DNA of 63,581 nucleotides, filler included, from Guillardia theta CCMP2712 (Eukaryota > Protista > Cryptophyta), in the NCBI RefSeq assembly GCF_000315625.1. It is 8 parts of 8 records of this genome, joined end to end, with 100 filler letters (N's around TTAATTAATTAA, not from the genome) between each part and the next. Parts side by side here need not be neighbours in the genome. Positions count along the whole stretch, not along the records: positions 28,401 to 45,569 come from NW_005434367.1; 7 more parts are not named here. One strand, written 5' to 3'. The translations under genes were made by a program, and so were the position numbers. Shown one piece after another: positions 1 through 63,581 of this stretch. The notes below the pieces were generated by a model. That model did no database searches. It was not told the DNA's origin and worked only from the letters and a program-made list of their open reading frames with translations. Position 1 is the first letter of the stretch. The number at the start of each line of letters is the position of its first letter.

Positions 1-7
1 CCTCCTC

Positions 8-9
8 AC

Positions 10-104
<95 letters not shown>
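8..104. repeat. (CAT)n microsatellite
   Basis: About 30 perfect CAT units. Confidence 0.95.
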
Positions 105-574
105 GTCCCTCTGCCCCTCCACCTTCTTTGCCAGCTGACCGTGTCCTCTTCTAGCACGCATGGCTGCGGACGCACCGGGTGCGCTTGAAGCAGTACGAGC
201 CCCCAGCTGGCTCCTTGCAGAAGCCCGACGGCCCCGCGGCACGAGTTTTTCCCAGCTCGCTCGCCCGCCCGCATCCTCCCACGCCCAAGACCCGCAGCGT
301 CATGTCGAGGAAGCGAACGACCAAGACGAGGAGCGTGCTGCTGTCGGATGAGCCGCACGTAACGTCCCCTCCCTTGAAGGAGCGACGCCTGCCGCCGCTG
401 ACGGGAGAGGAAGAGGAGCTGGTGAGCGAGAGGAGGAGGCGACGAGGCGAGTGATCGCGCGCAGGTCCAGAGGCTGTCAGTGCCTAAGAGACGCTCCAAC
501 ATCGACATGGGCAATGTCGTGATGCTCGGGGGAAGAGGAGGAGGAGGAGGCAGCGGAGAACGTTTTCACTTGCT

Positions 575-1380
575 CTAGGACAAGGCCTGCTGCAGGCGAG
601 CTACCTTCTCCTTGTAAGTTTTCAGAGACTGTTGCGATGCCAGAAGCGCGTCTATGAGCTGTTCCTTGCTCATGCCTTGCAGCTCGCCTCTTGTAGCTCC
701 TGCTGCTGCCCCCAGCTCGACCTGGGCTCCCGTGTGCATCTCACACCAGAACGTCTGGGGAGGAAGAGGATCGCCTGCTGCTCGCACTCTCGCCGGCCCC
801 TTCACCTCGATGATCTTGGTGCGCAGATCCTGTGCCGTCGCCTCCCCGACCGGAACGAGACCTGCGCTGCCGTTAGCGAGCCAAGGCAAGAAAGGCTGCC
901 GCAGGTCGACCTTGCTTGGAGGAGAAGGAGGGAGGAGAGACGGACGCGAGGGAGGAGGCGAGGTTGACGGCCTGTGAGGACGTCTGGATGTTCTGCGGCG
1001 CATGATGCATCTCGCACCACCTGCGGCGTCACGCGTGAGAGAGCAGCACCTCCAACAGCTCTCGATGAGGTACAAGAGGACGATGATGCAAGACAAGACA
1101 GCAGGCGAGCATCTCACCAGTAAGTTTGAGGTATTGGGTCTTGCTTCACAGCAGGATAACTTTTGGAAGAGGAGGAGGAGGAGGAGAGAATATTCCTCAA
1201 TACATCAGGGGGTGATGAGGCGAAGGAAAGGAGAGACGGGAGGGCGTCAGCGATCATGCCCTTCAACTTCCACTGAGATGTCGAGGCTTCCTCATCCATC
1301 CGAGCGTTCTCGACTTCTTCTCTTCCTCTCCTTCCTTCAGCTGTCGCCATCATCGCCGCCATCGCCATCGTCATCGCCAT
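575..1380 (-). CDS. Hypothetical multi-exon protein with short C-terminal coiled coil (5' boundary uncertain)
   Basis: Last exon reads KVDLRQPFLPWLANG...MSKEQLIDALLASQQSLKTYKEKVARLQQALS*; upstream purine-run blocks look like introns. Confidence 0.4.
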
Positions 1381-2187
1381 CGCTCGTACCCACGACCTCG
1401 CCATCGCTTCTGGTCGGTCGGATACACCAAACTCCAACCCCACCCTACCCTCACATACCCATGAAAGTACCCACCCTTTGCACTCAACGACATTTTTAGC
1501 AAGGAGTCGTATGAGGCCCGGGGCCCGGCCGCCCGGCGGATCACTGACCGCCGGGCCGCGGCCGCGGGGCGGCGATCATGGCATCATGGCATGATGGGCG
1601 CCGGGCGATCAGCCTGTGAGCCTCAGCCGCTGTGTGCGGACTCAGGCCGGGCTGAGCCGAACGTCGACGGTCGGAGCTCAGCGTCGGTCAGTGTGACTGA
1701 CTCGACGGGTCAGTCGAAGACCCGGCAAACAGTCGGAGACCGCTGAAAGGCTTCGGACTGACCGTAGAACAGACAGTCACAGTCACAGTTCAAGGTTCGC
1801 CGCGCGTGGCTGCGTCCGACAGTGTCTGAACTCCTTTGACAGTGAACTCACTCATATCGACTCAGTGATCATCGGATTGTGCCGGCCCGGCCGGGCCGCA
1901 CGTACTGATCCCCGGAGGGCCCGCCTCAGTTACCTTTCAGTGTGTATCCGAAGATCCGTGATCTCTCCCCTCTTTATAACATGTACCCCTACCCCCTGAT
2001 GAAATGTGACCACCCCTCATCAGGATACCACCCTACTGTCATTCAACAAGCATGTCCCCTTGAAAAATGTACAAGAACCCCCCGATCCACTACCCCCTAC
2101 CCCTACACCATAATTTACACCCATACTTTGTCATCCATATAAAGGAAATCGAGGGGGGGTGGGTGGTGTCCCTCCCCCCTTTGTACA

Positions 2188-5100
2188 ATGCAGACGCTGC
2201 TCTTGTTGGCGGCGACAGGCATGGCAGCCGGGCTGATAGCTCGTCCCTCCTCCCTCTCCTCCTCCTCTCTCCCCTCCCCTTCTTTTCCCTCTTCATCCTC
2301 CTCCTACCTTTCTTCTGATCCTCTTCCTCCAAAGCTTCCTCGATCACTTCCAGCCTCTATCCTCCCCCACCTTGCCCAGTCCTGCTGTTCATCCTCGTCC
2401 TCAGCTTGGAAACCTTCATCCTCGTGTGATCCTTACAGTCGACCTCTCCACTGTTCATTTCAACCTTCTTCTCCTCCTGATTCTTCTCCCTCCTCAATCT
2501 TCTGCTCCCCTCCTCCTTCCTCGTCCCAATACCGAAGAAACCCTCCACCTCTCTCAATGTGCTTTTCTTTCCGGGATCATCAATCCCCCATCTTCAACTT
2601 CTGTCATCGAGCTCGACTTCCTCTCCTCTATCCATTCAAGAGGCGGCAGGCCACTGCTAACCCCTCATCATCTTCTTCATCGTCATCATCATCATCCCCT
2701 GCATCCTCCTCCTCCTCCTCCTCCTCGGCCAGCGAGCAAGGGCAGGTATCGACTTGTCATCTGCTTCTTTCATGTCCTCACGTTCTCATCCAGCAACACA
2801 AGAGTCTGCGGCAGTGGCGGGTGGAGGAGATCGTGCGCATTCTCAAGTTCTCGATTCCCGCCCTCTCCATCCCCCTAGCCGACCCCATCATGAGCTTTGT
2901 AGACGCTGTTTGTGTCGGGCAGTACGCGAGCACGCTAGAGCTTGCTGCAATCGGCCCGAACCTCGTCATCTTCAACTTCATCAACTTCACCTTCTCCTTC
3001 CTCGCCATAGCCACCACTCTCTCCATGTCCGCCGCTCTCGCCTCCCAGGACCGCAAGACAGCAGGGAGGATCGTCTCCTCTTCACTCCAGCTCGCGCTCC
3101 TGTCCGGTGTTGCCATCATCGCAGGTTCAATCTCTCCCCTGCTCACTTTCCCCTCTACCCTCCAGACCCTCACCCTCTCCGCCCTCTCCTCCTGCCTCTC
3201 CTCTCCTCTTTCTCTTGTTGATCACACCACAGGAGCAGTCGCGTTCTCCTTCCCTCTCCTGGCAGCCACCGGTGCTGTCCCTGAGCTCCTCCTGGTCGCG
3301 CAGAAGTACCTCCTCATCCGCATCTGGGCCTCTCCTGCTGTGCTCGCCACCATGGTGCTTCAGAGCGGCCTTCTGGCTCAGCGCGACTCCTTCACCTGCT
3401 TTCTCGCTGTTCTCCTCTCCGCCGCATCCAACATCGCAGGAGACATCTTTCTGATCCGCTTCCTCGGCCTCGGCCTCGAGGGAGCAGCATGGGCGACGCT
3501 GGCAGGGAACTACCTCGCCCTCCTCCTGCTAGTCCTGTTGGGCTACACGAGGGTGGGGCAGCGAATGAGGGGGACGGCAGTAGAGCGACTTGAGCTGTCC
3601 TTCCATCTGCCGCAGCGAAGTGAACTCTCCTCCCTATCCAAGGTGACGAGGAGAGGGAGGGAGGATGAAGGGAGGAGGGGAGGGGAGGGAGGGATGGGGA
3701 GGAGGATTGATGGCGAGGACGAGGACGAGGATGAGGTCGAGGAGGACGAGAGGACAAGGACGAAGAGGAGAAGGGGGCTGATTGCGGTACAGGCTTGTGG
3801 ACCTCTCTTCTTCGTCTCAGCCTGCAAGAACCTCTGCTACCTCATGCTTCAGTCGGTCGCCACCTCCTTCTCCACCACCACCTGCGCTGCCCACCAGGCG
3901 ATGTGGAGCGTCTGGACGATCCTCTCCTTCTGCCCCACCCCCCTTGAGCAGTGCGCGCAGGTGGGGAGAGGGGAGCAGAGCAGAGCAGAGCAGAGCAGAG
4001 CAGAGGACTGGCGAGGCGACGGGGGGGCAAGAGGAGGCTGTTGAGGGGAGAGAAGGGAGGAGAGGAGAAGGGGCGACGGTAGGGCAAAGGAGTAAAGGGC
4101 CAAGGGATGAGGAGGAGCTGGAGGAGGGGGGAGGATGGAAGGAGGAGGATACCCTGACTAGCAGCAGGTGATACTTCCAGCAAGGATTGCCGAGGATGCG
4201 GCAGCAGGAGAAGAGGAGAAGGAGAAGAGGAGCTGGCTCAGAGCTCGAGAGTTTGTCAAGTGCCTCCTCCTGGTTGGGTCTGCTCTCGGTCCTGCTGACT
4301 TTCAGCTGGGGATGTTCTGAAGAGGTTTCAGGTCTCTTACTAGGAACCATCACAACTATAGTGGTCCAGGTAGAAATCAACATCATCTCGATCTCAATCT
4401 CCATCATCATACCATGATGGTTTTGTTCTTCTTCACTTGCTATTTCTTCTTCCTCGTCGTTGATTTCCGTGTAGTTTCCCTCTCTTCTCACCAAAGATGC
4501 GACACTCTGGCCAATCATGTCCTCCTTCACGCCGTATATGGGGTGATGCCTATGCCTCCTCCCCCTCTCTCCTCTCCTCTTCTTGATCATTCACCTTCTT
4601 CGCAGCATTTCACTTCTTCTCGCCGGTGTCTGCATCTGTCTCGATGGCTCATTGCAGGCAGTCGGCGACCTCTCCTTCCTCTGGCGCTGCCAGGCAGATC
4701 TCTCCTCTCCTCTCCTCTCCTCTCCTCTCCTCTCCTCTCCTCTCCTCTCCTCTCCTCTTCTTTCCTCTCCTCTCCTCTCCTCTCCTCTCCTCTCCTCTCC
4801 TCTCCTCTCCTCTCCCCTNNNNNNNNNNNNNNNNNNNNNNNNNNNNNNNNNNNNNNNNNNNNNNNNNNNNNNNNNNNNNNNNNNNNNNNNNNNNNNNNNN
4901 NNNNNNNNNNNNNNNNNNCCTCTCCTCTCCTCTCCTCTCCCTCTCTTCCTCCTCCTCTTCTCTCTCATAGTCTTAGCAGGCTTTCAATGTTGTTTGTCTT
5001 TGGCTTTTCCTCCACCTCTTTGCGGGCAAGTCAGCTGGGATCATTGGGGTGAGGAGCTGAGAGCGAAGGAGGAGGAGGAGGAGGAGGAGGAGGAGGGGGT

Positions 5101-5375
5101 GGGGGTGGGGATGACCGTCAAGCTGCTGCAGGTGTGGTATGGTGTTGTCTTGTTCTTCGGCCTCCGTACCGCCCAAAATATGTGAGGGAGGAGGAGGAGG
5201 AGGAGGAGGAGGTGGTGGTGGTGGTGGTGGTGGTGGAAGCAGGACGAGGACGAGGACGAGGACGAGGAGGGAGGGGAGGGCACGAGCATTAATGTTTGTG
5301 TGCAGATGGCGAACGTTGAGGGCGGAAGGAATTCTTGGAGCGAAAAAAACGAGTTTGAAGAGTGTGAAATTTTAG
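2188..5375 (+). CDS. MATE (DinF/DTX-like) efflux transporter with low-complexity N-terminal extension, multi-exon
   Basis: FSIPALSIPLADPIMSFVDAVCVG..LELAAIGPN, YLLIRIWASPAVL, NIAGDIFLIRFLGLGLEGAAWAT, AAHQ motifs; microsatellite-filled introns; last splice AAT AT|gtgag...cag|A TGG gives stop at 5375. Confidence 0.85.
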
Positions 5376-5437
5376 AAAACAAACTGGAAGAAACAGTTCC
5401 TCCTGCTCTTTCTGCCTCGTCCTCCTCCTCCTTGCTC

Positions 5438-7126
5438 TCAGAAGGGCTTGAACTGCCTCCTCGTCTTCCTGCTCAAGGCGTCAGCGTCGCTCGCGTCAGC
5501 GTCTCCTCACATGGCCTCTACGCGCTTCTTGTCGGCCTCGAACTTGTTCCTCAGAGCTGTAGGACGTCAGAGAGGAAGAGAGCCAAGGGAGCAAGAGGGG
5601 GGAGGGGGGACGAGGAGAGGGAGAAGGAGGGGGGGGGGGGGGTCAAGCGTGGGCGACTTACCCACTAGCTGCTCGCGTCTTTTTCTCGCGGATCTGAAAC
5701 CTGACAGGAAAGGGGAGACGAAGAAAAGGAGGAAAAACTTAAGGGCTACCTGTACAAATCTTGAAGCTCTTTTGCCTTTTTGGGAAGAGGGGCTGAAAGT
5801 TTTTCTTACAGTGGAAAGTGAAAAAAACAGGGGGAGAACCCAGGACGAAAGGATAAGACACTGGTAGGACAAGAAACGAAGGGCGGGGGGGGGGGGTGGT
5901 CTCTGGTGGGAGGGTGAGAAAGTGATTAAGGGACCAATATTGGACTGCAATGACCTCGCTGGGTAGCACCCTGTCTACACTTGATATGCGTCGACTTCGA
6001 CGCAGCGTCACCGTTTGTCCGAGAGGTGATTCTTAGTGTGTCTCGGATCAGTTGCCNNNNNNNNNNNNNNNNNNNNNNNNNNNNNNNNNNNNNNNNNNNN
6101 NNNNNNNNNNNNNNNNNNNNNNNNNNNNNNNNNNNNNNNNNNNNNNNNNNNNNNNNCCAAGAATCCATTCATCTCCTCCTCTCTCCCCTCCCCCCTGCTC
6201 CCCTCCCCTCCCCTTCCCTTCCCTTCTCTTCTCACTTCGGTCCTGCTATCGAAGGCTGCCATACACGCGTCTACATGCGCCTGAAGTGAATCTTCCGCCA
6301 TGTTCTTGGACCTGCAAAGCTCTCAGTCTCCCTCCCCCTCCCCCTTATCACCATCATCTCATTCATCATCATTTCAATCATCATCACGTTCATAATCATA
6401 ATCATCATTCATCGTCATCCTCATCGTCATCGTCATCCTCATCATCACCACGACCACCACCAGCAGCTCCTCTACCACCTGTGGTCGTGCATCCAGGCCT
6501 TCAGCCCTGTCTTGCCTGTCTCGTCCTCTTCCTCCAGTCTCAGGGGACTGCAAGACTTGAGCACAGCCTCGCATGCTGATCGCTGCTTGAACACCACATG
6601 AGCGGTGCCACCCCCCGCGGCCTCGCTCCTCCTGTCTCGTCCTCTGAACAGCTTCTTCTTCTTGTCACTGCTGGCAGGGTCACCTTTCATATTCCTCCCT
6701 CTCCGTTCTCCACAGTTTTCATCCTCTCCCTCCTTCTTCTGTTCTCCCGCCTCTTCTCTCCTCTCCTCCTCAGACATATTGAGCTCGGTGCTCCTCCCCT
6801 TTCCCTCACACCTCTGGTGTTGTCCTTCTCCTCTCATCTCTCCCCATCTTCCTTCTCCTCCCATCTCTTCCCATCTTCCTCTCTCACCTGGTTGTGATGG
6901 CCTCAACGCTCCCGAACTGCTCGAAGACTGACCTGAGCTCCTCCTCCTCCATCGTTGCGTTCGCTACGAACAGAGTCCGGTCACCCGGCAGCGCCTCCTC
7001 TCCCGCCTTCTTGGACCGATGAAGTTTCACGTAGAGCACTTGCAAGAATGGGAGAAGTCGGTGGTGAACCTTCATAACGTGGAACCCATTGCATTTCAGT
7101 GCTGCCTGCTGTTTCTTCATCACCAT
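5438..7126 (-). CDS. RRP7: Ribosomal RNA-processing protein 7 homolog, multi-exon
   Basis: N-terminal RTLFVAN..FEQFGSVE RRM-like segment, LQAHVDACMAAFD, and spliced C-terminus LYR|FQIREKRREQL..LRNKFEADKKRVEAM..RRQFKPF* matching the Rrp7 C-terminal signature. Confidence 0.85.
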
Positions 7127-7173
7127 TCAAGAAAGCAGTTCAGAGATCAGATGCTGCTAGAGCTCTTGTACAA

Positions 7174-7228
<55 letters not shown>

Positions 7229-7312
7229 TTGTTCTTGCTCTTGCTCTTGCTCTTGCTCTTCCTCTTCCTCTTCTTCACTGCACGTGCATTCCTTTCAAAC
7301 AGCCGAAGGGGT

Positions 7313-7440
7313 CGAAGTTTAGAAGTTCAGGAGTTTAGAAGTTTAGAAGTTCAGGGGTTTGAAAGTTTAGAAGTTTACATACTTTGAGAGGTTTGAAAAT
7401 TCGACGAAGGTCCATGAAAGTTTGGAAGTTTGGAAAGTTC
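7313..7440. repeat. Degenerate short tandem repeats (GAAGTTTA/GAAGTTCA)
   Basis: Repeated gaagttta/gaagttca units upstream of RRP7. Confidence 0.6.
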
Positions 7441-9110
7441 GCAAAGATGAGGTTGATCTTTATGAAAAGACTCGATTTCAAAATTGACAGGAAAGATGGG
7501 TCTGAGAATCTTCAAAACTATACTATTCGAGAAATACAAATATATACATCACAGAAATTCAGTCAAACCACTCTCTTTCAAGGACATGGGGTAACAAGAT
7601 CAATCAAAATAAGTTTTTATTCTATAAATAACTCCTTTTTCTCCTTTAAAAAAATGTTTACTTTAAAAGATTATTTCAAACCCTCCCCTCCCCGATAGAG
7701 TCGTGGGGTCGGGGGCCATGGTATGTCGACGGAAAAAGTTTAGTAACTTATATTACATATAACCCTAAAACAGTATTGACATGGACAAAGAGTACTCAGT
7801 GAGACTAATATGTATTTGTACAAATGTCTCTGTACATCTGCCCTTATCTTCCCCTATTTTAATATCATTGTAGAAGTGAAAAATCTACATTCTAAAAACA
7901 CTAAATTAGTTTTAGATACCCCTTGTCCCTCCAGCCCCCTACAGAGCCCCTTCCATCCCCCACCCACCAGGCAGAGGTCTGCGCTTAGATGGACCCTTCC
8001 AAAACTACTATCAATCTCTACCCACCCTACCCTTTCTCGATATTTATTTCCAGGAAATTGACGGTGGTCAAGTACCCCTACCCCTGAAATTGATCTCGAT
8101 CTGCCCCCGAACCCTCCAAATCTCTCAGCGGTTCCGGGCCTGCGAAACCTCTGAGGAGATTAAAACTTGCTTTTGAGGAAATTAGTCAATAATTTCCCTA
8201 TACATAATATATTATATTTAAGAATTCTGAGCTACTGGCCTCTACAAGATACGTCTAAAATTGTTTTTCAAAAATTATTTAAGTTACTCGGTACTAAAAC
8301 CAGTCATCTTTCCTTCAAGCGTTGAGCTCACAGGGCTCTTCTGGCATATATTCCTTTAAAATAAGTCAAAATTGTTTTATTAATATATATATTTTTGTTT
8401 TAATAAGGTTTTACGCCCCCCTGGCTACTAAATCTTCACCCCTCCCCTGCAAATTTTGCCCCTACCCCACCATTCCCTTCAGTGGGATATTATCATCATT
8501 TTTCCTCGACTGTACCCCTCTGTAAGTAGGTTTTTCTACCGGTTTATCGACAACCATTGGTACCCTCACCCCCCTTTTAATCCACCGCACCCACATTTGT
8601 GCATTTAATTGATGACCCCCCCAGAGGTCTTTTAAATGAATAAGGAAATGGCGTAGAGATCAGAGGGAGCAGGAAGGGAGTCCTGTGAGGAGAGCAGAGA
8701 AGGAGTAGAGGAGAGGAAGAGGAGGAAGATATGGTATGACGAGAGTTGTTGAGACCTCGAGGACAGCTGGAGGACACAAGGAGGAGAGCATGAGATACGA
8801 GGAAAGGAACGGGAGAGCAGATACAGGCTGTGCCAGGCAAGCTTTCAGGGAGGATGCCGTGGGATTAGGAGACAGATGTGTAAGACACGAGGAACGCGTT
8901 CTTGGATGCCGTAGAACTCTAGAAGAACGAGTATGGTGGATGGCTGCGGTGCAATCGTAAGGGAAGGGAGGCTTGTTTCGTTGCCTTGGAATTTTGTTTG
9001 GTCTCTTTCTCTAGCCTGTGGCCTGACCATGCCCCTTGCAGGTTGTTTGACCAGAGAAGAATCGAAGTGACCCTGGAGGACGTGGACCAGCATCAAGAGG
9101 AGCAGACTGG

Positions 9111-9743
9111 ATGATGACGTTGTCGGATGCGTACCCGGCAGGAGAAGACCCCGATCTCTCGTCCTGTGTGGACAAGTTGGAGCATGGGAAGCTCAAAGAC
9201 TGTGAGCATGCGAACAGGAGCAAGCCCTACTCGGGCAGCCCGCAGAGCTGGCATGTCATGCTGGCGAACCTGATCGTGTGTCTGAGGCAGTACCTGTCGA
9301 ACCAGGAGCGCGACACCTTCGACCGCGTACATGCGGCGGCGCACAGGCGGGAGGTGCCGACGGTTCAGTTCTTTTCCTTCACGCTGGAGCTGCTGCGTCG
9401 TCAGGCCCCCCACCTGGAGGACGAGTTCCGCGAGATCTTCCGGCTCCGAAACGCGTCGAGGAGGAGGGCCCAGCAGAAGTGCTCGGGAGGTTTGAGGAGC
9501 GTCAAGTCCGAGCCCGCGCTGGATACGCTGCCTACACAAGGGAGGAGGAGCGTGCCTCCGAACAGCCGCTCGTGCGAGGACGTGAACGAGGCGATCTGGC
9601 GCTTCCAGGGCCTGTCGTTTGATCAGGAAGGGAGCCAGACGCTGCTGTGCAAGCGGCAGGGAGAGGACGTGAGCCAGGACGATCTGGTGAGGCGAAAGAC
9701 GGGGATGATCGTCGATCAAGAGCATGTCATGCGCTCGATCTGA
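9111..9743 (+). CDS. Hypothetical protein (210 aa; upstream exons possible)
   Basis: Clean GC3-rich ORF with a helical-looking core (VMLANLIVCLRQYLSNQERDTFDRVH...). Confidence 0.55.
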   Translation: MMTLSDAYPAGEDPDLSSCVDKLEHGKLKDCEHANRSKPYSGSPQSWHVMLANLIVCLRQYLSNQERDTFDRVHAAAHRREVPTVQFFSFTLELLRRQAPHLEDEFREIFRLRNASRRRAQQKCSGGLRSVKSEPALDTLPTQGRRSVPPNSRSCEDVNEAIWRFQGLSFDQEGSQTLLCKRQGEDVSQDDLVRRKTGMIVDQEHVMRSI

Positions 9744-9947
9744 TGTACATTGAGATTGTAAATGTAAAGGAGGAAGCGAGAGATTCTTTTTGTGGATTAT
9801 TCGTACTAATGATCTAACTTTCACTATGTGCCATTAAAACTCGATGAAGATGTACCCTCTCCCTCCCCTTCCTCTCCTCTGCTCTCCCTCCTTCATCTCG
9901 TCCTTCAGTCTTCCCCTTCTCGTCAAGTCTTCATCGCCCCGTCCTCG

Positions 9948-12900
9948 TTACATCCCCTGCATCATCTCCTGTCCTCCCAGCGTCACACTCCTCACCGTCC
10001 CCTCGGGGGTTCGCAGCAGGATGGGGACGCCACGCGCGAGGTCGGCGAAGAGGCGGGTGATGCTGCTGAGGCGAAGCCCGGCCACGTCCTGACGCTGCAC
10101 GGAGAGGATCTGAGAGCCGACGAGGAGGCCATGCTGGTCTGCGAGGCCGCCAGGCTTGACGGCCCTAACCGTGACTCTCCTCTCCTTGTCCTGATGCAGC
10201 AGCATCCCAACCTCCACCAGCTCAGGCCGCTGCTGGGCCGCTACTGGGGGCAGGGCGGAGCTTGTGGGCACCGATGGCGGGTACTGCAAACAAGGTCAAT
10301 CGGAGAGAGGGAGAGGAGAGGAGGGGGGCGAGGGAGAGGGGGAAGCGAGGGAGGAGTCACCTTGATAGCCGTCAAGACGACACTGTAAGGCTCTTTGTTG
10401 CTGTTCAGCAGCTTCACGACGAGAGTTCTCCCCTCCTCCCCCTCCAGCATTCGCGTCACTTCCTCCATCCTCGACCCCTCCACCTCCACGTCATCCACAG
10501 CGAGGATCGAGTCCCCAGGGCGCACGAACCCGCACTTGGCTGCAGGGCCCCCGGGCACGAGGCTGTGGACCAGAAGCGCGTCAGCCTCCCTCGCAGGGAT
10601 GATCCCCAAGCCGCAGGAGGCGTCGGTGAAGCCGATGTAACGGTCGCAGCTCTCGACGGACTGGAAGGAGAGCGGAGGAGCGCGGCTCTCGTCCGGCATC
10701 GAGAGGTCCATGGACCAGGAGGAGGAGGAGGCGACGGGCTCGCGCGTGAGACCAACAGAGAACCGACGCACGTGCATCCCAGCCTCCCGTCGCAGCTCGA
10801 GGAACACGACAGACCCAGCTGGCCCTGCAATCATTTGCTTCACCGCAAAGAGCTCCTGCTCCGTCACGTCCTGCCCGTCAACGGCCAGCAGCTCGTCGTT
10901 GAGCTGGATCATCTGACTGCGATCGGCGCTGCTGCCTGCCTTGATTCCTCGCACGATCTTCTTGTTGGTGGGGAAGAAGGACGGAGCCATCTCGAGTTTA
11001 AGGCCGACTGTCCCAGGGCCTCGCTCCATCCCCAAGCCTCGAGGGCCCTGCGAGAGTACCATCTTGTTGCTCCTCGTGTTCATCGCCACCACCTCCTCCA
11101 CTCTCCTCCCGTCCCAGCTGCTCATCGACGTCCCGCCTCCGCCGTTGACCGAGTTATGGATGGGGTTGTGCAGGGGAGGGGAGAGGCGGAGGATGCCTTG
11201 GGGCTGGGGTGACGCCTCCTCTCCTCTAGCCTGCTGAGCAACTGGAGGAGCTTCCGTTGAAGCTTCTTCTTCCTGGGTTGGACCAACAGCCGCCGAGGTC
11301 TTGGTTGCCGTTTCCTCTCTGCCCGGGGTCAAGGCGGTTTGGGTGCCTCCAGCTCGTTTGGGATCCTCAGCTGTCGCTTCACTTCTCGCCAGCTCTGACG
11401 CCTCTTCCGAGGCTGAGTGAGCTGGTCTGCTGCTTGACGAGTAGGTGGTAGGGGCACAGTCGCTCTCAGGCTCCTTCCTATGGGAAGACGACAACAACTC
11501 CGTCGGCGTCCTCCAGTCTCCCCTGCGACTGGCTGGCAGGGCCCATGCAGGAGGGTTGTAACCCCTTGGCGAGTAGGAACTTGGGGTGAGCCCGTAGCTT
11601 GAAGGTGAGAGTCGGAGGGAGGAGGTGCGAGCAGCAAGGGACCAGTAGCTCTGTGACCTGTAGTCCGCCGGACGAGGCGCTGACTGCCACAAGTCTTGTG
11701 AGGCTGGTCGCATCTGCCGGTCATGCATGCTGTAAGCCGAGGCATAGCTGGGCACCGAGCTGAGGTTCTGCTGCTGAGGAGATCTCAAGGTTGACAAGCC
11801 AGGGGGGTCCTTGTACAGGGAGCCAGACGTGTAGAGGGAGCTGGACGGGACCTTGAAGAGGGAGCTAGACGGGTCCTTGAAGAGATTGTTAGACGGGTCC
11901 TTGTTCATAGAGCCAGGCGTGTAGAGGGAGCTAGACGGGTCCTTGAAGAGGGAGCTAGACGGGTCCTTGTGCAGGGAGCCAGGCGTGTAGAGGGAGCTAG
12001 ACTGGACCTGGTAGAGGGAGCTAGACGGGTCCTTGTACAGGGAGCTAGACGGGTCCTTGAAGAGATTGTTAGACGGGTCCTTGTACAGGGAGCCAGGCGT
12101 GTAGAGGGAGCTAGACGGGTCCTTGAAGAGGGAGCTAGACGGGTCCTTGTTCATAGAGCCAGGCGGGTCCTTGAAGAGGGAGCTAGACGGGTCCTTGAAG
12201 AGGGAGCTAGACGGGTCCTTGTTCATGGAGCCAGGCGTGTAGAGGGAGCTAGACGGGTCCTTGAAGAGGGAGCCAGGCGGCAAGGAGAAGGCGAGGGCGG
12301 GTGGCTCGGGGTAGACGAGCTCAGCGGTGACAAGCGGGATCTGAGCGTCTCTCGACATGTCCTGCTCGTGCGGCGACTTCACCGCAGACCCTCGAAGCCC
12401 GTCGGAGAGGGGGGGGCTCGTACGCTGAGATGAGTCGGAGGGGGTGAGGGAGCCCAGGCGTCGAGGGCTCAGGGTCGGGTCGGGCGAGGTGACGTGCTTG
12501 TACCCTGACATCTTGTCCAGCATGCGCTTGCCATTCAGCCTGCCAATCGGCGTCAGCCACTCAGTCACTCGCTCGACCTCCTCCATGGCTCACAGGAGCT
12601 GCTTCTGCGTAGAGAGGTGGCCCAGGTGCGTCTTGGTCAGCAGCTGGCATCGCATCTCCAAGGCGGGAGGCTGTGCGGGCTGTTGCACCTGCCGGTACTC
12701 GACATGATAGCATTCCTCGTACATGTCCACCAGCGTCCCGCTCAGCGGCCACTCATCGCGGAAGGAGCCTTGGAACCAGGACCCGTCGGCCCACGTGAAC
12801 ACTCCGCTGCCGTTGCGCTGGTCGCACGACCATTCCCCGAGGTACCTGCTCCCGTTGAGCCACTTGAACATGCCCTCCCCTGCCCGCATGTCTTGCTGCC

Positions 12901-13893
12901 ACTCGCCGGTGTAGCACCCAAGCTCCGCTTGCGTCTCCGAACCCTTGCCTGCTCTGAAACCGTTCATGAAGCTTCCCGTGTATCGACCTGCCCTCCGCCA
13001 CCCCGGCATGTTCTCGTTCAAGCTCCAGGACATATAACCCTGTCCATCATGCCTGCCGTTCTTCCAGTACCCCGAATACTTCTGCCCATTCCTCCACTGA
13101 TAGATCCCCCATCCATGAAACATGTCACCAGCCCAGTCTCCGTTGAACAGCTCCCCGTCTTCCCACTTGAACGTGCCTGTGCCCTCCCGCTCACCGTTCT
13201 TCATGCCCCCCTGATAGCTCCCGGCATGCTCAAACTTCACGCTCACCTGTGAGGTACTGCTGCTGGCAGATGCTTGCGAGGAAGGAGGAGAGCGAGGAAG
13301 CATCCGCTCGTGGCTGCTCCCCGAGCCATAGAACACATGCTGTCCCTACAACACCAGCAAAGTTAGATCAAGCGCTGCGCATGCTTGTAGCGCACCAGGT
13401 CGTTGCGAGGGGAGGCAACAGCAGAGGTGAAGTAGCTGACAGCTCCGTTGGTCTCCGTGCTGAAAGACCGAGGGGTTGTCGGTGAGACGGTGACGCTGAA
13501 GGCAGGGCGAGGATTGGAGCTCAAGTTGCGACTGTCGTGAGCAGCCTGTGATGGTGACTTCTGTTGCTGCTGCCTCCCGTTGTCCAGTTGCGACTTCACA
13601 GTCGCATGCGCATTCCCCTTGGTGCTCAGGTGCTCTGCTTCTCCTGGTGACCTATTCGTGTCATTGTTTCTGCTCTCCGCGTTCCCTCCTTTGCGCAAGG
13701 CGTCTACGTTGTTGGTATCGGCAGGAGAACTCGCCGCCTGCGGAGGGTCGGTGAGGGGAGGAGACCTTTCCTTCTTGGTGGGGAGGTCGCGGGTTTCTTC
13801 CTCTCTCGCGTCCTTGTCTCGCTCGTTGAGCTTCTTCGCCAGCTCCATTACCCGCACTCCTACCATCCGCGCCTCCTCCGATATCGCCACCAC
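9948..13893 (-). CDS. MORN-repeat + three-PDZ scaffold protein (four ORFs joined by short introns)
   Basis: MORN repeats (YQGGMKNGEREGTGTFKW, YSGYWKNGRHDGQG); PDZ domains (GTVGLKL..GSSADRS..DELLAVDG; GLGII..GGPAAKCG..GDSILAVD; VGMLL..GGLAD..GSQILSV); in-frame GT..CTRAC..YAG introns at ~13395-13346, ~12593-12540, ~10361-10284. Confidence 0.85.
11805..12275 (-). repeat. Coding tandem repeat, 24/21-bp units encoding KDPSSSL(F/Y)/TPGSLY
   Basis: Repeated gagggagctagacgggtccttg units; about 20 peptide repeats in the ORF. Confidence 0.9.
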
Positions 13894-14399
13894 CCCACCC
13901 TCCCTTCGTCTCGGAGCAATTACTGTGAGAACAACCTACCCCCTATGCTGAACGGACAATGAGTGGAGCCTATGGCCCTAGGACTCGTAGGTAGGGTCAT
14001 ACCCCACCCTACCCCAGGCTCACTTCCGGAAACTCTTGGGTCACCTACCCTACCTACGCCTCCGAGGCTCGTTGGTAGGGCCGAGCCCCTGGAACTTCCG
14101 ATGAGAGCCTACTACCCCCTACCCTACCCCTAGCCCCTCAGTACCCCCTACCCTACCCCCACAATGATCATGTCGGACGGTCACTACCCCCGGGACACCA
14201 TGTGGCTGCGCCGACTCGCAGTGAATCGCCGCCCGGGGGCCGGGCCACGCCGTCCGGGGCCAGCCGGGCCCGCGGTACGCACCGTGGCACGCGTGGTACT
14301 CCCCGGCTCAAACACCGCTGCCAGGGACATGTTGATCCTCGGTCTCGACGGCACAGCGGCAGGTACCCTCCAATCCTTGCATTACTGAAAGTTGGAGCG

Positions 14400-17300
14400 T
14401 CAGCAGCTGTCCCAGGCGGACTCCTCGGCGGCTGCCCTTTCTCCGTCCGCGGCCTCTGCGGCGGCAGACGCGTCGACTGACAGCGGTCAGTCGGCTGCCT
14501 CCGGGTATCGTGTATGAGGGCGTTTACGTCCCCTTCTGTGCCCGGTATCACGGTGCTCGTCGCTTGCCCCACTCTGCCTTCCCGCGTGGGCTCAGGCTGG
14601 CAGCAGTGGTGGTTACTTTCGGTCTTATGTTTCGTTTGTTTGAGCCGCGTCCGTACCGTAGTACAACGCTTTTGACGTCTCGACTGACAGTGGTCAGTCT
14701 CCGTCCCTCACTGTGACGTGGGGTGCCTCCGCCTGCTTCCTCCCCGGCATCGGTCGGGTCACGCCGGTCCTTGGGCATTGCCGCGGCGTCGCCGCCGTCA
14801 CGGGCGGCTACCGCTGACTCGGCTACCGTGCGCTGACTCGGAGGCTAGCGAGCGGTACCGTGCTCCAGTGTCCAGCCTCCCTCCGTCCGCTGCCCCAGGC
14901 GGACCCCCGGGCAACGCCGGCTCCTTGTCGGCTTGTCATAGGATTGACGTCGGCGGCTGCCCTTTCTCCGTCCGCGGCCGCCCGCTTTGTGGCGGCAGCG
15001 GACGTCTCGACTGACAGTGGTCAGTCGGCTGCCTCCGGGTATCGCGTCTAAGGGATTTTCTTCCTCCTGCATGCTCCTGCTGCTTGTTGCTTGATTGCTT
15101 GACCCTTAGGCTGCTTGTCTGCGCGGCTTCGCGCTTGGGCTGGCGCTGCCGCGTCTGGGTGCCAGCAGTGCTGGTTCTTTTTGGGCTTGTGTGTGGTGTG
15201 TGATTNNNNNNNNNNNNNNNNNNNNNNNNNNNNNNNNNNNNNNNNNNNNNNNNNNNNNNNNNNNNNNNNNNNNNNNNNNNNNNNNNNNNNNNNNNNNNNN
15301 NNNNNGAAGGTCCACTATCTTGCACACAGTTCACAGCGAGAAGCTGCACAAACACACACAAATCACAAGCCCCAAAAGAACCAGCACAACCAGACGCGGC
15401 ATCGCCAGCCCACGCGGCAAGCCACGTAGACAGGATTCCAACGGTGGAAGCATCAAGAGTGTCGCTGGAGAAGCCTTTCCGTCCATCACTGTGACGTCTG
15501 ATTCCTCCGGAGAGCTCGACGCCACTGGAGCAGGTAATGGATTTACTGGCAGAAGGTAAAAAGTGCCTCAAGCAAAACAAAGCAGGATCAAGCTGAACCG
15601 GCAGGCACACAGTCCACAGCGAGAAGCTGCACAATCACACACAAAACACAAGCCCGAAAAGAACCAGCACTGCTGGCACCCAGACGCGGCAGCGCCAGCC
15701 CAAGCGCGAAGCCGCGCAGACAAGCAGCCTAAGGGTCAAGCAATCAAGCAACAAGCAGCAGGAGCATGCAGGAGGAATAAAATCCCTTAGACGCGATACC
15801 CGGAGGCAGCCGACTGACCACTGTCAGTCGAGACGTCCGCTGCCGCCACAAAGCGGGCGGCCGCGGACGGAGAAAGGGCAGCCGCCGACAAGGAGCCGGC
15901 GTTGCCCGGGGGTCCGCCTGGGGCAGCGGACGGAGGGAGGCTGGACACAGGAACACGGTACCGCTCGAGGTAGTCCTCCTCGCCGCGTAGTAGCCATAGG
16001 ATTTACTGTCGCTAGCCTCCGAGTCAGCGGTAGCCGAGTCAGTGGTAGCCGCCCGTGACGGCGGCGACGCCGCAGCAATGCCCAAGGACCGGCGTGACCC
16101 GACCGATGCCGGGGAGGAAGCAGGCGAGCTCGGACCAGCAGCAAGCACCCCAGTGGTGTCGAGCTCTCCGGAGGCACCCGACGTCACAGTGAGGGACGGA
16201 GACGCCTCGCCAGCTCCGCGCCGATCGTCGGGGCCACTCGAAGGGTGTCCCCCATCGGAGTCGGAGACCTCCGGCGAAGACTCCTCGGGCGACTCGACAA
16301 AGTCCGAGGAGGAGCTGTCCTCTGGCTCGAGAAGTGCTTGCGCCCGCAAGGGCGTCATGCGCCTCGCACCAGACAAGAGCGCTTCCAGCGTCAGCTGCAT
16401 GGTGAGGCGCTGATAGGTGGCGGCGCGTTTGCGAGCCAAGACCTCAGCAGCAGGTCCGTCATCAGGCACGAAGTGCCGACCAAACGCCGCATCCTCAAGA
16501 GGCATTGAGCGCTGAGCAATGATGTCCGCGAGATACCAGATGAAGCGGAGGGTGTCAGGATGCAGGGTACCGTCCGTCGAGATGGCAAGAGGGATGAACG
16601 CTCGAGGAGGAGTAGTCATGGCATATGCAGCGCGATGTTTGCGAATCTTCTCAGACGCTGCAACATGGAGGGCGTCGAGGTTGACCTCCCCCCACTTGGT
16701 CAGGTCGGCAGAGCTACCAATGTAAGGGTGGACCAACGTCACGTCCGCCATCAAGCCCTCGTACTGCTCGGACCCTCGATCGCGGATTCCAGGGATGTGG
16801 ATATCGCCCTTCATCTTGCGGCCATGAGGATGGGAGGGTACCTGCCGTCGAGAACGAGGATCCCCCACTGTATCGATGACGCTCTGAAGACCAGCTTCGT
16901 TCAGCATCGACCGAATCGTACGAGTAAGGTTGTCATGCGCCGTGGGAAGCTTGGAGGATCGGCGTTTGCAGGTCTGGAGATGATGTGCAGCAACGGAGGG
17001 GTCGAGCTCGCGCTGACATCCATCACATTCCGTCGGACACTGGCAGATCGGCATGCCATGGAGATAGCAGTCGAGCATCTGAGCATAGCGGTGCGGGAAG
17101 GCCTTGAGGGGGTAGTAGCTCGAGACTCGCATCGGAGAGTGGCTCAGGTCTGTTTGCATTTCTTGGATCGGTACCGTCAGCGTGCGCCCAGCCTCCAAGT
17201 GTCCGCTGACGGTCCCAGGCGGACCCTCAGGCAGCGCCGGCTCCTTGTCGGCGGCTGCCCTTTCTCCGTCCGCGGCCTCGCGCCGGCGCCGGACGCGTCG

Positions 17301-17770
17301 ACTGACAGCGGTCAGTCGGCTGCCTCCGGGTATTCGACGGCGTCAGTATGAGGGTGTTCACGTCCCCTGCTGTACGCCGAGGGATGAGGATGTTTACTCG
17401 CAGAAGGTAAAAGTGCCTCAAGCAGGATGAAAGCAGGAACAAGCTAAACCTGCATGCACAAAGCGCCACAGCGAGAAGCTGCACAAACAACACACAACAA
17501 AACAAGACCAAAACGGTGCTCGTTGCTTGCCCCTCTCTGCTGTCTACGTTGCTTCCCGCGTGGGCTGGCAGTGCTAGTAGGGTCTGGTTGCCAGCAGTGC
17601 AGTGCAGCTGGTTACTTTCGGTCTTATGTTTCGTGTGTTTGAGCCGCGTTTGTTGCTGTGTTCCGTACACTGCTTTTGTTGCTGTGTGCTCCAAATAGTA
17701 TGCCTGACGGTTTTGCTTGTTGCTGCTGTCTTCTGCTTGAGGCACTTTTTACCTTATGCGAGTAAAACTC
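14400..17770. mobile_element. Repeat mosaic (direct and inverted modules) around an RLE endonuclease ORF lacking reverse transcriptase; non-LTR (CRE/NeSL-like) derivative
   Basis: 14410-14650 repeats directly at 17210-17650; ~14710-15205 is inverted at ~15630-16200; 17393-17450 is inverted at 17700-17765. Confidence 0.65.
15744..17159 (-). CDS. CCHC zinc knuckle + restriction-like (PD-D/ExK) endonuclease of non-LTR retrotransposon type, no reverse transcriptase
   Basis: CDGC..HHLQTC..AHDNL (RHD-like), KGDI..DVTLVHP..AASEKIRKH, FIPLAISTDG, the motif order of CRE/R2-group C-termini. Confidence 0.75.
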   Translation of the reverse strand: MQTDLSHSPMRVSSYYPLKAFPHRYAQMLDCYLHGMPICQCPTECDGCQRELDPSVAAHHLQTCKRRSSKLPTAHDNLTRTIRSMLNEAGLQSVIDTVGDPRSRRQVPSHPHGRKMKGDIHIPGIRDRGSEQYEGLMADVTLVHPYIGSSADLTKWGEVNLDALHVAASEKIRKHRAAYAMTTPPRAFIPLAISTDGTLHPDTLRFIWYLADIIAQRSMPLEDAAFGRHFVPDDGPAAEVLARKRAATYQRLTMQLTLEALLSGARRMTPLRAQALLEPEDSSSSDFVESPEESSPEVSDSDGGHPSSGPDDRRGAGEASPSLTVTSGASGELDTTGVLAAGPSSPASSPASVGSRRSLGIAAASPPSRAATTDSATADSEASDSKSYGYYAARRTTSSGTVFLCPASLRPLPQADPRATPAPCRRLPFLRPRPPALWRQRTSRLTVVSRLPPGIASKGFYSSCMLLLLVA

Positions 17771-19267
17771 AGTGCCAGAAAGGTCGGGGTGCGCGGCGAG
17801 GTACTGTGAGTTTAGCCAGCGGTGGTGCAGTTCTCGAGGCGGCCAGGTGGACAGACAGGCTCTCGGAGATCACCGGGTCAAAGCGACGAATGATCTGTGA
17901 CTGGCCCGTGGACTCGCGAGAGAAACGGAGATGACCCCTGGAAGAAGCGAAGCTTCGCCGGCGGGCTGGAGATGGCTTGCCCTCACCAGCGTCCTCGTTG
18001 AGGGTATTGAAGACCTTTACTCTGATCGGACGGAGTTGACTGGCACTGCATGAAAACCACCGGTTGCCACGGTGCCCATCAGGAGCCTCGGGACCGAGGA
18101 TCCCCGACTATATCGCCGCTCAGCTACCGTACTGTCCGAGTAAGGTTCAACGGTTCAACGGTTCAACGGTTCAACGACGGTTGCCCGGGACTCATCACTG
18201 AGTCATGGCATGCGGCTGAGTGCGCCGGCGCAGCCTATCCCGGAGGACTGTGACGAACTTAGAAAGTGCCGCCTGACAGTGTGTGTTTGCGCGGCACACT
18301 GCCGCTGAGCTTTTATCGGGACGGTCCCCGGGGCCCCGGATCACATGATCGGATCGCGTGGCTGCAGTGGCGGCCCGGCAGTGCCCGGCAGCGCCGGGCG
18401 CGGCCCGGGCCGGGCCTCGCCGTCGTGCCCGGCCGCATGAGGGGATGAGGGGAGGGTAGCAAGCAGGCCATGCAGGGAGGGCGGGGCGCAGCGAGTGGAG
18501 TGTTGATGGTGGCAGCGTCATGCCTCATCAGTCAGAGAGATCCTCCTCCTCTCCTGCCCTTCCTTGCCTCTCGCCGTCTCTCCCCGCTTCCTCTTCTCTT
18601 CTTCCCCTCCCCTCCACATCTTCCTTGCCATAATCCGCGCTTCACCTTGCGGGGGGGCGACTCAGTGAGGCTTGAGCGGTGGTCTCATGCGATCTAAGGA
18701 GTCATGCAGGAGGAAAATGGATGGGAAGAAGTTAGCGAGGAGCAAGCGAATGAATTCTTAGTCGACGAAGACAACGAAGGGTGAACCCTCTTCGTCCCCA
18801 TCCCTCCCCTCGTCGCTCCTTACCAACGCTCTCTTCTCCTCCCGGAAGCTGATGTCGTTCTCGCCAGCTGGGCAGGAAGGTCGTTTGAGGGCAACATCCG
18901 ATACAAGGTGCTGGAGGACGTGAACGCGTCTCAGCCGGGTGGAGCAGGAAGGTGAAAGGTTGAGAGGAGAGGAGCAGCGATAATGCCGAGAGCGAAGGGG
19001 ATGGAAGAAGCCCAAGATGGGGGACCTGGTCGTCGTCACATGCAGGCGGCTTGATGAGGTAGAAGAAAGAGCGAAGAAGAACGGAGAGCTCTAGAGCTAT
19101 ACATCTTATAGCTCCAGAGCTGTGTAAGACAAGCGCCTGACGCTGGTCGCAGAAGTGCAAGGGAGAACATGAGGGACCTCGGGTGGTCCAGCTTGGCGCG
19201 GGAGTCTTGCACGAGTCGATTGAGAAGGAAGGAAGGAGGAAGGAGGAAGGGAGGGGAGGGAGGGAGG

Positions 19268-19367
19268 NNNNNNNNNNNNNNNNNNNNNNNNNNNNNNNNN
19301 NNNNNNNNNNNTTAATTAATTAANNNNNNNNNNNNNNNNNNNNNNNNNNNNNNNNNNNNNNNNNNNN
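19268..19367. other. Artificial contig linker N..TTAATTAATTAA..N (also at ~28301-28400, 45570-45669, 50038-50137, 59502-59601, 60633-60732, 62195-62294)
   Basis: Identical 12-mer with stops in all six frames, centred in 100-nt N blocks. Confidence 0.95.
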
Positions 19368-20125
19368 TATATATCTACATCTTCATATATCTATATATAC
19401 AAATTATAAAAATATATATAATTTTATTTTATATATATTTTTATATTTTTTTTTTTTTTTTTTTTTTTTTCCCCCCATCTCTCTATATCCTTCTACATTT
19501 ATTATGTGACAGGAGGAGAGGGAAGAGGATCAAAGAGGAGGGGAGGGGAGGAGAGGGAAGAGGAGAGGAGAAGAGAGAAGAGAAAACGAGGGTAGGGGAG
19601 GGAAGAGGAGAGAAGAGGAGAGGAGAGAAGACGAGGGTAGGGGAGGGAAGAGGAGAGAAGCGAAGAGAAGAGAAAACGAGGGTAGGGGAGGGAAGAGGAG
19701 GAGAGGGGTTTGGAGAGGGGAATTGAGAGGGGAATGGAAGCAATCTAGTTGGAGTTCAAATGACATGCAAGATAAAAGGCATGGATGAGAATCGATTCTG
19801 AATTATGAGAGAGAAGAATATGCAAGTCTACATTCCTTAGAATTCTAAGCTGCGTATTCCAAGAAATGTCGACAAAAAAACAAGGACTTACAAACACGAA
19901 GGCATACAAGTATCACAGCACATCAATATAGAGACTGAGGAATACATCGCCATACAAGTATGCAGACATACAGCTTCAAAATCCTCTAAAGATGCGTGCG
20001 GGCACACAGCTCACGGTAGAACATGCAAAAGGCAAAACCATCCTAGTCAGACAGTGCAGGACTCATATCTTGTTCAGAAGGTTCTCTTGTCCATTCTCCT
20101 AACCCTGTCATTTGTGTGTTTGCAG

Positions 20126-20526
20126 GAGGTCAATTCAATCAACATTCACATTAGGATGCCAGATGGTTCAGAGCAAACATTGCAGGTGTGCTCAGTCTGC
20201 ATGTGCTCTAGCGCGTCTTGAGCGTGTTAATGGTGTAGGTCGATCAGGGACAGACAGTCGAGTACGTGCGCGCGTATTTGCATGAGAATTGTGGGCTTCC
20301 TTTCTCCTCGTCGGTAAGAGGTCTTGTGCTCTTGGAGTAGCTTGACGAACTTCAGACGCTCTCGTTCCAAGCCCGAAAGCTCCTTGATCCTATGTCGCTC
20401 GTCGACTGCGGGGTGAGAATTTGCTTGCTCCCTGCTTCCTGTGAGTCCTTTTACATCGCACAGGTGTCAGACAACTCCAACTTGACTTGCACAGTGCAAT
20501 CAGCCGCAGATGGCGGAGATATGTGA
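20126..20526 (+). CDS. Small ubiquitin-like domain protein (at least 4 exons; 5' exons unresolved; missed by the ORF track)
   Basis: Exons 20126-20185, 20239-20313, 20356-20412, 20464-20526, all phase-0 GT-AG, give EVNSINIHIRMPDGSEQTLQVDQGQTVEYVRAYLHENCGLPFSSSTLSFQARKLLDPMSLVDCGVSDNSNLTCTVQSAADGGDM*. Confidence 0.75.
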
Positions 20527-20749
20527 GCGAGCAGACAAGTAGAGGCCATGGCTGTGGTCAGGAGCTAAGCAGGCAACGAGAGAATTGCAAGGAAGCGAGA
20601 GAAATGTGAATTCATCGCAAGGAAGGGAAAAGGGAGGCAAAGGCGGTGTGCCAGAAAACATCTAGGCAAAGTCGTTGTGCTAGAAATTATCTATAAACTA
20701 CACTATGAACAGTGATTCGAGTACTACACTAAAGCATAAATCCTTAACT

Positions 20750-23700
20750 TCACGAGGGTTGGAGCGTCATCGCATTTGAAACAAGTTTCTGTATACACGA
20801 GTTCTGCAAGTCACAAGTGTCAATCAGAAGCATTTGGAAACAATTGAATTATGCTGACCAATGCTGCTTCCGCATGCTCCCGTGTCCCTTCAAAGTTTTC
20901 ACGATAAGAATCTGTAGCAGCAGGACTGAACGTCCTGGATTGCCGATCATATTTGCTTCTGTCATCACCAATGAGTCATAACGTAGAAACAGACAAGGTT
21001 AGCACCTGTAGAAGAAATGATCGCCAATCTTCAGTGAGTCCAAGTTGAAGTCCTGAGGTAGACTGTCTCTATGCACGATCTATGACACTCATTATGTCAG
21101 ACATTCCTTAGTCGTTGACCGGAACTGAAACTCAAGACATCAAGGAAAAAAGTTTCTTACGACTGTCTTGTCAATTATCGTCGTTACATAGTTTTCATCG
21201 TATTCATCCGACAAGAAAACCTTAACAAATAAATCATTTTTTGTGCACGTGTTGCCTGCCCTCCTACCTCTCGAGGATGCTGGGAATCTGGTTTTTGCAG
21301 AGCACTTGCTTGAAGAGCCTGCGACAGTCAGTAAGAAGCGAACCCGCAAGCTATCAGCTACTTGGTATGGCCTGAAAAACCATCTGCAGCGCATCAACTT
21401 GAACCCACTTGACACTTCCAGCCAGAATGCGACGATCTGATTCACCATGAGCAAGCAATTTCAGCTACGATACACTTGCCTGCGCTAGGAATGGAGGTTG
21501 TTCTTTGGGTGCGGACACCTTGACATACTCGCCAATACATATCGACGAGCCGTCTGGTAATCTGCAACTGGATGATGAGCCCGTACTGAAGATCGCCCGG
21601 CCGAGTGAAATTACCTAAGGCTCGAATAGTACTTTCTTCCGTTGACCTCCTCTAGGGGCTTTCCAATCCACATGTAGGCACCATGACTGGAGGCGTCAGC
21701 AGTAGAATGCTTCCTGCTGTTGAAGAGCTCTGATTCACAATTCTTTCTTTTCGCCGACTCTTGGCTGGTGAAATCAAATCAGATGGGAGGAGCAACAGGC
21801 CAAACAAGAGAAGTATACAAAGAATCTTGCGATCGTTTGACGCGAGGGATTGGGACATCAAGAACTGCGCTAGTGCTTGTTTTTTTCCTCTTTGAATCCT
21901 TTTGACTACGAGCGCTACCGTCATAGTCATCGTTGGATTTGACAGGCGTACTGTCAGCCCTGCAAGACAGGAGTTATAGCCTTTGAACTGACAGAAATTC
22001 TCACCTGTCCGCCAATTCTGTGATGTCAGTGCCTTTGATCATCTCTTTGGTATCTCTTGATTTCCCTGTTCTTCCGGTTTTTGGACTGTCTTTCACATCC
22101 TAAGGTGATGAATCAGACATATTAAGCGTGTGATGAGGAAAATGACCTTGGCTTCACCATTGTCGCTAGTAGCATCAAAGGTCCTACAGCGACTCTTGTC
22201 TTTGCTTTGCTCCTGTACGACTTTGGCCTTCTTCTTGGGTCGTGAATCAGTATCTACACTCGACGAATCGTCCTGCTCCTTTGTATCCGCAGCTTCTCGC
22301 TTGTTGTTCTTCGTCTGCATAGTTGAGGTTGATCGTCGACTTTCCTTCAAGCCCTTGACCACTATTCGATCGTAAACGCTTCCTTCAAGGATCGAGCGCC
22401 AGTGCTTGTTCAGGAGCGCATGGCCTTGTATGGACTCAGTGCTCTTTCCATCCTTGACGCCAATCTTGAAAGTGATCTTGACCTTGACGTCATTTTGTAT
22501 GGCATCATCGTTCTCTTCATCCGATCCACTTGTGGTGAGAGTCGGAAGGAACGATACACGTTGCCAATAACCCAACTTGGAATATGCTTTTGTAAACGAG
22601 TGAGAACGTGACGAAGCAACAGCAGCTCTCTTTGCATGGCGCAAATCTCTGTCTGTTAAAGGATTCAACAAACTTGCTTGGGGATCATAACGCTTACAAC
22701 ACGTATAAACAACCTCATCATCATCATCCTGCATGAAACTTTTGGATTCATCCGTTTCTGAATAGATGAGGATCTCGCAAAGCCCTTGAACAGACGCAAT
22801 TGGATTTTCATCAATAGTATTCGAAATGAATACTTCAGGAAAGGACTTCTGCTTCTTATTGGCACCTTTGTTCAATCCCATTGCCCACTTTTCTCGCAAT
22901 GAAGCAGGCAAGTCTGATGGTCGGTAGAACCATCGACATGTCACCATCGGCATTTTGTCATCATTTCTCTCCCAAAGCTTTTCTGCTCTTGCAATATAAG
23001 ATTCACCACCACCTGCATATAAATGGACGTAGCATCCTTCCTCGAAATACGTATCATCCCATATTATTCCTCGGTAGCATTTTCCTTTTTTGAATTCAGC
23101 AATGGGTCGACCAACCCACCTGAATTCCTCATCATCATTCAGCATAGCCCTTTTCAAAGGCAAAGAATCGTAAAGATGTAAAGAACTCGAGTCCTTGAGG
23201 CGCACAAAATCAACATTCATACTGCGAGTTGGAGGCTTGACCGAAATTTTGGCTGTCTTCAAATCAGGGGAGTTGACATTTGTAGCTTCAGAATTTGGTT
23301 TTCTTCTAACTGCGATAGCTGGAGAAAGGGTAAGTCGATCTCTGATTCGTAGAGAAGGTTTACCTCGCTTGTCTTGAGCTTCCTCAAAGCTTAGGCGTTG
23401 AGGCGGATTTCTACTACGTGGCTCGATAACCTCTTGGAAATTTGAGTGAACTGACTCTCGTCTCGTAGCGCTCATATTCCTGTCCTTGTCAGCTCCGAAC
23501 TCTTCGGGTTTGCTTTGTGCTTCTTTTGAAATTTTCACAGATTCTTGAATACGAGCATTTGAGCCCCAGTCTGATTTCTGCGTCAAAACATCCTTGGGTT
23601 TTCCGGCTTCTCCTTGTCTATCAGTCTCTTGGTTTGGATTCTTGGTTTTGTTATTCAACTTACTGCTTTTAGAAGCCAAGGGTCCATCCATGACTTTACT

Positions 23701-26154
23701 TTTGATCTCATCTGTGTTTGCAGCCAAGTTTTGTAGGCATACCTGTGCTCTGTTCTCGTCACTTTTACCGTTGCCATTTGTGTTTGACTGCGTTGAAGTA
23801 TCTGACGTCAGTCCTTTCATCGCAGCTGCAGACTGGTGCATAATAGGGCGTTTGTTGTCTTTCAATTTGCGTTCACTGCCCTGTATACCATCATTTGAAG
23901 AATTTTGATGCTGATTGAAAGCCATTGGCGATTCTGCAGTATTCATCCCAGTTGGATCTGCAAACCAAAAAAATCAAATGATCTCTCTCAGAGACTATAC
24001 TGCAACAAGTACTATTGGCAAGATGGTTGCGAGCAGCGACGTTGACCGTTGGTGCACCCGTATTTGACGATTTATTGCCTACACGCGATTCTGACTCATT
24101 GCCAGCCTTGTGGATGTTTCCATGCTTAAAGTTACCAGCAGCTTCGTTATTGGGAGTCAAAACTTTTGCTGGATCCCTGTTGGATTCCCTATTTTCTGTC
24201 AGCTCATAGTCAAAGACGATGACCAAATATTACAACCTATTCACGCCAGTTTGTGATTTAAGCGCTTGGATATAACTACTTGCTATTGCAGCTGACACAT
24301 CATGTCAGCAACTAAAAACCAAATAATTCAAGCAATTACCAGTCGAGTGAGCTGGAAGTTTTGGATAGGATTGAACACTCTCTTCAGGATTGGTCGTTGC
24401 CGGCTGATATTTGGAGGAAAATCAGCTGCAATTAACAAAAAAATTGTACCTTTGCAGCCGCTGGTAATCCTTGTTGCATATTTCCAACAACATGACTTAA
24501 TGCTTCTTCAAAAAGCGAGCTCCCTTGAAACAAATCCATGTCAAAGACCTTGATTTGCACTTGATCAAGGAGCAGACCTCCCTCAAAAGATTCTGCAGTA
24601 TCTGCAGTGTAGGAAAGGGACGATCTCAAATCCTGAAAATCATAGCCAACTGTGTCAAGAGCAAGCCCACCCCTCTCGAAAAACAACTAAAGGAGAAAAG
24701 CCAAATTCAGGATGCTACCTTCAAGCGTGGAAAGCTTTGTGGAAACTCAAACACCGGTAGATTCCCATTTCCCTTTGAAACCTCGCTCACATTGGTATTC
24801 AAGACGGGAGGCCGATCTCCTTTTCCTAAAAATAATTCTTTCGTCAAGAGCAATCTTTTGGTCCGACATTCATACGTGCATCAGAACCTGCCAGAACAGT
24901 GCTAGCATAAGTTGTTTTTGAGCTGGGAAAGCTATCCTTGCTGCTGACAGCCTTCCCATCTGAGTTGGAGTCCTTTTGGGGCAATAATGGTTTGTTCAGC
25001 ACCTTATCTTTCTCCAATGCAGAAATTTTTGGCAGCAGACTATGCGGCAATGAAGTTCCGGCAGGATCCAAAAAGTGTGGTTCCATGTAAACAGGCTTTC
25101 CTATCGACCCTTTATCGCTTGTCGGGTTCAAAAGCAAATTTGAACCGAAGGTCAGAGCAGTAATTGGAGTTCTTCTTTGTTGGATAGCAGGATTGATGAA
25201 CAAATGTACAGATACTGGATTCGATCCAAGTGATTTGTGCATAGATACAGTAGAATGGGCATCCATAGCAGAGGTATCCTGCTTAAAACCATTACCAGCA
25301 TTTCTTTTGCCTGGGCATGGTTTATGCTGGGACTTGAAATGCTCGTTCTGTAAGGAACACTACTCCCTTCATCCAAGTGACTTCTATTCTCCGCAGCAAA
25401 CAGGGAGTAAATTCCGCTATGCATACTATTACCCGATGACATCTTTTCAATGTTGTCTCTTTGTTCGGTGCGCCAGTGATCAGTAGTCCAATCTCGCCTC
25501 CCGGAAGAATGACTGCTTTCCCTATCTTGGTTCCCAGAATTTTTCGTGGCAGGAGTCACGTTTGATTGCCGTTCATGCAATGGTGATGGTGATTGGTCCA
25601 TTATGGGTTGGGCATTATTTTGTTGGTTGCTGCGGCAAAACTTTGTTCCAGAACTGAATTGCTGGGAAGTTGGGGTTGCGTTCCATTCTGCAAACTTTCC
25701 GCCCAGTTTTGCCATTTTCCCACTGTTCCCATAAGTTCAACTTTAGCACCCTCTTCCTTATTTTCTGTGCTGCTACTTCCTGAGATTTAGCCTCTGTCGG
25801 CCAGCTCACATGTGACCTGCTCAGATTGTTGAGCTCCTCCCTAGGGAGTTTCTCTCCGACTGATGTTGTTGGAATGCGTGAAAGAGAGTCCACATTAAAA
25901 CGAGATTCTTTGTTCACAATTCCTGGTATGTTTTGTGAAGACATCCAATCGAAGAGACCTCTCCTACCAACTTCATTTGGTGTAGTTTCAGATAAACCGG
26001 GCAAGTTGCTTTGAAGCATGTGACCTCCTTGATTTGCATGAGGGAAGCCCGGAAGCGAGACAGAAGAGAAAGAAAGGGGAAGATGCTCTATTTTGTGTTG
26101 CGGGAATGAGTTGCTACTCCCCTTTTCCTCCCCCTCCCCCCGCCATCCTGCCAT
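20750..26154 (-). CDS. Large multi-exon chromatin protein with two BAH domains
   Basis: BAH1 (YIARAEKLWE..VTCRWFYRPSDL..EVFISNTIDENPIASVQGLC, ~22650-23130) and BAH2 (IVAFWLE..MRCRWFFRPYQ..VFLSDEYDENYVTTIIDK, ~20900-21600); consecutive minus-strand ORFs separated by short introns. Confidence 0.8.
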
Positions 26155-27358
26155 GCCTGCTGCCACCGGCGACGCCCAAAAAACCACCCTACCCCCCCAA
26201 TCATCAATAGATTACCCCAGTATCTCTCACATGACCGCCTTCAATCTACACCCTGCTACTACTGTCTGACCCTCTAAAAAGCCCCCACCTCCCTCGAAGC
26301 CTTCAACCCTGGTGTACCCACCCCATGGATGCGTCTCTTGTCTACCCCACCTACATCGAGATTTGCGAACCCATCCTTGCACCACCGCAAACCCCTCCTA
26401 GAGACCAAATGTTTCTAAACACCCGTAGGGGTGGATTGTTCCCTGTAACCCCTAACCCCCTTCTATCCCTTTATTGGATTGTCTTCGTCCATCCACCCAC
26501 CTATCACGTATGGATTTGCGAAACTTAATCGTTGCCTACCGGTGGTGGAAACTAGACGAATAACCTCTCTATAGTCTGCCCCGAGCCACCGGCTCCTCGA
26601 CACACCCTACCCACTTCCATCACTACCCCCACCATGATTATCAATCAAATATCGGAAAGCTCATCGCTTCACTCGTCCCCTACTACACAGAAAAAAAAAT
26701 GAAAAAAAGAATAAAAAGAAGGAGTATCTTTTCTCCGTTTTTTTTTCTTCTGAAATTTAATAAGTATTATAGATATTTCTTTCTTTCTTTCTTTCTTTCT
26801 TTTACCATGTACCACACATGTTCGTTTCTTTTTTGTCAGCAACTGTCATCGTACAATTCGTTACGCTACATTGTTATAAGAGCTACACGAGAATGCTGAG
26901 AAAAAGCTAATATACAGAAGGCGGCGCACACGGATATCGCCTCGACAAAGCAGGCAAAGGGAGGTGGAGGAAGAGGAGAGAGCACGATGAAATCCTTGAA
27001 TAAACTGCAACATGATATTGAGTTGACTTCTGCACATGCCTAAGAGGGGAGAGAGCAAGACATGGCAAGCGGCAAATTGACGGATGTGTTAAAAAAGGGA
27101 ATTGCATTGCATGATATCAACCCAGAAAACAACTTATCATCAGTTTGCAGAAAGAATCAGAGAAGGGTATACAACCTGCAGCAGCTCAGTTTGTAAATAG
27201 TGTGGTTGTTGTGGTTGGAAAAGATTTCTTGAGAGACTCAGCATGCAAGATTGAAATATGATGCTGAAAATGGAGATTTGCTAGAGGGATGCAATGTACC
27301 TGGGACAACAAGGAGAAGAATGAATCCTTGCGAAAAATGAGATGGAATTGCTTGCTTC

Positions 27359-27388
27359 TTTAGGGTTTAGGGTTTAGGGAGGGTTTAG
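27359..27388 (+). repeat. Short interstitial (TTTAGGG)3 telomere-like tract
   Basis: tttagggtttagggtttagggagggtttag. Confidence 0.6.
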
Positions 27389-28400
27389 ATCCTGAAGAAT
27401 TGTGTTCGAATGGGTAAAGTATAATGTTGTGTGTATAATGTTTTGTACAATCGTAACATACTTCTTGTCATCTGTCTCGAACAAAGGGATACTGCTGGTG
27501 AAGCTCTCAGGAGAAAAACAGATAGGGATGGCTTTCAAGAAAATTCTAGGGGGTGAAAGGGCGAGATGATGAGCGAGATGAGATCATCCCGTTCATGTCA
27601 ATAGATTTAAGTAGGTACTTGGCAGGAAAGCTCTGTTGAAAAAAGTTGGCAAGCAGAAGGAGACAAATTCAGAACATACGAAAGGAGGACAGGAAGTGTA
27701 TCGAGGGAAGGACAACGGTTGTCTTGGTATATACAAAAATTCGGGTTCGCAAATTTTCAGTGACCTGTACAGGATGGACAGAATGTTTTGAATAAGAATC
27801 ATGCAGAGGGCCTGGCAGAACGAAAGGGGAATAGCAGAACGAAATTTTCAGAGCAGGTGTAGGAGTGGGAGGGAAAATCTAAGAAATCAAAAACCCCTTT
27901 TGAAAACCTCGAGCAGTCTTCTAACGGTTTTGATTATTATTGAGATGCCACAATATTGTTTGAAAGGAGCTGAAATCATTAAATCCAGAAGGTGTTTGCT
28001 TACCTGAGGGAGAAAGAACAAGTGCATTTGAACAAGGCAAGGAAGCACTGCTTGGAACAATCAAAAAATGATTTAACGCCACGAAAAGTTTAGACCGTAA
28101 TTAGGAAGGTAGTAAAAGCGAGATTGAATTGCTGCATTAGCAAAACGGATTGAGCAGTATGAGAATGAAGCGGGAAAAGCGGGAATATGAAGGGTTTAGA
28201 GTGTGAATGGGAGAAAGTGGGAACATGAACACTTCAAAGGATATTATCAGGTGCCAGGTTTGAGCAGCGGGAGGGGTGTAGGATATTGATTCCTGGGACT
28301 NNNNNNNNNNNNNNNNNNNNNNNNNNNNNNNNNNNNNNNNNNNNTTAATTAATTAANNNNNNNNNNNNNNNNNNNNNNNNNNNNNNNNNNNNNNNNNNNN

Positions 28401-28474
28401 AGACGACTGCAGCTTCAGCCCCGCCTCAGACCCCTGGAGGCCCGCCAGGAGGCTAAGTGTCCGGAGATTGGCCG
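28401..28474 (+). repeat. Partial 332-bp satellite unit at contig start
   Basis: Matches satellite segment gactgcagc..tcagccccgcctcagacccc..ggagattggccg. Confidence 0.9.
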
Positions 28475-30323
28475 CATTCCATTGGGTTCTCGACTGGATT
28501 TGTTTGTAGCAGGCGAGCCTGTTTGTACCGAGGTATAATTGAGTTTTACCGGGTTCAAGGATTTTTGTATCAGGATCCCCTTTCCCCCTCCGTACTAAGT
28601 TTGTACTGTCAATGTCAGCAATTCCCGTGGGCTGGCAGTGCTCCCTCGACTATCACCTCTACACCACCGGTATGTTTCACAAGAGATCATGTCAGGGTAG
28701 GTAGTCTGATTTCAGGAGTGGGCGAGAATCATAAAAGTCTTGGGCATTCTGGTAGTGGAATTGACGCTGAAAAGCAATCTCTTCGATTACCGTTAGGATT
28801 CGAACGCGTGGTCAAACAGCACCCACCTGAGCTAGAGTCTTGTACTCGAGTGGGGTGGCTGATGTGGGTTTGAATCGCCACGCCTTTGACCCCATTATTT
28901 CCATTCCAAACCTCGTTGTCGCGTAGGGTGGGTCACACTCTCGAGCGTTGCGAGTTTTACGGTTCGAATTTGACCAAGGTTCACCCTCTAACCCCCAGTC
29001 TCTCAATTTCAAATGGGAAAATGATGGGTAGGGGGTCCCCCCATTTGTCTCCACTCCAGCCCCCCCCTCCCTCGACGAACAAGAGATGGTGAGATTGTCC
29101 CATTGACGCGCGTGAGGACGATAATGAACAATGTGAGACTTCGAATCCTACCATGCATGGATATGCAGGAAAAGAAGATACGGTTACCTGTCTATTTGTG
29201 ATGACTTGGTCTCTTCTGTGAAATTCAAGAAGTAGAAAGGGATTTGAACTCAACATCTCATCCTCAACATAAAGCCAATGCAACATCTCTTTCATTACCA
29301 CGCTGCCTCAAATTGCACTAAAACCACTTAGATCACTTAGCTTGGGCTGAAGATGATGTCAAAGTTGAGCAAATAATTCAAATTCTTGCACAATGACGAT
29401 TGATTGAAAATGTTCAAGTGTAATTTCAGAATGGACAGAAGATGGCATAGCAACAGCCGATCTCAGCATGTATTTCGAAACTGTGATTGTAAGCAAAAAC
29501 ATCATACGAAATAGTGTCCACCTTGTGTTTCTCTCTGTCTCATGGCCTACGGTATCATTCGTGGCACAACCCTATATGGCCAGTGAGTTGCATCAGGGAC
29601 ACTGTAGATGTGCTGATTGGACAATGGCAGGTACATGATATGGTTGGCGATATTCAGAGTTTTAAGAAGATAATCGTTTGTATCAGATGCTTGTTTCAGA
29701 CGTGTCGATATGAGATTGCTTTCTACACTGAAAATCACGGCTGTGAATCGTATCATCGTGTTACTGCGGCATTGCCAATGATGTTGATGAAGCATCTTTC
29801 ATGACAACCCGTGCAAATGCCATCTTATTCTCTCTGCAAATCCTTTCTCGCAATTGCTCCAACCATGCAAATTCAGGAAAATGTCTTGTACACTCCGAGA
29901 TAGTATTGGCATGTTTGACATCTAGGCTGTGATACCAGGGATCAAGCGATATATAGAGTAGGCAGAAGCTGTATCAGTCATGCAAACTTGAATCTGCATA
30001 ACAACAGTTTCTGAAGATTGTTTATTNNNNNNNNNNNNNNNNNNNNNNNNNNNNNNNNNNNNNNNNNNNNNNNNNNNNNNNNNNNNNNNNNNNNNNNNNN
30101 NNNNNNNNNNNNNNNNNNNNNNNNNNNNNNNNNNNNNNNNNNNNNNNNNNNNNNNNNNNNNNNNNNNNNNNNNNNNNNNNNNNNNNNNNNNNNNNNNNNN
30201 NNNNNNNNNNNNNNNNNNNNNNNNNNNNNNNNNNNNNNNNNNNNNNNNNNNNNNNNNNNNNNNNNNNNNNNNNNNNNNNNNNNNNNNNNNNNNNNNNNNN
30301 NNNNNNNNNNNNNNNNNNNNNNN

Positions 30324-30830
30324 TGACGATGAGTATGTGTAAACAATCACATCTGCTAAGCGTTGCTATTGATTGCCAAGCAGAAACACACTTACAACAA
30401 CCTGGAATAGATCATCCTTGTGGTTCTTGCAGGATCATCTTCATGATAGCGGATTCCACAACCAGGAGTTAAAAGAACCCTTAAGCCCAGGGTGCTATTT
30501 GTCCATTGAGCTTCAATCGAACTCTGAGGTCGAGATAGGAGGGAACTTTGAATCTCCAAGATCAGGGGTTCATGCAAAATGGAAGGTGGTACATCTTGAA
30601 AGTCAATGTTTTCAATGGAGGACATTTTATCTCCATTTCTTCTGGTCTCGATGCCTCACAACGCAGCTGATCGTGAGCTTATGCGTATTGCAACCCCAGG
30701 AAAACATCATCGTTGGCGCGACATGCGTGCCCGACCCATTGCGTCTGATTACAAAATGTAAGGATCTGATTTGACATATCCGAAATATTTGGACATAATT
30801 TGAAATTTGAAGGGTATGTTTGTTTATTTG
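30324..30830 (-). pseudogene. Degenerate partial duplicate of the 5' end of the partner gene (copy of ~35150-35630)
   Basis: Near-identical MSSIENIDFQDVPPSILHEPLILEIQSSLL..RYHEDDPARTTR, then frameshift and stop. Confidence 0.8.
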
Positions 30831-31140
30831 CCTGAACTGTTCGTTTGTTTGTTTGTCTCTTCTGTATGTCTGTTTGTCTGTCTGTTCTGTGTATGTGTGT
30901 TTGTCTGTTGCTGTTCGTTTGTTTGTTTGTCTCTTCTGTATGTCTGTTTGTCTGTCTGTTCTGTGTATGTGTGTTTGTCTGTTGCTGTTCGTTTGTTTGT
31001 TTGTCTCTTCTGTATGTGTGTTTGTCTGCGTGAGCAAAACACAGTTTTTTTGTTTTGCTCACTACCCCTGCTTGTCTCTTCTGTATGTGTGTTTGTCTGC
31101 GTGAGCAAAACACAGTTTTTTGTTTTGCTCACTACCCCTG
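30815..31140. repeat. GT-rich tandem repeats (~74-bp and ~71-bp units); the latter carry 12-bp-stem hairpins
   Basis: GTGAGCAAAACA..TGTTTTGCTCAC at 31030-31062 and 31101-31132. Confidence 0.8.
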
Positions 31141-31508
31141 CAGAGTCAGTGAAACCCTACGACCATGCAGCAACACCCCCAAAAACACAAGTTGAACGTG
31201 GGGTGCGCTTATTATCATATGAAAAGGGGGTAGGTAGTGGGAACACAGCCCCTTTTCTGATCAAACCTCAAACACAAAACGTAGTACCTACCCATTCACT
31301 CCGGCCTACCCTACCAAATATCATGATAAATCGGTATAAAGTGTAGGTAGGGGTAGTTTTCCACCGTGTTCAGGGGTGGGGGTTATATCCCTACTATATT
31401 ACAACCTGTGCAATTGTTCTCTACCATGTGTGGAAATATTCCATGTCAAGGGCTCAACATTTGTTCTAAAATTTCATACTTGAACTGTAAAGTCGAGACC
31501 AAGCTGAA

Positions 31509-34307
31509 ATGTTCAATCAAATTGCGGAATCATTAGCAACAAATAGTAGTTTTCCCGGACAAAATCCACCCACTGATTGCCATTTTTCTCGCAACGTGTT
31601 CTCTCTACCGCAGTGCAAATGTCGTGTGGAAGATTTCAATCCTTTTCATCCATGTTGTTACCGCCGCCCTTTGGATGGCTACGACATGCAGCGAATTGTT
31701 CAAGCTTATCCTGTTCGAAGTATGGACAGCTACACGATGGCATTCCTACAAGGCTTGAATCCAACACCTTATCGTCGTGTCAACTACGATGAAGCTACCT
31801 GGAGGGGACTTGAACATTTTGCATTGCTGGAAGGCTTCATGGAGAAAACTTCTGATAAGCCTGATGTTGCTTCTTTCTTGTACTACGTTGCAAACGGATA
31901 TCTTTTTTCGCCATCGTCTGTTGTTGGAAGTACTCTGCAAGGCTACTTCAATTGCGCGAGTCGGTTGGCACACTTGAGTGCAGAATATGAAAAACTCAAA
32001 AGTGAGCATCAGCGCATGAAAGATGCAATTCCCAACATTGACAAGGTTCTAAATTTGACATTTGAGGACATTTGGAAAGCAAATTTCCCTCAGGAGATAT
32101 GCCCGGCAAATCTGGAAGACATTTCCAATGATTCTGCAGACAAAAAGCTAAGAATTCTCAAGGACATTCTTGCTGAAATAACTCCCACCTCCAATTTGCT
32201 CTCTGGAGGTCTGCAACGCATGACAGGCTTGAATGGAAGTGGCAAAGCTTTCGGCCATCTCAGTGATCTACGTCAAAGTTCCGATTCACTGTTTCACCTG
32301 GAGTCGTTTATGAATGGTTTTGCACAATCTGCATCTTTTCATTTGAAAAAGCATGCCAAGACCAACAAGAGGATAAAGAAAGCGTTGCAAAAAATGTACA
32401 ACTCTGTTTGTGCGAGAATAGACGAGCTTTCTCTTATGACTTTGCAAAATGGACTGACTCACAAGGCGTTGGACGATCTTCACAAAATGATGAAGGAAAG
32501 TGGGCTTCAAGTTATGCACAGTCCTACGGAAATCAGCAGGACGAAGGCCAAGCAAAAAAGATTAGTAGAAGAAAAGGTTGATGGAATAGTCGAGCTTCCT
32601 GGGGGCCATGGAGCAAATCTTATCAAAGTGACGGAATTGTTTTTCATGAAGCTTGTGCAGTCGACACCAGAATTGATGTCGGTCAAAGGATTGAAGTTGT
32701 CCACCTGCTTCGATAGCGTCCGACTAGGCTGTTCAGCTCAGTCAGGAACAGAGCATACAGACTTTGCAATGAATTTGATTGGAGTCTGGGATGATGCCGT
32801 GCAGTTTGCAGACTGTTTTTTCGATCAAGAAACAAGATTAAATTCTCCTGCATCGTATGTCACATTTTTACTGATCTATTTGCAAGATTCAATTGAAAAT
32901 ATCAAGGCAAATCTTTGGGATGAATATGGACTTGACTTGAAGGCATTCTTAGGCGAACTGATCTGTGCGGATGGAAGGAAGATAGCTGCTGGGCTGCATT
33001 TTTACAGGGACGACAATGGAAATTTGACGTGCATCGATGGTCGGAAACGGTCCATGAGTGACCCTGCTGCTCATCCTGAGCTCATCATTCCCCTCTCAAT
33101 TGAATTTCGTGGCGACCTCAAGGGCTTGTGGCATCTTGTCGGCATGAAAGGTAATTGCTGATAGCATGGTTGCCTCAGTGTCCTTTCTAAACGTCATTTT
33201 CGCATAGGTGCCAAGGGAGATCAATGCTGCTTGTACTGCCATGTAAAATCAGCTGAGCGTCATCTCATCTTCGATATCGCGGAGGTTCCTGAGGACATCA
33301 CTGTCGATGATTTCTGCAAGGAAAGAGCAATTCCAGCAGATGTGTTCTGGTTGGTTCACGAAGTGCTAACCAATGGAGGGCAATGCAGTATCGTACATCA
33401 ATGCATGTTCGGTGGAAAATGTTTGAGCAAGGCAGACGTGTCTAAGCTGAATGTGTCAAAAAGGAGCAAGACACTGAAACGTGGGCAGAAGGTGGTCGTA
33501 CTGAAGCAGGATCACGGAATGGAAAGAGAACATGAGGTTTTGAAAGAACATGGACTTGATTGCAAAAGCCTTGTCATTTGTGTTCTCCATCTCAAATTGC
33601 GGATTGTATACTGTGTCCTCAAGTGTGTATACAAAACAGCTCAACGAAAGCACCGAACTAAACAAGCTCAAAGCATTTTACACAAGTCTGGAATCAAGTA
33701 TAAGTTGGAAGAAAACAATGGGAAGCTTCCTAACTTGACAGGCAAACAGTGCGACGATTTGTTGAACCGAGCTATGGGACCCCTACTCGACCTCCTTTAT
33801 GATGATGTTGATGAGCGAAATAGATACACTGAGATCTACAAAGAGTTGTCATCCGTACTTTCGACATTGTCTTGTACGCATGTTTCCCATCTTACCGATG
33901 AAGACATTGGTACATTAGCGACGAGGATCAATTCATTCGTTATCAGATACGTCGTAGAATGCGGCGATAAGGAACTCTTCAGTGCTGTGTATTTTCACTT
34001 TTTATCTGCCGGACATGTCGCAGAATTATTCCACTATCATCTTTCAGAACGAAACGTTACTTTGGGTGCTCTGAGCATGTCAAGTTTGGAACTAAGGCAC
34101 AGAATTTGCGGACGACCTGCTTGGAGAAAAGGATTGATGGAAGGCAATGCAGCAGCAGGTAGAAAACGATCTCATGAAAACATGACCGAGGATCATGTAG
34201 ATACAGCGACTCTGCAGCAAATGTCTAGGAATATGAGCAATTTTTTTGCATTCAGAAATTTGCTAACGTCAGGATTAGGAACGATTGTAAATTTGTACTA
34301 CTCTTAG
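31509..34307 (+). CDS. RAG1/Transib/Chapaev-like DDE transposase, 2 exons (31509-33150, 33208-34307), ~913 aa
   Basis: 57-nt GT-AG intron joins the ORFs in frame (EFRGDLKGLWHLVGMKGAKGDQCCLYC); motifs STCFD, GDLK..G..CxxC, CVLHLKLRI, LTGKQCDDLL, YFHFLSAGHV, LGALSMSSLELRHR parallel RAG1 ESCDG, YDEK..CTLC, DALHCDIG, MNGNFARKL, YFHKTLAHV, IGAWASEGNESGNK. Confidence 0.8.
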
Positions 34308-34322
34308 TTCAGTGCCCATGAT

Positions 34323-35576
34323 TTATAACACTCTCTGTTGCCTCTTTTTCTTGTCTCGCCAATCAACCCATTGGATCTTGCCCATCATGCCACCAATGCT
34401 ACCGACTGTTTCAAAACCCACGGACATATTCCCCCGTTTGTACGACAAATACATCGGTCCGCCCACAAACATTTGTGTCAGATTTTCTTGAAGCTTCGGT
34501 GTCGACTTGAAAGGGATATCTAACACTTCTCTGAAAGCTTTATCTTGAACGATGTTCTCTGCAAATATCCATGTGAATTGTGATTTGTTCCTCTTCGCCT
34601 TGACATGTTTGAAAAGACGAGGTGGAATTAAACGAAGCAAACTCCTCATTGAAATATTCTTGCAAGTAAAGTCAAGATCTTGTGTGCCTGCTTTCTTGAA
34701 TGTACGACTCCTGGCTGTGAGCCATAGCTGCATGCTGTTCTTAATCTCTTCGATGTCTGAGACTGTCTTGAGGTAACCGGATGGTGTGAGCACTGAAGCT
34801 TCGATGCTGGAAGATACTATCTTCTTAATTGTTTGTTCAGGGTCTTGCAATTTGAAGTACGAAATCTCACAATAGGGCTTTCGACGATTGTAGTTGTCTT
34901 CATTGAAGAAAATGTACCCTACAACATCGATAATCCTTGATTGCGGTGCTTGAGACGACATAGAATCAAGAAGGAATGGATACTGAATAGTTAGCACATC
35001 CTGAATCAGGTCCAGGTCCACTTCTTCCGTGTACACTGATTGGAAGCATGTTCTCGCATTCATCGACCTCACAATCTGCCTCATGGACTTGTTTTGTAAG
35101 CCATGCTTTGAAATATTTGCATCAACTTTGTCCAAAAGATTCTTGTCATACAACATGAAAATCTCCACCCTGCAATCGGAAACCAAACGTTTGATTATAC
35201 CGTACCTTGTGGTTCTTGCAGGATCATCTTCATGATAGCGGATTCCACAACCAGGAGTTAAAAGAACCCGTAAGCCCAGGGTGCTATTTGTCCATTGAGC
35301 TTCAATCGAACTCTGAGGTTGAGATAGGAGGGAACTTTGAATCTCCAAGATCAGGGGTTCATGCAAAATGGAAGGTGGTACATCTTGAAAGTCAATGTTT
35401 TCAATGGAGGACATTTTATCTCCATTTCTTCTGGTCTCGATGCCTCTCAACGCAGCTGATCGTTGGCGCGACATGTGCCCGTCAACAGCGCCAAGGCCCG
35501 TCGCCGTGAATAATTTATGCGTGTTTTGCCAAACCCATTGCGTCTGATTACAAAATGTAAGGATCTGATTTGACAT
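34323..35576 (-). CDS. Transposon partner protein convergent with the transposase, possible divergent BAH domain (start uncertain)
   Basis: Intact ORF of ~360-420 aa; stop codon 15 bp from the transposase stop; homolog at 42846-43898. Confidence 0.7.
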   Translation of the reverse strand: MSNQILTFCNQTQWVWQNTHKLFTATGLGAVDGHMSRQRSAALRGIETRRNGDKMSSIENIDFQDVPPSILHEPLILEIQSSLLSQPQSSIEAQWTNSTLGLRVLLTPGCGIRYHEDDPARTTRYGIIKRLVSDCRVEIFMLYDKNLLDKVDANISKHGLQNKSMRQIVRSMNARTCFQSVYTEEVDLDLIQDVLTIQYPFLLDSMSSQAPQSRIIDVVGYIFFNEDNYNRRKPYCEISYFKLQDPEQTIKKIVSSSIEASVLTPSGYLKTVSDIEEIKNSMQLWLTARSRTFKKAGTQDLDFTCKNISMRSLLRLIPPRLFKHVKAKRNKSQFTWIFAENIVQDKAFREVLDIPFKSTPKLQENLTQMFVGGPMYLSYKRGNMSVGFETVGSIGGMMGKIQWVDWRDKKKRQQRVL

Positions 35577-35619
35577 ATCCAAAATATTTGGGAGCACTTT
35601 GAAATTTGCCAGGGGGTGT

Positions 35620-37518
35620 ATGTCTGCTTATCCCAACAAAACAATGCATTGGCAGAAAACAGACGAGGAACGATCTGCGCAGTTGGAGGTCAATCGAAGA
35701 AGAAAACGGGAGAGGAGGGCCCGCGAAACAGAGGAAGAACGATCTGCGCGGTTAGCAAGCCAACGAAGGAGACAATCGGAGAGGAGGGCCCGCGAAACAG
35801 AGGAAGAACGATCTGCGCGGTTAGCAAGCCAACGAAGGAGACAATCGGAGAGGAGGGCCCGCGAAACAGAGGAAGAACGATGTGCGCGGTTAGCAAGCCA
35901 ACGAAGGAGACAATCGGAGAGGAGGCAGAGGGCCCGCGAAACAGAGGAAGAACGATCGGCAAGTATGGAAACTCTGCGAAACCGCAAGCGCAGAAGTCGG
36001 AGTGCTGTTTACAATGTGTATCAAGAGGCTGCACACAAGAAAATTTCAATACGAGAAGAGCTGATGATCTACCCAGTGGACATGCGGTTTCTCAATGAAG
36101 TAGAAAAGCAGTTTGATTTAACAAGAATGGTTGGCTCGGGGACTTTCGGGGAGGTCTATGAGGCCTACGACAGGTTAAATGATCGTCGAGTAGCAATCAA
36201 ACGATTATTACCATTTCAAACCATGGATGCGCATAAGAAGGAAGCAAACTTTATATCAAGCTTGCATGGAAAATCCAACATTGTACAGCGTGTGCAAAGT
36301 CCGCCACTGGCGCCTAATGGGATAATCCTTGTCGAGGAGCAGCAGGCTTTGATTTTTGAATACTTCGAACATGACAGTCCCTCAGATTACGTCAAAGATT
36401 TGACCATCAAAGAGATTACCCACTACATGAAGAATTTGTTTGTAGCATTGAGGTCTGTACATGCCCTCGGGATCATACATCGAGACGTGAAATTGAATAA
36501 CTTCCTCTACGACAGAAGGAACAAGAAGTACTTGCTTGTGGACTTTGGGCTGGCAGAGAAGAAAATGCAGAAGACTGCTCTGGGAATTTCCACAGGACAA
36601 ACGCCTTCACCAGGCCGCAGAACAACGTCAGGGTCAATGAGCAAGTATTTCCCTGCCACGAAGAGCAACGGCTACATCTTGCCCTCTGAGAACCTGGCGC
36701 AGCAGATTGCAAAGAGGCGAAGGTTGGGCGTCAGAAGGACGAACGCATCGGAGACCGTGAGGAACTCAGGGGTCAAACTGAAACGGCTTCCAGTCAACCG
36801 CGGGGGAACCCGGGGCTACCGCGCGCCCGAAGTGCTCATGGGCAGCCACCACCAGACGAAAGCAGTGGACGTCTGGAGCGCTGGGGTGATACTGCTTACC
36901 CTGCTGTGCCGGCAGACACACTGCTTCCAGTGGTTCCGGCATGACAATGACAACTTGGCGGTCATGGAGATCTACGGGTACGCCCGTTGTGTAAGCCTTG
37001 AAGTAAGTGCGCTGGTCTGACTGTATGGTCTGAACAGCTTGCGCATGTACATCAAGAGCATGGACGCTGAGTTCCAGCACAACTATGGGTATACGGGTCA
37101 GTACAGGGATAAGATCAGAGATGTCATCGAAGATTTCAAGCTCGACGTTGAAGTAAAATTGTTGTCGTTGTTGCTGCTGTTGTTGTATCATGAGGATGAG
37201 GATGAGGATGAGGATGAGGATGAAGATGAGGATGAGGGTGATATGGTGGCGGGACTCTTAAGCTGGGGATGCTAACTTCATGTCATTCAGTTCGGACCAT
37301 TGGAACAGTATCTCAGCTATGCCCGCGGTTTGGAGCAAACATGGCGGACCTTATCAAGCGCCCTGAGCGAGGATGCGGGATGCAAGGGCTGGCTGGAGGT
37401 GGAGGAGAAACATGCGATCTGGGACTTCCTCAACCGCTGCCTCGACATCGATCCCCGCACGAGGATGACTGCAGAGGAGGCTCTGAAGCATCCCTTCCTC
37501 GCTAGTGGTCTTGAGTAA
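35620..37518 (+). CDS. CDC7-like Ser/Thr kinase with N-terminal 23-aa STPR-like repeats (introns 36978-37037, 37153-37290)
   Basis: GSGTFGEVY, VAIKRL, HRDVKLNNFLYDRRNKKYLLVDFGLAE, long insert, NRGGTRGYRAPEVL..HQTKAVDVWSAGVILL, RMTAEEALKHPF, all characteristic of CDC7. Confidence 0.8.
35656..35960 (+). repeat. 69-bp coding tandem repeat (ETEEERSARLASQRRRQSERRAR), about 4.5 copies
   Basis: Directly visible; unit is 23 aa. Confidence 0.9.
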
Positions 37519-38590
37519 ACCGTCTCTCCTCTGGCATCTCCCAGTCTCTCGCGATCAGCATATCATCGCAGTGACCTCCCAGGCTTCTCTTTCCCTTCCA
37601 ACCCCTACTCTCCCATCTCCTTCCCACCTCCCCTGTCCCCTCCTCTCTCCTCCCTCAGCCTCACAAACTCCAATGACATGTTATAATCGCCATCCCACTG
37701 GCTGTTGAGAGCATTTCACAAGACTCAAACTGTTGTGGAATGCATTGGGAGAAGCCTCAAAAAATGCAATCATGGCAAAGCACCAGCAAGTCTCTTGAAA
37801 TATGTTTCATATACAACCGACGAAGCATTCTGGTACAGGAAGCTAGGCCGTCATCGCAATAAGGAGAATAGCATTTCCTTCATGTCTTCGAAGGTTGCCT
37901 CTCTGATCGATTCCTTTCATGTTTCCCTTCTGAAAGTGTGAAAACAGCTGATCAGGGCTTTGGCACATCAGAATTGAGGTGTTTCAGTGCAAGTATGACA
38001 AGGAAAGTCACACAATTATTGGATAGCGTGAGCATGCAAATTTGAATGCATACCTTACACTATTACAAGTCAATGCACAGTTACAACTATGCTCACAATG
38101 CTTCAAAGCATATTTGCATTTACACGCAACTCAACGAACTGAGATTCAAATATTTCCTTTCCACAAAATTCTTATTGCAACATGATATGCATCATCCTCA
38201 AAACACTCTGCTTAAAGGAAATGCAGTCGTTTTCCCACATGATACATTCAAATCTGGTCAAATTTGGCATCAAAAGATGTTCTTGTCATCACATTGATGT
38301 ATGTATCTCACAACATGGTGCCCACAGGGCGCGATCTGCTTGAACGTGAGTCTCCGAAACTGACATAGTGTTCAACATTGGTACATTCGGTACAACGTTT
38401 AAAAATTCCAGAAATGGCACGGTGCTGGCAGGATCCCACAATTTGAAATGGCGTGGTTTGACAGAAGTAAAACATTTCAAGGAAAATTTTCACTTTGAAA
38501 TCCAAAACCTATTCATTAAGAAAAATCCAGGTAGAAAAAGACCCCGCCGAGACGGAATAAAATCCAGTTGAGAACCCAATGGAATGGGGC

Positions 38591-38817
38591 CTGACCGGTC
38601 ACGGCCGCCCGGAGAGATCAGGCCCCCGGCCAATCTCCGGACACTTAGCCTCCTGGCGGGCCTCCAGGGGGTCTGAGGCGGGGCTGAAGGCTGCAGTCGG
38701 TCTACTGACGGGCCCGGCCGGCAGGATCCGTCGAGAAACAGGGGGGTCAACTTCAAGGGAGGTTTTCTTCCCCCTGGGAGAAATGTCCTATGGGTTTTTG
38801 GATCTGCGATATAAAAC
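38591..38817 (-). repeat. Inverted partial satellite unit
   Basis: Reverse complement of the 332-bp unit, abutting the right TIR of element 1. Confidence 0.9.
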
Positions 38818-41586
38818 TGTTTCTCGACGATCCTGCCGGCCGGGCCCGTCAGTAGACCGACTGCAGCCTTCAGCCCTGCCTCAGACCCCAGGAGATTGGC
38901 CGGGGGCCTGATCTCTCCGGGCGGCCGTGACCGGTCAGCGGACCGTGTCAGCAGGCCCGTGACATGTCAGCCGGCTGACAGGGGCCGTGACCCGGCTGAC
39001 AGGCTCACCTGACCGGTCACGTGACACATCACGTGACCGAGACAAGACTTTTTTATATCGCAGATCCAAAAACCCATAGGACATTTCTCCCAGGGGGAAG
39101 AAAACCTCCCTTGACCCCCCTGTTTCTCGACGGATCCTGCCGGCCGGGCCCGTCAGTAGACCGACTGCAGCCTTCAGCCCCGCCTCAGACCCCCTGGAGG
39201 CCCGCCAGGAGGCTAAGTGTCCGGAGATTGGCCGGGGGCCTGATCTCTCCGGGCGGCCGTGACCGGTCAGCGGACCGTGTCAGCAGGCCCGTGACATGTC
39301 AGCCGGCTGACAGGGGCCGTGACCCGGCTGACAGGCTCACCTGACCGGTCACGTGACACATCACGTGACCGAGACAAGACTTTTTTATATCGCAGATCCA
39401 AAAACCCATAGGACATTTCTCCCAGGGGGAAGAAAACCTCCCTTGACCCCCCTGTTTCTCGACGGATCCTGCCGGCCGGGCCCGTCAGTAGACCGACTGC
39501 AGCCTTCAGCCCCGCCTCAGACCCCCTGGAGGCCCGCCAGGAGGCTAAGTGTCCGGAGATTGGCCGGGGGCCTGATCTCTCCGGGCGGCCGTGACCGGTC
39601 AGCGGACCGTGTCAGCAGGCCCGTGACATGTCAGCCGGCTGACAGGGGCCGTGACCCGGCTGACAGGCTCACCTGACCGGTCACGTGACACATCACGTGA
39701 CCGAGACAAGACTTTTTTATATCGCAGATCCAAAAACCCATAGGACATTTCTCCCAGGGGGAAGAAAACCTCCCTTGACCCCCCTGTTTCTCGACGGATC
39801 CTGCCGGCCGGGCCCGTCAGTAGACCGACTGCAGCCTTCAGCCCCGCCTCAGACCCCCTGGAGGCCCGCCAGGAGGCTAAGTGTCCGGAGATTGGCCGGG
39901 GGCCTGATCTCTCCGGGCGGCCGTGACCGGTCAGCGGACCGTGTCAGCAGGCCCGTGACATGTCAGCCGGCTGACAGGGGCCGTGACCCGGCTGACAGGC
40001 TCACCTGACCGGTCACGTGACACATCACGTGACCGAGACAAGACTTTTTTATATCGCAGATCCAAAAACCCATAGGACATTTCTCCCAGGGGGAAGAAAA
40101 CCTCCCTTGACCCCCCTGTTTCTCGACGGATCCTGCCGGCCGGGCCGGTCAGTAGACCGACTGCAGCCTTCAGCCCCGCCTCAGACCCCCTGGAGGCCCG
40201 CCAGGAGGCTAAGTGTCCGGAGATTGGCCGGGGGCCTGATCTCTCCGGGCGGCCGTGACCGGTCAGCGGACCGTGTCAGCAGGCCCGTGACATGTCAGCC
40301 GGCTGACAGGGGCCGTGACCCGGCTGACAGGCTCACCTGACCGGTCACGTGACACATCACGTGACCGAGACAAGACTTTTTTATATCGCAGATCCAAAAA
40401 CCCATAGGACATTTCTCCCAGGGGGAAGAAAACCTCCCTTGACCCCCCTGTTTCTCGACGGATCCTGCCGGCCGGGCCCGTCAGTAGACCGACTGCAGCC
40501 TTCAGCCCCGCCTCAGACCCCCTGGAGGCCCGCCAGGAGGCTAAGTGTCCGGAGATTGCCCGGGGGCCTGATCTCTCCGGGCGGCCGTGACCGGTCAGCG
40601 GACCGTGTCAGCAGGCCCGTGACATGTCAGCCGGCTGACAGGGGCCGTGACCCGGCTGACAGGCTCACCTGACCGGTCACGTGACACATCACGTGACCGA
40701 GACAAGACTTTTTTATATCGCAGATCCAAAAACCATAGGACATTTCTCCCAGGGGGAAGAAAACCTCCCTTGACCCCCCTGTTTCTCGACGGATCCTGCC
40801 GGCCGGGCCCGTCAGTAGACCGACTGCAGCCTTCAGCCCCGCCTCAGACCCCCTGGAGGCCCGCCAGGAGGCTAAGTGTCCGGAGATTGGCCGGGGGCCT
40901 GATCTCTCCGGGCGGCCGTGACCGGTCAGCGGACCGTGTCAGCAGGCCCGTGACATGTCAGCCGGCTGACAGGGGCCGTGACCCGGCTGACAGGCTCAGC
41001 TGACCGGTCACGTGACACATCACGTGACCGAGACAAGACTTTTTTATATCGCAGATCCAAAAACCCATAGGACATTTCTCCCAGGGGGAAGAAAACCTCC
41101 CTTGACCCCCCTGTTTCTCGACGGATCCTGCCGGCCGGGCCCGTCAGTAGACCGACTGCAGCCTTCAGCCCCGCCTCAGACCCCCTGGAGGCCCGCCAGG
41201 AGGCTAAGTGTCCGGAGATTGGCCGGGGGCCCGATCTCTCCGGGCGGCCGTGACCGGTCAGCGGACCGTGTCAGCAGGCCCGTGACATGTCAGCCGGCTG
41301 ACAGGGGCCGTGACCCGGCTGACAGGCTCACCTGACCGGTCACGTGACACATCACGTGACCGAGACAAGACTTTTTTATATCGCAGATCCAAAAACCCAT
41401 AGGACATTTCTCCCAGGGGGAAGAAAACCTCCCTTGACCCCCCTGTTTCTCGACGGATCCTGCCGGCCGGGCCCGTCAGTAGACCGACTGCAGCCTTCAG
41501 CCCCGCCTCAGACCCCCTGGAGGCCCGCCAGGAGGCTAAGTGTCCGGAGATTGGCCGGGGGCCCGATCTCTCCGGGCGGCCGTGAC
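38818..41586 (+). repeat. 332-bp tandem satellite, about 8 near-identical units
   Basis: Same sequence recurs at 39021, 39353, 39685, 40017, 40349, 40681, 41012, 41344. Confidence 0.97.
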
Positions 41587-41925
41587 CATGCCGTTCACAA
41601 GGTCATATGCAGGCTCTAGCAAAATTGGTCTTTTTTTTTCTCCTTGGGAAGGGGTTCATATATACACTTCCATTCAGCTACCCCGGTTTTTTCTCTCGAA
41701 ATTCAAACCAAATTCAAAACCGTGATTAAAAGTGATTTTTGGAAGTTTAGCTTATCGTTTCTTGGGTACCTTCTAAAATGTTTTAANNNNNNNNNNNNNN
41801 NNNNNNNNNNNNNNNNNNNNNNNNNNNNNNNNNNNNNNNNNNNNNNNNNNNNNNNNNNNNNNNNNNNNNNNNNNNNNNNNNNNNNNTTGAAACGTAAGGG
41901 TTCAATCAGGGGCCTCAGACCCCCT

Positions 41926-44543
41926 CATTCCATGGCATTTTCTAATGCTCGCTTTTGATCATTTTCGAGCGGGGTACTTCAGCCCAGGATTTTTGAATGG
42001 TCGGCGCACTGAAAATTTGTACCAGAAACTTCGATAATGGTTGAAAGTATGTTTGAATCGGGGACCGTGTCGAGCAGTTTTAGGTTTACAAGTATTCTTG
42101 CTTCCTCCAAACAACAAGGTTTCAAACATTAAAACTATTTTTGACCTTACACGCTTTTACACGCCTGGGGGGTGCATATACAACCAAATTGCCTGCCCTC
42201 CCCCTTCCCCCATTGCTGCATCCGCACCCGCCGGCGCAGGCGGCGTTTGTTTGAATCCCAGATGGCTCTCAGCCAATGGCTCTTTCATCGTATTCAAGCT
42301 CCAGGCCATCCAAGGTTGGATCATGTGTGAATGTTTGTACTTTTTGCGGCATACTGCAAGACGACGTTTCAAACAGCTCGAGCTTGTTTTTCAAAGGAAG
42401 CTGTAGGAATCAGCATCGCCATGGATTCCAGAGCCTAGGGCTGTTTTCGAATCCATTTGATGCTCATTGCAAGATGGAGAATTGCTCGTTTTTGGTGATC
42501 AAGCATCCACAACCCTCTTTCGTATGATTGAGCTTCGAGCACATCTCTGACTGTAGAGTTGTTTGGTGTCAAGATTGTTTCTCGTAAAGGATCTCTCTGA
42601 TTAGGCAATTGATTGTTGTTTTGATTGGCATTCTACAAGACCCATACTTCCTCCTCTCTGTGTCAACCAAGCACATAAGCATAAGGCATGTCAGTCGTGT
42701 AGGCAACTTGATTGCAAATAGATCGCAAGTGTAAGATCGATGAACTATTCAACGCCATGAATGCCGGATGTGAATGAACTTCCCTCAGGACTTCTCAGTA
42801 TCGGAACCAGCGAGCTAAGACATAAGGTAGAGTCTCCATTGAATATCATTCCTGCGAATGTAATGTTTTTATCAGTTGTGGGGAAGAGAAGCATGGAGAC
42901 AAGCGGGTGCCCAAGCGAATAAGAACATCTTGCGGATGTAGGTTTGGACAAAGACGGCGCCGATTCCGAGGTTGTGAAACAGGCAGCGAAAAGATGCTGA
43001 GGTTTTCGGAGTTCATAAACATGGCTTGTGACGAGCATGTCACACGTAAAGCGATGGAAAACAACAAACAAAAATTGTAAAGCAATCGAAAGCAACGAAA
43101 ATCAATGGAAAACAACAAACAAAAATTCTTCTCAAAGGTCTCACTCCTTGACATCAACCACTGATCGAACATCTTTTTGACCTCGGTCATATCTCGACAA
43201 ATCCGATTGTACTCCGCCGCTGAACAGAAAGTTGTTTGCGCCATCTTTTCAACGAGTGGTGCCGGGTTTGCAATCGAGAAGTGAGAGATTTTACAGTATT
43301 TATTATTTTCGATGTCGTCTTCATGAAAAAATATATACCCATGCACTCTGAAATTATCGTGGAGATCATCGTTGGCATGCTCCAACATGCAAGGAAAGCT
43401 GAAGAAACACATTTTTGGTATAGCATTTATTTCATCCGTATCCTTGTAAATTGCTTGATAACAATCACGGTTTCCAACTTTGTTCAAAATTCTTTTCAGG
43501 GCCACACAGGGCACTCGATTAGTTATAATGGTTTCGTCTACATGTTCCAAGAGGACTCCATTGTACATGATGTACACTTCGACAACCTGTGCATCTGAGT
43601 GCAGCGATTTGATCATGCCCAGTCGATTCACTTCAACGCCCCTGTGATCTTCACACTGATATTGAACCCCTGTGCCAGGCTCAAGCATAATATTCAAATT
43701 ACTGCCTGGCTTTTTCCAGTACATCCTGGGCAAGTCTCGATCATCAACTGACGTATGCAGGATCATTCGAAGCTTCAAATCTTCAGGTGTCTTTGACTCA
43801 TCACAAGTCTCTTCCTGCTCCAAGAATGTATCGAAATCTTCCTGCCTTCGCCTTCTCTGAATTCCATTTGTTGCTGATACACGACGGTGAAGATTCATTT
43901 GTTTGGTGTCTATAACTGGAGCGCAAGGGAAAGGGAAGCAACGGGGAGGGAGGGGAGCAGGGGGGAGGGAGGGAGCAGGGAGGAAGGGAGGGGAGCAGAG
44001 AGGGAGGGAGGGAGGGAGAAGAGCAGGAAGGAGGAGGGGAGGGATACTTGCAATGGGGATCTCAGGATTTTAATGAAAATTATTTGCTCTTTGATCGGGG
44101 GCAAGGGGACCTGTGTTTCGGTGGCACCCTATAGACATGGGGTAGGTATCTATATAAAACAACCGGTGTAGAAAAAAAAGATTGCCGTTGCTAGCTGGCA
44201 TACGACTCCTTAATTTGAAAACAAAAATACTTATTGGCTAGATTTACTACACTCGTCAATGGCTGACACTAATAAGATTTCATGAGCGTGTATCGAAATA
44301 TACGAATAACCCTACCCCCTCCATATCAGACAAACATACCGGTACACAGGGAAGAGAGCAGCCAAGAGGCGTGTAAGCCGGAACTCAAATGCTTAAAACA
44401 AATATAAAACAGTACTGAGTGGTACAAATCATTCTGGTACAAAATTGACTAAAAACTGTATGCTTATGATCAAATTAACAGGTACAAGTGTTTGTTAAAA
44501 GGATATTAATTTATAATTGGGCATTAGTAAATGCCATGGAATG
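41926..44543. mobile_element. 2.6-kb non-autonomous TIR element (element 2) carrying a partner-gene paralog
   Basis: CATTCCATGGCATTTTCTAATGCTC (41926-41950) vs reverse complement of 44519-44543, 23/25 identical; same CATTCCAT terminus as element 1; satellite sequence on both flanks. Confidence 0.8.
42745..43898 (-). CDS. Paralog of the element-1 partner protein; C-terminus probably frameshifted by a short internal duplication
   Basis: LEPGTGVQY..RLGMIKSL..VEVYIMY..CYQAIY..VHGYIFFHED..YCKISHF..QWLMSRSETFEK aligns with LTPGCGIRY..RYGIIKRL..VEIFMLY..CFQSVY..VVGYIFFNED..YCEISYF..LWLTARSRTFKK; NFCLLFSI is duplicated. Confidence 0.75.
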
Positions 44544-45569
44544 GGGGCCTGATCTCTCCGGGCGGCCGTGACCGGTCAGCGGACCGTGTCAGCAGGCCCG
44601 TGACATGTCAGCCGGCTGACAGGGGCCGTGACCCGGCTGACAGGCTCACCTGACCGGTCACGTGACACATCACGTGACCGAGACAAGACTTTTTTATATC
44701 GCAGATCCAAAAACCCATAGGACATTTCTCCCAGGGGGAAGAAAACCTCCCTTGACCCCCCTGTTTCTCGACGGATCCTGCCGGCCGGGCCCGTCAGTAG
44801 ACCGACTGCAGCCTTCAGCCCCGCCTCAGACCCCCTGGAGGCCCGCCAGGAGGCTAAGTGTCCGGAGATTGGCCGGGGGCCTGATCTCTCCGGGCGGCCG
44901 TGACCGGTCAGCGGACCGTGTCAGCAGGCCCGTGACATGTCAGCCGGCTGACAGGGGCCGTGACCCGGCTGACAGGCTCACCTGACCGGTCACGTGACAC
45001 ATCACGTGACCGAGACAAGACTTTTTTATATCGCAGATCCAAAAACCCATAGGACATTTCTCCCAGGGGGAAGAAAACCTCCCTTGACCCCCCTGTTTCT
45101 CGACGGATCCTGCCGGCCGGGCCCGTCAGTAGACCGACTGCAGCCTTCAGCCCCGCCTCAGACCCCCTGGAGGCCCGCCAGGAGGCTAAGTGTCCGGAGA
45201 TGGGCCCGATCTCTCCGGGCGGCCGTGACCGGTCAGCGGACCGTGTCAGCAGGCCCGTGACATGTCAGCCGGCTGACAGGGGCCGTGACCCGGCTGACAG
45301 GCTCACCTGACCGGTCACGTGACACATCACGTGACCGAGACAAGACTTTTTTATATCGCAGATCCAAAAACCCATAGGACAATTTCTCCAGGGGGAAAGA
45401 AACCTCCCTTCACCCCCCTGGTTTCTCGACGATCCTGCCGGCCGGGCCCGTCAGTAGACCGACTGCAGCCTTCAGCCCCGCCTCAGACCCCCTGGAGGCC
45501 CGCCAGGAGGCTAAGTGTCCGAGATTGGCCGGGGCCTGATCTCTCTGGCGCCGTGACCGGTCAGCGGAC
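44544..45569 (+). repeat. 332-bp satellite, about 3 units running into contig end
   Basis: Units at 44662, 44994, 45319. Confidence 0.95.
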
Positions 45570-46843
45570 NNNNNNNNNNNNNNNNNNNNNNNNNNNNNNN
45601 NNNNNNNNNNNNNTTAATTAATTAANNNNNNNNNNNNNNNNNNNNNNNNNNNNNNNNNNNNNNNNNNNNACGAGAGGAGAGGAGAGGAGAGGAGACGAGA
45701 GGAGAGGAGAGGAGAGGAGAGGAGAGGAGAGGAGAGGAGAGGAGACCAGAGGAGAGGAGAGGAGAGGAGAGGAGAGGAGAGGAGAGGAGAGGAGAGGAGG
45801 GAGTAACATGAGGTTGTTTTCTTCTCTCCACTTTGGACGCAACTTTGTTCGAGATATCACTGAGTGTAAGGCTCCAAACTGATGACAAGTCAGCACCTCA
45901 AACAAGACTGATATTCCTCCTGTTCCTGCTCCTGCTCTTCCTCTTCCCCTCCTCCCTCCTCCTCCTCCCCTCCCCCTTGCTCCTGCTCCTGCTCTTGCTC
46001 CTGCTCCTCCTCGTCCCTCACCTGCGAGGAGTACCCCCCCAAGCAGTACAACCTTCCCTTGAGCGCGACGCAGGAAGTGGCACTGCGAGGCCTGGCAGCA
46101 CTCAAGGTGAGGGAGAGGAGGGGAGGAGGGGAGGAGAGGAGCTGACCGGCTTTGCCCCTTGCCGTCGGCCATGTCGCCTTCCTGCTGGATATGAGCAGCC
46201 TCTCGCTCAATCTTCTCCTTGCGCTGCTTGATGCTCGTCTCCCCCGTCCACTTCATCACGCTTCCCACCTCTCCTGCCTGCACCCCCTCAGATCCCTCTC
46301 AGCTGTTCGACCTTCGCCTCTTACATGCGTCAACCCACCGCAGATCCAGAGCCTAGTCATCATCGTGTTGGAAAACCTGACGAGATGAGGTGAGGAGGAG
46401 AAAGGAGGGAAGGAGAGGGGAGGGGAGAGGAGGGGAGAGGAGGGGTGGAGAGGAGGGAAGGAGAGGGGAGGGGAGAGGAGGGGAGAGGAGGGGTGGAGAG
46501 GAGAGGAGAGGAGACGAGAGGAGAGGAGGAGAGGAGAGGAGGAGAGGAGAGGAGAGGAGAGGAGAGGAGAGGAGAGGGGAAGGGAGGGGAGAGATGGATT
46601 TGACTGAGAGAAGACAAGGAGAGGAGAGCCGGTGCTGGTGGTCTGACGTTTCTTTGTGCTCTTCTTGCATCGCCATATCTGAAGGGTTCAAGTCAGAAAT
46701 TTTCGATAGATTGAATTTTGATTATTAAAGTTAATTGAACGTTTCTGTCTTTGGTTGCTGGTTTTGCATCTCCTCTACTTCAGTTCTCCATTTCTTGTTG
46801 CTGACTGCTTCTTGCTTGTCCCTCATTTGCTGCTCCTTTCTTG

Positions 46844-46875
<32 letters not shown>

Positions 46876-47199
46876 CAACCTCCCTCTTTCTTCCTGTCCA
46901 GCCTCCATATCGTTTCATCTCCTATGAATTCGTCACGTCTCCAACTCCTCTTATCTCAAATCTTCCTTGGCTAGTATCTCCATGATATACTACAACTGAA
47001 CACGCAATCTTGTCTTGTCTTGTCTTGTCTTGTCTTGTCTTGTCTTGTCTTGTCTTGTCTTGTCTTGTCTTGTCTTGTCTTGTCTTGTCTTGTCCTTCGT
47101 CAGTCACTACCAGCATAGTTGGGGCGGTGTGGAGCAGAATAAAACTATTTGTACACAGTTACCATTGGATACTAAATTTTAGTCATCATAAAGTACTTA

Positions 47200-49900
47200 A
47201 GTTTAGTCAACGTTTGGGGGTGAGAGCTACGGGACTGAAGGTTGGGGTCTGGAAGGGAAACGGCTCCTCCTCCGTCCTCTGCCGCCACCCCCGACCCTCC
47301 TGCTCCTCCCGCCTCGCCGCCTCCTGCTCCCCGCTCAGCACTCCTCCTCCTCTCCTGTCGTCTCCTCCTCCTACTTCCTCCTACTTCCTCCTACTGCCCC
47401 TCCTGCAGGCTCATCCTCCTCCTTCTTCCTCCTTCTTCCTGCCGTCTCCTCTTCCTCCTCCTGCAGTCTCTTCCTCCTCCTTCTCCTTCTCCTTCTCCTT
47501 CTCCTCCTCCTTCTCCTCCCCCTTCACTTCAAGCTCCTGCTCCTGCTTCTGCTTCTCTCCTGACCTGCGAGCGCTGGGACGTGAGGATGAAGGCAGCAGC
47601 GGCTTGAGTTCTGTCGAATCTCCAGTCATGGCGAAGAGAAGAGGAGGGGAGGGAAGAGGGGAAAGGCGACCTCTTGGAGCCTGGGAACCAAGGCAAGGGA
47701 ACCACCTCCTCAACCTCAAGCTGCTGCTGCTGCTGCTTCCCTGCCAGGATCTGCGAGGCCAGTCAGGCAGCACTTCCTCCCCTCACACTACCGGTGTGAT
47801 GTTGTGCGACCTCGCGTTCCTCCCTGCCAAGACCTGCCGCTCTTGTCAGCGTCCTCCTCCTTCCTGCACACGATCACCAGCGCTTGCTTCTCCTGCTCCG
47901 AGAGGATGTGGAAGGACCCATAGACGTGGTGCCCTGCAAGCTCCCTCAGCTTCTCCCTCTCCACCGCCTGCCGCACCAGGAGACTCGAAGCCCTGGCTAA
48001 GGAGGATGGGAGTGAAATTCCCTTGCTCGTGCCGCTCGTTGCGCTCCTGGCGCTCGCGCTCCTTGAGACGAGAGGAGGAGATCTTGTGGAGGGACTCGAT
48101 GACTTGAGTGACTCTCTTGATGTCATGCTCGATGTTGCGAATCGACTTGTGATGCTCCACGATCCTCCCCTGATGTCTCTTCTCAAACCTGCTGACACTT
48201 AGAGTCCTCTCCTCTCCTCTCCTCTCCTCTCCTCTCCTCTCCTCTCCTCTCCTCTCCTCTCCTCTCCTCTCCCTCTCCTCTCCCCTCCCCTCCTCTTCAT
48301 GCTCTCTTCACCCACTTGCGCAGCTTCTCGAGGTCTCGGTTCAGCTCGTCCACTCGCTTCCTCGCCAGCGCTCGCTGCCATGATGTGACGATATAGCAAA
48401 GAGAGAAAGAGGAAGGGGAGAGGAGAGGAGAGGAGAGGAGAGGAGAGGAGAGGAGAGGAGAGGAGAGGAGAGGAGAGGAGAGGAGAGGAGAGGAGAGGAG
48501 AGGAGAGGAGAGGAGAGGAGAGGAGAGGAGAGGAGAGGAGAGGAGAGGAGAGCTACCTGAGCAGCCGTCACGGCTGTCTTTGAGATCTTCACTTGTCGTT
48601 CCTTGTGGCCTGAAACCTCAGCCAACTCCTTCTCTGCATATACTTCAATGTCTCCTCCTCCTCCTTCTCCTCCTCCTCACCTATTCGCTTGATCTGCTCC
48701 TCTTCCGTCGCTATCTTTATCCATCGCTGCTTGAGGTCCTCGTGTGCTTCCTGCATCAACAGACGTCTGTCGCGAACACGGACAGGGGCAGGGGCAGGGG
48801 CAGGGGCAGGGGCAGGAGTAGCATCACGTCGAACTGCTTGGTGCGCTGGAGGATGGAAACTTCTCGCTTTTTGTCCGTGGCCGCCACTACCTGCCCTAGA
48901 GTGTAAGACTAGACCAGCAGGAGCTCGAGGGAGGAGGCGAAACGAGAACGAGAGGACTAGAGAGGAGGAGGAAAGGGAGAGAAGGAGAGGAGGAGGAGCA
49001 GGAGGAGGAAGCTGACTTCTTCATCGGTTGGCGGATGATAGACGAGCATGTCGTGGTGAATGTTTCCTCTTGCAACCAACGTCGGCTTGAAGCGATTCTT
49101 AGCTATCAAATATCTGTGTAGGTTTGATCAGCATTGAGCAGAGAAGGGAAGAAGAAGAGAGCTGAAGCTTACTCTCGTTCCTCGAGCTCTCGCTGCAGCT
49201 CTTCATCCAGCCGTTTAGCTCGTTCAAGCTCCGCCCTACCAGAGTGAGGAGATCAGGGAAGCATGAAAAGGGGGGAAGAGAGAACAGGGGAGAAGGAGGA
49301 GAGGTAGGGGGAGGAAGGGATCGATGCAGTACCGCACGGCTTGTATGTTCTCTTCTTCTTGGCGCACGGAGGTCTCCGACAGCTGCAGCGGGTGAGGACG
49401 CGGAGCAGGAGAGGGAAAGGGCCCACCCTCCTCCTCCTCATCTGTCGCTCCCTCAGCCTCCCAAGGGCGTTGACGATCCTCCGGCCTCGTGCCTCGAGCG
49501 CCTCGAGATCTCGTGGGGAGGAGGAGCTGATGACGCGGCGAGCGACGAGCTCTTGATAGCTCCGCATCTCCTCCTTCAGCTTCATGAACCTCTCCTCCTC
49601 CCGCTCGCCCATGGCATTTCCTCCTCCTCCGTCTCGCCCCCAGAGTCGTCCGAATCGCTCTCTCGATGCGCCTGCGATGACCATGCATGAGGAAGAAGAG
49701 AGGAGGAGGGAGGGAGGAGGAGGAGAAGGAGGAGGGTAGGACCTTCAAGGTACCAAGACCAGCGAGGGGGGTTGGCATCATGGAGGAGGAGACGGAGGCG
49801 CTGCTGCAGGTGAGAAGAGAAGGAGGAGCGAGACAAACTCACGGCGTCGCGTCATACTCCACATCCTCCACCACCGAGTACTTGCGCGTGAGCTGCTCAG
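47200..49900 (-). CDS. Hypothetical multi-exon coiled-coil protein (boundaries approximate)
   Basis: Charged helical exons (FMKLKEEMRSYQELVARR, HKSIRNIEHDIKRVTQVIESL) separated by microsatellite introns. Confidence 0.4.
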
Positions 49901-50137
49901 GATTAGCTGGACAGGAGGGTGGTGGTGGTGGTGGTGGTGGAGGAGGAGGAGGAGGAGGTGAAGGAGGTGAAGGGGGGAGGAGGGAGGAGGGAGGAGGAGG
50001 AGGAGGAGGAGGTAGGAAGGAGGGACGGAGGGACGGANNNNNNNNNNNNNNNNNNNNNNNNNNNNNNNNNNNNNNNNNNNNTTAATTAATTAANNNNNNN
50101 NNNNNNNNNNNNNNNNNNNNNNNNNNNNNNNNNNNNN

Positions 50138-50207
50138 GTGATGATGATGATGATGACGATGATGATGATGATGGGATGATGATGATGATGATGACGATGA
50201 TGATGAC

Positions 50208-50242
<35 letters not shown>

Positions 50243-50318
50243 CGATGATGATGATGATGACGACGATGACGATGATGATGATGATGACGATGATGACGAT
50301 GACGATGATGATGATGAC

Positions 50319-50368
<50 letters not shown>

Positions 50369-50411
50369 CGACGATGACGATGATGATGATGATGACGATG
50401 ATGACGATGAC

Positions 50412-50441
<30 letters not shown>
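50138..50441. repeat. (GAT/GAC)n microsatellite
   Basis: About 100 trinucleotide units. Confidence 0.95.
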
Positions 50442-50442
<1 letters not shown>

Positions 50443-50800
50443 GTGTTGTGGTTATTATTCTTTTACCCCTCTCACACCTCACTACAGACAGCAATTTTCG
50501 GCAGAGACCTGACACGCTTTTAACGAAAAATCTTGGAAAAAACAAAAAAAAAACCTCCTATCATCATAGACCCTTGAAATCGCTTCCTCCTCCTCCTCCT
50601 CCTCCTTAACGCTAAACCCTCCTCCTCTTCTCAACCCCAGTCAGGTTCGCCCATAGGCTCAGTCCTTCCTCCCTGTTTGTTCAATACTCCTCCCGTTTCT
50701 CCATTCATGTTGGTTACCTCTTACACTACCGCTACTGCTTCTTCCTCCTCATCACCGTCCTCACCGTCCTCTTCCCCCCCCGTCCCCCTCAACACCCTCA

Positions 50801-52054
50801 TCATATCGTGTTCGTCTCACCAAGAATTCTGTTCATCCACAGCGAGTTTGAGAGCTTGTCGCCCACTCGCGCAATCTTCCCCGCATGTTCCTCCCTCCAC
50901 CTCGTCAGGTTCCCCACAGTGATGGAGGAGGAGAAGGAGGAGGGAGGGAGGACGACGACGGGGAGCTCAAGTTTCCTCCACATCCTATCGAGAGAGGAGG
51001 AGGTAGTTATCACGATGCAGCCCAGCAGCAGCGCTTCCCACGTCCTGTGGCAGTCGAGGCCATTGCCGGGCAACGAGATCTCGAACGCGAATTTCGACTT
51101 CTCCCTCCACGCCATCTCCCTCCTCTGCCTGCCCCCTCCTCCACCCCACTCTACCAGCTCGTTCCCCTCCAGCTCTTTCACTGCCTCCGCCCTTGTCAAC
51201 CCTCCAGCTCCGAACCTCCTCCCGTACTTGGCGTTGACCTGAAAGTCCGCATACACGCGCAGGATCCTCTCCTCGCTCCGCTTCATCCTCCTCCTGATCT
51301 GCTCAAGCACTTCCTCCTGCTCCCTTGGGCTGCTTGCCTTCTCCACCCAGTTCCAAGGTAGCAGGACAGTCCTCAGCCCTATCCCCACCTGCATCCCTCC
51401 CAGGATGTACGGGCCCGCTGCCCTTGTATGCAGATCCAGCCCTATGGGGAGGAAGCGAAGCTTTGCTGCCTGCCGCCCTCCTGCCTCCCCCCCCTCCTCC
51501 TCGTTCAAGTTCTGGCACCACCACGACAGCAGCAGCCGATTCTGCAGGAGCGTCTTCACCTGCTGACCATCCATCGCCTCCATCGGCAGCGTCGCATCCC
51601 CGCCCCCCGTCATCAACACGAAGGGCTGACGGATGGAGGGAACAATCCTCCTTACGAAGGAGCGCATGCTCGAGCTGCAGACATACAGCAGCGCTGCCGC
51701 CCTGGGTAGACGAGGAGGTAACATTGTCAGGTTCCCCCAGTCTACCTCCTGCTCCATCCCTCGCACGCTCGTCGCTTCATGGCAGTAGGCGGCGTCCGCC
51801 TGTATCTCGAAGCCCCTGCTCCACACAAACCTGGAGGGCTCCCATGCTGAAGGCGGGACGGGCCGTCCGAGGATCTCAGCGGAGAGGAGGGAGAGGAGGA
51901 GGAAGGAGAAGAGGGAGATTAGAAAGAACCTCAGGAGACGTCGTCTGTGGTGGATACAGCAGGAGAACAGATTGACTCGGGCGATGAGAGCGGAGGTCAT
52001 TCTCGTTATATCCTTCCTCTTCTTCGGTCGCGTTTCCCTCTCAAAACTCTTCAT
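50801..52054 (-). CDS. Type II membrane exostosin/GT47-like glycosyltransferase
   Basis: N-terminal TM segment (FFLISLFSFLLLSLL), PFVLMTGGGD, SKFAFEISLPGNGLDCHRTWEALLLGCIVI. Confidence 0.7.
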   Translation of the reverse strand: MKSFERETRPKKRKDITRMTSALIARVNLFSCCIHHRRRLLRFFLISLFSFLLLSLLSAEILGRPVPPSAWEPSRFVWSRGFEIQADAAYCHEATSVRGMEQEVDWGNLTMLPPRLPRAAALLYVCSSSMRSFVRRIVPSIRQPFVLMTGGGDATLPMEAMDGQQVKTLLQNRLLLSWWCQNLNEEEGGEAGGRQAAKLRFLPIGLDLHTRAAGPYILGGMQVGIGLRTVLLPWNWVEKASSPREQEEVLEQIRRRMKRSEERILRVYADFQVNAKYGRRFGAGGLTRAEAVKELEGNELVEWGGGGGRQRREMAWREKSKFAFEISLPGNGLDCHRTWEALLLGCIVITTSSSLDRMWRKLELPVVVLPPSSFSSSITVGNLTRWREEHAGKIARVGDKLSNSLWMNRILGETNTI

Positions 52055-53199
52055 GCACTTCTCGTCCTCATGCCAGGCATCTCGACTTGGTGCCTTGCTA
52101 GTTCCAGTCAAGCAGGAAGGCAGTCTTGGTTGAGGATTGCTACAGGAATTCAACAAGACATGACGAGCAAGATGGGCAAAGATCGGAAGGAAATGAAAGA
52201 TGGGATTCCGACAAAGGGAATTGAGAAGGAGGTGAATGAGGTGGAGAATAACAAACCAGAGACGAGGGATAATGGGAGTTAGCGAATAGAAGGAGATAGA
52301 GAGGAATGGAGGAAGGAAAGGGAGAGGAGAAGAGGGAGAGAGTGAGGGCAAGAGGGGAAAGAGGGAGGAGCAGGGAAGAGAGGGAGGAGAGGGGGGAGGG
52401 AGGAGAAGGGGAGAGAGGAAGGAGAGGAAGGAGAGAGGGAGGAGAGGCAAGGAGAGGGAGGAGAGGAAGGAGGAGAGGGAGTAGAGAGGAGATGGGTAGA
52501 AGAAGGAGGAGGAGAGGGAAGGGAGGGAAAGGGAGGGAAAGGGATCTCGGGAAGAAAAGGTCTAAAAGTTTTGCGGGCCCGCCCACGATTTATTCCGTTA
52601 GAAAACGTTACAGACGTTACGGGCGTTTCTCATGCCTCTTCGTCGACATGCCCATGTTTGTGCGAGGGGCATGCGCGCTTCAGTGGCAACGATGCTGGGA
52701 CCAACTGCCATGCGCCTCCCTCCTCCTTCGTGTTTTTGTTCTCCTAGCTCCCTCCTATCGCTCCCTGTGATGTCCACCGTCCTTCCATGTACCATGCCCG
52801 CTTCTCCTGTCGCCTTTCCTCCTCTTTCCCCCTGCCGTGCGTGCTCCGTCCCCTCCCCCACCTCACCCGCTTGTCCCACCGTGTTCAATACCCTCTCCCC
52901 TCAAATTACACTGCCTTCATGCACTTTACCCCGCATTGTTGTGGGAGATTCCTTCATCTCCATCTCCACCTTCATATTCGTTGTCGTTGTTGTGGTCGTG
53001 GCCATCCTCCTCCTCCTCCTCCTCATCATCATCATCATCATCATCATTATCATCATCATCATCTCCCACCTGCTTTCGCCTTGATTTCTTCCACCCACCG
53101 CCATTTTCCTTTTCTCGTCACTCTGCATTTCAATTTTGAGTTATATTCTTGCTTTCTTCTTACACCTCGAATCACTTTTATTTCCTTGTACTCGTTTCG

Positions 53200-54133
53200 A
53201 TCATCAGCTATGTCCTTTCGGCCTTCAAACATTTATTGCAACTCACTGAATCGAAAGGCTGATGTAGTCAGTTGCTGCAATGTCGCTGATCTTTGAATCT
53301 CCTCCCTCCATGGAACCCACTCAGCTCACTGTTGACGCAGGTTGAAACTGGACTGTTCCAGACAATTCTCTGAGCAGGATGCCCTTTCTACATCTCTTCG
53401 TACGTCTACCCATCCCTCCCATCTCTCTTCTGACTGTCCTCTACCCACCCCTCCCATCTCTCTTCTGACTGTCCTCTACCCACCCCTCCCATCTCTCCTC
53501 TGACTGTCTTCTTGCTAGCCTGGCCTCATGCTGGCGGATGTGACGACCAACAGCTTCCCCAACGGTCATACAGGAACATGGGAGCATCCTCCTCTGGCTG
53601 GACACGCTGGCGATGTTGGGTAAGATTCCTGCGTGCTCTGCGCCCCTCCCAGCCCCCACCAGCTCATTCTTCTCATCCCTCCCAGCCCCCACCAGCTCAT
53701 TCTTCTCACCCCTTCACTTTCAACTGTTGAACTGTCTTGCTCTCTGTACTCGTCAACTCATGCTTACTGCAGCGATGGAACTTGGGGTGGTACCAACCCT
53801 GTCCTGTACGAAGACTCGTCGTCCCCGCACGGACTCTGCCTCTGACATGCTCGCAGGACCTGGGGGTGGAAGGGAGGACAGAAGGACAGCGGGGTCTACG
53901 ACAATGTTCTCCCGGTGCGATCATGATGTGCTGTGGTCATAATTCGCTGCCGCTCATCTCCTTCCTGCAGGATCCGGACCATCACACGTGGGCTCCTGCC
54001 AGCACACCTGTGGATCCTACTCAGTGAGTGAAGAGAGCGATGAAGGGAGGAGAACGATTCTGACTCTTGTGTGTGTGCGTGTGTGTACAGGTACCAAAAG
54101 GAATGGCTAGGAAACATCATCAACATCTACTGA
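53200..54133 (+). CDS. Small hypothetical multi-exon protein (5' end uncertain)
   Basis: Short GT-AG exon chain ending ..DSGVYDNVLP|DPDHHTWAPASTPVDPTQ|YQKEWLGNIINIY*. Confidence 0.45.
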
Positions 54134-54592
54134 TTGACGATTGCAACTGCAAGGTCCATGTTGCAGAGATCAAAACTTCACTTAATACATAGCGAAATCC
54201 CATGTCATGACAAGAGAGCAAACCTTGCTGTGGGTGTGCAATTAAGATAAACACTGTGATCAAACAGCAGATAAATTGATCACAGTGTCATCTACTTCAC
54301 AACACCACCATCCTGCCAAGTCTGTAATTGTGCTCCTTTTTGCATTCTCTGTCTCTTTGTTCCTCATACATGCTTACCTGTAAGATACCGGGCGCTGAAG
54401 GCGAACATGTCCTCTCTCTTTTTCGTGAGGCTCTTTTTCGTGGTCGATCAGCCTTCGAATAATCCACGAATAGCAATCATCAAGTATATACAGAAAGATT
54501 TATTCAAAATGGAGAAAACAGTGAACGATCAAACAGTGAAAACCAGACGCAGCAACAGCAACTGCAAACCCGGCTAGAAGATCTAAATCACA

Positions 54593-55396
54593 CTACTTGA
54601 AACAAAAGTTGTTCAGGCCCATAGGCCCGTTTGTAGCTAAGGTATGGACGTTGGAAGGACTGATCTTCATGTCAAGCTTCTCCTGCAGCTTCGACCAGTT
54701 CTGAATGTCTTCGATGGCCTTGTTGGCACTCTCAATCATGTCACAGTTGGAAGTCAGCTTCTTCTCACCAACAACGAGCCCCTTCTTCTTCTTGGGCCCT
54801 GGGTTTGGTGACTTGTAAGGCCACTTTGAGATTCCGAGCTTCCTGCATGCCCTCTTGATAGCGGTAGGGCAGATTCCGAGTTTCTTCGAGACAAGCGCAA
54901 GAGGAGAGTTGAAATGACTCTCAAGCAGCTCCTTTGTGAGAGCAACAGGCTCGTCAGAGTTTATCGCATCATGCTTCCAAGAAGACTCTCTTTTCTTGCG
55001 AGGGCAAACTAGTGCAGTCTTGGAGTTGGCTGACCCAGTAGGAGAGGGAGACGTTTCCTCCATGGCCTTGTTCGCAGGCTTGTCCCCGGCCATAGTGCTG
55101 TCAGCCATGTGCATCTTGGGCGCTGCAGCAAGTTGCGCGAGTTGAACATGACCGCTGGACGGCTGCAGAATCTGCTGAATTGAAGGAGGGGCGGAGACAC
55201 CCGCGAGAGTCTGAGGTGAAGGCGACGCTTGAGTGATCTGACGCAAAAGAACTTCGAGGGGAAGCATGGTCGCAGTCAAAGGCTGAGGAGCATTGAGCTG
55301 AAGAGTATTCGCCATCATCAGGCGCGCTTCATAGAGCGCCATGAGGTTTTGTATTGCGAGATTGTTTGTAAGCTGATTGTTTATCGGAGCGTGCAT
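54593..55396 (-). CDS. RWP-RK domain transcription factor
   Basis: LTKELLESHFNSPLALVSKKLGICPTAIKRACRKLGISKWPYK. Confidence 0.9.
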   Translation of the reverse strand: MHAPINNQLTNNLAIQNLMALYEARLMMANTLQLNAPQPLTATMLPLEVLLRQITQASPSPQTLAGVSAPPSIQQILQPSSGHVQLAQLAAAPKMHMADSTMAGDKPANKAMEETSPSPTGSANSKTALVCPRKKRESSWKHDAINSDEPVALTKELLESHFNSPLALVSKKLGICPTAIKRACRKLGISKWPYKSPNPGPKKKKGLVVGEKKLTSNCDMIESANKAIEDIQNWSKLQEKLDMKISPSNVHTLATNGPMGLNNFCFK

Positions 55397-57431
55397 GATT
55401 TTGTTTGGAGCAACAAGAAACAAGAACAGGGAGCAACCAGGACGGCTGTAGAAAGAAGGATCCACTGGTGACAAGAAAGGAAGTCACACCAGTTCGAAGA
55501 GCGGAGGAAGGACAGAGGGGAGGAAGGACAGTGGTGAACGAGGCGGAGAGGATGGAGGACGTAAGCAGAATGGGTGGCGATTTCCGAGAGGAGACGCAGG
55601 GGTACAGGTAGAACTAAAAATTGAGAGGTGGAAGTCTAAACTCCCCGTCACGTTTCCCTGGATATAGTGGGGGTGGGGGTGGGGGTCGGGTAGGATATAG
55701 GGGTAGTGTCCCCAATTCGTCGTAGGGTCCTGCGTGGGGTGACAGCGGGAGGTTGTAAAACCACGCAATGGGGTAGGGTGTTGCAACTGACAAGAGGTGG
55801 GGTGGGTATTGAAGAGGTACTGACAGATTTGGGTGTTGGCTGACAGTCACTTTGTTACCCGAGGGGGTACTCAGGAACGAGGTACAGAAAGGGATTAAGG
55901 AGGGGTGCTTTGCTTGGCTTCGATGTAAAATGATGGGTGGGTGGATGACAGGAAGCTAAAATAGGGGGTAGGGTGTATGGAGGAGGGGTGCCAATGATCA
56001 CCAGAAGAATATCTAACTTGCAAGAAGGTCACGTTGGTAGCAAAAAGATGATAGGGAGGTATAATCAATGGCGTTAAGGCGAGTAGATCAGGGTAGACGA
56101 TTTTATAAGTGAACCAATAGGAAAACCTGTAGAGTCTTTATGCCTGTGTTGCATCCTTCCACCTACGTAGCCTATTGAGGGGTCTAACGTACTGCCTGCT
56201 CGTGACCAAGATTCCTAAATGTTATTTTAATATGCCATGAGCTGTGTGGTAAACTATGATCTTTAGAATAATAGGGCCAACTCCGGTCAGCAAAGCATGC
56301 TTAAGTCAGCATTACCCGTCGGAAAGCGGAGAAGTAACGTGATAAATCAGGTAGTAAGGCCCCCAAACCCCACTCGCAACGGTCAACTCCTACCCTACCT
56401 CACAATCCAATAAACCTATCCACCTCTGGTCGATTGTTTCCCCAGAATATCAGGCCCAAAGGGTGGGTGGGATTCGGGCGAGATGGTGGGGGGTACTTCC
56501 CGAATCACTTGTCTTACAGGCACCTGGTGCCTTTGTCATGCAGCTCTCACGAAAGAAATTTTGAAGGGCCTCAATCTCGTAGCCCTTATTGACCTCAATT
56601 GTTCGGAGTTGCTAGGTCCTATATCGGCACCACGGGGTGGGTCGGAATTGGGGGATGCCTCGGAAGTTAATCTGATATCATAACCCTCAAAGATCAGAGA
56701 TTCTTCAATTGATGTCTTAGGTAGAATTGATGATCATGCTATATAGCCTTTGACGAAAGGATGCGACTCAACACTCGGAGGATCCATGGGGGTTATGAAA
56801 CAAAAAACGTTTGGAAACAAAGAAAAGAATCAGCAAAATGGTTGCATTCCGAGAGGTTGGGAGTTTAAAAAGGGGTATGCCAACAAAGGCCACCCCCCTG
56901 TGTCTGTATTCACAGGGGTGTATTCGGATTCACCGTGTGGTAATAAGGATACATTTGCTGTAACGTGATTGGGGAGAAAGGAAATGTGGGGATGACATGA
57001 TCAGTCTTGTTACTCCTGGTAACGTGACCTATTGGGAGTCATGGGTCACTTTCCGGCATTGGGAGGCGGAGGATATGTAAAGAAGAGTACCCACCCCTAC
57101 CTACTATTATGGGGTACCTTGTCAGCAAGATTGAAGGGTGCAAGATATCATAGCTGCCTCCAAATCCAGGCGGCTGAGACCGGGCCCGTGACTGAGGAGT
57201 CCCGGCGGCGGCCTCTACCACTGAACTTTCACTCATCATCCCACGCCGGTATCGGTCTATTTTACTAGGTGACCCGGGCCGCGGCGGCGGCGGCGCCCCG
57301 TGCCGCCGGAAGACGGTGCGGCCCCCCGGCGGCGATCGGACCGTGGCCACCGTGACACGCCGCCGAGTCAGGCGCTCGCGGCCGCCGCCGACCGGAGTCC
57401 TCCCGGAGCCTGGGCTCAGGGCCCGGCCCCC

Positions 57432-59501
57432 CATTCTGGGGTCAAACCGCGTTGGTTTTTGCCCTATATCTTCAAGGGGGTGGTGCATGGGAAAATGGGG
57501 GTACACGGCGTGTGATTTGCGCAGGTTGAAATTTTGTACTGTTGAAATTCAAACCATATTCAAAACCGTGATTAAAAGTGATTTTGGAAGTTTAGCTTAT
57601 CGTTTCTTGGTACCTTCTAAAATGTTTTAATTCTACACGCCTCCACCCACTACCCCAGCGCGTCTCCCCTCACCATTCTGCTCTCATGTCGCGAAGCTCT
57701 TCTCTGCCGATCCTTGTCTTCAGTGTTTGAGTTTTGTGCGAGCATGTTTGCCCAAGTTGCAGTCACTTGCAGCAGGTGAGCCTCATCAATATTTCTCTTC
57801 GTCAAACCCGCTGTGCCGGTTGGTGAAAATGTTACAATGCCATAATCTGTTTTCAAAGTTTGGTTTGTTGAACGCATCCATTGATGGGGACGAGTATACC
57901 ACGAACACACACGAGCATGAAGAGACTCGAAAGTATTTTGTGAGAGGAAAAGGTGCAAATGAACTCATTACATCACACAGTTAGAGAGTTCTGCTGTGGA
58001 TTGTTCATTTTTTAATCGTTGTGAACAAGTAGCAAAAGCATGGCGATGTTGATAACTAGGTTCTGAATGGTTGCAGCTGAAACGCACATGATTACAAGAT
58101 TCCAAGACCTTTATTCCACGAAGACCTTCATCTTCATGTACTGGATGGAATATCATATTTATGAGAGATGCTTCACTGTGCCACATTACTTGTTCACATC
58201 ATGTTTGTACTTCTCCGCCTTTGAATGATGCATCTCTTGTTGCATGACTTAAAAACCACTTTGTGAAGATGCATAGTCTTGTATATATCCATGTCCACAT
58301 GCTCAAAGCCTTGCCACTTTGTGACAAACAATATTGAAAAATCTTGAAGACAGCAAACCCAACGGCACGGTGTTGGATGGCAGTGCACCTACAGCATGTG
58401 CTTCGATTCTGTTGTGCGCGCACCATATGCTATTGTGGTTGTCATTATCATTGACTGGGAGTCCGTGTCAATTTGCTGGTAGTTCGACATCCTGAGATAA
58501 ATGCTTCGAATGAATAATAAATGTCAAATCAGATATCACCTCCAACCTTGATTCTACATTCATGTCAGTCTGATTGCAACGCACAATGGATTCTTGCATG
58601 CAAGCTGACAAGCTCGAGACTTGATCTCTGATATGATCTGAGGCTTAATTGGACGTCAACAGCTCCGCCATTAGGGAAGCAAAGCAAAGTTCATGCATTT
58701 CACCAAATGTGCGAACATGCAAAGGACTTGAGTGAGGAGAGTTTGGAGAGGGGAGGGGAGATACTTCAACAAGAGCTTCGTGAGAGTCAAGTAATTAGGG
58801 TTTAGGCAAAAATTCAAATATCATCAAACTTTTTCTGAACGTGTGAAGCAACGATGTAACGAAGCGTACAGAAGACATGCCGAGGAGGGAGTCAAGTGAG
58901 ATGTGATTGCGCCTTAATTAAGTGAACTCGTCATTGTCTTACAGATATTATTATTCAGTTCACTTTTCAGATAAAGTACATTACTCTGAGAGCCCAGAAG
59001 TCTTGAAGAGAACATTGATGATACGATTGACTTAGTCGTCGGACATGTAGGATGACGAACTCATGCAGATTGATCCACTCCTGCAAGATCACCAAGTAAG
59101 AATTTATGCTGGATTCTTGATGCCAAGTGTACCTTGCGATCATCTTCTTACTCGGCAGTCCTTCACCTGTGCTCATGGTGGCAGCTCGCTGACCTGGCTG
59201 CTGTGCTCGCCCGGCGGCTCAGCATGACGGTGTGCGATTTGACGATGGGAATGATGGGGAGTGTTTCCCCACCCTCATCGATAGGGTGGGTCATCAAAAT
59301 TGTTTTAGATGGTACAAAACAGCAGTTATAAACCGTTACTCAGTACAACTGCTTGTACCACGGATTCGAATAAACAATTCATTACCGTTAAAACAAATGG
59401 ACACGCCAGTTCAAAATTTGAAGCACCCCTACCACTGATATTACCGAGCACCACCCCTCAAAAACGATGGGGTACACCAAATTCGGTATCCTATGAGAAC
59501 C
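57432..59501. mobile_element. Possible left part of a further related AT-rich element with decayed ORFs
   Basis: Begins ggccccc|CATTCT; 57544-57630 near-identical to 41698-41786; right end lost at the linker. Confidence 0.35.
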
Positions 59502-59601
59502 NNNNNNNNNNNNNNNNNNNNNNNNNNNNNNNNNNNNNNNNNNNNTTAATTAATTAANNNNNNNNNNNNNNNNNNNNNNNNNNNNNNNNNNNNNNNNNNN
59601 N

Positions 59602-60200
59602 TCACCCTCCATCAACTCTTTCTTGGCAAGGATATCCTTCATCCCCTTGGAGAACCTCTGCTGCTGCCCCTGTGACTGTCGTCAGGTCGCCTGCCTCCTC
59701 TCTACTTCTTCCCTCTTGACCCTCTCCTCTCTTGCTCCCAGCTGCCTCCGCTGCCTCCGCTGCCTTCCTCCTATCTCCCTCACCTTCTGGCCCTTCTGCT
59801 CCTCCTGCTGCTTGTCGTCCATCGTGATCTTGGCCCCGGGCGTGAGGAAGTAGAGGATGTGCCCCATCGGAAGCAGAGAAAGGACGGGAGCAGTAGGATC
59901 CCCGTAGCTCCTGAATGCTTCAAGCAGCAGCGTCAGGGATGAAGAAAGGAAGGAGGAGAGGGAGGGAGGGAGGGAGGAAGGGATGGAGATAAGGGGGGGA
60001 CGGTGGGAGAGGCAGGAAGGTAGGTTACCCGCGCCCACTCCTGCCTTGCTAGCAAACCTCTCGTTCGCATCCACCTCACTCCCCAGCTGCTCGATGTGCC
60101 TGAGGTCTGTCGGGCTTGACCTGCGGCGAAGTCGTGAGTCGTTTAACCGGAGCAGGATCAGGATCAGGAGCAGGAGCAGGAGCAGGAAAGGACGGAAAGG

Positions 60201-60271
<71 letters not shown>

Positions 60272-60482
60272 AAGTCTACAGCTCGGGTGCCCAAGGGGGG
60301 GTCAACTTCTTCTCCAGGAACTTCTGCCATGGGAACTTCTTGAACCAGCCATGTCGCATGATTTCTTCCTGCATGCCCTCAGTGAGCTCGGACTCGAGAC
60401 GTGGAGGAGATGACAGGGCCGCCGGCTCCGAGCCTGTTCCTTCGATCCTTGATGAGCAACTTGATGATGAGATCCCGTGATA
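59602..60482 (-). CDS. AGC-family protein kinase, C-terminal exons (partial)
   Basis: RDLIIKLLIKDRRNRLGAGG..EEIMRHGWFKKFPWQKFLEKKLTPPWAPEL. Confidence 0.75.
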
Positions 60483-61199
60483 GAGGCAGGATGCTGGTCT
60501 GCAAGAGATGATGAGAGACTGGAAGGGGATGCAAGGGGAGGAAGATGTGGTGGTGGTGATGATGATGGTCATAAAGAAGAAGAAGAAGAAGAAGAAGAAG
60601 AAGAAGAAGAAGAAGAAGAAGAAGAAGAAGACNNNNNNNNNNNNNNNNNNNNNNNNNNNNNNNNNNNNNNNNNNNNTTAATTAATTAANNNNNNNNNNNN
60701 NNNNNNNNNNNNNNNNNNNNNNNNNNNNNNNNTCTAATCCTCTCCTTTTCCCTCGTGTCCTTGCCCTTCCGTCCTCCTCCTCTCCTCTCCTCTCCCCTCC
60801 CCTCCCCTCCCCTCCCCTCCTCTCCTCTCCTCTCCTCTCCTCTCCTCTCCTCTCCCCTCATCTCCTTTCCTCTTCTCCTCCTCCTTCTGTTTCTCTTTTC
60901 ATCAGTCTGAAGCTCTCCTTCATCTGCGGAGATCAAAAGAGGTAACCAGAATAAATGACACGCCTTTTCAAAAATTCAAAAATCGAAACAGGTGAATCCG
61001 AGTAGGAGCGATCTACAGCAACGATACGCCAACGTATTCGTCCTTCCCTTCCCCTCTCCTTTTCTTTCCGCTCTCTCATGCCCGCCCGCCCCCTCCCCCC
61101 ATCAACTTCTCAGCCATCGCTCCTCTGCTTCTTCCTCCCATCGTCTCCCTTCCAGACCCCCTTGCTCTCTCTCCTACCTCCTCGCCTCTCCTCCTCCTC

Positions 61200-62130
61200 T
61201 CCTGCTCAGCTTCAACCTGCAGCTCTTGCTCAAGTCGGACAAGGCGGAAGCAGTGGAGGCTCACAAAAAGGCGCTTGCGATGGCTCCGAATCATGTTCCT
61301 ACCATCGTAGGGTAAGAAGAGGAAGACAGAAGGGGGGGGGCGAGATGCTGGTTGTGGCGTTAGAGGTGGAGGAGGGAAAGGAGGAGCCTGAATGGCGCGC
61401 AGGTATGCCCTGCTACTGAAGGAGGAGGAGAAGTACGAGGAAGCTGGTGGGTCGTTGGACTTGCTTTCTGCTGCTGACGTGGCATCAGAGAAGCTCTATC
61501 GACAAGCTCTGGAGTTGAATCCCAACAGCTCAGGTGGGTGTCGAGCAGGATGAGGGAGAGGAGAGGAGGAGGAGGAGGAGGAGGAGAAGTGATGTATACT
61601 TCAGTACTAGCATGCAACTACGGGTCACTGCTTTGGGACTGGCAAGAGGACGAAGACGAGGCGGTTCGTTGGTACTAACCCTGTATTCGCCTGTCATCCT
61701 CCTCCCTGACGCTGCTTGAGGTTCCGGAATGCTCAGGCGCTGGACCCATCCAACGCTGAGGTCTACCTGAGGAGGTGAGTGAGAGCAAGCTAGTGTGCGA
61801 GCTGAAACCCAGCAGAGGCGAGATAGAGGAGGACCATCACATCGACCTCGAAGCTGCGATAGATTTCTACTGCGAGGTACCTCCTCATCCTCGTCCTCCT
61901 CGTCCTCCATCACCACCTCCTTTTCCTCCTCGTCCCTCCCCATCTTCCTCCCTCCTCTTCCTGCTCCTTCCTCCTTCTCCTCCTTTCACTCAGTGTATGA
62001 CAACGATTAGAGAAGAAGGAAGAAGAAGAGAGTTTTTCGTCCACTGGTGTTTTACCTGCTTATCTCCAATGACCCTTGACCATCTCAGGCATCTCAGAGA
62101 TCGACAAGTGCGGAAGGATACACGAGAGCA
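61200..62130 (+). CDS. TPR-repeat protein (partial, multi-exon)
   Basis: EAVEAHKKALAMAPNHVPTIVG|YALLLKEEEKYEEA|EKLYRQALELNPNSS..NYGSLLWDW..RNAQALDPSNAEVY. Confidence 0.75.
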
Positions 62131-62399
62131 GGTGACGATGAAACGAAGTGGAGAAGGAGGAGGAGGAGGAGGAGGAGGAGGAGGAGGAGGAGGANNNNNN
62201 NNNNNNNNNNNNNNNNNNNNNNNNNNNNNNNNNNNNNNTTAATTAATTAANNNNNNNNNNNNNNNNNNNNNNNNNNNNNNNNNNNNNNNNNNNNCAGATT
62301 TCCCCTCTGCCTCGCCTCCGCTCTCCTCTTGCTTGCCCTTTCCCTCCCTCCTCCCCTCCCCTCCTCCTCCAGCTTCGGTCGCCTGCATGGCCCTTAGAT

Positions 62400-63312
62400 T
62401 CAACCCTTCTCCCTCCTCCTCCTCCTCCTACCGCATCGCGCTATCCTCCTCCTCCTCGCTCCCGCTGACGATGTCATCTGTCATGTAGCCTTTTCTCACT
62501 GTCCCCTCCTCCTCCTCAGACATCGCTGCCTCAACGTCAGTCTCACACCTCCTCCCTTCTGCTCAACCTCCAGCAGCATGATCCCCTTCCGTTTCCTCCT
62601 TGTGCTCCCTCCTGCATCGTCCACCTCGATCCTTCTGCTTCTTTGCTAGAAGAGCCTTGACCTGATCCAGCAGTCACTCCATCCTCCACTCCTCCCTCCT
62701 CCCTCCTCCCTCCTCCCTCCTCCCTCCTCCCTCCTCCCTCCTCCCTCCTCCCTCCTCCCTCCTCCCTCTCCTCCGTCTTCCTCCGTCCTCTCTCTCCTCC
62801 TTTCCCCGTCCTCCTCACCCTCTGCTGCTGCTCAATCCTTGCTTTGCGAAGGTCTTCGGATGACTTGGCTTGCTGCTTCACCTTCGCTTCCTCCTCTTTC
62901 TCCTCGTCGTCTGCCATAGCGAGTGACAAGAAGAACAAGAGGAGGAGGAGGAGGAAGAGGAAGAAGAGGAGGAGAAAGGCGTGAAGACGCTGACACCATG
63001 CAAACAAAGAAAGGGAACGGAAGAGGAAGAAGAGGAAAGAGGAAGAACAGGAGTAGCAGAATACAAGGAATGAGGGAGCACAGGCGAAGAGAGTAGGAGC
63101 ATGGAGAGGAGGGCAGGGAGAGGAGGGCAGGGAGAGGAGGGCAGGGAGAGGAGGGCAGGGAGAGGAGGGCAGGGAGAGGAGGGCAGGGAGAGGAGGGTAC
63201 CAAGCTGATCAAAGTGCTGCTGCCGTTTGACGTTCTCGAGCTTGGCAGTGACGTCAGCGTCAGGGTCCTTGAAAAGTTCCATGGCGACGTCGAGATTCCA
63301 CGATGCCTGCAC
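62400..63312 (-). CDS. Hypothetical multi-exon protein with UBA-like segment (partial)
   Basis: QASWNLDVAMELFKD resembles a UBA-like helix; charged exons follow. Confidence 0.35.
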
Positions 63313-63581
63313 GCCCAGTGAGGGTGAGACCAGGGAAGAGACGGGAGAGAGAGAAGGAAGGGGAGGGAGGAGGGAGGAAGGAGGGGAGGAGGGAGGGAAG
63401 CGAGGAGGGAGTAGAGAGAAGGGAGGAGCGAGGAGCGAGGAGGGAAGGGAGGGAGGAGGGAGGAGGGAGGGAAGGCGAGGAGGGAGGAGGGAGGAGGGAG
63501 GAGCGAAGGAGCGAGGAGCGAGGAGCGAGGAGCGAGGAGCGAGGAGCGAGGAGCGAGGAGCGAGGAGGGAGAAGGGAGTTC

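What the first reader, a model, noticed from the sequence alone, without database searches (positions are those of the whole stretch)
28475..38586. A ~10-kb multi-gene TIR transposon: RAG1/Transib-like transposase, convergent partner and CDC7-like kinase, embedded in satellite DNA
Seen: 27-bp TIRs (26/27 identical, starting CATTCCAT) with satellite sequence just outside; inside are a spliced transposase, a tail-to-tail partner gene and a kinase gene. Known: ProtoRAG elements carry convergent RAG1L/RAG2L genes between TIRs, and Transib/Chapaev ends usually start CAC. Inference: this may be an undescribed algal family of RAG1-fold transposons with CAT termini, a dedicated accessory protein and a cell-cycle kinase as cargo.
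Basis: partly seen in the sequence, partly recalled or inferred. Interest (0 to 1): 0.92.

Follow-up and report, generated by a model that had tools for sequence, protein, structure and literature searches.

The report
Cryptophyte RAG1-fold transposon with partner gene
This is a real cut-and-paste transposon of the alga Guillardia theta whose transposase is predicted to fold like RAG1 (the enzyme that assembles antibody genes). It always travels with a second, tail-to-tail gene that is not RAG2, and this one copy also holds a CDC7-like kinase gene.

Summary
The window is Guillardia theta CCMP2712. The 27-bp inverted repeats at 28475 and 38586 match 26/27, and a 332-bp satellite lies outside both. 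Inside are a one-intron 913-aa transposase, a 363-aa tail-to-tail partner gene and a CDC7-family kinase gene.

At least five related cryptophyte elements of about 5 kb have the same layout: termini starting CAT, then the transposase, then the convergent partner. None of them has a kinase.

The partner is not predicted to be RAG2-like. Its N-terminal part weakly resembles a BAH chromatin-reader domain.

No target-site duplication is seen in any copy, which is unlike Transib or RAG-like elements (5 bp).

The 10-kb copy is enlarged. Its left 2.5 kb is a 5-15x repeat and contains a duplicated partner 5' fragment. The kinase block has an 89%-identical paralog elsewhere in the genome.

A related metagenome contig bridges the gap with 328 bp.

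Verdict: a new lineage within the known RAG1/Transib-CACTA clade. Kinase as cargo is plausible but unproven.

The parts
28401..28474 (+). Left flank: 332-bp satellite, plus orientation, ending ..TTGGCCG
   Evidence: In one search, 117 contigs of run X2 continue past 28474 with GGGGCCTGATCTC, which is the uninterrupted (empty) site.
28475..28501 (+). Left terminal inverted repeat (CATTCCATTGGG...)
   Evidence: 26/27 match with 38560-38586. Contigs of runs X2 and X6 break exactly at 28475, and X6 and L068 carry other flanks there.
28502..30026 (+). Left arm with subterminal TTTGTAC motifs; a multi-copy repeat (5-15x the transposase depth)
   Evidence: Depth is 1000-3200 against 218 for the transposase, with ~3% differences. 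The first ~140 bp are homologous to the left end of the L001 element. TTTGTAC is enriched near element ends.
30027..30323 (.). Assembly gap; about 328 bp in a related copy
   Evidence: L068 bridges both sides. Loose ends of runs X1, X2 and X22 at 30026 begin like L068's filling sequence.
30416..30823 (-). Duplicated copy of the partner gene's first 70 codons (30625 down to 30416) plus its upstream region; broken off at 30416
   Evidence: 99%/90% direct repeat of 35205-35623. Translations. Also present in L068, so it belongs to the multi-copy part.
30812..31141 (+). TG-rich mini/microsatellite; the multi-copy depth ends here
31509..33150 (+). Transposase exon 1 (aa 1-547 plus the first base of codon 548; D402 at 32712-32714, D536 at 33114-33116)
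   Evidence: One 4062-nt DNA contig of run X2 is identical to 31077-34400 at single-copy depth.
33151..33207 (+). Intron (GT..AG, phase 1)
   Evidence: Sequence. Same junction in the annotated protein P0001 and colinear homologs. A frame change at the same place in L001 fits an intron there too.
33208..34307 (+). Transposase exon 2 (C555/C558 at 33228-33239, C672/H675 at 33579-33590, H811/H817 at 33996-34016, E842 at 34089-34091)
   Evidence: Fold matches.
34323..35414 (-). Convergent partner gene (363 aa plus stop); aa 31-157 (34944-35324) BAH-like
   Evidence: Homologs sit in the same position and orientation in L001, L002, L004, L005, L006 and L007. BAH matches, from a model with low overall confidence.
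35620..37518 (+). CDC7-family kinase gene (23-aa Arg/Glu-rich tandem repeats at 35657-35957; first ORF to 37020; last exon 37300-37518)
   Evidence: P0024 is a spliced product 100% identical to it. The paralog at L064 is 89% identical in DNA.
37519..38559 (+). Right arm; the last ~100 bp are homologous to the right end of the L001 element
38560..38586 (-). Right terminal inverted repeat
38587..38816 (-). Right flank: GGGC, then ~226 bp of satellite in inverted orientation
   Evidence: (pairs I1-I20).
38817..41587 (+). Satellite array; TRF.1 units of 332 bp over 38891-41587
41926..44543 (+). Second, internally deleted element of the same family. TIRs 41926-41948 / 44521-44543 start CATTCCATGG (22/23). 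It holds a partner homolog ORF 42846-43898 (-) and a transposase C-terminal remnant 42767-42927 (+). Its right flank GGGGCCTGATC is the same satellite site as the left flank of the 10-kb element.

Best explanation
The stretch 28475-38586 is an enlarged copy of a previously undescribed cryptophyte family of cut-and-paste DNA transposons.

The canonical element is about 4.6-5.1 kb. It has short TIRs with 5'-CAT...ATG-3' termini and subterminal TTTGTAC motifs. It carries a ~900-aa DDE transposase, and a ~350-430-aa gene transcribed towards it, tail to tail.

The transposase is a very divergent member of the RAG1/Transib-CACTA ('CMCT') clade. By inference it binds the ends, cuts at the CA...TG termini with its D402/D536/E842 site, which is held by a zinc module (C555/C558, H811/H817), and reinserts the element, here preferentially in GC-rich DNA.

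The partner is inferred to be an obligatory accessory subunit, possibly a chromatin reader through a BAH-like domain. It would fill the role that RAG2 or CACTA TnpA plays in other lineages, without being related to RAG2.

This copy has three extra features:
- a 2.5-kb left arm shared with 5-15 other, probably non-autonomous, copies;
- a duplicated partner 5' fragment;
- a ~2.8-kb block carrying a paralog of a host CDC7-like kinase gene, most simply a captured gene.
For: Organism and gene model.

TIRs.

Mobility:
- Contigs break exactly at 28475 and other copies have other flanks.
- The P0016 subfamily has 4.63-kb copies that are 99.9% identical, with three different flank pairs.

The same architecture (termini starting CAT, transposase on the plus strand, partner on the minus strand) is seen in:
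- L001, TIR 27/29;
- L002, TIR 20/24;
- L003, L005, L006 and L007;
- L004, which shows the same gene pair, though its ends were not found.

Both ends of the 10-kb copy are homologous to the matching left and right ends of L001.

Fold:
- Foldseek lists only RAG1, BbRAGL and HzTransib in its top 49 rows, best E 9e-9.
- The language-model feature search puts RAG1 clusters first, score 0.96 with 191-196 of 256 features shared.

Motifs: conserved D, D, CxxC, Hx5H and E. In the model the two D lie on strands and the E on a helix.

Kinase: CDC7 family. It is absent from the other elements. A paralog lies elsewhere in the genome.
Against: - No target-site duplication is seen in any of five flank pairs. 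Known CMCT lineages make 2-5 bp duplications (PMC12730594).
- The two flanks of the 10-kb copy are satellite in opposite orientation, so this is not a simple insertion.
- The transposase region is single-copy and barely transcribed in the one RNA run laid.
- No read of G. theta itself was shown to span the gap.
- The transposase model has a mean pLDDT of only 69 and rests on 14 sequences.
- The partner model has pLDDT 49, and its BAH matches are of middling strength.
- A predicted CACTA (Transposase_21) cluster matches the model about as well as full-length RAG1.
- Nothing shows that the kinase has ever moved with the element.
- Complex prediction of transposase core with partner gave no verdict.
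Confidence: 0.7

Rival explanations
1. The 10-kb unit is not one mobile element. It is a chimera: a multi-copy non-autonomous element (28475 to about 30900) lies next to a single autonomous copy that has lost its own left end, and a host CDC7-like gene is trapped before the right end. The cause would be recombination within the satellite or misassembly of a small, gap-rich 48-kb scaffold.
For: - Depth drops from 1000-3200 to 218 at about 30900-31000.
- There is an internal direct repeat, 30416-30823 and 35205-35623.
- The flanks are satellite in opposite orientation.
- Gaps lie at 30027-30323 and 41787-41886.
- Canonical relatives are only ~5 kb and have no kinase.
- The kinase has a paralog outside any such element.
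Against: - The left and right ends are the proper, non-interchangeable left and right ends of the family. They stand in the same order relative to transposase and partner as in L001.
- The TIRs are 26/27.
- L068 shows that the left arm, the gap filler and the partner fragment are contiguous up to the TG repeat.
Confidence: 0.3
2. The transposase is closer to the CACTA/EnSpm-Mirage-Chapaev, Plavaka or ESTA branches of the CMCT clade than to Transib/RAG1. It matches RAG1 only because RAG1, RAG1-like and Transib are the clade's only solved structures.
For: - The ESM Atlas shape search lists a Transposase_21/DUF4218 (CACTA) cluster at TM 0.49 by query, and fungal and rotifer hypothetical proteins, beside RAG1.
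- C(2)C and H(3-4)H motifs and CA..TG termini are shared by the whole clade, and HHpred of ESTA transposases also hits RAG1 (PMC12730594).
- CACTA elements also carry a second, accessory gene (own knowledge).
- There is no 5-bp duplication and no CAC heptamer.
Against: - The language-model feature search gives only RAG1/RAG1_RNase_H clusters among the named top hits.
- RAG1 fragments reach TM 0.69-0.70 by row, against 0.43 for the CACTA cluster.
- The spacing from the second D to CxxC (+19/+22) equals that of RAG1 D708 to C727/C730 (own knowledge of RAG1 numbering).
- No Pfam Transposase_21/24 hit appears, even at E up to 1.
Confidence: 0.2
3. The gene pair is a domesticated host locus, not an active transposon, and the TIRs are relics.
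For: The transposase region is single-copy at this locus and barely transcribed. Transposase homologs are transcribed in Hanusia phi.
Against: - Several diverged paralogous elements in one genome each have their own matching TIRs.
- Copies 99.9% identical sit in different flanks.
- Deleted derivatives exist: the second element in this piece and the multi-copy left arm.
Confidence: 0.05

Closest known systems
Transib transposons (for example Helicoverpa zea Transib) and the RAG1 core
- D-D-E triad, with CxxC 19 and 22 residues after the second D and a His pair before the E.
- Short TIRs that begin with CA.
- GC-rich insertion sites.
   Different: - No detectable sequence similarity by HMMER to PDB or Pfam.
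- Termini are CAT, not CAC.
- The His pair is Hx5H, not Hx4H.
- No 5-bp duplication.
- Transib has no second gene.
RAG-like (RAGL/ProtoRAG) transposons, including AanRAGL of the pelagophyte Aureococcus (PMC9435367)
   Same: - A two-gene element between TIRs, with the accessory gene tail to tail with the RAG1-fold transposase (as in ProtoRAG).
- Found in a unicellular alga (as with AanRAGL).
   Different: - The partner is not predicted to be a Kelch propeller and has no PHD. Its only fold matches are to BAH domains.
- No CAC heptamer-like TIR.
- No 5-bp duplication.
- Guillardia is not named in that paper's text-held supplements.
CMCT clade: CACTA/EnSpm, Mirage, Chapaev, Plavaka, ESTA, Lanisha (PMC12730594)
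   Same: [quoted passage not shown]
- CA..TG termini (PlavakaB termini are CATCA..TGATG).
- Frequent extra genes, and captured genes such as TET/JBP in fungi.
- A predicted CACTA transposase cluster matches the model.
   Different: - No Transposase_21/24 Pfam match.
- No 2-5 bp duplication seen.
- The partner is unrelated to any named accessory protein.
- The family is restricted to cryptophytes.

Membership tests
Transib / RAG1 superfamily | RNase H-fold DDE core with the RAG1-type pre-RNase H, ZnC2/ZnH2 and C-terminal domains | tested here: met
Transib / RAG1 superfamily | Significant sequence similarity to Transib or RAG1 core profiles | tested here: not met
   No RAG1 or Transib hit by phmmer or hmmsearch against PDB sequences, or by Pfam, at permissive thresholds. 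HHpred-type profile-profile comparison was not available.
Transib / RAG1 superfamily | D, D, E with C(2)C after the second D and H(3-4)H before the E | tested here: inconclusive
   D402, D536, C555/C558 and E842 are conserved in all homologs that cover them. The His pair is Hx5H (H811/H817), not Hx3-4H.
Transib / RAG1 superfamily | 5-bp, GC-rich target-site duplication | tested here: not met
   Flank pairs: GGCCG/GGGCC (window), GGCGT/GTCAA (L001), GCGTG/GTGCA (L002), ATGCG/CGGCG (L005), GCCGG/GCGAG (L006). None has a direct repeat of 5 bp, or of any consistent length. The flanks are mostly GC-rich.
Transib / RAG1 superfamily | TIRs beginning CAC (heptamer-like CACAGTG / CACWGTG) | tested here: not met
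   Termini are CATTCC, CATTCT or CATATT in all subfamilies. Only the CA is shared.
RAGL / ProtoRAG | RAG2-like partner: six-bladed Kelch propeller (plus PHD) | tested here: not met
   The partner model mixes strands and helices. The fold matches for aa 31-157 are BAH domains, with no propeller among them. No Pfam Kelch, RAG2 or PHD match. The model confidence is low, so this is not a strong exclusion.
RAGL / ProtoRAG | Convergent transposase and partner genes between TIRs | tested here: met
   Window, L001 and L002, and the 4.63-kb subfamily (L003, L005, L006, L007) between short (~10-bp) terminal repeats. L004 shows the gene pair but its ends were not found. The stops lie 0-76 bp apart.
CMCT clade (PMC12730594) | [quoted passage not shown] | tested here: met
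   motifs; termini. The His spacing is 5 instead of 3-4.
CMCT clade (PMC12730594) | 2-5 bp target-site duplication | tested here: not met
   Same flank pairs as above. Only L002 could be read as a 3-bp GTG duplication.
CACTA/EnSpm | Transposase_21 / Transposase_24 / DUF4218 sequence families; CACTA termini; 3-bp duplication | tested here: not met
   No such Pfam hit. Termini are CAT. There is no 3-bp duplication. Only a shape match to one CACTA cluster.
CDC7 protein kinases (the cargo gene) | Best reciprocal similarity to CDC7/Hsk1 with a split kinase domain (kinase inserts) | tested here: met
   PDB hits are CDC7 at 7e-33 in two stretches and yeast Cdc7 at 7e-31, against CK2 at 2e-22. Named database hits are almost all CDC7. 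A reciprocal search and the Dbf4-binding features were not tested.

The most novel reading that the evidence does not exclude
A lineage of RAG1-fold transposases, independently of the RAG1-RAG2 lineage, recruited its own convergent accessory subunit. That subunit reads chromatin through a BAH-like domain, much as RAG2 does through its PHD finger. The elements integrate without a target-site duplication at GC-rich sites, including one precise position of a megabase-scale satellite, and can pick up host genes such as a CDC7 kinase.
Probability: 0.25. Interest if true: 0.8.

Novelty: new variant of a known kind. Interest (0 to 1): 0.62.

Why it matters
The origin of RAG1-RAG2 is usually told as a single event: a Transib-like transposase acquired RAG2 and then kept the tail-to-tail gene pair. 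This finding shows a distant RAG1-fold transposase in a cryptophyte alga that also keeps a tail-to-tail accessory gene in all five full-length lineages examined, down to about 22% transposase identity, yet that gene is unrelated to RAG2.

That makes two questions testable. First, is a second subunit a recurrent solution for this transposase fold? Second, is chromatin reading (BAH here, PHD in RAG2) the function being recruited?

The apparent lack of a target-site duplication, and two different subfamily members sitting at the same satellite position, would be unusual for this clade if confirmed. The family also adds a new, sequence-orphan branch to the CMCT clade. It provides near-identical copies that may still be active, and a possible case of capture of a cell-cycle kinase gene.

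Tried and rejected
- Sequence searches of the transposase exons and of the 14-sequence profile against PDB sequences and Pfam found nothing relevant.
- The language-model search with exon 1 alone gave no usable hit.
- Partner: no credible Pfam hit (only unrelated families at E 0.03-0.1) and only noise in the language-model search, scores up to 0.81.
- The tRNA and Rfam scans of the piece found nothing. The tRNA-like strings I suspected in the left arm are not tRNA genes.
- The exact 17-base TIR scan of JGI metagenome contigs gave 55 hits. All are chance matches, since none extends beyond the seed.
- A TIR scan of L003 for CATTC found only matches inside long flanking inverted repeats. The true ends (CATATTGGTC..GGTATG) came from comparing copies.
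- Complex prediction of transposase core with partner gave no verdict, score 0.00, and the alignments were not used. This is neither for nor against binding.
- I considered the kinases near the L001 element as possible family cargo and rejected this. They are only ~21% identical to the window kinase and lie outside the TIRs.
- I considered reading the 5 G of the satellite site as a 5-bp duplication and rejected it. The two flanks together hold 4 G, not 10.

Full report
IDENTITY AND OBSERVATION. The piece is from Guillardia theta CCMP2712. The 550-aa ORF at 31509-33158 is 100% identical to GUITHDRAFT_149260 (P0001), which lies on a 48-kb scaffold.

The claimed TIRs are real. 28475-28501 and 38560-38586 match 26/27 and start CATTCCAT. 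The first 17 bases, with up to 3 mismatches allowed, occur only at these two sites (0.1 expected).

A 332-bp satellite lies outside both ends. On the right, four bases (GGGC) are followed by ~226 bp of satellite in inverted orientation before the array resumes in plus orientation.

Inside the TIRs are three genes:
- A transposase of 913 aa in two exons, joined by a GT..AG intron at 33151-33207. The same junction is used in the NCBI model, and homologs are colinear across it.
- A 363-aa gene on the minus strand (35414-34323), whose stop lies 15 bp from the transposase stop.
- A kinase gene (35620-37518). Its best solved relatives are human and yeast CDC7 (7e-33 and 7e-31, against 2e-22 for CK2), and its named database relatives are almost all CDC7.

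THE GAP. Contigs of two G. theta DNA runs and raw reads of an RNA run all continue past 30026 with one and the same sequence, the DNA contigs for 183-213 nt and a runoff-metagenome contig for 255 nt. No listed record reaches 30324.

Metagenome contig L068 (2499 bp, no N) is a related copy. It matches 28475-30026 at 95.6% and 30324-30919 at 86.5%, with 328 bp between them. Its filling sequence begins like those loose ends.

So the two sides are contiguous in this repeat family, and the gap is about 330 bp of repeat. For this very copy that remains an inference. No ORF of interest crosses the gap. The only frame that runs into it is a truncated copy of the partner's first 70 codons, which already ends in stop codons before the gap.

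IT IS A FAMILY OF MOBILE ELEMENTS. An exhaustive HMMER search found only 13 relatives of exon 2. All named ones are from G. theta or Hanusia phi, and the rest are from metagenomes. I fetched their loci.

- L001 (G. theta, transposase 50-64% identical) holds a 5.1-kb element with 29-bp TIRs (27/29) starting CATTCCGTT. It has the transposase, then the partner on the opposite strand, and no kinase.
- L002 (transposase ~22% identical) holds a 4.9-kb element with TIRs starting CATTCTGGGG (20/24) and a 380-aa partner ORF tail to tail.
- A third subfamily is represented by L003, L005, L006 and L007. It is 4.63 kb, with ends CATATTGGTC...GACCGGTATG. Its copies are 99.9% identical but sit in different flanks, which indicates recent movement.
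- L004 has the same gene pair.

The left and right subterminal ~100-140 bp of the window element are homologous to the left and right ends of L001 respectively. A TTTGTAC motif is enriched near the ends, pointing inward from both sides.

In the read data, contigs stop exactly at 28475. Other copies carry other flanks there, and 117 contigs show the uninterrupted satellite (the empty site) continuing GGGGCCTGATC.

WHAT THE TRANSPOSASE IS. It has no Pfam or PDB sequence match, even with a 14-sequence profile.

An AlphaFold2 model was built from that alignment. Its mean pLDDT is 69, and most of the core from residue ~300 to 780 is above 75. The model matches only RAG1, amphioxus RAG1-like and H. 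zea Transib in the first 49 Foldseek rows, best E 9e-9.

A language-model feature search of residues 300-800 independently puts RAG1 clusters first, at score 0.96 with 191-196 of 256 features shared.

The conserved residues are D402, D536, C555/C558, C672/H675, H811/H817 and E842. In the model the two D lie on strands and the E on a helix. The spacing from the second D to CxxC (+19/+22) equals that of RAG1 D708 to C727/C730. That comparison rests on my own knowledge of RAG1 numbering.

One caveat is important. RAG1 and Transib are the only members of the wider CMCT clade with solved structures. [quoted passage not shown] All share C(2)C and His-pair motifs, CA..TG termini and 2-5 bp duplications (PMC12730594).

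The ESM Atlas shape search lists a CACTA (Transposase_21) cluster at TM 0.49 by query, and fungal and rotifer hypothetical proteins, beside RAG1. I therefore place the family in the CMCT clade with high confidence, and nearer to Transib/RAG1 than to CACTA with moderate confidence.

WHAT THE PARTNER IS. The partner is conserved at 23-49% identity, in the same place and orientation, in every full-length element. That argues for a required function.

It has no credible Pfam match. Its model is poor overall (pLDDT 49), but residues 40-145 reach 61-81. That part matches only BAH domains:
- Foldseek E from 2.6e-3 upward.
- The top ESM Atlas cluster is PF01426 BAH, at TM 0.55 by row.

These scores are middling and all rest on one model, so 'BAH-like' is a lead and not a finding. 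The partner is not predicted to be a Kelch propeller, so it is not RAG2-like. Complex prediction with the transposase core gave no verdict.

NO TARGET-SITE DUPLICATION. Five flank pairs show no direct repeat of consistent length. This includes the two 99.9%-identical copies, where a duplication should still be intact. Transib, RAG and RAGL make 5-bp duplications (PMC9435367, PMC10462144).

Most flanks are GC-rich, but one flank in a runoff-metagenome contig is AT-rich.

The piece also holds a second, internally deleted family member at 41926-44543. Its TIRs are 22/23. It carries a partner homolog 28% identical to the first (E 4e-30) and a remnant of the transposase C-terminus. Its right flank begins exactly where the left flank of the 10-kb element ends in the satellite unit (TTGGCCG | GGGGCCTGATC). 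The other flank of each element lies elsewhere in the satellite unit.

This could mean site preference, one large composite insertion, later rearrangement, or misassembly. I could not tell which.

WHY THIS COPY IS 10 KB. Read depth is 1000-3200 over 28475 to about 30900, against 218 over the transposase. The transposase region is covered by one 4062-nt contig with no differences.

The multi-copy part comprises the left TIR, the left arm, the gap filler, and a duplicated fragment of the partner's 5' end and upstream region (30416-30823, a repeat of 35205-35623). It ends in a TG-rich repeat. L068 shows the same arrangement. These are probably non-autonomous relatives that share the left 2.5 kb.

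On the right, about 2.8 kb lie between the partner's upstream region and the terminal ~150 bp. This block contains the CDC7-like gene.

- Its region 36029-37931 is 89% identical in DNA to GUITHDRAFT_116856 on another scaffold, which lacks 36522-37266.
- A Hanusia phi transcript encodes a 71%-identical protein.
- P0024 is a spliced product 100% identical to the window gene, from a JGI source.

The kinase is thus an intact member of a small cryptophyte CDC7-like family that lies inside this one element. Capture by the element is the simplest reading, but there is no second copy of the element with the kinase and no evidence that it moved.

EXPRESSION. In the one RNA run laid, with about 6% of its reads sampled, the transposase has almost no reads. 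The left arm has up to 18x coverage, but those reads carry the variants of the other copies. Transposase homologs are present in the Hanusia phi transcriptome.

LITERATURE. The held library has no paper that links Transib, RAG-like or CACTA elements to Guillardia or to cryptophyte genomes. The survey that found RAGL in the pelagophyte Aureococcus does not name Guillardia in the supplements held as text. Repbase and Dfam could not be searched here.

VERDICT.
- This is a new, sequence-orphan lineage of the RAG1/Transib-CACTA clade, with CAT termini and a conserved convergent partner.
- The partner is not RAG2.
- No duplication is seen at the insertion sites.
- The kinase is a feature of this single enlarged copy only.

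Noticed in passing
28401-28474, 38591-41587, 44544-45569: The 332-bp GC-rich (63%) satellite is very abundant. The summed contig depth in a G. theta DNA run is about 260,000 in the bin holding 74 bp of it, against 218 for single-copy sequence. That points to thousands of units, on the order of a megabase.
   Followed up: partly
38587-38890: Next to the right TIR the satellite is inverted for ~226 bp and then flips back, forming a local palindrome (pairs I1-I23). The junction shares CTGA with both orientations. It could be a rearrangement linked to transposon activity or an assembly error.
   Followed up: no
28474/28475 and 44543/44544: The left flank of the 10-kb element and the right flank of the second element together rebuild one intact satellite site (TTGGCCG + GGGGCCTGATC), with no duplication and no loss. 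The inner flanks of both elements lie at other satellite positions. This is unexplained.
   Followed up: partly
29000-30026: RNA-seq reads (first mate on the plus strand, depth up to 18) cover the left arm but carry the variants of other copies. They may be transcripts started at the duplicated partner promoter of the multi-copy relatives. P0023 is a predicted 222-aa fusion ORF of this kind, from the metagenome contig L068.
   Followed up: partly
41588-41786: Between the satellite and a second assembly gap (41787-41886) lie fragments of other repeats that match L002:15122-15196 (81%) and L003:14617-14702 (92%).
   Followed up: no
35657-35957: The kinase ORF begins with 4.3 tandem copies of a 69-bp unit that encodes an Arg/Glu-rich 23-aa repeat. 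The paralogs P0026 and P0028 have a related, unrepeated N-terminus.
   Followed up: no
L001:6906-8239 and 16946-18279: The L001 element lies between 1.3-kb inverted repeats (97%) that carry unrelated protein-kinase genes. L003's element likewise lies between long inverted repeats with internal ~76-bp tandem units. Inverted duplications around three family members may not be a coincidence.
   Followed up: no
L064:10764-11870: The G. theta kinase paralog GUITHDRAFT_116856 lacks the 745 bp that correspond to window 36522-37266 (the kinase insert region). The metagenome copy L065 keeps them.
   Followed up: no
L002:18111-18601: A piggyBac-type transposase fragment (PF13843 DDE_Tnp_1_7) lies 6 kb from the L002 element.
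   Followed up: no
L005-L008, L065, L068 (PRJEB17505): One 'metagenome' project holds contigs 83-95% identical to several G. theta loci (elements, kinase, left arm). It evidently contains a close cryptophyte relative, which is useful for comparative work on this family.
   Followed up: no

Follow-up and report, generated by a model that had tools for sequence, protein, structure and literature searches.

A predicted RAG1-fold transposase gene and its convergent BAH-fold partner in nuclear DNA of the cryptophyte alga Guillardia theta

RAG1, which assembles antibody genes, derives from a transposase and needs the PHD-bearing RAG2, and the origin of its pairing with this chromatin-reading partner is an open question. 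The two genes are convergent, as are those of ProtoRAG (PMC10462144). The broader CMCT (CACTA–Mirage–Chapaev–Transib) clade of DNA transposons (EnSpm/CACTA, Mirage, Chapaev, Transib, Plavaka, ESTA, Lanisha) is characterized by C(2)C and H(n)H motifs, 5'-CA..TG-3' termini and target duplications of 2–5 bp, and several of its lineages also carry a second gene (PMC12730594); the termini of PlavakaB begin with CAT (CATCA), with duplications of 2–3 bp (Kojima, 2025, PMC12730594). The closest algal case is AanRAGL of the unicellular Aureococcus anophagefferens, in which terminal inverted repeats (TIRs) starting with CA enclose a RAG1-type transposase and a second gene linked to it (Tao et al., 2022, PMC9435367).

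The window, that is, the whole stretch of DNA analyzed here, comprises 63,581 nt of the G. theta CCMP2712 genome (filler included), and the locus in question lies in the part from NW_005434367.1 (positions 28,401 to 45,569). It quite probably contains a cut-and-paste DNA transposon of the nuclear genome that carries two genes, one of them for the transposase (Table 1). The product is a transposase with the RAG1 fold, from a new cryptophyte lineage inside the CMCT clade, and not a proven member of Transib or RAGL.

Table 1. Features of the transposase locus and its surroundings (positions in the window; residues numbered as in the GenBank protein P0001)
Feature	Position	Strand	Details
Whole TIR-bounded element, 10,112 bp	28475..38586	+	termini match at 27/30 as inverted repeats, both starting with CATTCC
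Left terminal inverted repeat, 30 nt, CATTCCATTGGG...	28475..28504	+	
Left subterminal array	28504..28610	+	five TTGTACC-like motifs ~20 nt apart
Partial duplicate of the partner gene 5' part and upstream region	30386..30823	-	also matched by tblastn of the partner ORF
Transposase exon 1	31509..33150	+	start ATG 31509 or Met 31686; D343 32712–32714; D477 33114–33116
Transposase intron	33151..33207	+	57 nt, GT..AG, phase 1
Transposase exon 2	33208..34307	+	CxxC 33228–33239; CxxH (CVLH) 33579–33590; HxxxxxH, His pair 33996–33998 and 34014–34016; E783 34089–34091; stop 34305–34307
Convergent partner gene, ORF 424 aa	34323..35597	-	annotated model covers the last 277 aa only
Predicted BAH-fold domain of the partner	34848..35321	-	AlphaFold pLDDT 60–85
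Cdc7-like protein kinase gene within the TIR pair	36082..37518	+	Pfam Pkinase 7.6e-35
Right terminal inverted repeat	38557..38586	-	
Second, 5'-truncated relative	41588..44543	-	partner-like ORF 42846–43898; right terminus ...CCATGGAATG at 44543

Two ORFs lying in the same frame (31509–33161 and 33231–34307; 550 and 358 aa in the preliminary description) are one spliced, expressed gene of the G. theta nuclear genome. The intron proposed to fuse them splits a Gly codon, in the context ...ATGAAAG/GTAATT...CGCATAG/GTGCC, and contains both in-frame stops, TGA and TAG. Three sources agree with it. The GenBank model GUITHDRAFT_149260 (P0001, 816 aa) uses exactly the same junction (...LVGMK-G-AKGDQCCLYC...), and hence the intron, thought to be hidden, was already present in the annotation. 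Logan contigs from three runs of three studies, whose "RNA" label is the tool's guess, cover ~31426–35276 and all skip the intron; the single run certain to be RNA-seq gave three reads only, from the 6% of it that was read. Finally, the paralog GUITHDRAFT_145307 has a 50-nt intron (GTAATT...CAG) in the homologous Gly codon and in identical phase. The second intron annotated near the C-terminus of GUITHDRAFT_149260 is retained in all three contigs, so the single-intron reading is the better one. Removal of the intron leaves a frame without stops, as had been claimed, but its length of ~913 aa is less firm: in one run, 5 nt inserted after position 31519 shift the frame relative to ATG 31509, and the protein may therefore start at Met 31686 and consist of 854 aa.

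The AlphaFold model (core pLDDT 80–95) supports the assignment of the spliced product to RAG1-fold DDE enzymes. Comparison with the RAG1 core and HzTransib had been suggested as a check, and the best 49 Foldseek matches of the model in PDB are all RAG1, BbRAG1L (from ProtoRAG) or HzTransib (best E 2.6e-9). With VIA-align, the structures of these three proteins reach Z of 16–17 over ~400–420 residues, the best alignment having Z of 17.1 and 420 residues (242–816 of the model vs. 480–1016, 459–996 or 461–996 of RAG1), and HzTransib is aligned over 401 of 480 residues; the P element, with Z of 11, and Hermes, with Z of 6, are well below. The model shows the predicted RAG1/Transib architecture, from the dimerization and DNA-binding domain (DDBD) via pre-RNase H, RNase H, ZnC2 and ZnH2 to the C-terminal domain; the first 240 residues are helical and unrelated to the three proteins.

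The candidate catalytic and zinc-binding residues are located where the preliminary description had placed them, in the expected RNase H elements: D343 is predicted on the first RNase H strand, D477 just past the fourth strand and E783 in a late helix. We take their RAG1 counterparts to be D600, D708 and E962. The two D, CxxC, CxxH, HxxxxxH and E are invariant or nearly so in the 20-sequence family, with C496, C499, H752 and H758 strictly invariant. The distances from D477 to the cysteines (+19 and +22) equal those between D708, C727 and C730 of RAG1. As in RAG1, BbRAG1L and HzTransib, CxxC follows the second D and the His pair precedes E, but its spacing is 5, not 4, and, as noticed before, CVLH occupies the place of the RAG1 D-x-LH motif, giving CxxH where RAG1 has DxxH. 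The CxxC and the His pair are seen throughout the CMCT clade (PMC12730594). The enzyme may still be active.

None of the sequence-based methods (Pfam, HMMER against PDB, phmmer) ties the protein to any transposase family. Both exons, P0001 and nine relatives have no Pfam match, and for ten members the RAG1 families are not reached even with E up to 1. Neither phmmer nor hmmsearch found a RAG1 or Transib chain among PDB sequences, whether the query was a single exon, the profile of the full family or either of two short motif profiles; identity to RAG1, BbRAG1L and HzTransib in structural alignments is ~10–15%. A phmmer search against 1.84 billion proteins yielded only 19 matches, all within the family itself. 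Word-index searches retrieved only G. theta paralogs with the protein and its alignment, and only the query itself with the partner, and a search for related loci with the relative P0025 added just two short contigs. Relatives are present in transcriptome-derived protein sets of Hanusia phi, and the family so far has been seen in cryptophytes only. Five G. theta gene models annotated as hypothetical proteins can now be named, along with unannotated partner genes.

A convergent partner is a constant feature of the family, its homolog being located directly downstream, tail-to-tail, at seven out of seven full-length loci examined. The top 50 Foldseek matches of the partner model are all BAH domains, as are the top 18 in VIA-align, which is independent of Foldseek (Z up to 11.9, 121–127 residues aligned), and the BAH clusters of the Atlas match it as well. 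The predicted BAH fold corresponds to the N-terminal half; beyond it the model is poor (pLDDT 49 overall, below 50 in the C-terminal half), and the Pfam BAH family PF01426 gives no match with E of 0.1 or less. A RAG2-like kelch protein was considered and rejected, as both structure searches give BAH and no kelch match. The partner differs from RAG2, which combines kelch and PHD, and the family differs from Transib, which has no partner. In the literature searched, we met no description of a BAH partner gene for CMCT lineages.

How close the family stands to RAG1 and Transib is a separate matter. We regard it as possible, though doubtful, that it is a true Transib/RAGL member, sister to or nested in RAG1–Transib, and hence a cryptophyte counterpart of the Aureococcus RAGL with BAH in the place of RAG2. 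The 49 solved-structure matches and the extent of the HzTransib alignment agree with this, as do the D-to-CxxC spacing, the convergent layout, and the language-model neighbors, where RAG1 clusters (0.96) precede Transposase_21 (0.88–0.89) and Plavaka (0.86). However, PDB contains no CACTA, Mirage or Chapaev structures, and therefore RAG1 is the expected best match for any CMCT member. Indeed, a predicted CACTA cluster matches the transposase model about equally well (TM 0.47, 482 residues aligned), and so does a DUF1280 cluster; judging by these predicted models, the RAG1-type fold is necessary and insufficient for assignment to the RAG1/Transib superfamily. The lack of matches to Pfam RAG1 families, the His spacing and the non-kelch partner also argue against membership. 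Nor do the family termini resemble the CACAGTG-like ones of RAG1 and HzTransib, despite the shared inverted repeats starting with CA, as they read CATTCC... in the window copy and its paralog L001 and CATAYYGGTC in a sister subfamily, not 5'-CAC as in the RSS heptamer.

Placement within the CMCT clade at large is consistent with the zinc motifs and with CA..TG termini at eight out of eight ends seen; the target duplications, short or absent, would be compatible with 2–5 bp (PMC12730594). Since the entire clade shares these motifs and this fold, the termini are of the CAT type and no 5-bp duplications are seen, the earlier designation "RAG1-like DDE transposase" is right for the fold and does not prove that the family belongs to Transib or RAGL. 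Compared to EnSpm/CACTA, the family has similar subterminal repeats, but CAT termini and no Pfam match to Transposase_21 (PF02992); matches to Plavaka and DUF1280 are absent too, and its hosts, so far exclusively cryptophytes, set it apart from the other CMCT lineages. AanRAGL has CACACCC termini, target duplications of 5 bp, and RAG1L and RAG2L that are recognizable by sequence, all absent here (PMC9435367), and the supplementary text of that survey, in the part available to us, does not name Guillardia.

The boundaries of the element are supported by comparison with a paralogous 5.1-kb element (L001, 8655–13757), which has the same CATTCC ends, matching each other at 25 of 26 positions, and is homologous in both subterminal regions. 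The offsets of the TTGTACC-like motifs (30, 49, 70, 91 and 127) are identical in both elements, with an internal background of ~1.3 motifs per 400 nt, and these motifs are likely candidates for protein-binding sites. The inverted repeat extends outward into a satellite (28413–28474 vs. 38627–38689). This, and the absence of sequence-level homology to known transposases, would suit a protein sharing merely an RNase H-like scaffold, such as another nuclease or a non-catalytic DNA-binding protein, with the inverted repeats belonging to the satellite. We consider this highly improbable and already largely refuted, as the structural match spans ~420 residues and five RAG1 domains, and is well above those of the P element and Hermes, the same termini bound the L001 paralog, where the satellite is absent, and copies of the sister subfamily end sharply within flanks that are unrelated. 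The satellite was also considered as a part of the element or a companion at other loci, which gained no support, no satellite similarity being found at nine other loci.

Several traits of the window copy speak against the transposon reading: it is twice as long as this paralog, it is the only copy at 90% identity or more, no target duplication flanks it, and a kinase gene, an assembly gap and a partial duplication lie within it. The gap is a run of Ns at 30027–30323. The internal duplication (30416–30823 vs. 35205–35623) is 87% identical overall and 99% identical in a 259-nt core. The best PDB matches of the kinase are human CDC7 (7e-33) and yeast Cdc7 (1.3e-30), with an exon-like C-terminal ORF at 37300–37518; it may be cargo or a result of rearrangement. 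Kinase genes were rejected as a component of the family, since the ones close to the L001 paralog are located beyond its termini and share just 21% identity with the kinase in the window.

Copies of the sister subfamily are clearly mobile: a 4.62-kb unit with sharp ends, 95–99.9% identical between copies, is found in four to five different and unrelated contexts. The dN/dS ratios of its transposase (0.25–0.35) and partner (0.22–0.31) indicate purifying selection on both genes. A 5-bp target-site duplication is seen at none of five insertions (the window, L001, L004, L006 and L007), with the reservation that metagenome flanks may be mis-joined. If the flanks of L006 and L007 are re-paired, as contig L008 suggests, 3-bp matches GCG and CGG appear; L001 is flanked by a 2-bp match, GT, and no match of 2–5 bp is seen at L004 and the window copy.

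For the window copy itself, and perhaps for the whole P0001/P0002 branch, one could suppose a domesticated pair of host genes, serving, e.g., programmed DNA rearrangement or maintenance of satellite or heterochromatin. This copy is single at an identity threshold of at least 90%, its ORF is intact and its spliced transcript comes from three studies (RNA status being the tool's guess), a target duplication is absent, a gene for a Cdc7-like kinase adjoins, and the intron position is shared by paralogs with an identity of only 57%, a sign of persistence over a long time. Still, we find domestication unlikely, given that both termini still exist, agree at 27/30 positions and are accompanied by subterminal repeats typical of the family, that the L001 paralog retains matching termini, and that the sister copies are clearly mobile.

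For the transposon that we favor, the following mechanism may be suggested. The transposase would bind the termini and subterminal repeats, and its DDE site would nick at the CA end, probably with hairpins forming on the flanking DNA, by analogy with RAG and HzTransib; reinsertion of the element, with a short stagger, would follow. As a cofactor, the BAH protein could either tether or license the reaction on particular chromatin, or bind the subterminal repeats.

A RAG1-shaped transposase entirely missed by sequence searches is accompanied by a constant, different partner of the chromatin-reader type in the same tail-to-tail layout, and supplies one more deep-branching lineage with which to root the CMCT clade. 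Should the partner turn out to be a cofactor, the combination of a RAG1-type nuclease and a chromatin reader would be a solution reached repeatedly and not a one-time accident, and a second tractable system would become available for testing why such pairing arises. A stronger version, which we think rather unlikely, is an independent two-component "RAG-like" machine of cryptophytes, whose active RAG1-fold transposase needs the convergent BAH reader and targets a set position of the 332-bp satellite; chromatin-reading partners would then have been recruited by RAG1-type transposases more than once. The right terminus of the truncated relative (Table 1) abuts the satellite at an identical offset within the unit.

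Positions 28401–45569 belong to the cryptophyte alga Guillardia theta CCMP2712, where they open scaffold JH993271.1. Two ORFs in it, 31509–33161 and 33231–34307, share one frame, and the preliminary description had joined them by an intron into one transposase. The joining holds. The intron is not hidden from the annotation, since the same junction is already used in the GenBank model GUITHDRAFT_149260 (P0001, 816 aa, "hypothetical protein"). Contigs of three sequencing runs, each belonging to a different study, cover approximately 31426–35276 and cross the junction, and all lack exactly the 57 nt at 33151–33207; the runs are only presumed to be RNA, yet contigs without a genomic GT..AG intron are most simply transcript-derived. 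As the contigs skip this segment, and the paralog GUITHDRAFT_145307 has a 50-nt intron, likewise starting with GTAATT, in the identical Gly codon and phase, the intron is real and old. The second annotated intron of GUITHDRAFT_149260 (approximately 34158–34275, 38 codons near the C-terminus) is skipped in none of the three contigs, and the segment retained aligns with paralogs; the annotated C-terminus is probably wrong, and the single-intron product proposed earlier is a better model than the two-intron one. At 31519/31520 the contig of one run carries 5 nt more (ACTTG), so that either the assembly or that strain differs; as the insertion shifts ATG 31509 out of frame, the transposase may start at Met 31686, and the first 59 codons, Cys/His-rich, may be untranslated. 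Upstream of the gene lie tandem repeats (74 and 71 nt, T/G-rich; 30837–31141), within which a palindrome able to form a hairpin occurs twice (GTGAGCAAAAC...GTTTTGCTCAC).

Features of the transposase, its partner gene and the surrounding element (residues numbered by P0001)
Feature	Position	Strand	Remark
Intron	33151–33207	+	57 nt, GT..AG, holds both in-frame stops between the two ORFs
Invariant or near-invariant in family alignment	D343; D477		D477 in R-x-D-x-x-G
Invariant or near-invariant in family alignment	C496, C499; 613–616		613–616, C-x-x-H
Invariant or near-invariant in family alignment	H752, H758; E783
Partner gene ORF	34323–35597	–	convergent, directly downstream of transposase
Partial duplicate of partner gene 5' part	30416–30823		matches 35205–35623; extra relative to L001 paralog
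Cdc7-like protein kinase gene	35599–37518		between the inverted termini; extra relative to L001 paralog
Second, 5'-truncated element relative	41588–44543		between the two satellite arrays; right terminus ends CCATGGAATG
Solo partner-like ORF	42846–43898	–	26–27% identical; in the truncated relative

Sequence methods are blind to this transposase. No Pfam family was found for it or for nine relatives, HMMER searches of PDB sequences with single sequences, the family profile and short motif profiles yielded no RAG1 or Transib chain, and phmmer against 1.84 billion representatives retrieved only 19 proteins (G. theta paralogs, transcriptome-derived Hanusia phi proteins from EukProt, and environmental contigs). 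A protein language-model search retrieved RAG1 clusters with scores of 0.96 and, with RAG1 families excluded, DUF1280 (0.95), Transposase_21 (0.89) and Plavaka (0.86).

The AlphaFold model, built on a 20-sequence family alignment, has pLDDT 80–95 at residues 280–786. Compared with PDB by Foldseek, its best 49 matches comprise only RAG1, BbRAG1L of amphioxus and HzTransib (top E 2.6e-9), followed by the P element transposase at E 0.06; VIA-align gives Z 17.1 for RAG1 (420 aligned, rmsd 4.6), 16.3 for BbRAG1L and 16.2 for HzTransib (401/480 residues), compared to 11 for P element and 6 for Hermes. The match spans the RAG1 dimerisation and DNA-binding domain through the C-terminal domain. To our knowledge, RAG1 and Transib are the only members of the CMCT clade (CACTA-Mirage-Chapaev-Transib and allies) in PDB, and when the ESM Atlas was searched by shape, one predicted CACTA cluster (TM 0.47, 482 aligned) and one DUF1280 cluster fared roughly as well as the RAG1 clusters. 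The candidate catalytic residues and zinc ligands named earlier are conserved in the family, and the model places D343 in strand one of the RNase H fold, D477 after the fourth strand and E783 in a helix; the C-V-LH motif corresponds to the conserved C-x-x-H. Counted from D477, the two cysteines of the CxxC come at +19 and +22, which matches the spacing of C727 and C730 from D708 in RAG1 as numbered in the preliminary description.

The observation is confirmed, and its interpretation as a RAG1-like DDE transposase is supported on fold and motifs; this support stops short of Transib/RAGL membership, since three of its defining features were looked for and not found. EnSpm/CACTA, Mirage, Chapaev, Transib, Plavaka, ESTA, Lanisha and RAG1 all have C(2)C and H(3-4)H motifs, and this group has been named the CMCT clade, with 5'-CA..TG-3' termini and 2–5 bp duplications; PlavakaB termini start with CATCA (Kojima, PMC12730594). 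A 5-bp target duplication is present in no copy examined: re-paired metagenome flanks, as contig L008 suggests, give two 3-bp duplications, a 2-bp one flanks the paralogous element in locus L001, and none flanks the window element. As motifs and fold are clade-wide, CACTA and DUF1280 clusters match alike, and the 5-bp duplication is absent, we file the family as a new cryptophyte lineage in the CMCT clade with a RAG1-type fold. That Transib/RAG1 is its nearest branch seems less likely than not; another CMCT branch may be nearer. In the literature searched, no paper was found that pairs Transib with Guillardia, and Guillardia is absent from the supplementary text searched of a broad RAGL/Transib survey (PMC9435367). 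New here are this cryptophyte-restricted lineage, invisible to sequence searches, and its BAH partner.

A convergent partner homolog lies directly downstream of every full-length member examined (four loci in G. theta, three on environmental contigs). As this layout recalls RAG1–RAG2 and ProtoRAG (PMC10462144), the partner was tested for a kelch propeller. Its AlphaFold model has pLDDT 49 overall and 60–85 at residues 50–205; the top 50 Foldseek matches are all BAH domains (including Orc1, Sir3, SHL, EBS, TNRC18, BAHCC1 and DNMT1), VIA-align, independent of Foldseek, places 18 BAH domains on top (Z up to 11.9), and BAH clusters match in ESM Atlas. By these matches, which concern its N-terminal half, the partner is a BAH-domain protein and not RAG2-like. 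Purifying selection acts on this conserved and co-inherited protein, which most likely would be a cofactor reading chromatin or binding the element's ends. In the literature searched, the term bromo-adjacent homology was found in no paper on transposase, terminal inverted repeats or EnSpm. The G. theta assembly annotates the partner genes incompletely: the window model is truncated to 277 aa (34323–35156), and the ORFs L003 12699–13841 and L004 12599–13933, in two other family loci, have no matching gene model. Near the paralog GUITHDRAFT_162260, L003 14820–15975 and 20111–20601 hold a gene that faintly matches Ulp1-type peptidase C48 and a piggyBac-type DDE_Tnp_1_7 fragment, which suggests a transposon-rich neighbourhood.

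Mobility is shown directly by the sister subfamily of proteins P0023/P0025, whose 4.62-kb unit has sharp ends with inverted CATAYYGGTC at both, and whose copies, 95–99.9% identical, lie within four to five flanking sequences unrelated to one another (genome and metagenome contigs); between diverged copies dN/dS is 0.25–0.35 for the transposase and 0.22–0.31 for the second gene. In the window, inverted termini at 28475 and 38586 (27/30 matching, both starting CATTCC) enclose the transposase gene in a 10,112-bp element; the termini of the L001 paralog (25/26 matching) likewise start CATTCC and are 5,103 bp apart. Both subterminal regions are homologous between the two elements, with five TTGTACC-like motifs, about 20 nt apart, at identical offsets under the left end. 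Given this anatomy, the DDE active site would carry out cut-and-paste transposition at the CA termini, next to which the subterminal binding motifs lie, and the fold and CxxH motif suggest that the flanking DNA may be closed into hairpins, as happens with RAG and HzTransib. The window element also holds an assembly gap absent from the paralog's content. Its kinase (best PDB matches human CDC7, 7e-33, and yeast Cdc7, 1.3e-30), whose upstream ORF part consists of 69-nt tandem repeats (35657–35957) coding an Arg/Glu-rich stretch, may be cargo of the transposon, a host gene caught up in a rearrangement, or the CDC7 of the cell itself.

A 332-bp GC-rich satellite flanks the window element (38591–41587, 44544–45569, also 28404–28474). 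The left junction of the truncated relative has no terminus. Three element termini (28475, 38586, 44543) meet one satellite-unit position (...TTGGCCG/GGGGCCTGA...), with no evident duplication, which suggests site-specific insertion or local duplication. Directly after the right terminus lies an inverted satellite piece of 226 nt (38591–38816), joined with 4-nt microhomology.

Follow-up and report, generated by a model that had tools for sequence, protein, structure and literature searches.

Organization of the locus

The window analysed here, a stretch of 63,581 nucleotides of Guillardia theta CCMP2712 DNA with filler included, holds on scaffold JH993271.1 a DNA transposon (element 1) that is bounded by terminal inverted repeats (TIRs) and encloses three genes, viz., a transposase gene with a predicted RAG1-like fold, a partner gene with a BAH-like N-terminal domain and a gene for a CDC7-like kinase preceded by STPR-like repeats (Table 1). 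The transposase gene consists of two ORFs in the same frame with a short intron between them near 33153-33209. The partner lies in an ORF spanning 34323-35597 on the minus strand, with 35414 as the likely ATG, and its stop codon is 16 bp from that of the transposase gene. The likely start codons of partner and kinase, 205 bp apart, bear out the head-to-head arrangement of the two genes that had been read from the sequence earlier. Beyond the right end of element 1 lies a satellite array, the flanking satellite being reversed between the left and right sides of the element. It is followed by a shorter relative (element 2), whose sole gene is a partner paralogue on the minus strand (42846-43898), transposase and kinase both being absent. 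The scaffold has N gaps at 29978-30346 and 41787-41886.

Table 1. Features of element 1 and its surroundings (positions in the window)
Feature	Position	Strand	Remarks
Element 1	28475..38586		10.1-kb TIR-bounded DNA transposon; RAG1-like transposase, BAH-like partner, STPR-CDC7-like kinase
Left TIR	28475..28501	+	5'-CATTCCATTGGGTTCTCGACTGGATTT
Duplicate of partner 5' end and partner-kinase intergenic region	30392..30823		copy of 35205-35623, upstream of the transposase gene
Transposase gene (predicted RAG1/Transib fold)	31509..34307	+	GUITHDRAFT_149260, P0124; 816 aa as annotated
Partner gene (predicted BAH-like N-terminal domain)	34323..35414	-	convergent with transposase, head-to-head with kinase
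Divergent intergenic region	35415..35619		205 bp from the partner ATG to the kinase ATG; presumably a bidirectional promoter
Kinase exon 1	35620..36977	+	start codon, STPR-like repeats, linker, kinase subdomains to ...MEIYG
STPR-like tandem repeat	35657..35957	+	69-bp unit encoding 23 aa, 4.3 copies; Tandem Repeats Finder
Kinase intron 1	36978..37037	+	GT..AG, 60 nt; junctions from transcript L002
Kinase exon 2	37038..37152	+	115 nt, 38 codons; overlooked by the sequence-only reading and the GenBank annotation
Kinase intron 2	37153..37290	+	GT..AG, 138 nt; holds (ATGAGG)n microsatellite (37190-37241); transcript L002
Kinase exon 3	37291..37518	+	C-terminal kinase subdomains and stop codon
Right TIR	38560..38586	-	one mismatch to left TIR
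Satellite	38591..41587		GC-rich, 332-bp unit, flanking element 1; a first monomer in inverted orientation (38591-38890) is followed by about 8 in direct orientation
Element 2	41926..44543		2.6-kb relative; TIR 5'-CATTCCATGGCATTT

The kinase gene is real: it runs from an ATG at 35620 to a TAA at 37516-37518 on the plus strand, and its three exons keep an open frame with canonical splice sites, encoding a product of 566 residues. The splice junctions are confirmed by a spliced transcript contig (L002), which shows two introns, is 99.9% identical to exon 1 and has a frame that stays open through the last repeat. The kinase gene of element 1 is apparently transcribed, though the last exon of L002 matches each of the two genomic copies at only about 95% identity, so that the contig may derive from yet another copy or from a different strain, or may have been assembled chimerically. 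The sequence-only reading had described a single, microsatellite-bearing intron; the microsatellite, (ATGAGG)8.7, does lie within intron 2, but a GT..AG span that would fit a one-intron gene (37003-37290) is unused and the gene has three exons. The GenBank model is a 312-aa single-exon piece (36082-37020), which leaves out the repeats as well as exons 2 and 3. For the comparisons below, the exons were searched one by one and the transcript-derived protein (P0001) served as a stand-in for the spliced kinase domain.

Relationship of the kinase domain to CDC7

The Pfam Pkinase family matches exon 1 with an E-value of 7.6e-35 and the last exon with 7.8e-5, and the Ser/Thr kinase core is complete, with the glycine loop, VAIK, HRD, DFG, APE and DVWSAG motifs all found. 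The motifs that had earlier been called intact (GSGTFG, VAIK, HRDVKLNN, DFGLA, GTRGYRAPE and DVWSAG) are all present. In searches against the PDB, the best match by a wide margin is CDC7/Hsk1, the DDK kinase (human CDC7, E-value 1.6e-41, PDB identifiers 4F99 and 6YA7; yeast Cdc7, 2.6e-33, PDB identifier 7P5Z), the next family being CK2 with an E-value of 1.2e-24 and a bit score of 90 as against 146 for CDC7. The named matches among the best 120 of 569 database hits are all CDC7. A long insert of the CDC7 type, with 88 residues between the DFG motif and GTRGYRAPE, is shared with CDC7, as are the GT.G.RAPEVL segment and a C-terminal LD.(D/N)P..R.TAEEAL.HPF motif, and the inserts between subdomains VII/VIII and X/XI align at CDC7 positions. 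Sequence comparison thus supports the CDC7 type that had been proposed for the kinase, all other families being far more distant.

The G. theta kinase nevertheless differs from CDC7 in several respects. The two are about 31-38% identical, and the glycine loop reads GSGTFGEV in place of GEGTFSSV. The G. theta kinase also differs by an insertion of 8 residues within the N-lobe and a further one contributed by exon 2, as well as by being multi-copy, transposon-borne and preceded by STPR repeats. The most conspicuous change is a Leu for the catalytic-loop Pro: in place of the signature HRD(V/I)KPxNF, the copies that retain the loop (P0001-P0004) have HRDVKLNNF, and P0006 has HNDIKLSNI. The signature was found in 33 of the 34 other hits checked and the remaining one (P0040) has HRDLKPNNF, so that the Pro is kept in all 34. 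In a phylogenetic tree the kinase groups with CDC7 sequences, where it belongs to a distinct clade with support of 98/92; within this clade the terminal branch of the window copy is the shortest. The tree has one TKL-like kinase as its sole outgroup. Because its comparators are nearly all from opisthokonts, it cannot tell a divergent orthologue from a paralogue. The lineage is divergent and, apart from a few contigs of marine metagenomes, has to date turned up in Guillardia and Hanusia alone; a metagenome scan with the kinase gave no contig beyond one found before, and no relatives were found in viral contigs. Besides P0005, P0085 and P0002, no further CDC7-like protein of G. theta or Hanusia appears among the best 120 of 569 hits, and a literature search on Cdc7/Dbf4 in Guillardia or cryptophytes yielded nothing useful.

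STPR-like repeats at the N-terminus

The tandem repeat in exon 1 has a period of 69 bp with 89% matches and encodes a basic unit exactly 23 residues long, the one quoted in the sequence-only reading. Its sequence (ETEEERSAR...) places Glu1, Thr2, Arg6, Arg9, Leu10 and Arg20 in register with the STPR domain of Bombyx mori FMBP-1 (PDB identifier 5D23), which is the sole significant PDB match of the repeats (phmmer E-value 5.8e-4, in register over 86 residues of a region with high compositional bias). Glu1, Thr/Ser2 and Arg9 are among the conserved residues of STPR units (PMC4856987). The Pfam STPRs family (PF21107) scores 16.9 bits (E-value 0.0088), which is under its gathering cut-off of 27 bits. 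The strict 23-residue period, the basic character and the presence of about four tandem units are as in FMBP-1 and ZNF821-type proteins, whereas Tyr16 is replaced by Arg, and the hydrophobic base-contacting positions Met13, Ser14, Ala17 and Leu21 are mostly Arg, Gln or Ser in the kinase repeats. These comparisons support STPR-like repeats, predicted to be of a DNA-binding type, at the N-terminus of the kinase. STPR proteins have been reported mainly from animals (PMC4856987), unlike the present case of a fusion to a kinase in a protist.

Boundaries and mobility of the carrier element

The 27-nt TIRs of element 1 start with CATTCC and enclose the kinase gene between the 5' end of the partner gene and the right TIR, which supports the earlier placement of the kinase inside a transposon. 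Identical termini, CATTCCAT(T)GG, stand next to unrelated flanks in the window and at L005, L007 and L008 (the last a contig in which the left terminus of element 1 has a different flank), and differing flanks are likewise seen at L010 and L012. Three independent contigs from metagenomes, as well as two further scaffolds of G. theta, show the same termini with non-satellite flanks, and the pattern CATTCCATNGNNTT was observed 4 times as against 0.5 expected. With the same termini at different genomic sites, the carrier element qualifies as mobile on sequence evidence. A second kinase-bearing copy, on scaffold JH993353.1 (L014), is 99-99.9% identical and has a different right junction; instead of a second insertion, this copy might represent an allele of the element 1 locus or the product of its redundant assembly.

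We consider it very improbable that the apparent transposon is an artefact of assembly or satellite rearrangement, with inverted repeats that are merely satellite-junction sequence. The N gaps, the opposed satellite orientations and the lack of a consistent target-site duplication at the four elements examined would fit such an origin, but the recurrence of the termini beside non-satellite flanks, the excess of CATTCCATNGNNTT and the predicted transposase fold of an enclosed gene argue against it.

Predicted folds of the transposase and its partner

Sequence searches found no match for the transposase in Pfam, where 15 of its relatives were also without a match, or for its profile among PDB sequences, and the protein Atlas had no match for transposase or partner. 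However, the AF2 model of the transposase matches RAG1 in Foldseek with an E-value of 2e-10, and the 48 listed of the 49 matches at E ≤ 0.001 are all RAG1, BbRAGL or HzTransib. Similarly, the VIA Z of the model is 17.3 for RAG1 over 422 residues, 16.2 for BbRAGL and 16.1 for HzTransib, the next family reaching 9.6. Judged by its model, the 816-residue protein qualifies as a transposase of the RAG1/Transib fold. Its residues D343, D401, C499, C613, H616, H752, H758 and E783 are conserved at 85% or more, and D343, D401, E783 and D477, the last read by eye from the alignment, are the putative catalytic acidic residues. The spacings of the acidic and Cys/His residues are similar to those of the catalytic and zinc residues of RAG1. 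RAG1 is the enzyme behind antibody gene rearrangement in vertebrates.

The G. theta transposase shares the RAG1-core fold with Transib and RAG-like transposons (ProtoRAG, AanRAGL) over about 420 aligned residues, in spite of having no detectable sequence similarity to them. Like ProtoRAG, element 1 has bipartite TIRs and a second gene convergent with the transposase gene (PMC9435367, PMC10462144). On the other hand, its TIRs start with CATTC(C/T) and lack the CAC heptamer of Transib/RAG, no 5-bp target-site duplication was found, and it carries a kinase cargo gene. The second gene also differs, encoding a Kelch propeller of RAG2 type, with or without a PHD, in the RAG-like transposons and a predicted BAH-like domain in element 1. 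No Pfam family, zf-DBF included, matched the partner. Its model has a pLDDT of 48.7 overall and of 63-85 for residues 40-145, beyond which confidence is low; the top 50 Foldseek matches are all BAH domains with E-values of about 1e-6, and the VIA Z to BAH is 8-10.2 over residues 28-190. The N-terminal domain of the partner is, by its model, BAH-like, of the nucleosome-reader type. A RAG2-like propeller and a Dbf4-like activator are both rejected, on this predicted fold and on the presence of the partner in elements that lack the kinase.

The kinase as probable cargo

Two elements of about 5 kb (L010 and L012) have TIR, transposase and partner and lack the kinase. These sister elements mark the kinase as cargo and agree with the earlier notion of a captured kinase. 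Association of STPR-kinase copies with TIRs, also raised earlier, holds for the window, L014 and L005, which lie in elements, and fails for L001 and L003, where TIR, partner and transposase are all absent within 10 kb. L005 belongs to another element subfamily, in which the STPR-kinase adjoins its partner and frameshifts separate the STPR and kinase ORFs. Of the other copies, P0005 (L001) has an internal deletion, P0085 (L003) retains only the C-terminal half and two residues are missing from the APE motif of P0003, leaving the two element-borne copies as the only intact ones seen. These two genes, in the window and L014, are 99.7% identical, with an identical 312-aa core. The dN/dS between kinase copies is 0.3-0.55, which is below 1 and relaxed for an essential kinase.

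Several groups of DNA transposons are known to capture genes, viz., Pack-MULEs, CACTA elements and Helitrons. As in these, a host-type gene with introns lies between the element genes and the terminus, and some copies decay. Element 1 differs from them in that the captured gene is complete, keeps its catalytic motifs, has matching spliced transcripts and occurs in two element subfamilies. It is unlikely that the kinase is a functionless, decaying capture like most of those in Pack-MULEs or Helitrons, with its transcription due to the adjoining element promoter. Decay is what one sees in L001, L003, L005 and P0003; the relaxed dN/dS also fits, as do the STPR repeats, which are 89-100% alike and thus suggest a recent expansion. 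Against this stand the intact 566-codon frame over three exons with canonical splice sites and a full set of catalytic motifs, a dN/dS clearly below 1, the near identity of the two element-borne copies and the shortest branch within the clade.

Somewhat unlikely, too, is that the kinase is the cryptophyte's own divergent CDC7, the catalytic subunit of DDK, which serves ordinary origin firing and has been enclosed by transposon and satellite DNA without any role in the element. The best 120 of 569 hits hold no other CDC7-like protein of G. theta or Hanusia, the element-borne pair are the only intact copies seen, the window copy is the slowest-evolving, and every catalytic motif is present along with matching spliced transcripts. 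However, a canonical CDC7 could lie beyond the best 120 hits or outside the 8000 candidates to which the search was limited, and the kinase sits within precise TIRs in two near-identical copies and is carried by a different element subfamily as well. The STPR N-terminus and the Leu in place of the conserved Pro would be unusual for DDK, and an essential replication kinase would be expected to show a lower dN/dS.

We favor, with a probability of roughly 60%, the reading that the STPR-CDC7-like kinase is a passenger gene of a cut-and-paste transposon of the RAG1/Transib fold, and that it is probably active and held on DNA. The core of this transposon would comprise the DDE transposase and the convergent BAH-like accessory protein, while the passenger would consist of 4.3 basic, helical STPR repeats of a DNA-binding type (23 residues each) followed by a complete CDC7-family domain. 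The repeats may hold the active kinase on DNA or chromatin, where it could act, in the vicinity of the element or of the satellite around it, on substrates of the DDK type such as replication, heterochromatin and cohesion factors, and a benefit to the element or the host would keep the kinase copy intact. The coupling of transposition or local replication to the element or the satellite, which had been suggested earlier for such a tethered kinase, is conjectural. A bolder version of this passenger-gene reading, to which we give little credence, is that element 1 constitutes a chromatin and replication toolkit, in which a RAG1-fold transposase, a BAH reader of the ORC1/Sir3 type and a DNA-tethered DDK-like kinase direct the element to satellite heterochromatin and time cut-and-paste to local replication. 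We give no more credence to a kindred idea, in which the sole working CDC7 of G. theta now rides on a transposon.

Implications

Three G. theta gene models in the public annotation are corrected here. Should the kinase prove active and work on behalf of the element, element 1 would represent a DNA transposon equipped with a cell-cycle-type kinase that STPR repeats direct to DNA, and to our knowledge no such case is known. The carrier element itself points to a family of cryptophyte transposases with the RAG1/Transib fold that is invisible to sequence searches. Its predicted RAG1-fold transposase and a second gene resembling a chromatin reader have the same convergent layout as RAG1/RAG2, and this pairing bears on how often Transib-type transposases may have recruited accessory chromatin-binding partners.

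Transposon carrying the kinase gene

The locus corresponds to positions 1-17169 of scaffold JH993271.1 (GCA_000315625.1) of the cryptophyte alga Guillardia theta CCMP2712, with position 1 at window position 28401. This eukaryotic nuclear DNA has short introns, is interrupted by two N gaps and contains 332-bp GC-rich satellite arrays, in which both element 1, bounded by 27-nt terminal inverted repeats (TIRs) beginning CATTCCATTGG, and the smaller element 2, with related TIRs beginning CATTCCATGG, are embedded. The window contains four occurrences of the TIR-terminus pattern, where 0.5 would be expected. These termini mark the precise limits of homology to independent contigs, and the flanking sequences beyond them differ, being satellite in the window, GC-rich non-satellite DNA in contig L008, G-rich in the metagenome contig L005 and unique sequence in L007. 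Thus, the kinase does reside within a transposon, as the sequence-only reading had proposed. Two further G. theta scaffolds, L010 and L012, carry ~5-kb units sharing this TIR type (CATTCCGTTCC... and CATTCTGGGG..., respectively). Judged by sequence, the TIRs look bipartite (CATTC ... CTGGA[A/T]TT), and no consistent target-site duplication was found for the four elements inspected.

Because the satellite monomer at 38591-38890 is in inverted orientation, element 1 has flanks that are inverted relative to one another. A TTGGCCGGG-like motif is common to the L010 flanks and the 332-bp satellite, a possible sign of a target preference. Element 2 (2.6 kb) has as its sole gene a partner paralogue, whose ORF seems to run into non-coding sequence beyond ~codon 258, and most likely represents a non-autonomous derivative; its relative L007 shares 88% identity with it and is flanked by different sequence. 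The 5.1-kb kinase-free element of L010 is enclosed by a 1.3-kb inverted duplication (97%; 6906-8239 and 16946-18279), the arms of which hold unrelated TKL-like kinase genes.

Coordinates of the elements, their genes and related features (window positions unless a contig is named)
Feature	Location	Strand	Remarks
Element 1	28475-38586		TIR-bounded
Element 2	41926-44543		TIR-bounded
Satellite segments	28401-28474; 38591-41587; 44544-45569
Transposase GUITHDRAFT_149260	31509-33161 and 33231-34307	+	816 aa; two in-frame ORFs
Transposase family members	L010 9499-12372; L011 8001-10537; L012 8001-10667
Partner	34323-35414	-	end 16 bp from transposase stop codon
Partner copies/paralogues	L010 12361-13533; L011 10599-11933; L012 10699-11841; window 42846-43898
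Kinase exon 1	35620-36977	+	ORF and transcript (L002) alignment
Kinase intron 1	36978-37037	+	GT..AG, 60 nt
Kinase exon 2	37038-37152	+	L002 alignment; 38 codons
Kinase intron 2	37153-37290	+	GT..AG, 138 nt
(ATGAGG)n microsatellite	37190-37241		within kinase intron 2
Kinase exon 3	37291-37518	+	L002 alignment

A RAG1-fold transposase with a BAH-like partner

GUITHDRAFT_149260 has no match in Pfam and only 19 relatives in an exhaustive HMMER search, and the relatives traced belong to G. theta, Hanusia phi or metagenome contigs. The family is annotated merely as hypothetical (GUITHDRAFT_149260, 145307, 110778, 162260, 110480 and 122885; also H. phi transcripts). An AlphaFold model built on 15 relatives (pLDDT 72 overall, mostly >80 over core residues 290-780) finds its matches in RAG1, amphioxus RAGL and Helicoverpa Transib with a Foldseek E-value of 2e-10, a level at which there is no other match; the 48 listed of 49 matches with E <= 0.001 are all to these three proteins. 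The VIA-align Z-score is 17.3 over 422 residues; the P element (9.6) and Hermes (5.9) score lower. Family-wide conservation extends to residues D343, D401, C499, C613/H616, H752/H758 and E783; D477, in FRGDLKG, was identified on the alignment by eye. The conserved Asp, Glu, Cys and His residues are spaced similarly to the catalytic and zinc residues of RAG1, to which they presumably correspond. On the strength of the model, the family looks like a cryptophyte branch of the RAG1/Transib superfamily that is invisible to sequence searches. Aureococcus is the one protist with known RAG-like transposons (PMC9435367), and no report connecting Guillardia with Transib or CDC7 emerged from literature searches.

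The convergent transposase-partner pair recurs in L010, L011, L012 and scaffold JH993353.1 (L014), at identities as low as 23-29%, and hence the partner is a core gene of the element family. The partner model has a pLDDT of 48.7 overall and 63-85 over residues 40-145; its domain matches BAH domains only, among them those of Sir3, Orc1, ORC1, DNMT1, polybromo and EBS/SHL (Foldseek E ~1e-6; VIA Z 8-10.2 over residues 28-190), and a RAG2-like fold was accordingly rejected. As in RAG1L/RAG2L, the RAG1-fold gene and the second gene invariably converge, but the partner's N-terminal domain is predicted to be BAH-like, unlike the Kelch propeller of RAG2L, and its C-terminal half matched no assigned fold.

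Structure and family of the kinase

The kinase ORF starts at the ATG at 35620 and is open to 37020. The 1458-nt transcript contig L002 (JGI sample 3300017164) aligns to 35893-36977 at 99.9%, then to 37038-37152 and 37291-37527, and these jumps define a gene of three exons. Thus, the microsatellite-bearing intron proposed earlier exists but is one of two; the sole GT..AG span fitting a one-intron description, 37003-37290, omits the middle exon, and public annotation holds only a 312-aa unspliced piece. The L002 frame is open from base 1 across the last STPR unit, so the repeats belong to the kinase message. With every genomic copy seen, the last L002 exon (1201-1437) shares ~95% identity, as against >99% for exons 1-2, and it may derive from a further or unassembled copy, another strain or a chimeric assembly.

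Exons were searched individually, and the natural protein translated from L002 (P0001, 418 aa) served as query for the whole domain. The gene matches Pkinase in Pfam (E 7.6e-35). Against solved structures, P0001 matches human CDC7 at 1.6e-41 (146 bits) and yeast Cdc7 at 2.6e-33, with CK2 alpha the next family at 1.2e-24 (90 bits); exon 1 as sole query left the ranking unchanged. In a search of 5.8 billion proteins, the named matches outside its own family are all CDC7 among the 120 best of 569 hits, and the assignment to CDC7 is upheld. No separate canonical G. theta CDC7 is present among these 120, which does not prove its absence. The catalytic motifs are complete and, as in CDC7, a long stretch (88 residues) separates DFG from GTRGYRAPE. 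The lineage is divergent: it is 31-38% identical to other CDC7s, replaces the Pro of HRDVKPxN, invariant elsewhere, by Leu, and has a changed glycine loop and two additional insertions. Maximum-likelihood analysis places the copies from Guillardia and Hanusia, together with P0006, a marine metagenome protein, in a supported clade (98/92) with a long stem, separate from animal, fungal and amoebozoan CDC7s; since the comparators are almost all opisthokonts, the tree does not separate a fast orthologue from a paralogue. P0006/P0153 (ENA and TARA), a distant clade member, also has Leu in its catalytic loop (HNDIKLSN), and its basic N-terminal region shows no clear STPR units; its presence in marine metagenomes extends the lineage past Guillardia and Hanusia.

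Tandem Repeats Finder reports a repeat of period 69 at 35657-35957 (4.3 copies, 89% matches). The encoded 23-residue unit has Glu1, Thr2, Arg6, Arg9, Leu10 and Arg20, the hallmark or DNA-contact residues of the FMBP-1 structure, but Arg at position 16 in place of Tyr16 (PMC4856987). With phmmer, the N-terminal 143 residues have one significant match among all PDB sequences, the FMBP-1 STPR (5D23; E 5.8e-4), in register across 86 residues of strong compositional bias; the other match listed is Syf2 (E 2.2). The Pfam STPRs model aligns end to end at 16.9 bits, below the cut-off of 27. The repeats are thus STPR-like by residue pattern, and the earlier STPR assignment stands to that extent, short of statistical membership. 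Degenerate STPR units also open GUITHDRAFT_116856 and L005, which places the STPR-kinase fusion before the split of the copies.

The kinase as cargo

L010 and L012 have the order TIR-transposase-partner-TIR without a CDC7-like gene. In element 1, the kinase and ~400 bp of 3' flank, the latter common to the solo copies L001 and L003, are placed between the partner start and the right TIR. The kinase is thus cargo, captured by the element as suggested from sequence. Upstream of the transposase gene lies a duplicate of the partner-kinase intergenic region (30392-30823 versus 35205-35623, 87% identical). It comprises the initial ~70 codons of the partner, the 205 bp between the two genes and the ATG of the kinase; next come a 74-bp repeat rich in (TGTT)n and then the transposase gene, which may therefore use a copy of the kinase promoter. 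L014 contains the whole kinase-bearing element at 99.0-99.9% identity with a different right junction, and is a second copy or possibly an allele. In L005, of the element-2 subfamily, the terminus, partner 2, STPR and kinase lie on a single strand, with frameshifts. Between the two subfamilies the partners are only ~30% identical and the kinases ~80%, which places the acquisition or exchange of the kinase long after the divergence of the elements.

Elsewhere in CCMP2712, GUITHDRAFT_116856 lacks the kinase C-lobe through an internal deletion and GUITHDRAFT_107937 is a C-terminal half; no TIRs, partner or transposase were found within 10 kb of either. In GUITHDRAFT_116856 (P0005; L001 10001-11503), two degenerate STPR units precede a 24-residue unit, MACDESLDQEGAHKDMSLTKGNNG, present in five copies; a metagenome relative (L004/P0003) is full length with two APE-motif residues missing. 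Pairwise kinase-domain dN/dS is 0.3-0.55, with dS of 0.03-0.6 (about 0.22-0.30 for most pairs). In the kinase tree the terminal branch is shortest for the window copy, and the Hanusia protein clusters with the 116856 type. The intact copies among those seen are the element-borne ones.

MCM and heterochromatin proteins are subject to DDK, as is cohesin loading, and BAH domains are nucleosome readers. By analogy with these, and given the satellite setting of the elements, it is plausible that the captured kinase might couple transposition or local replication to the element or the satellite, as first proposed.
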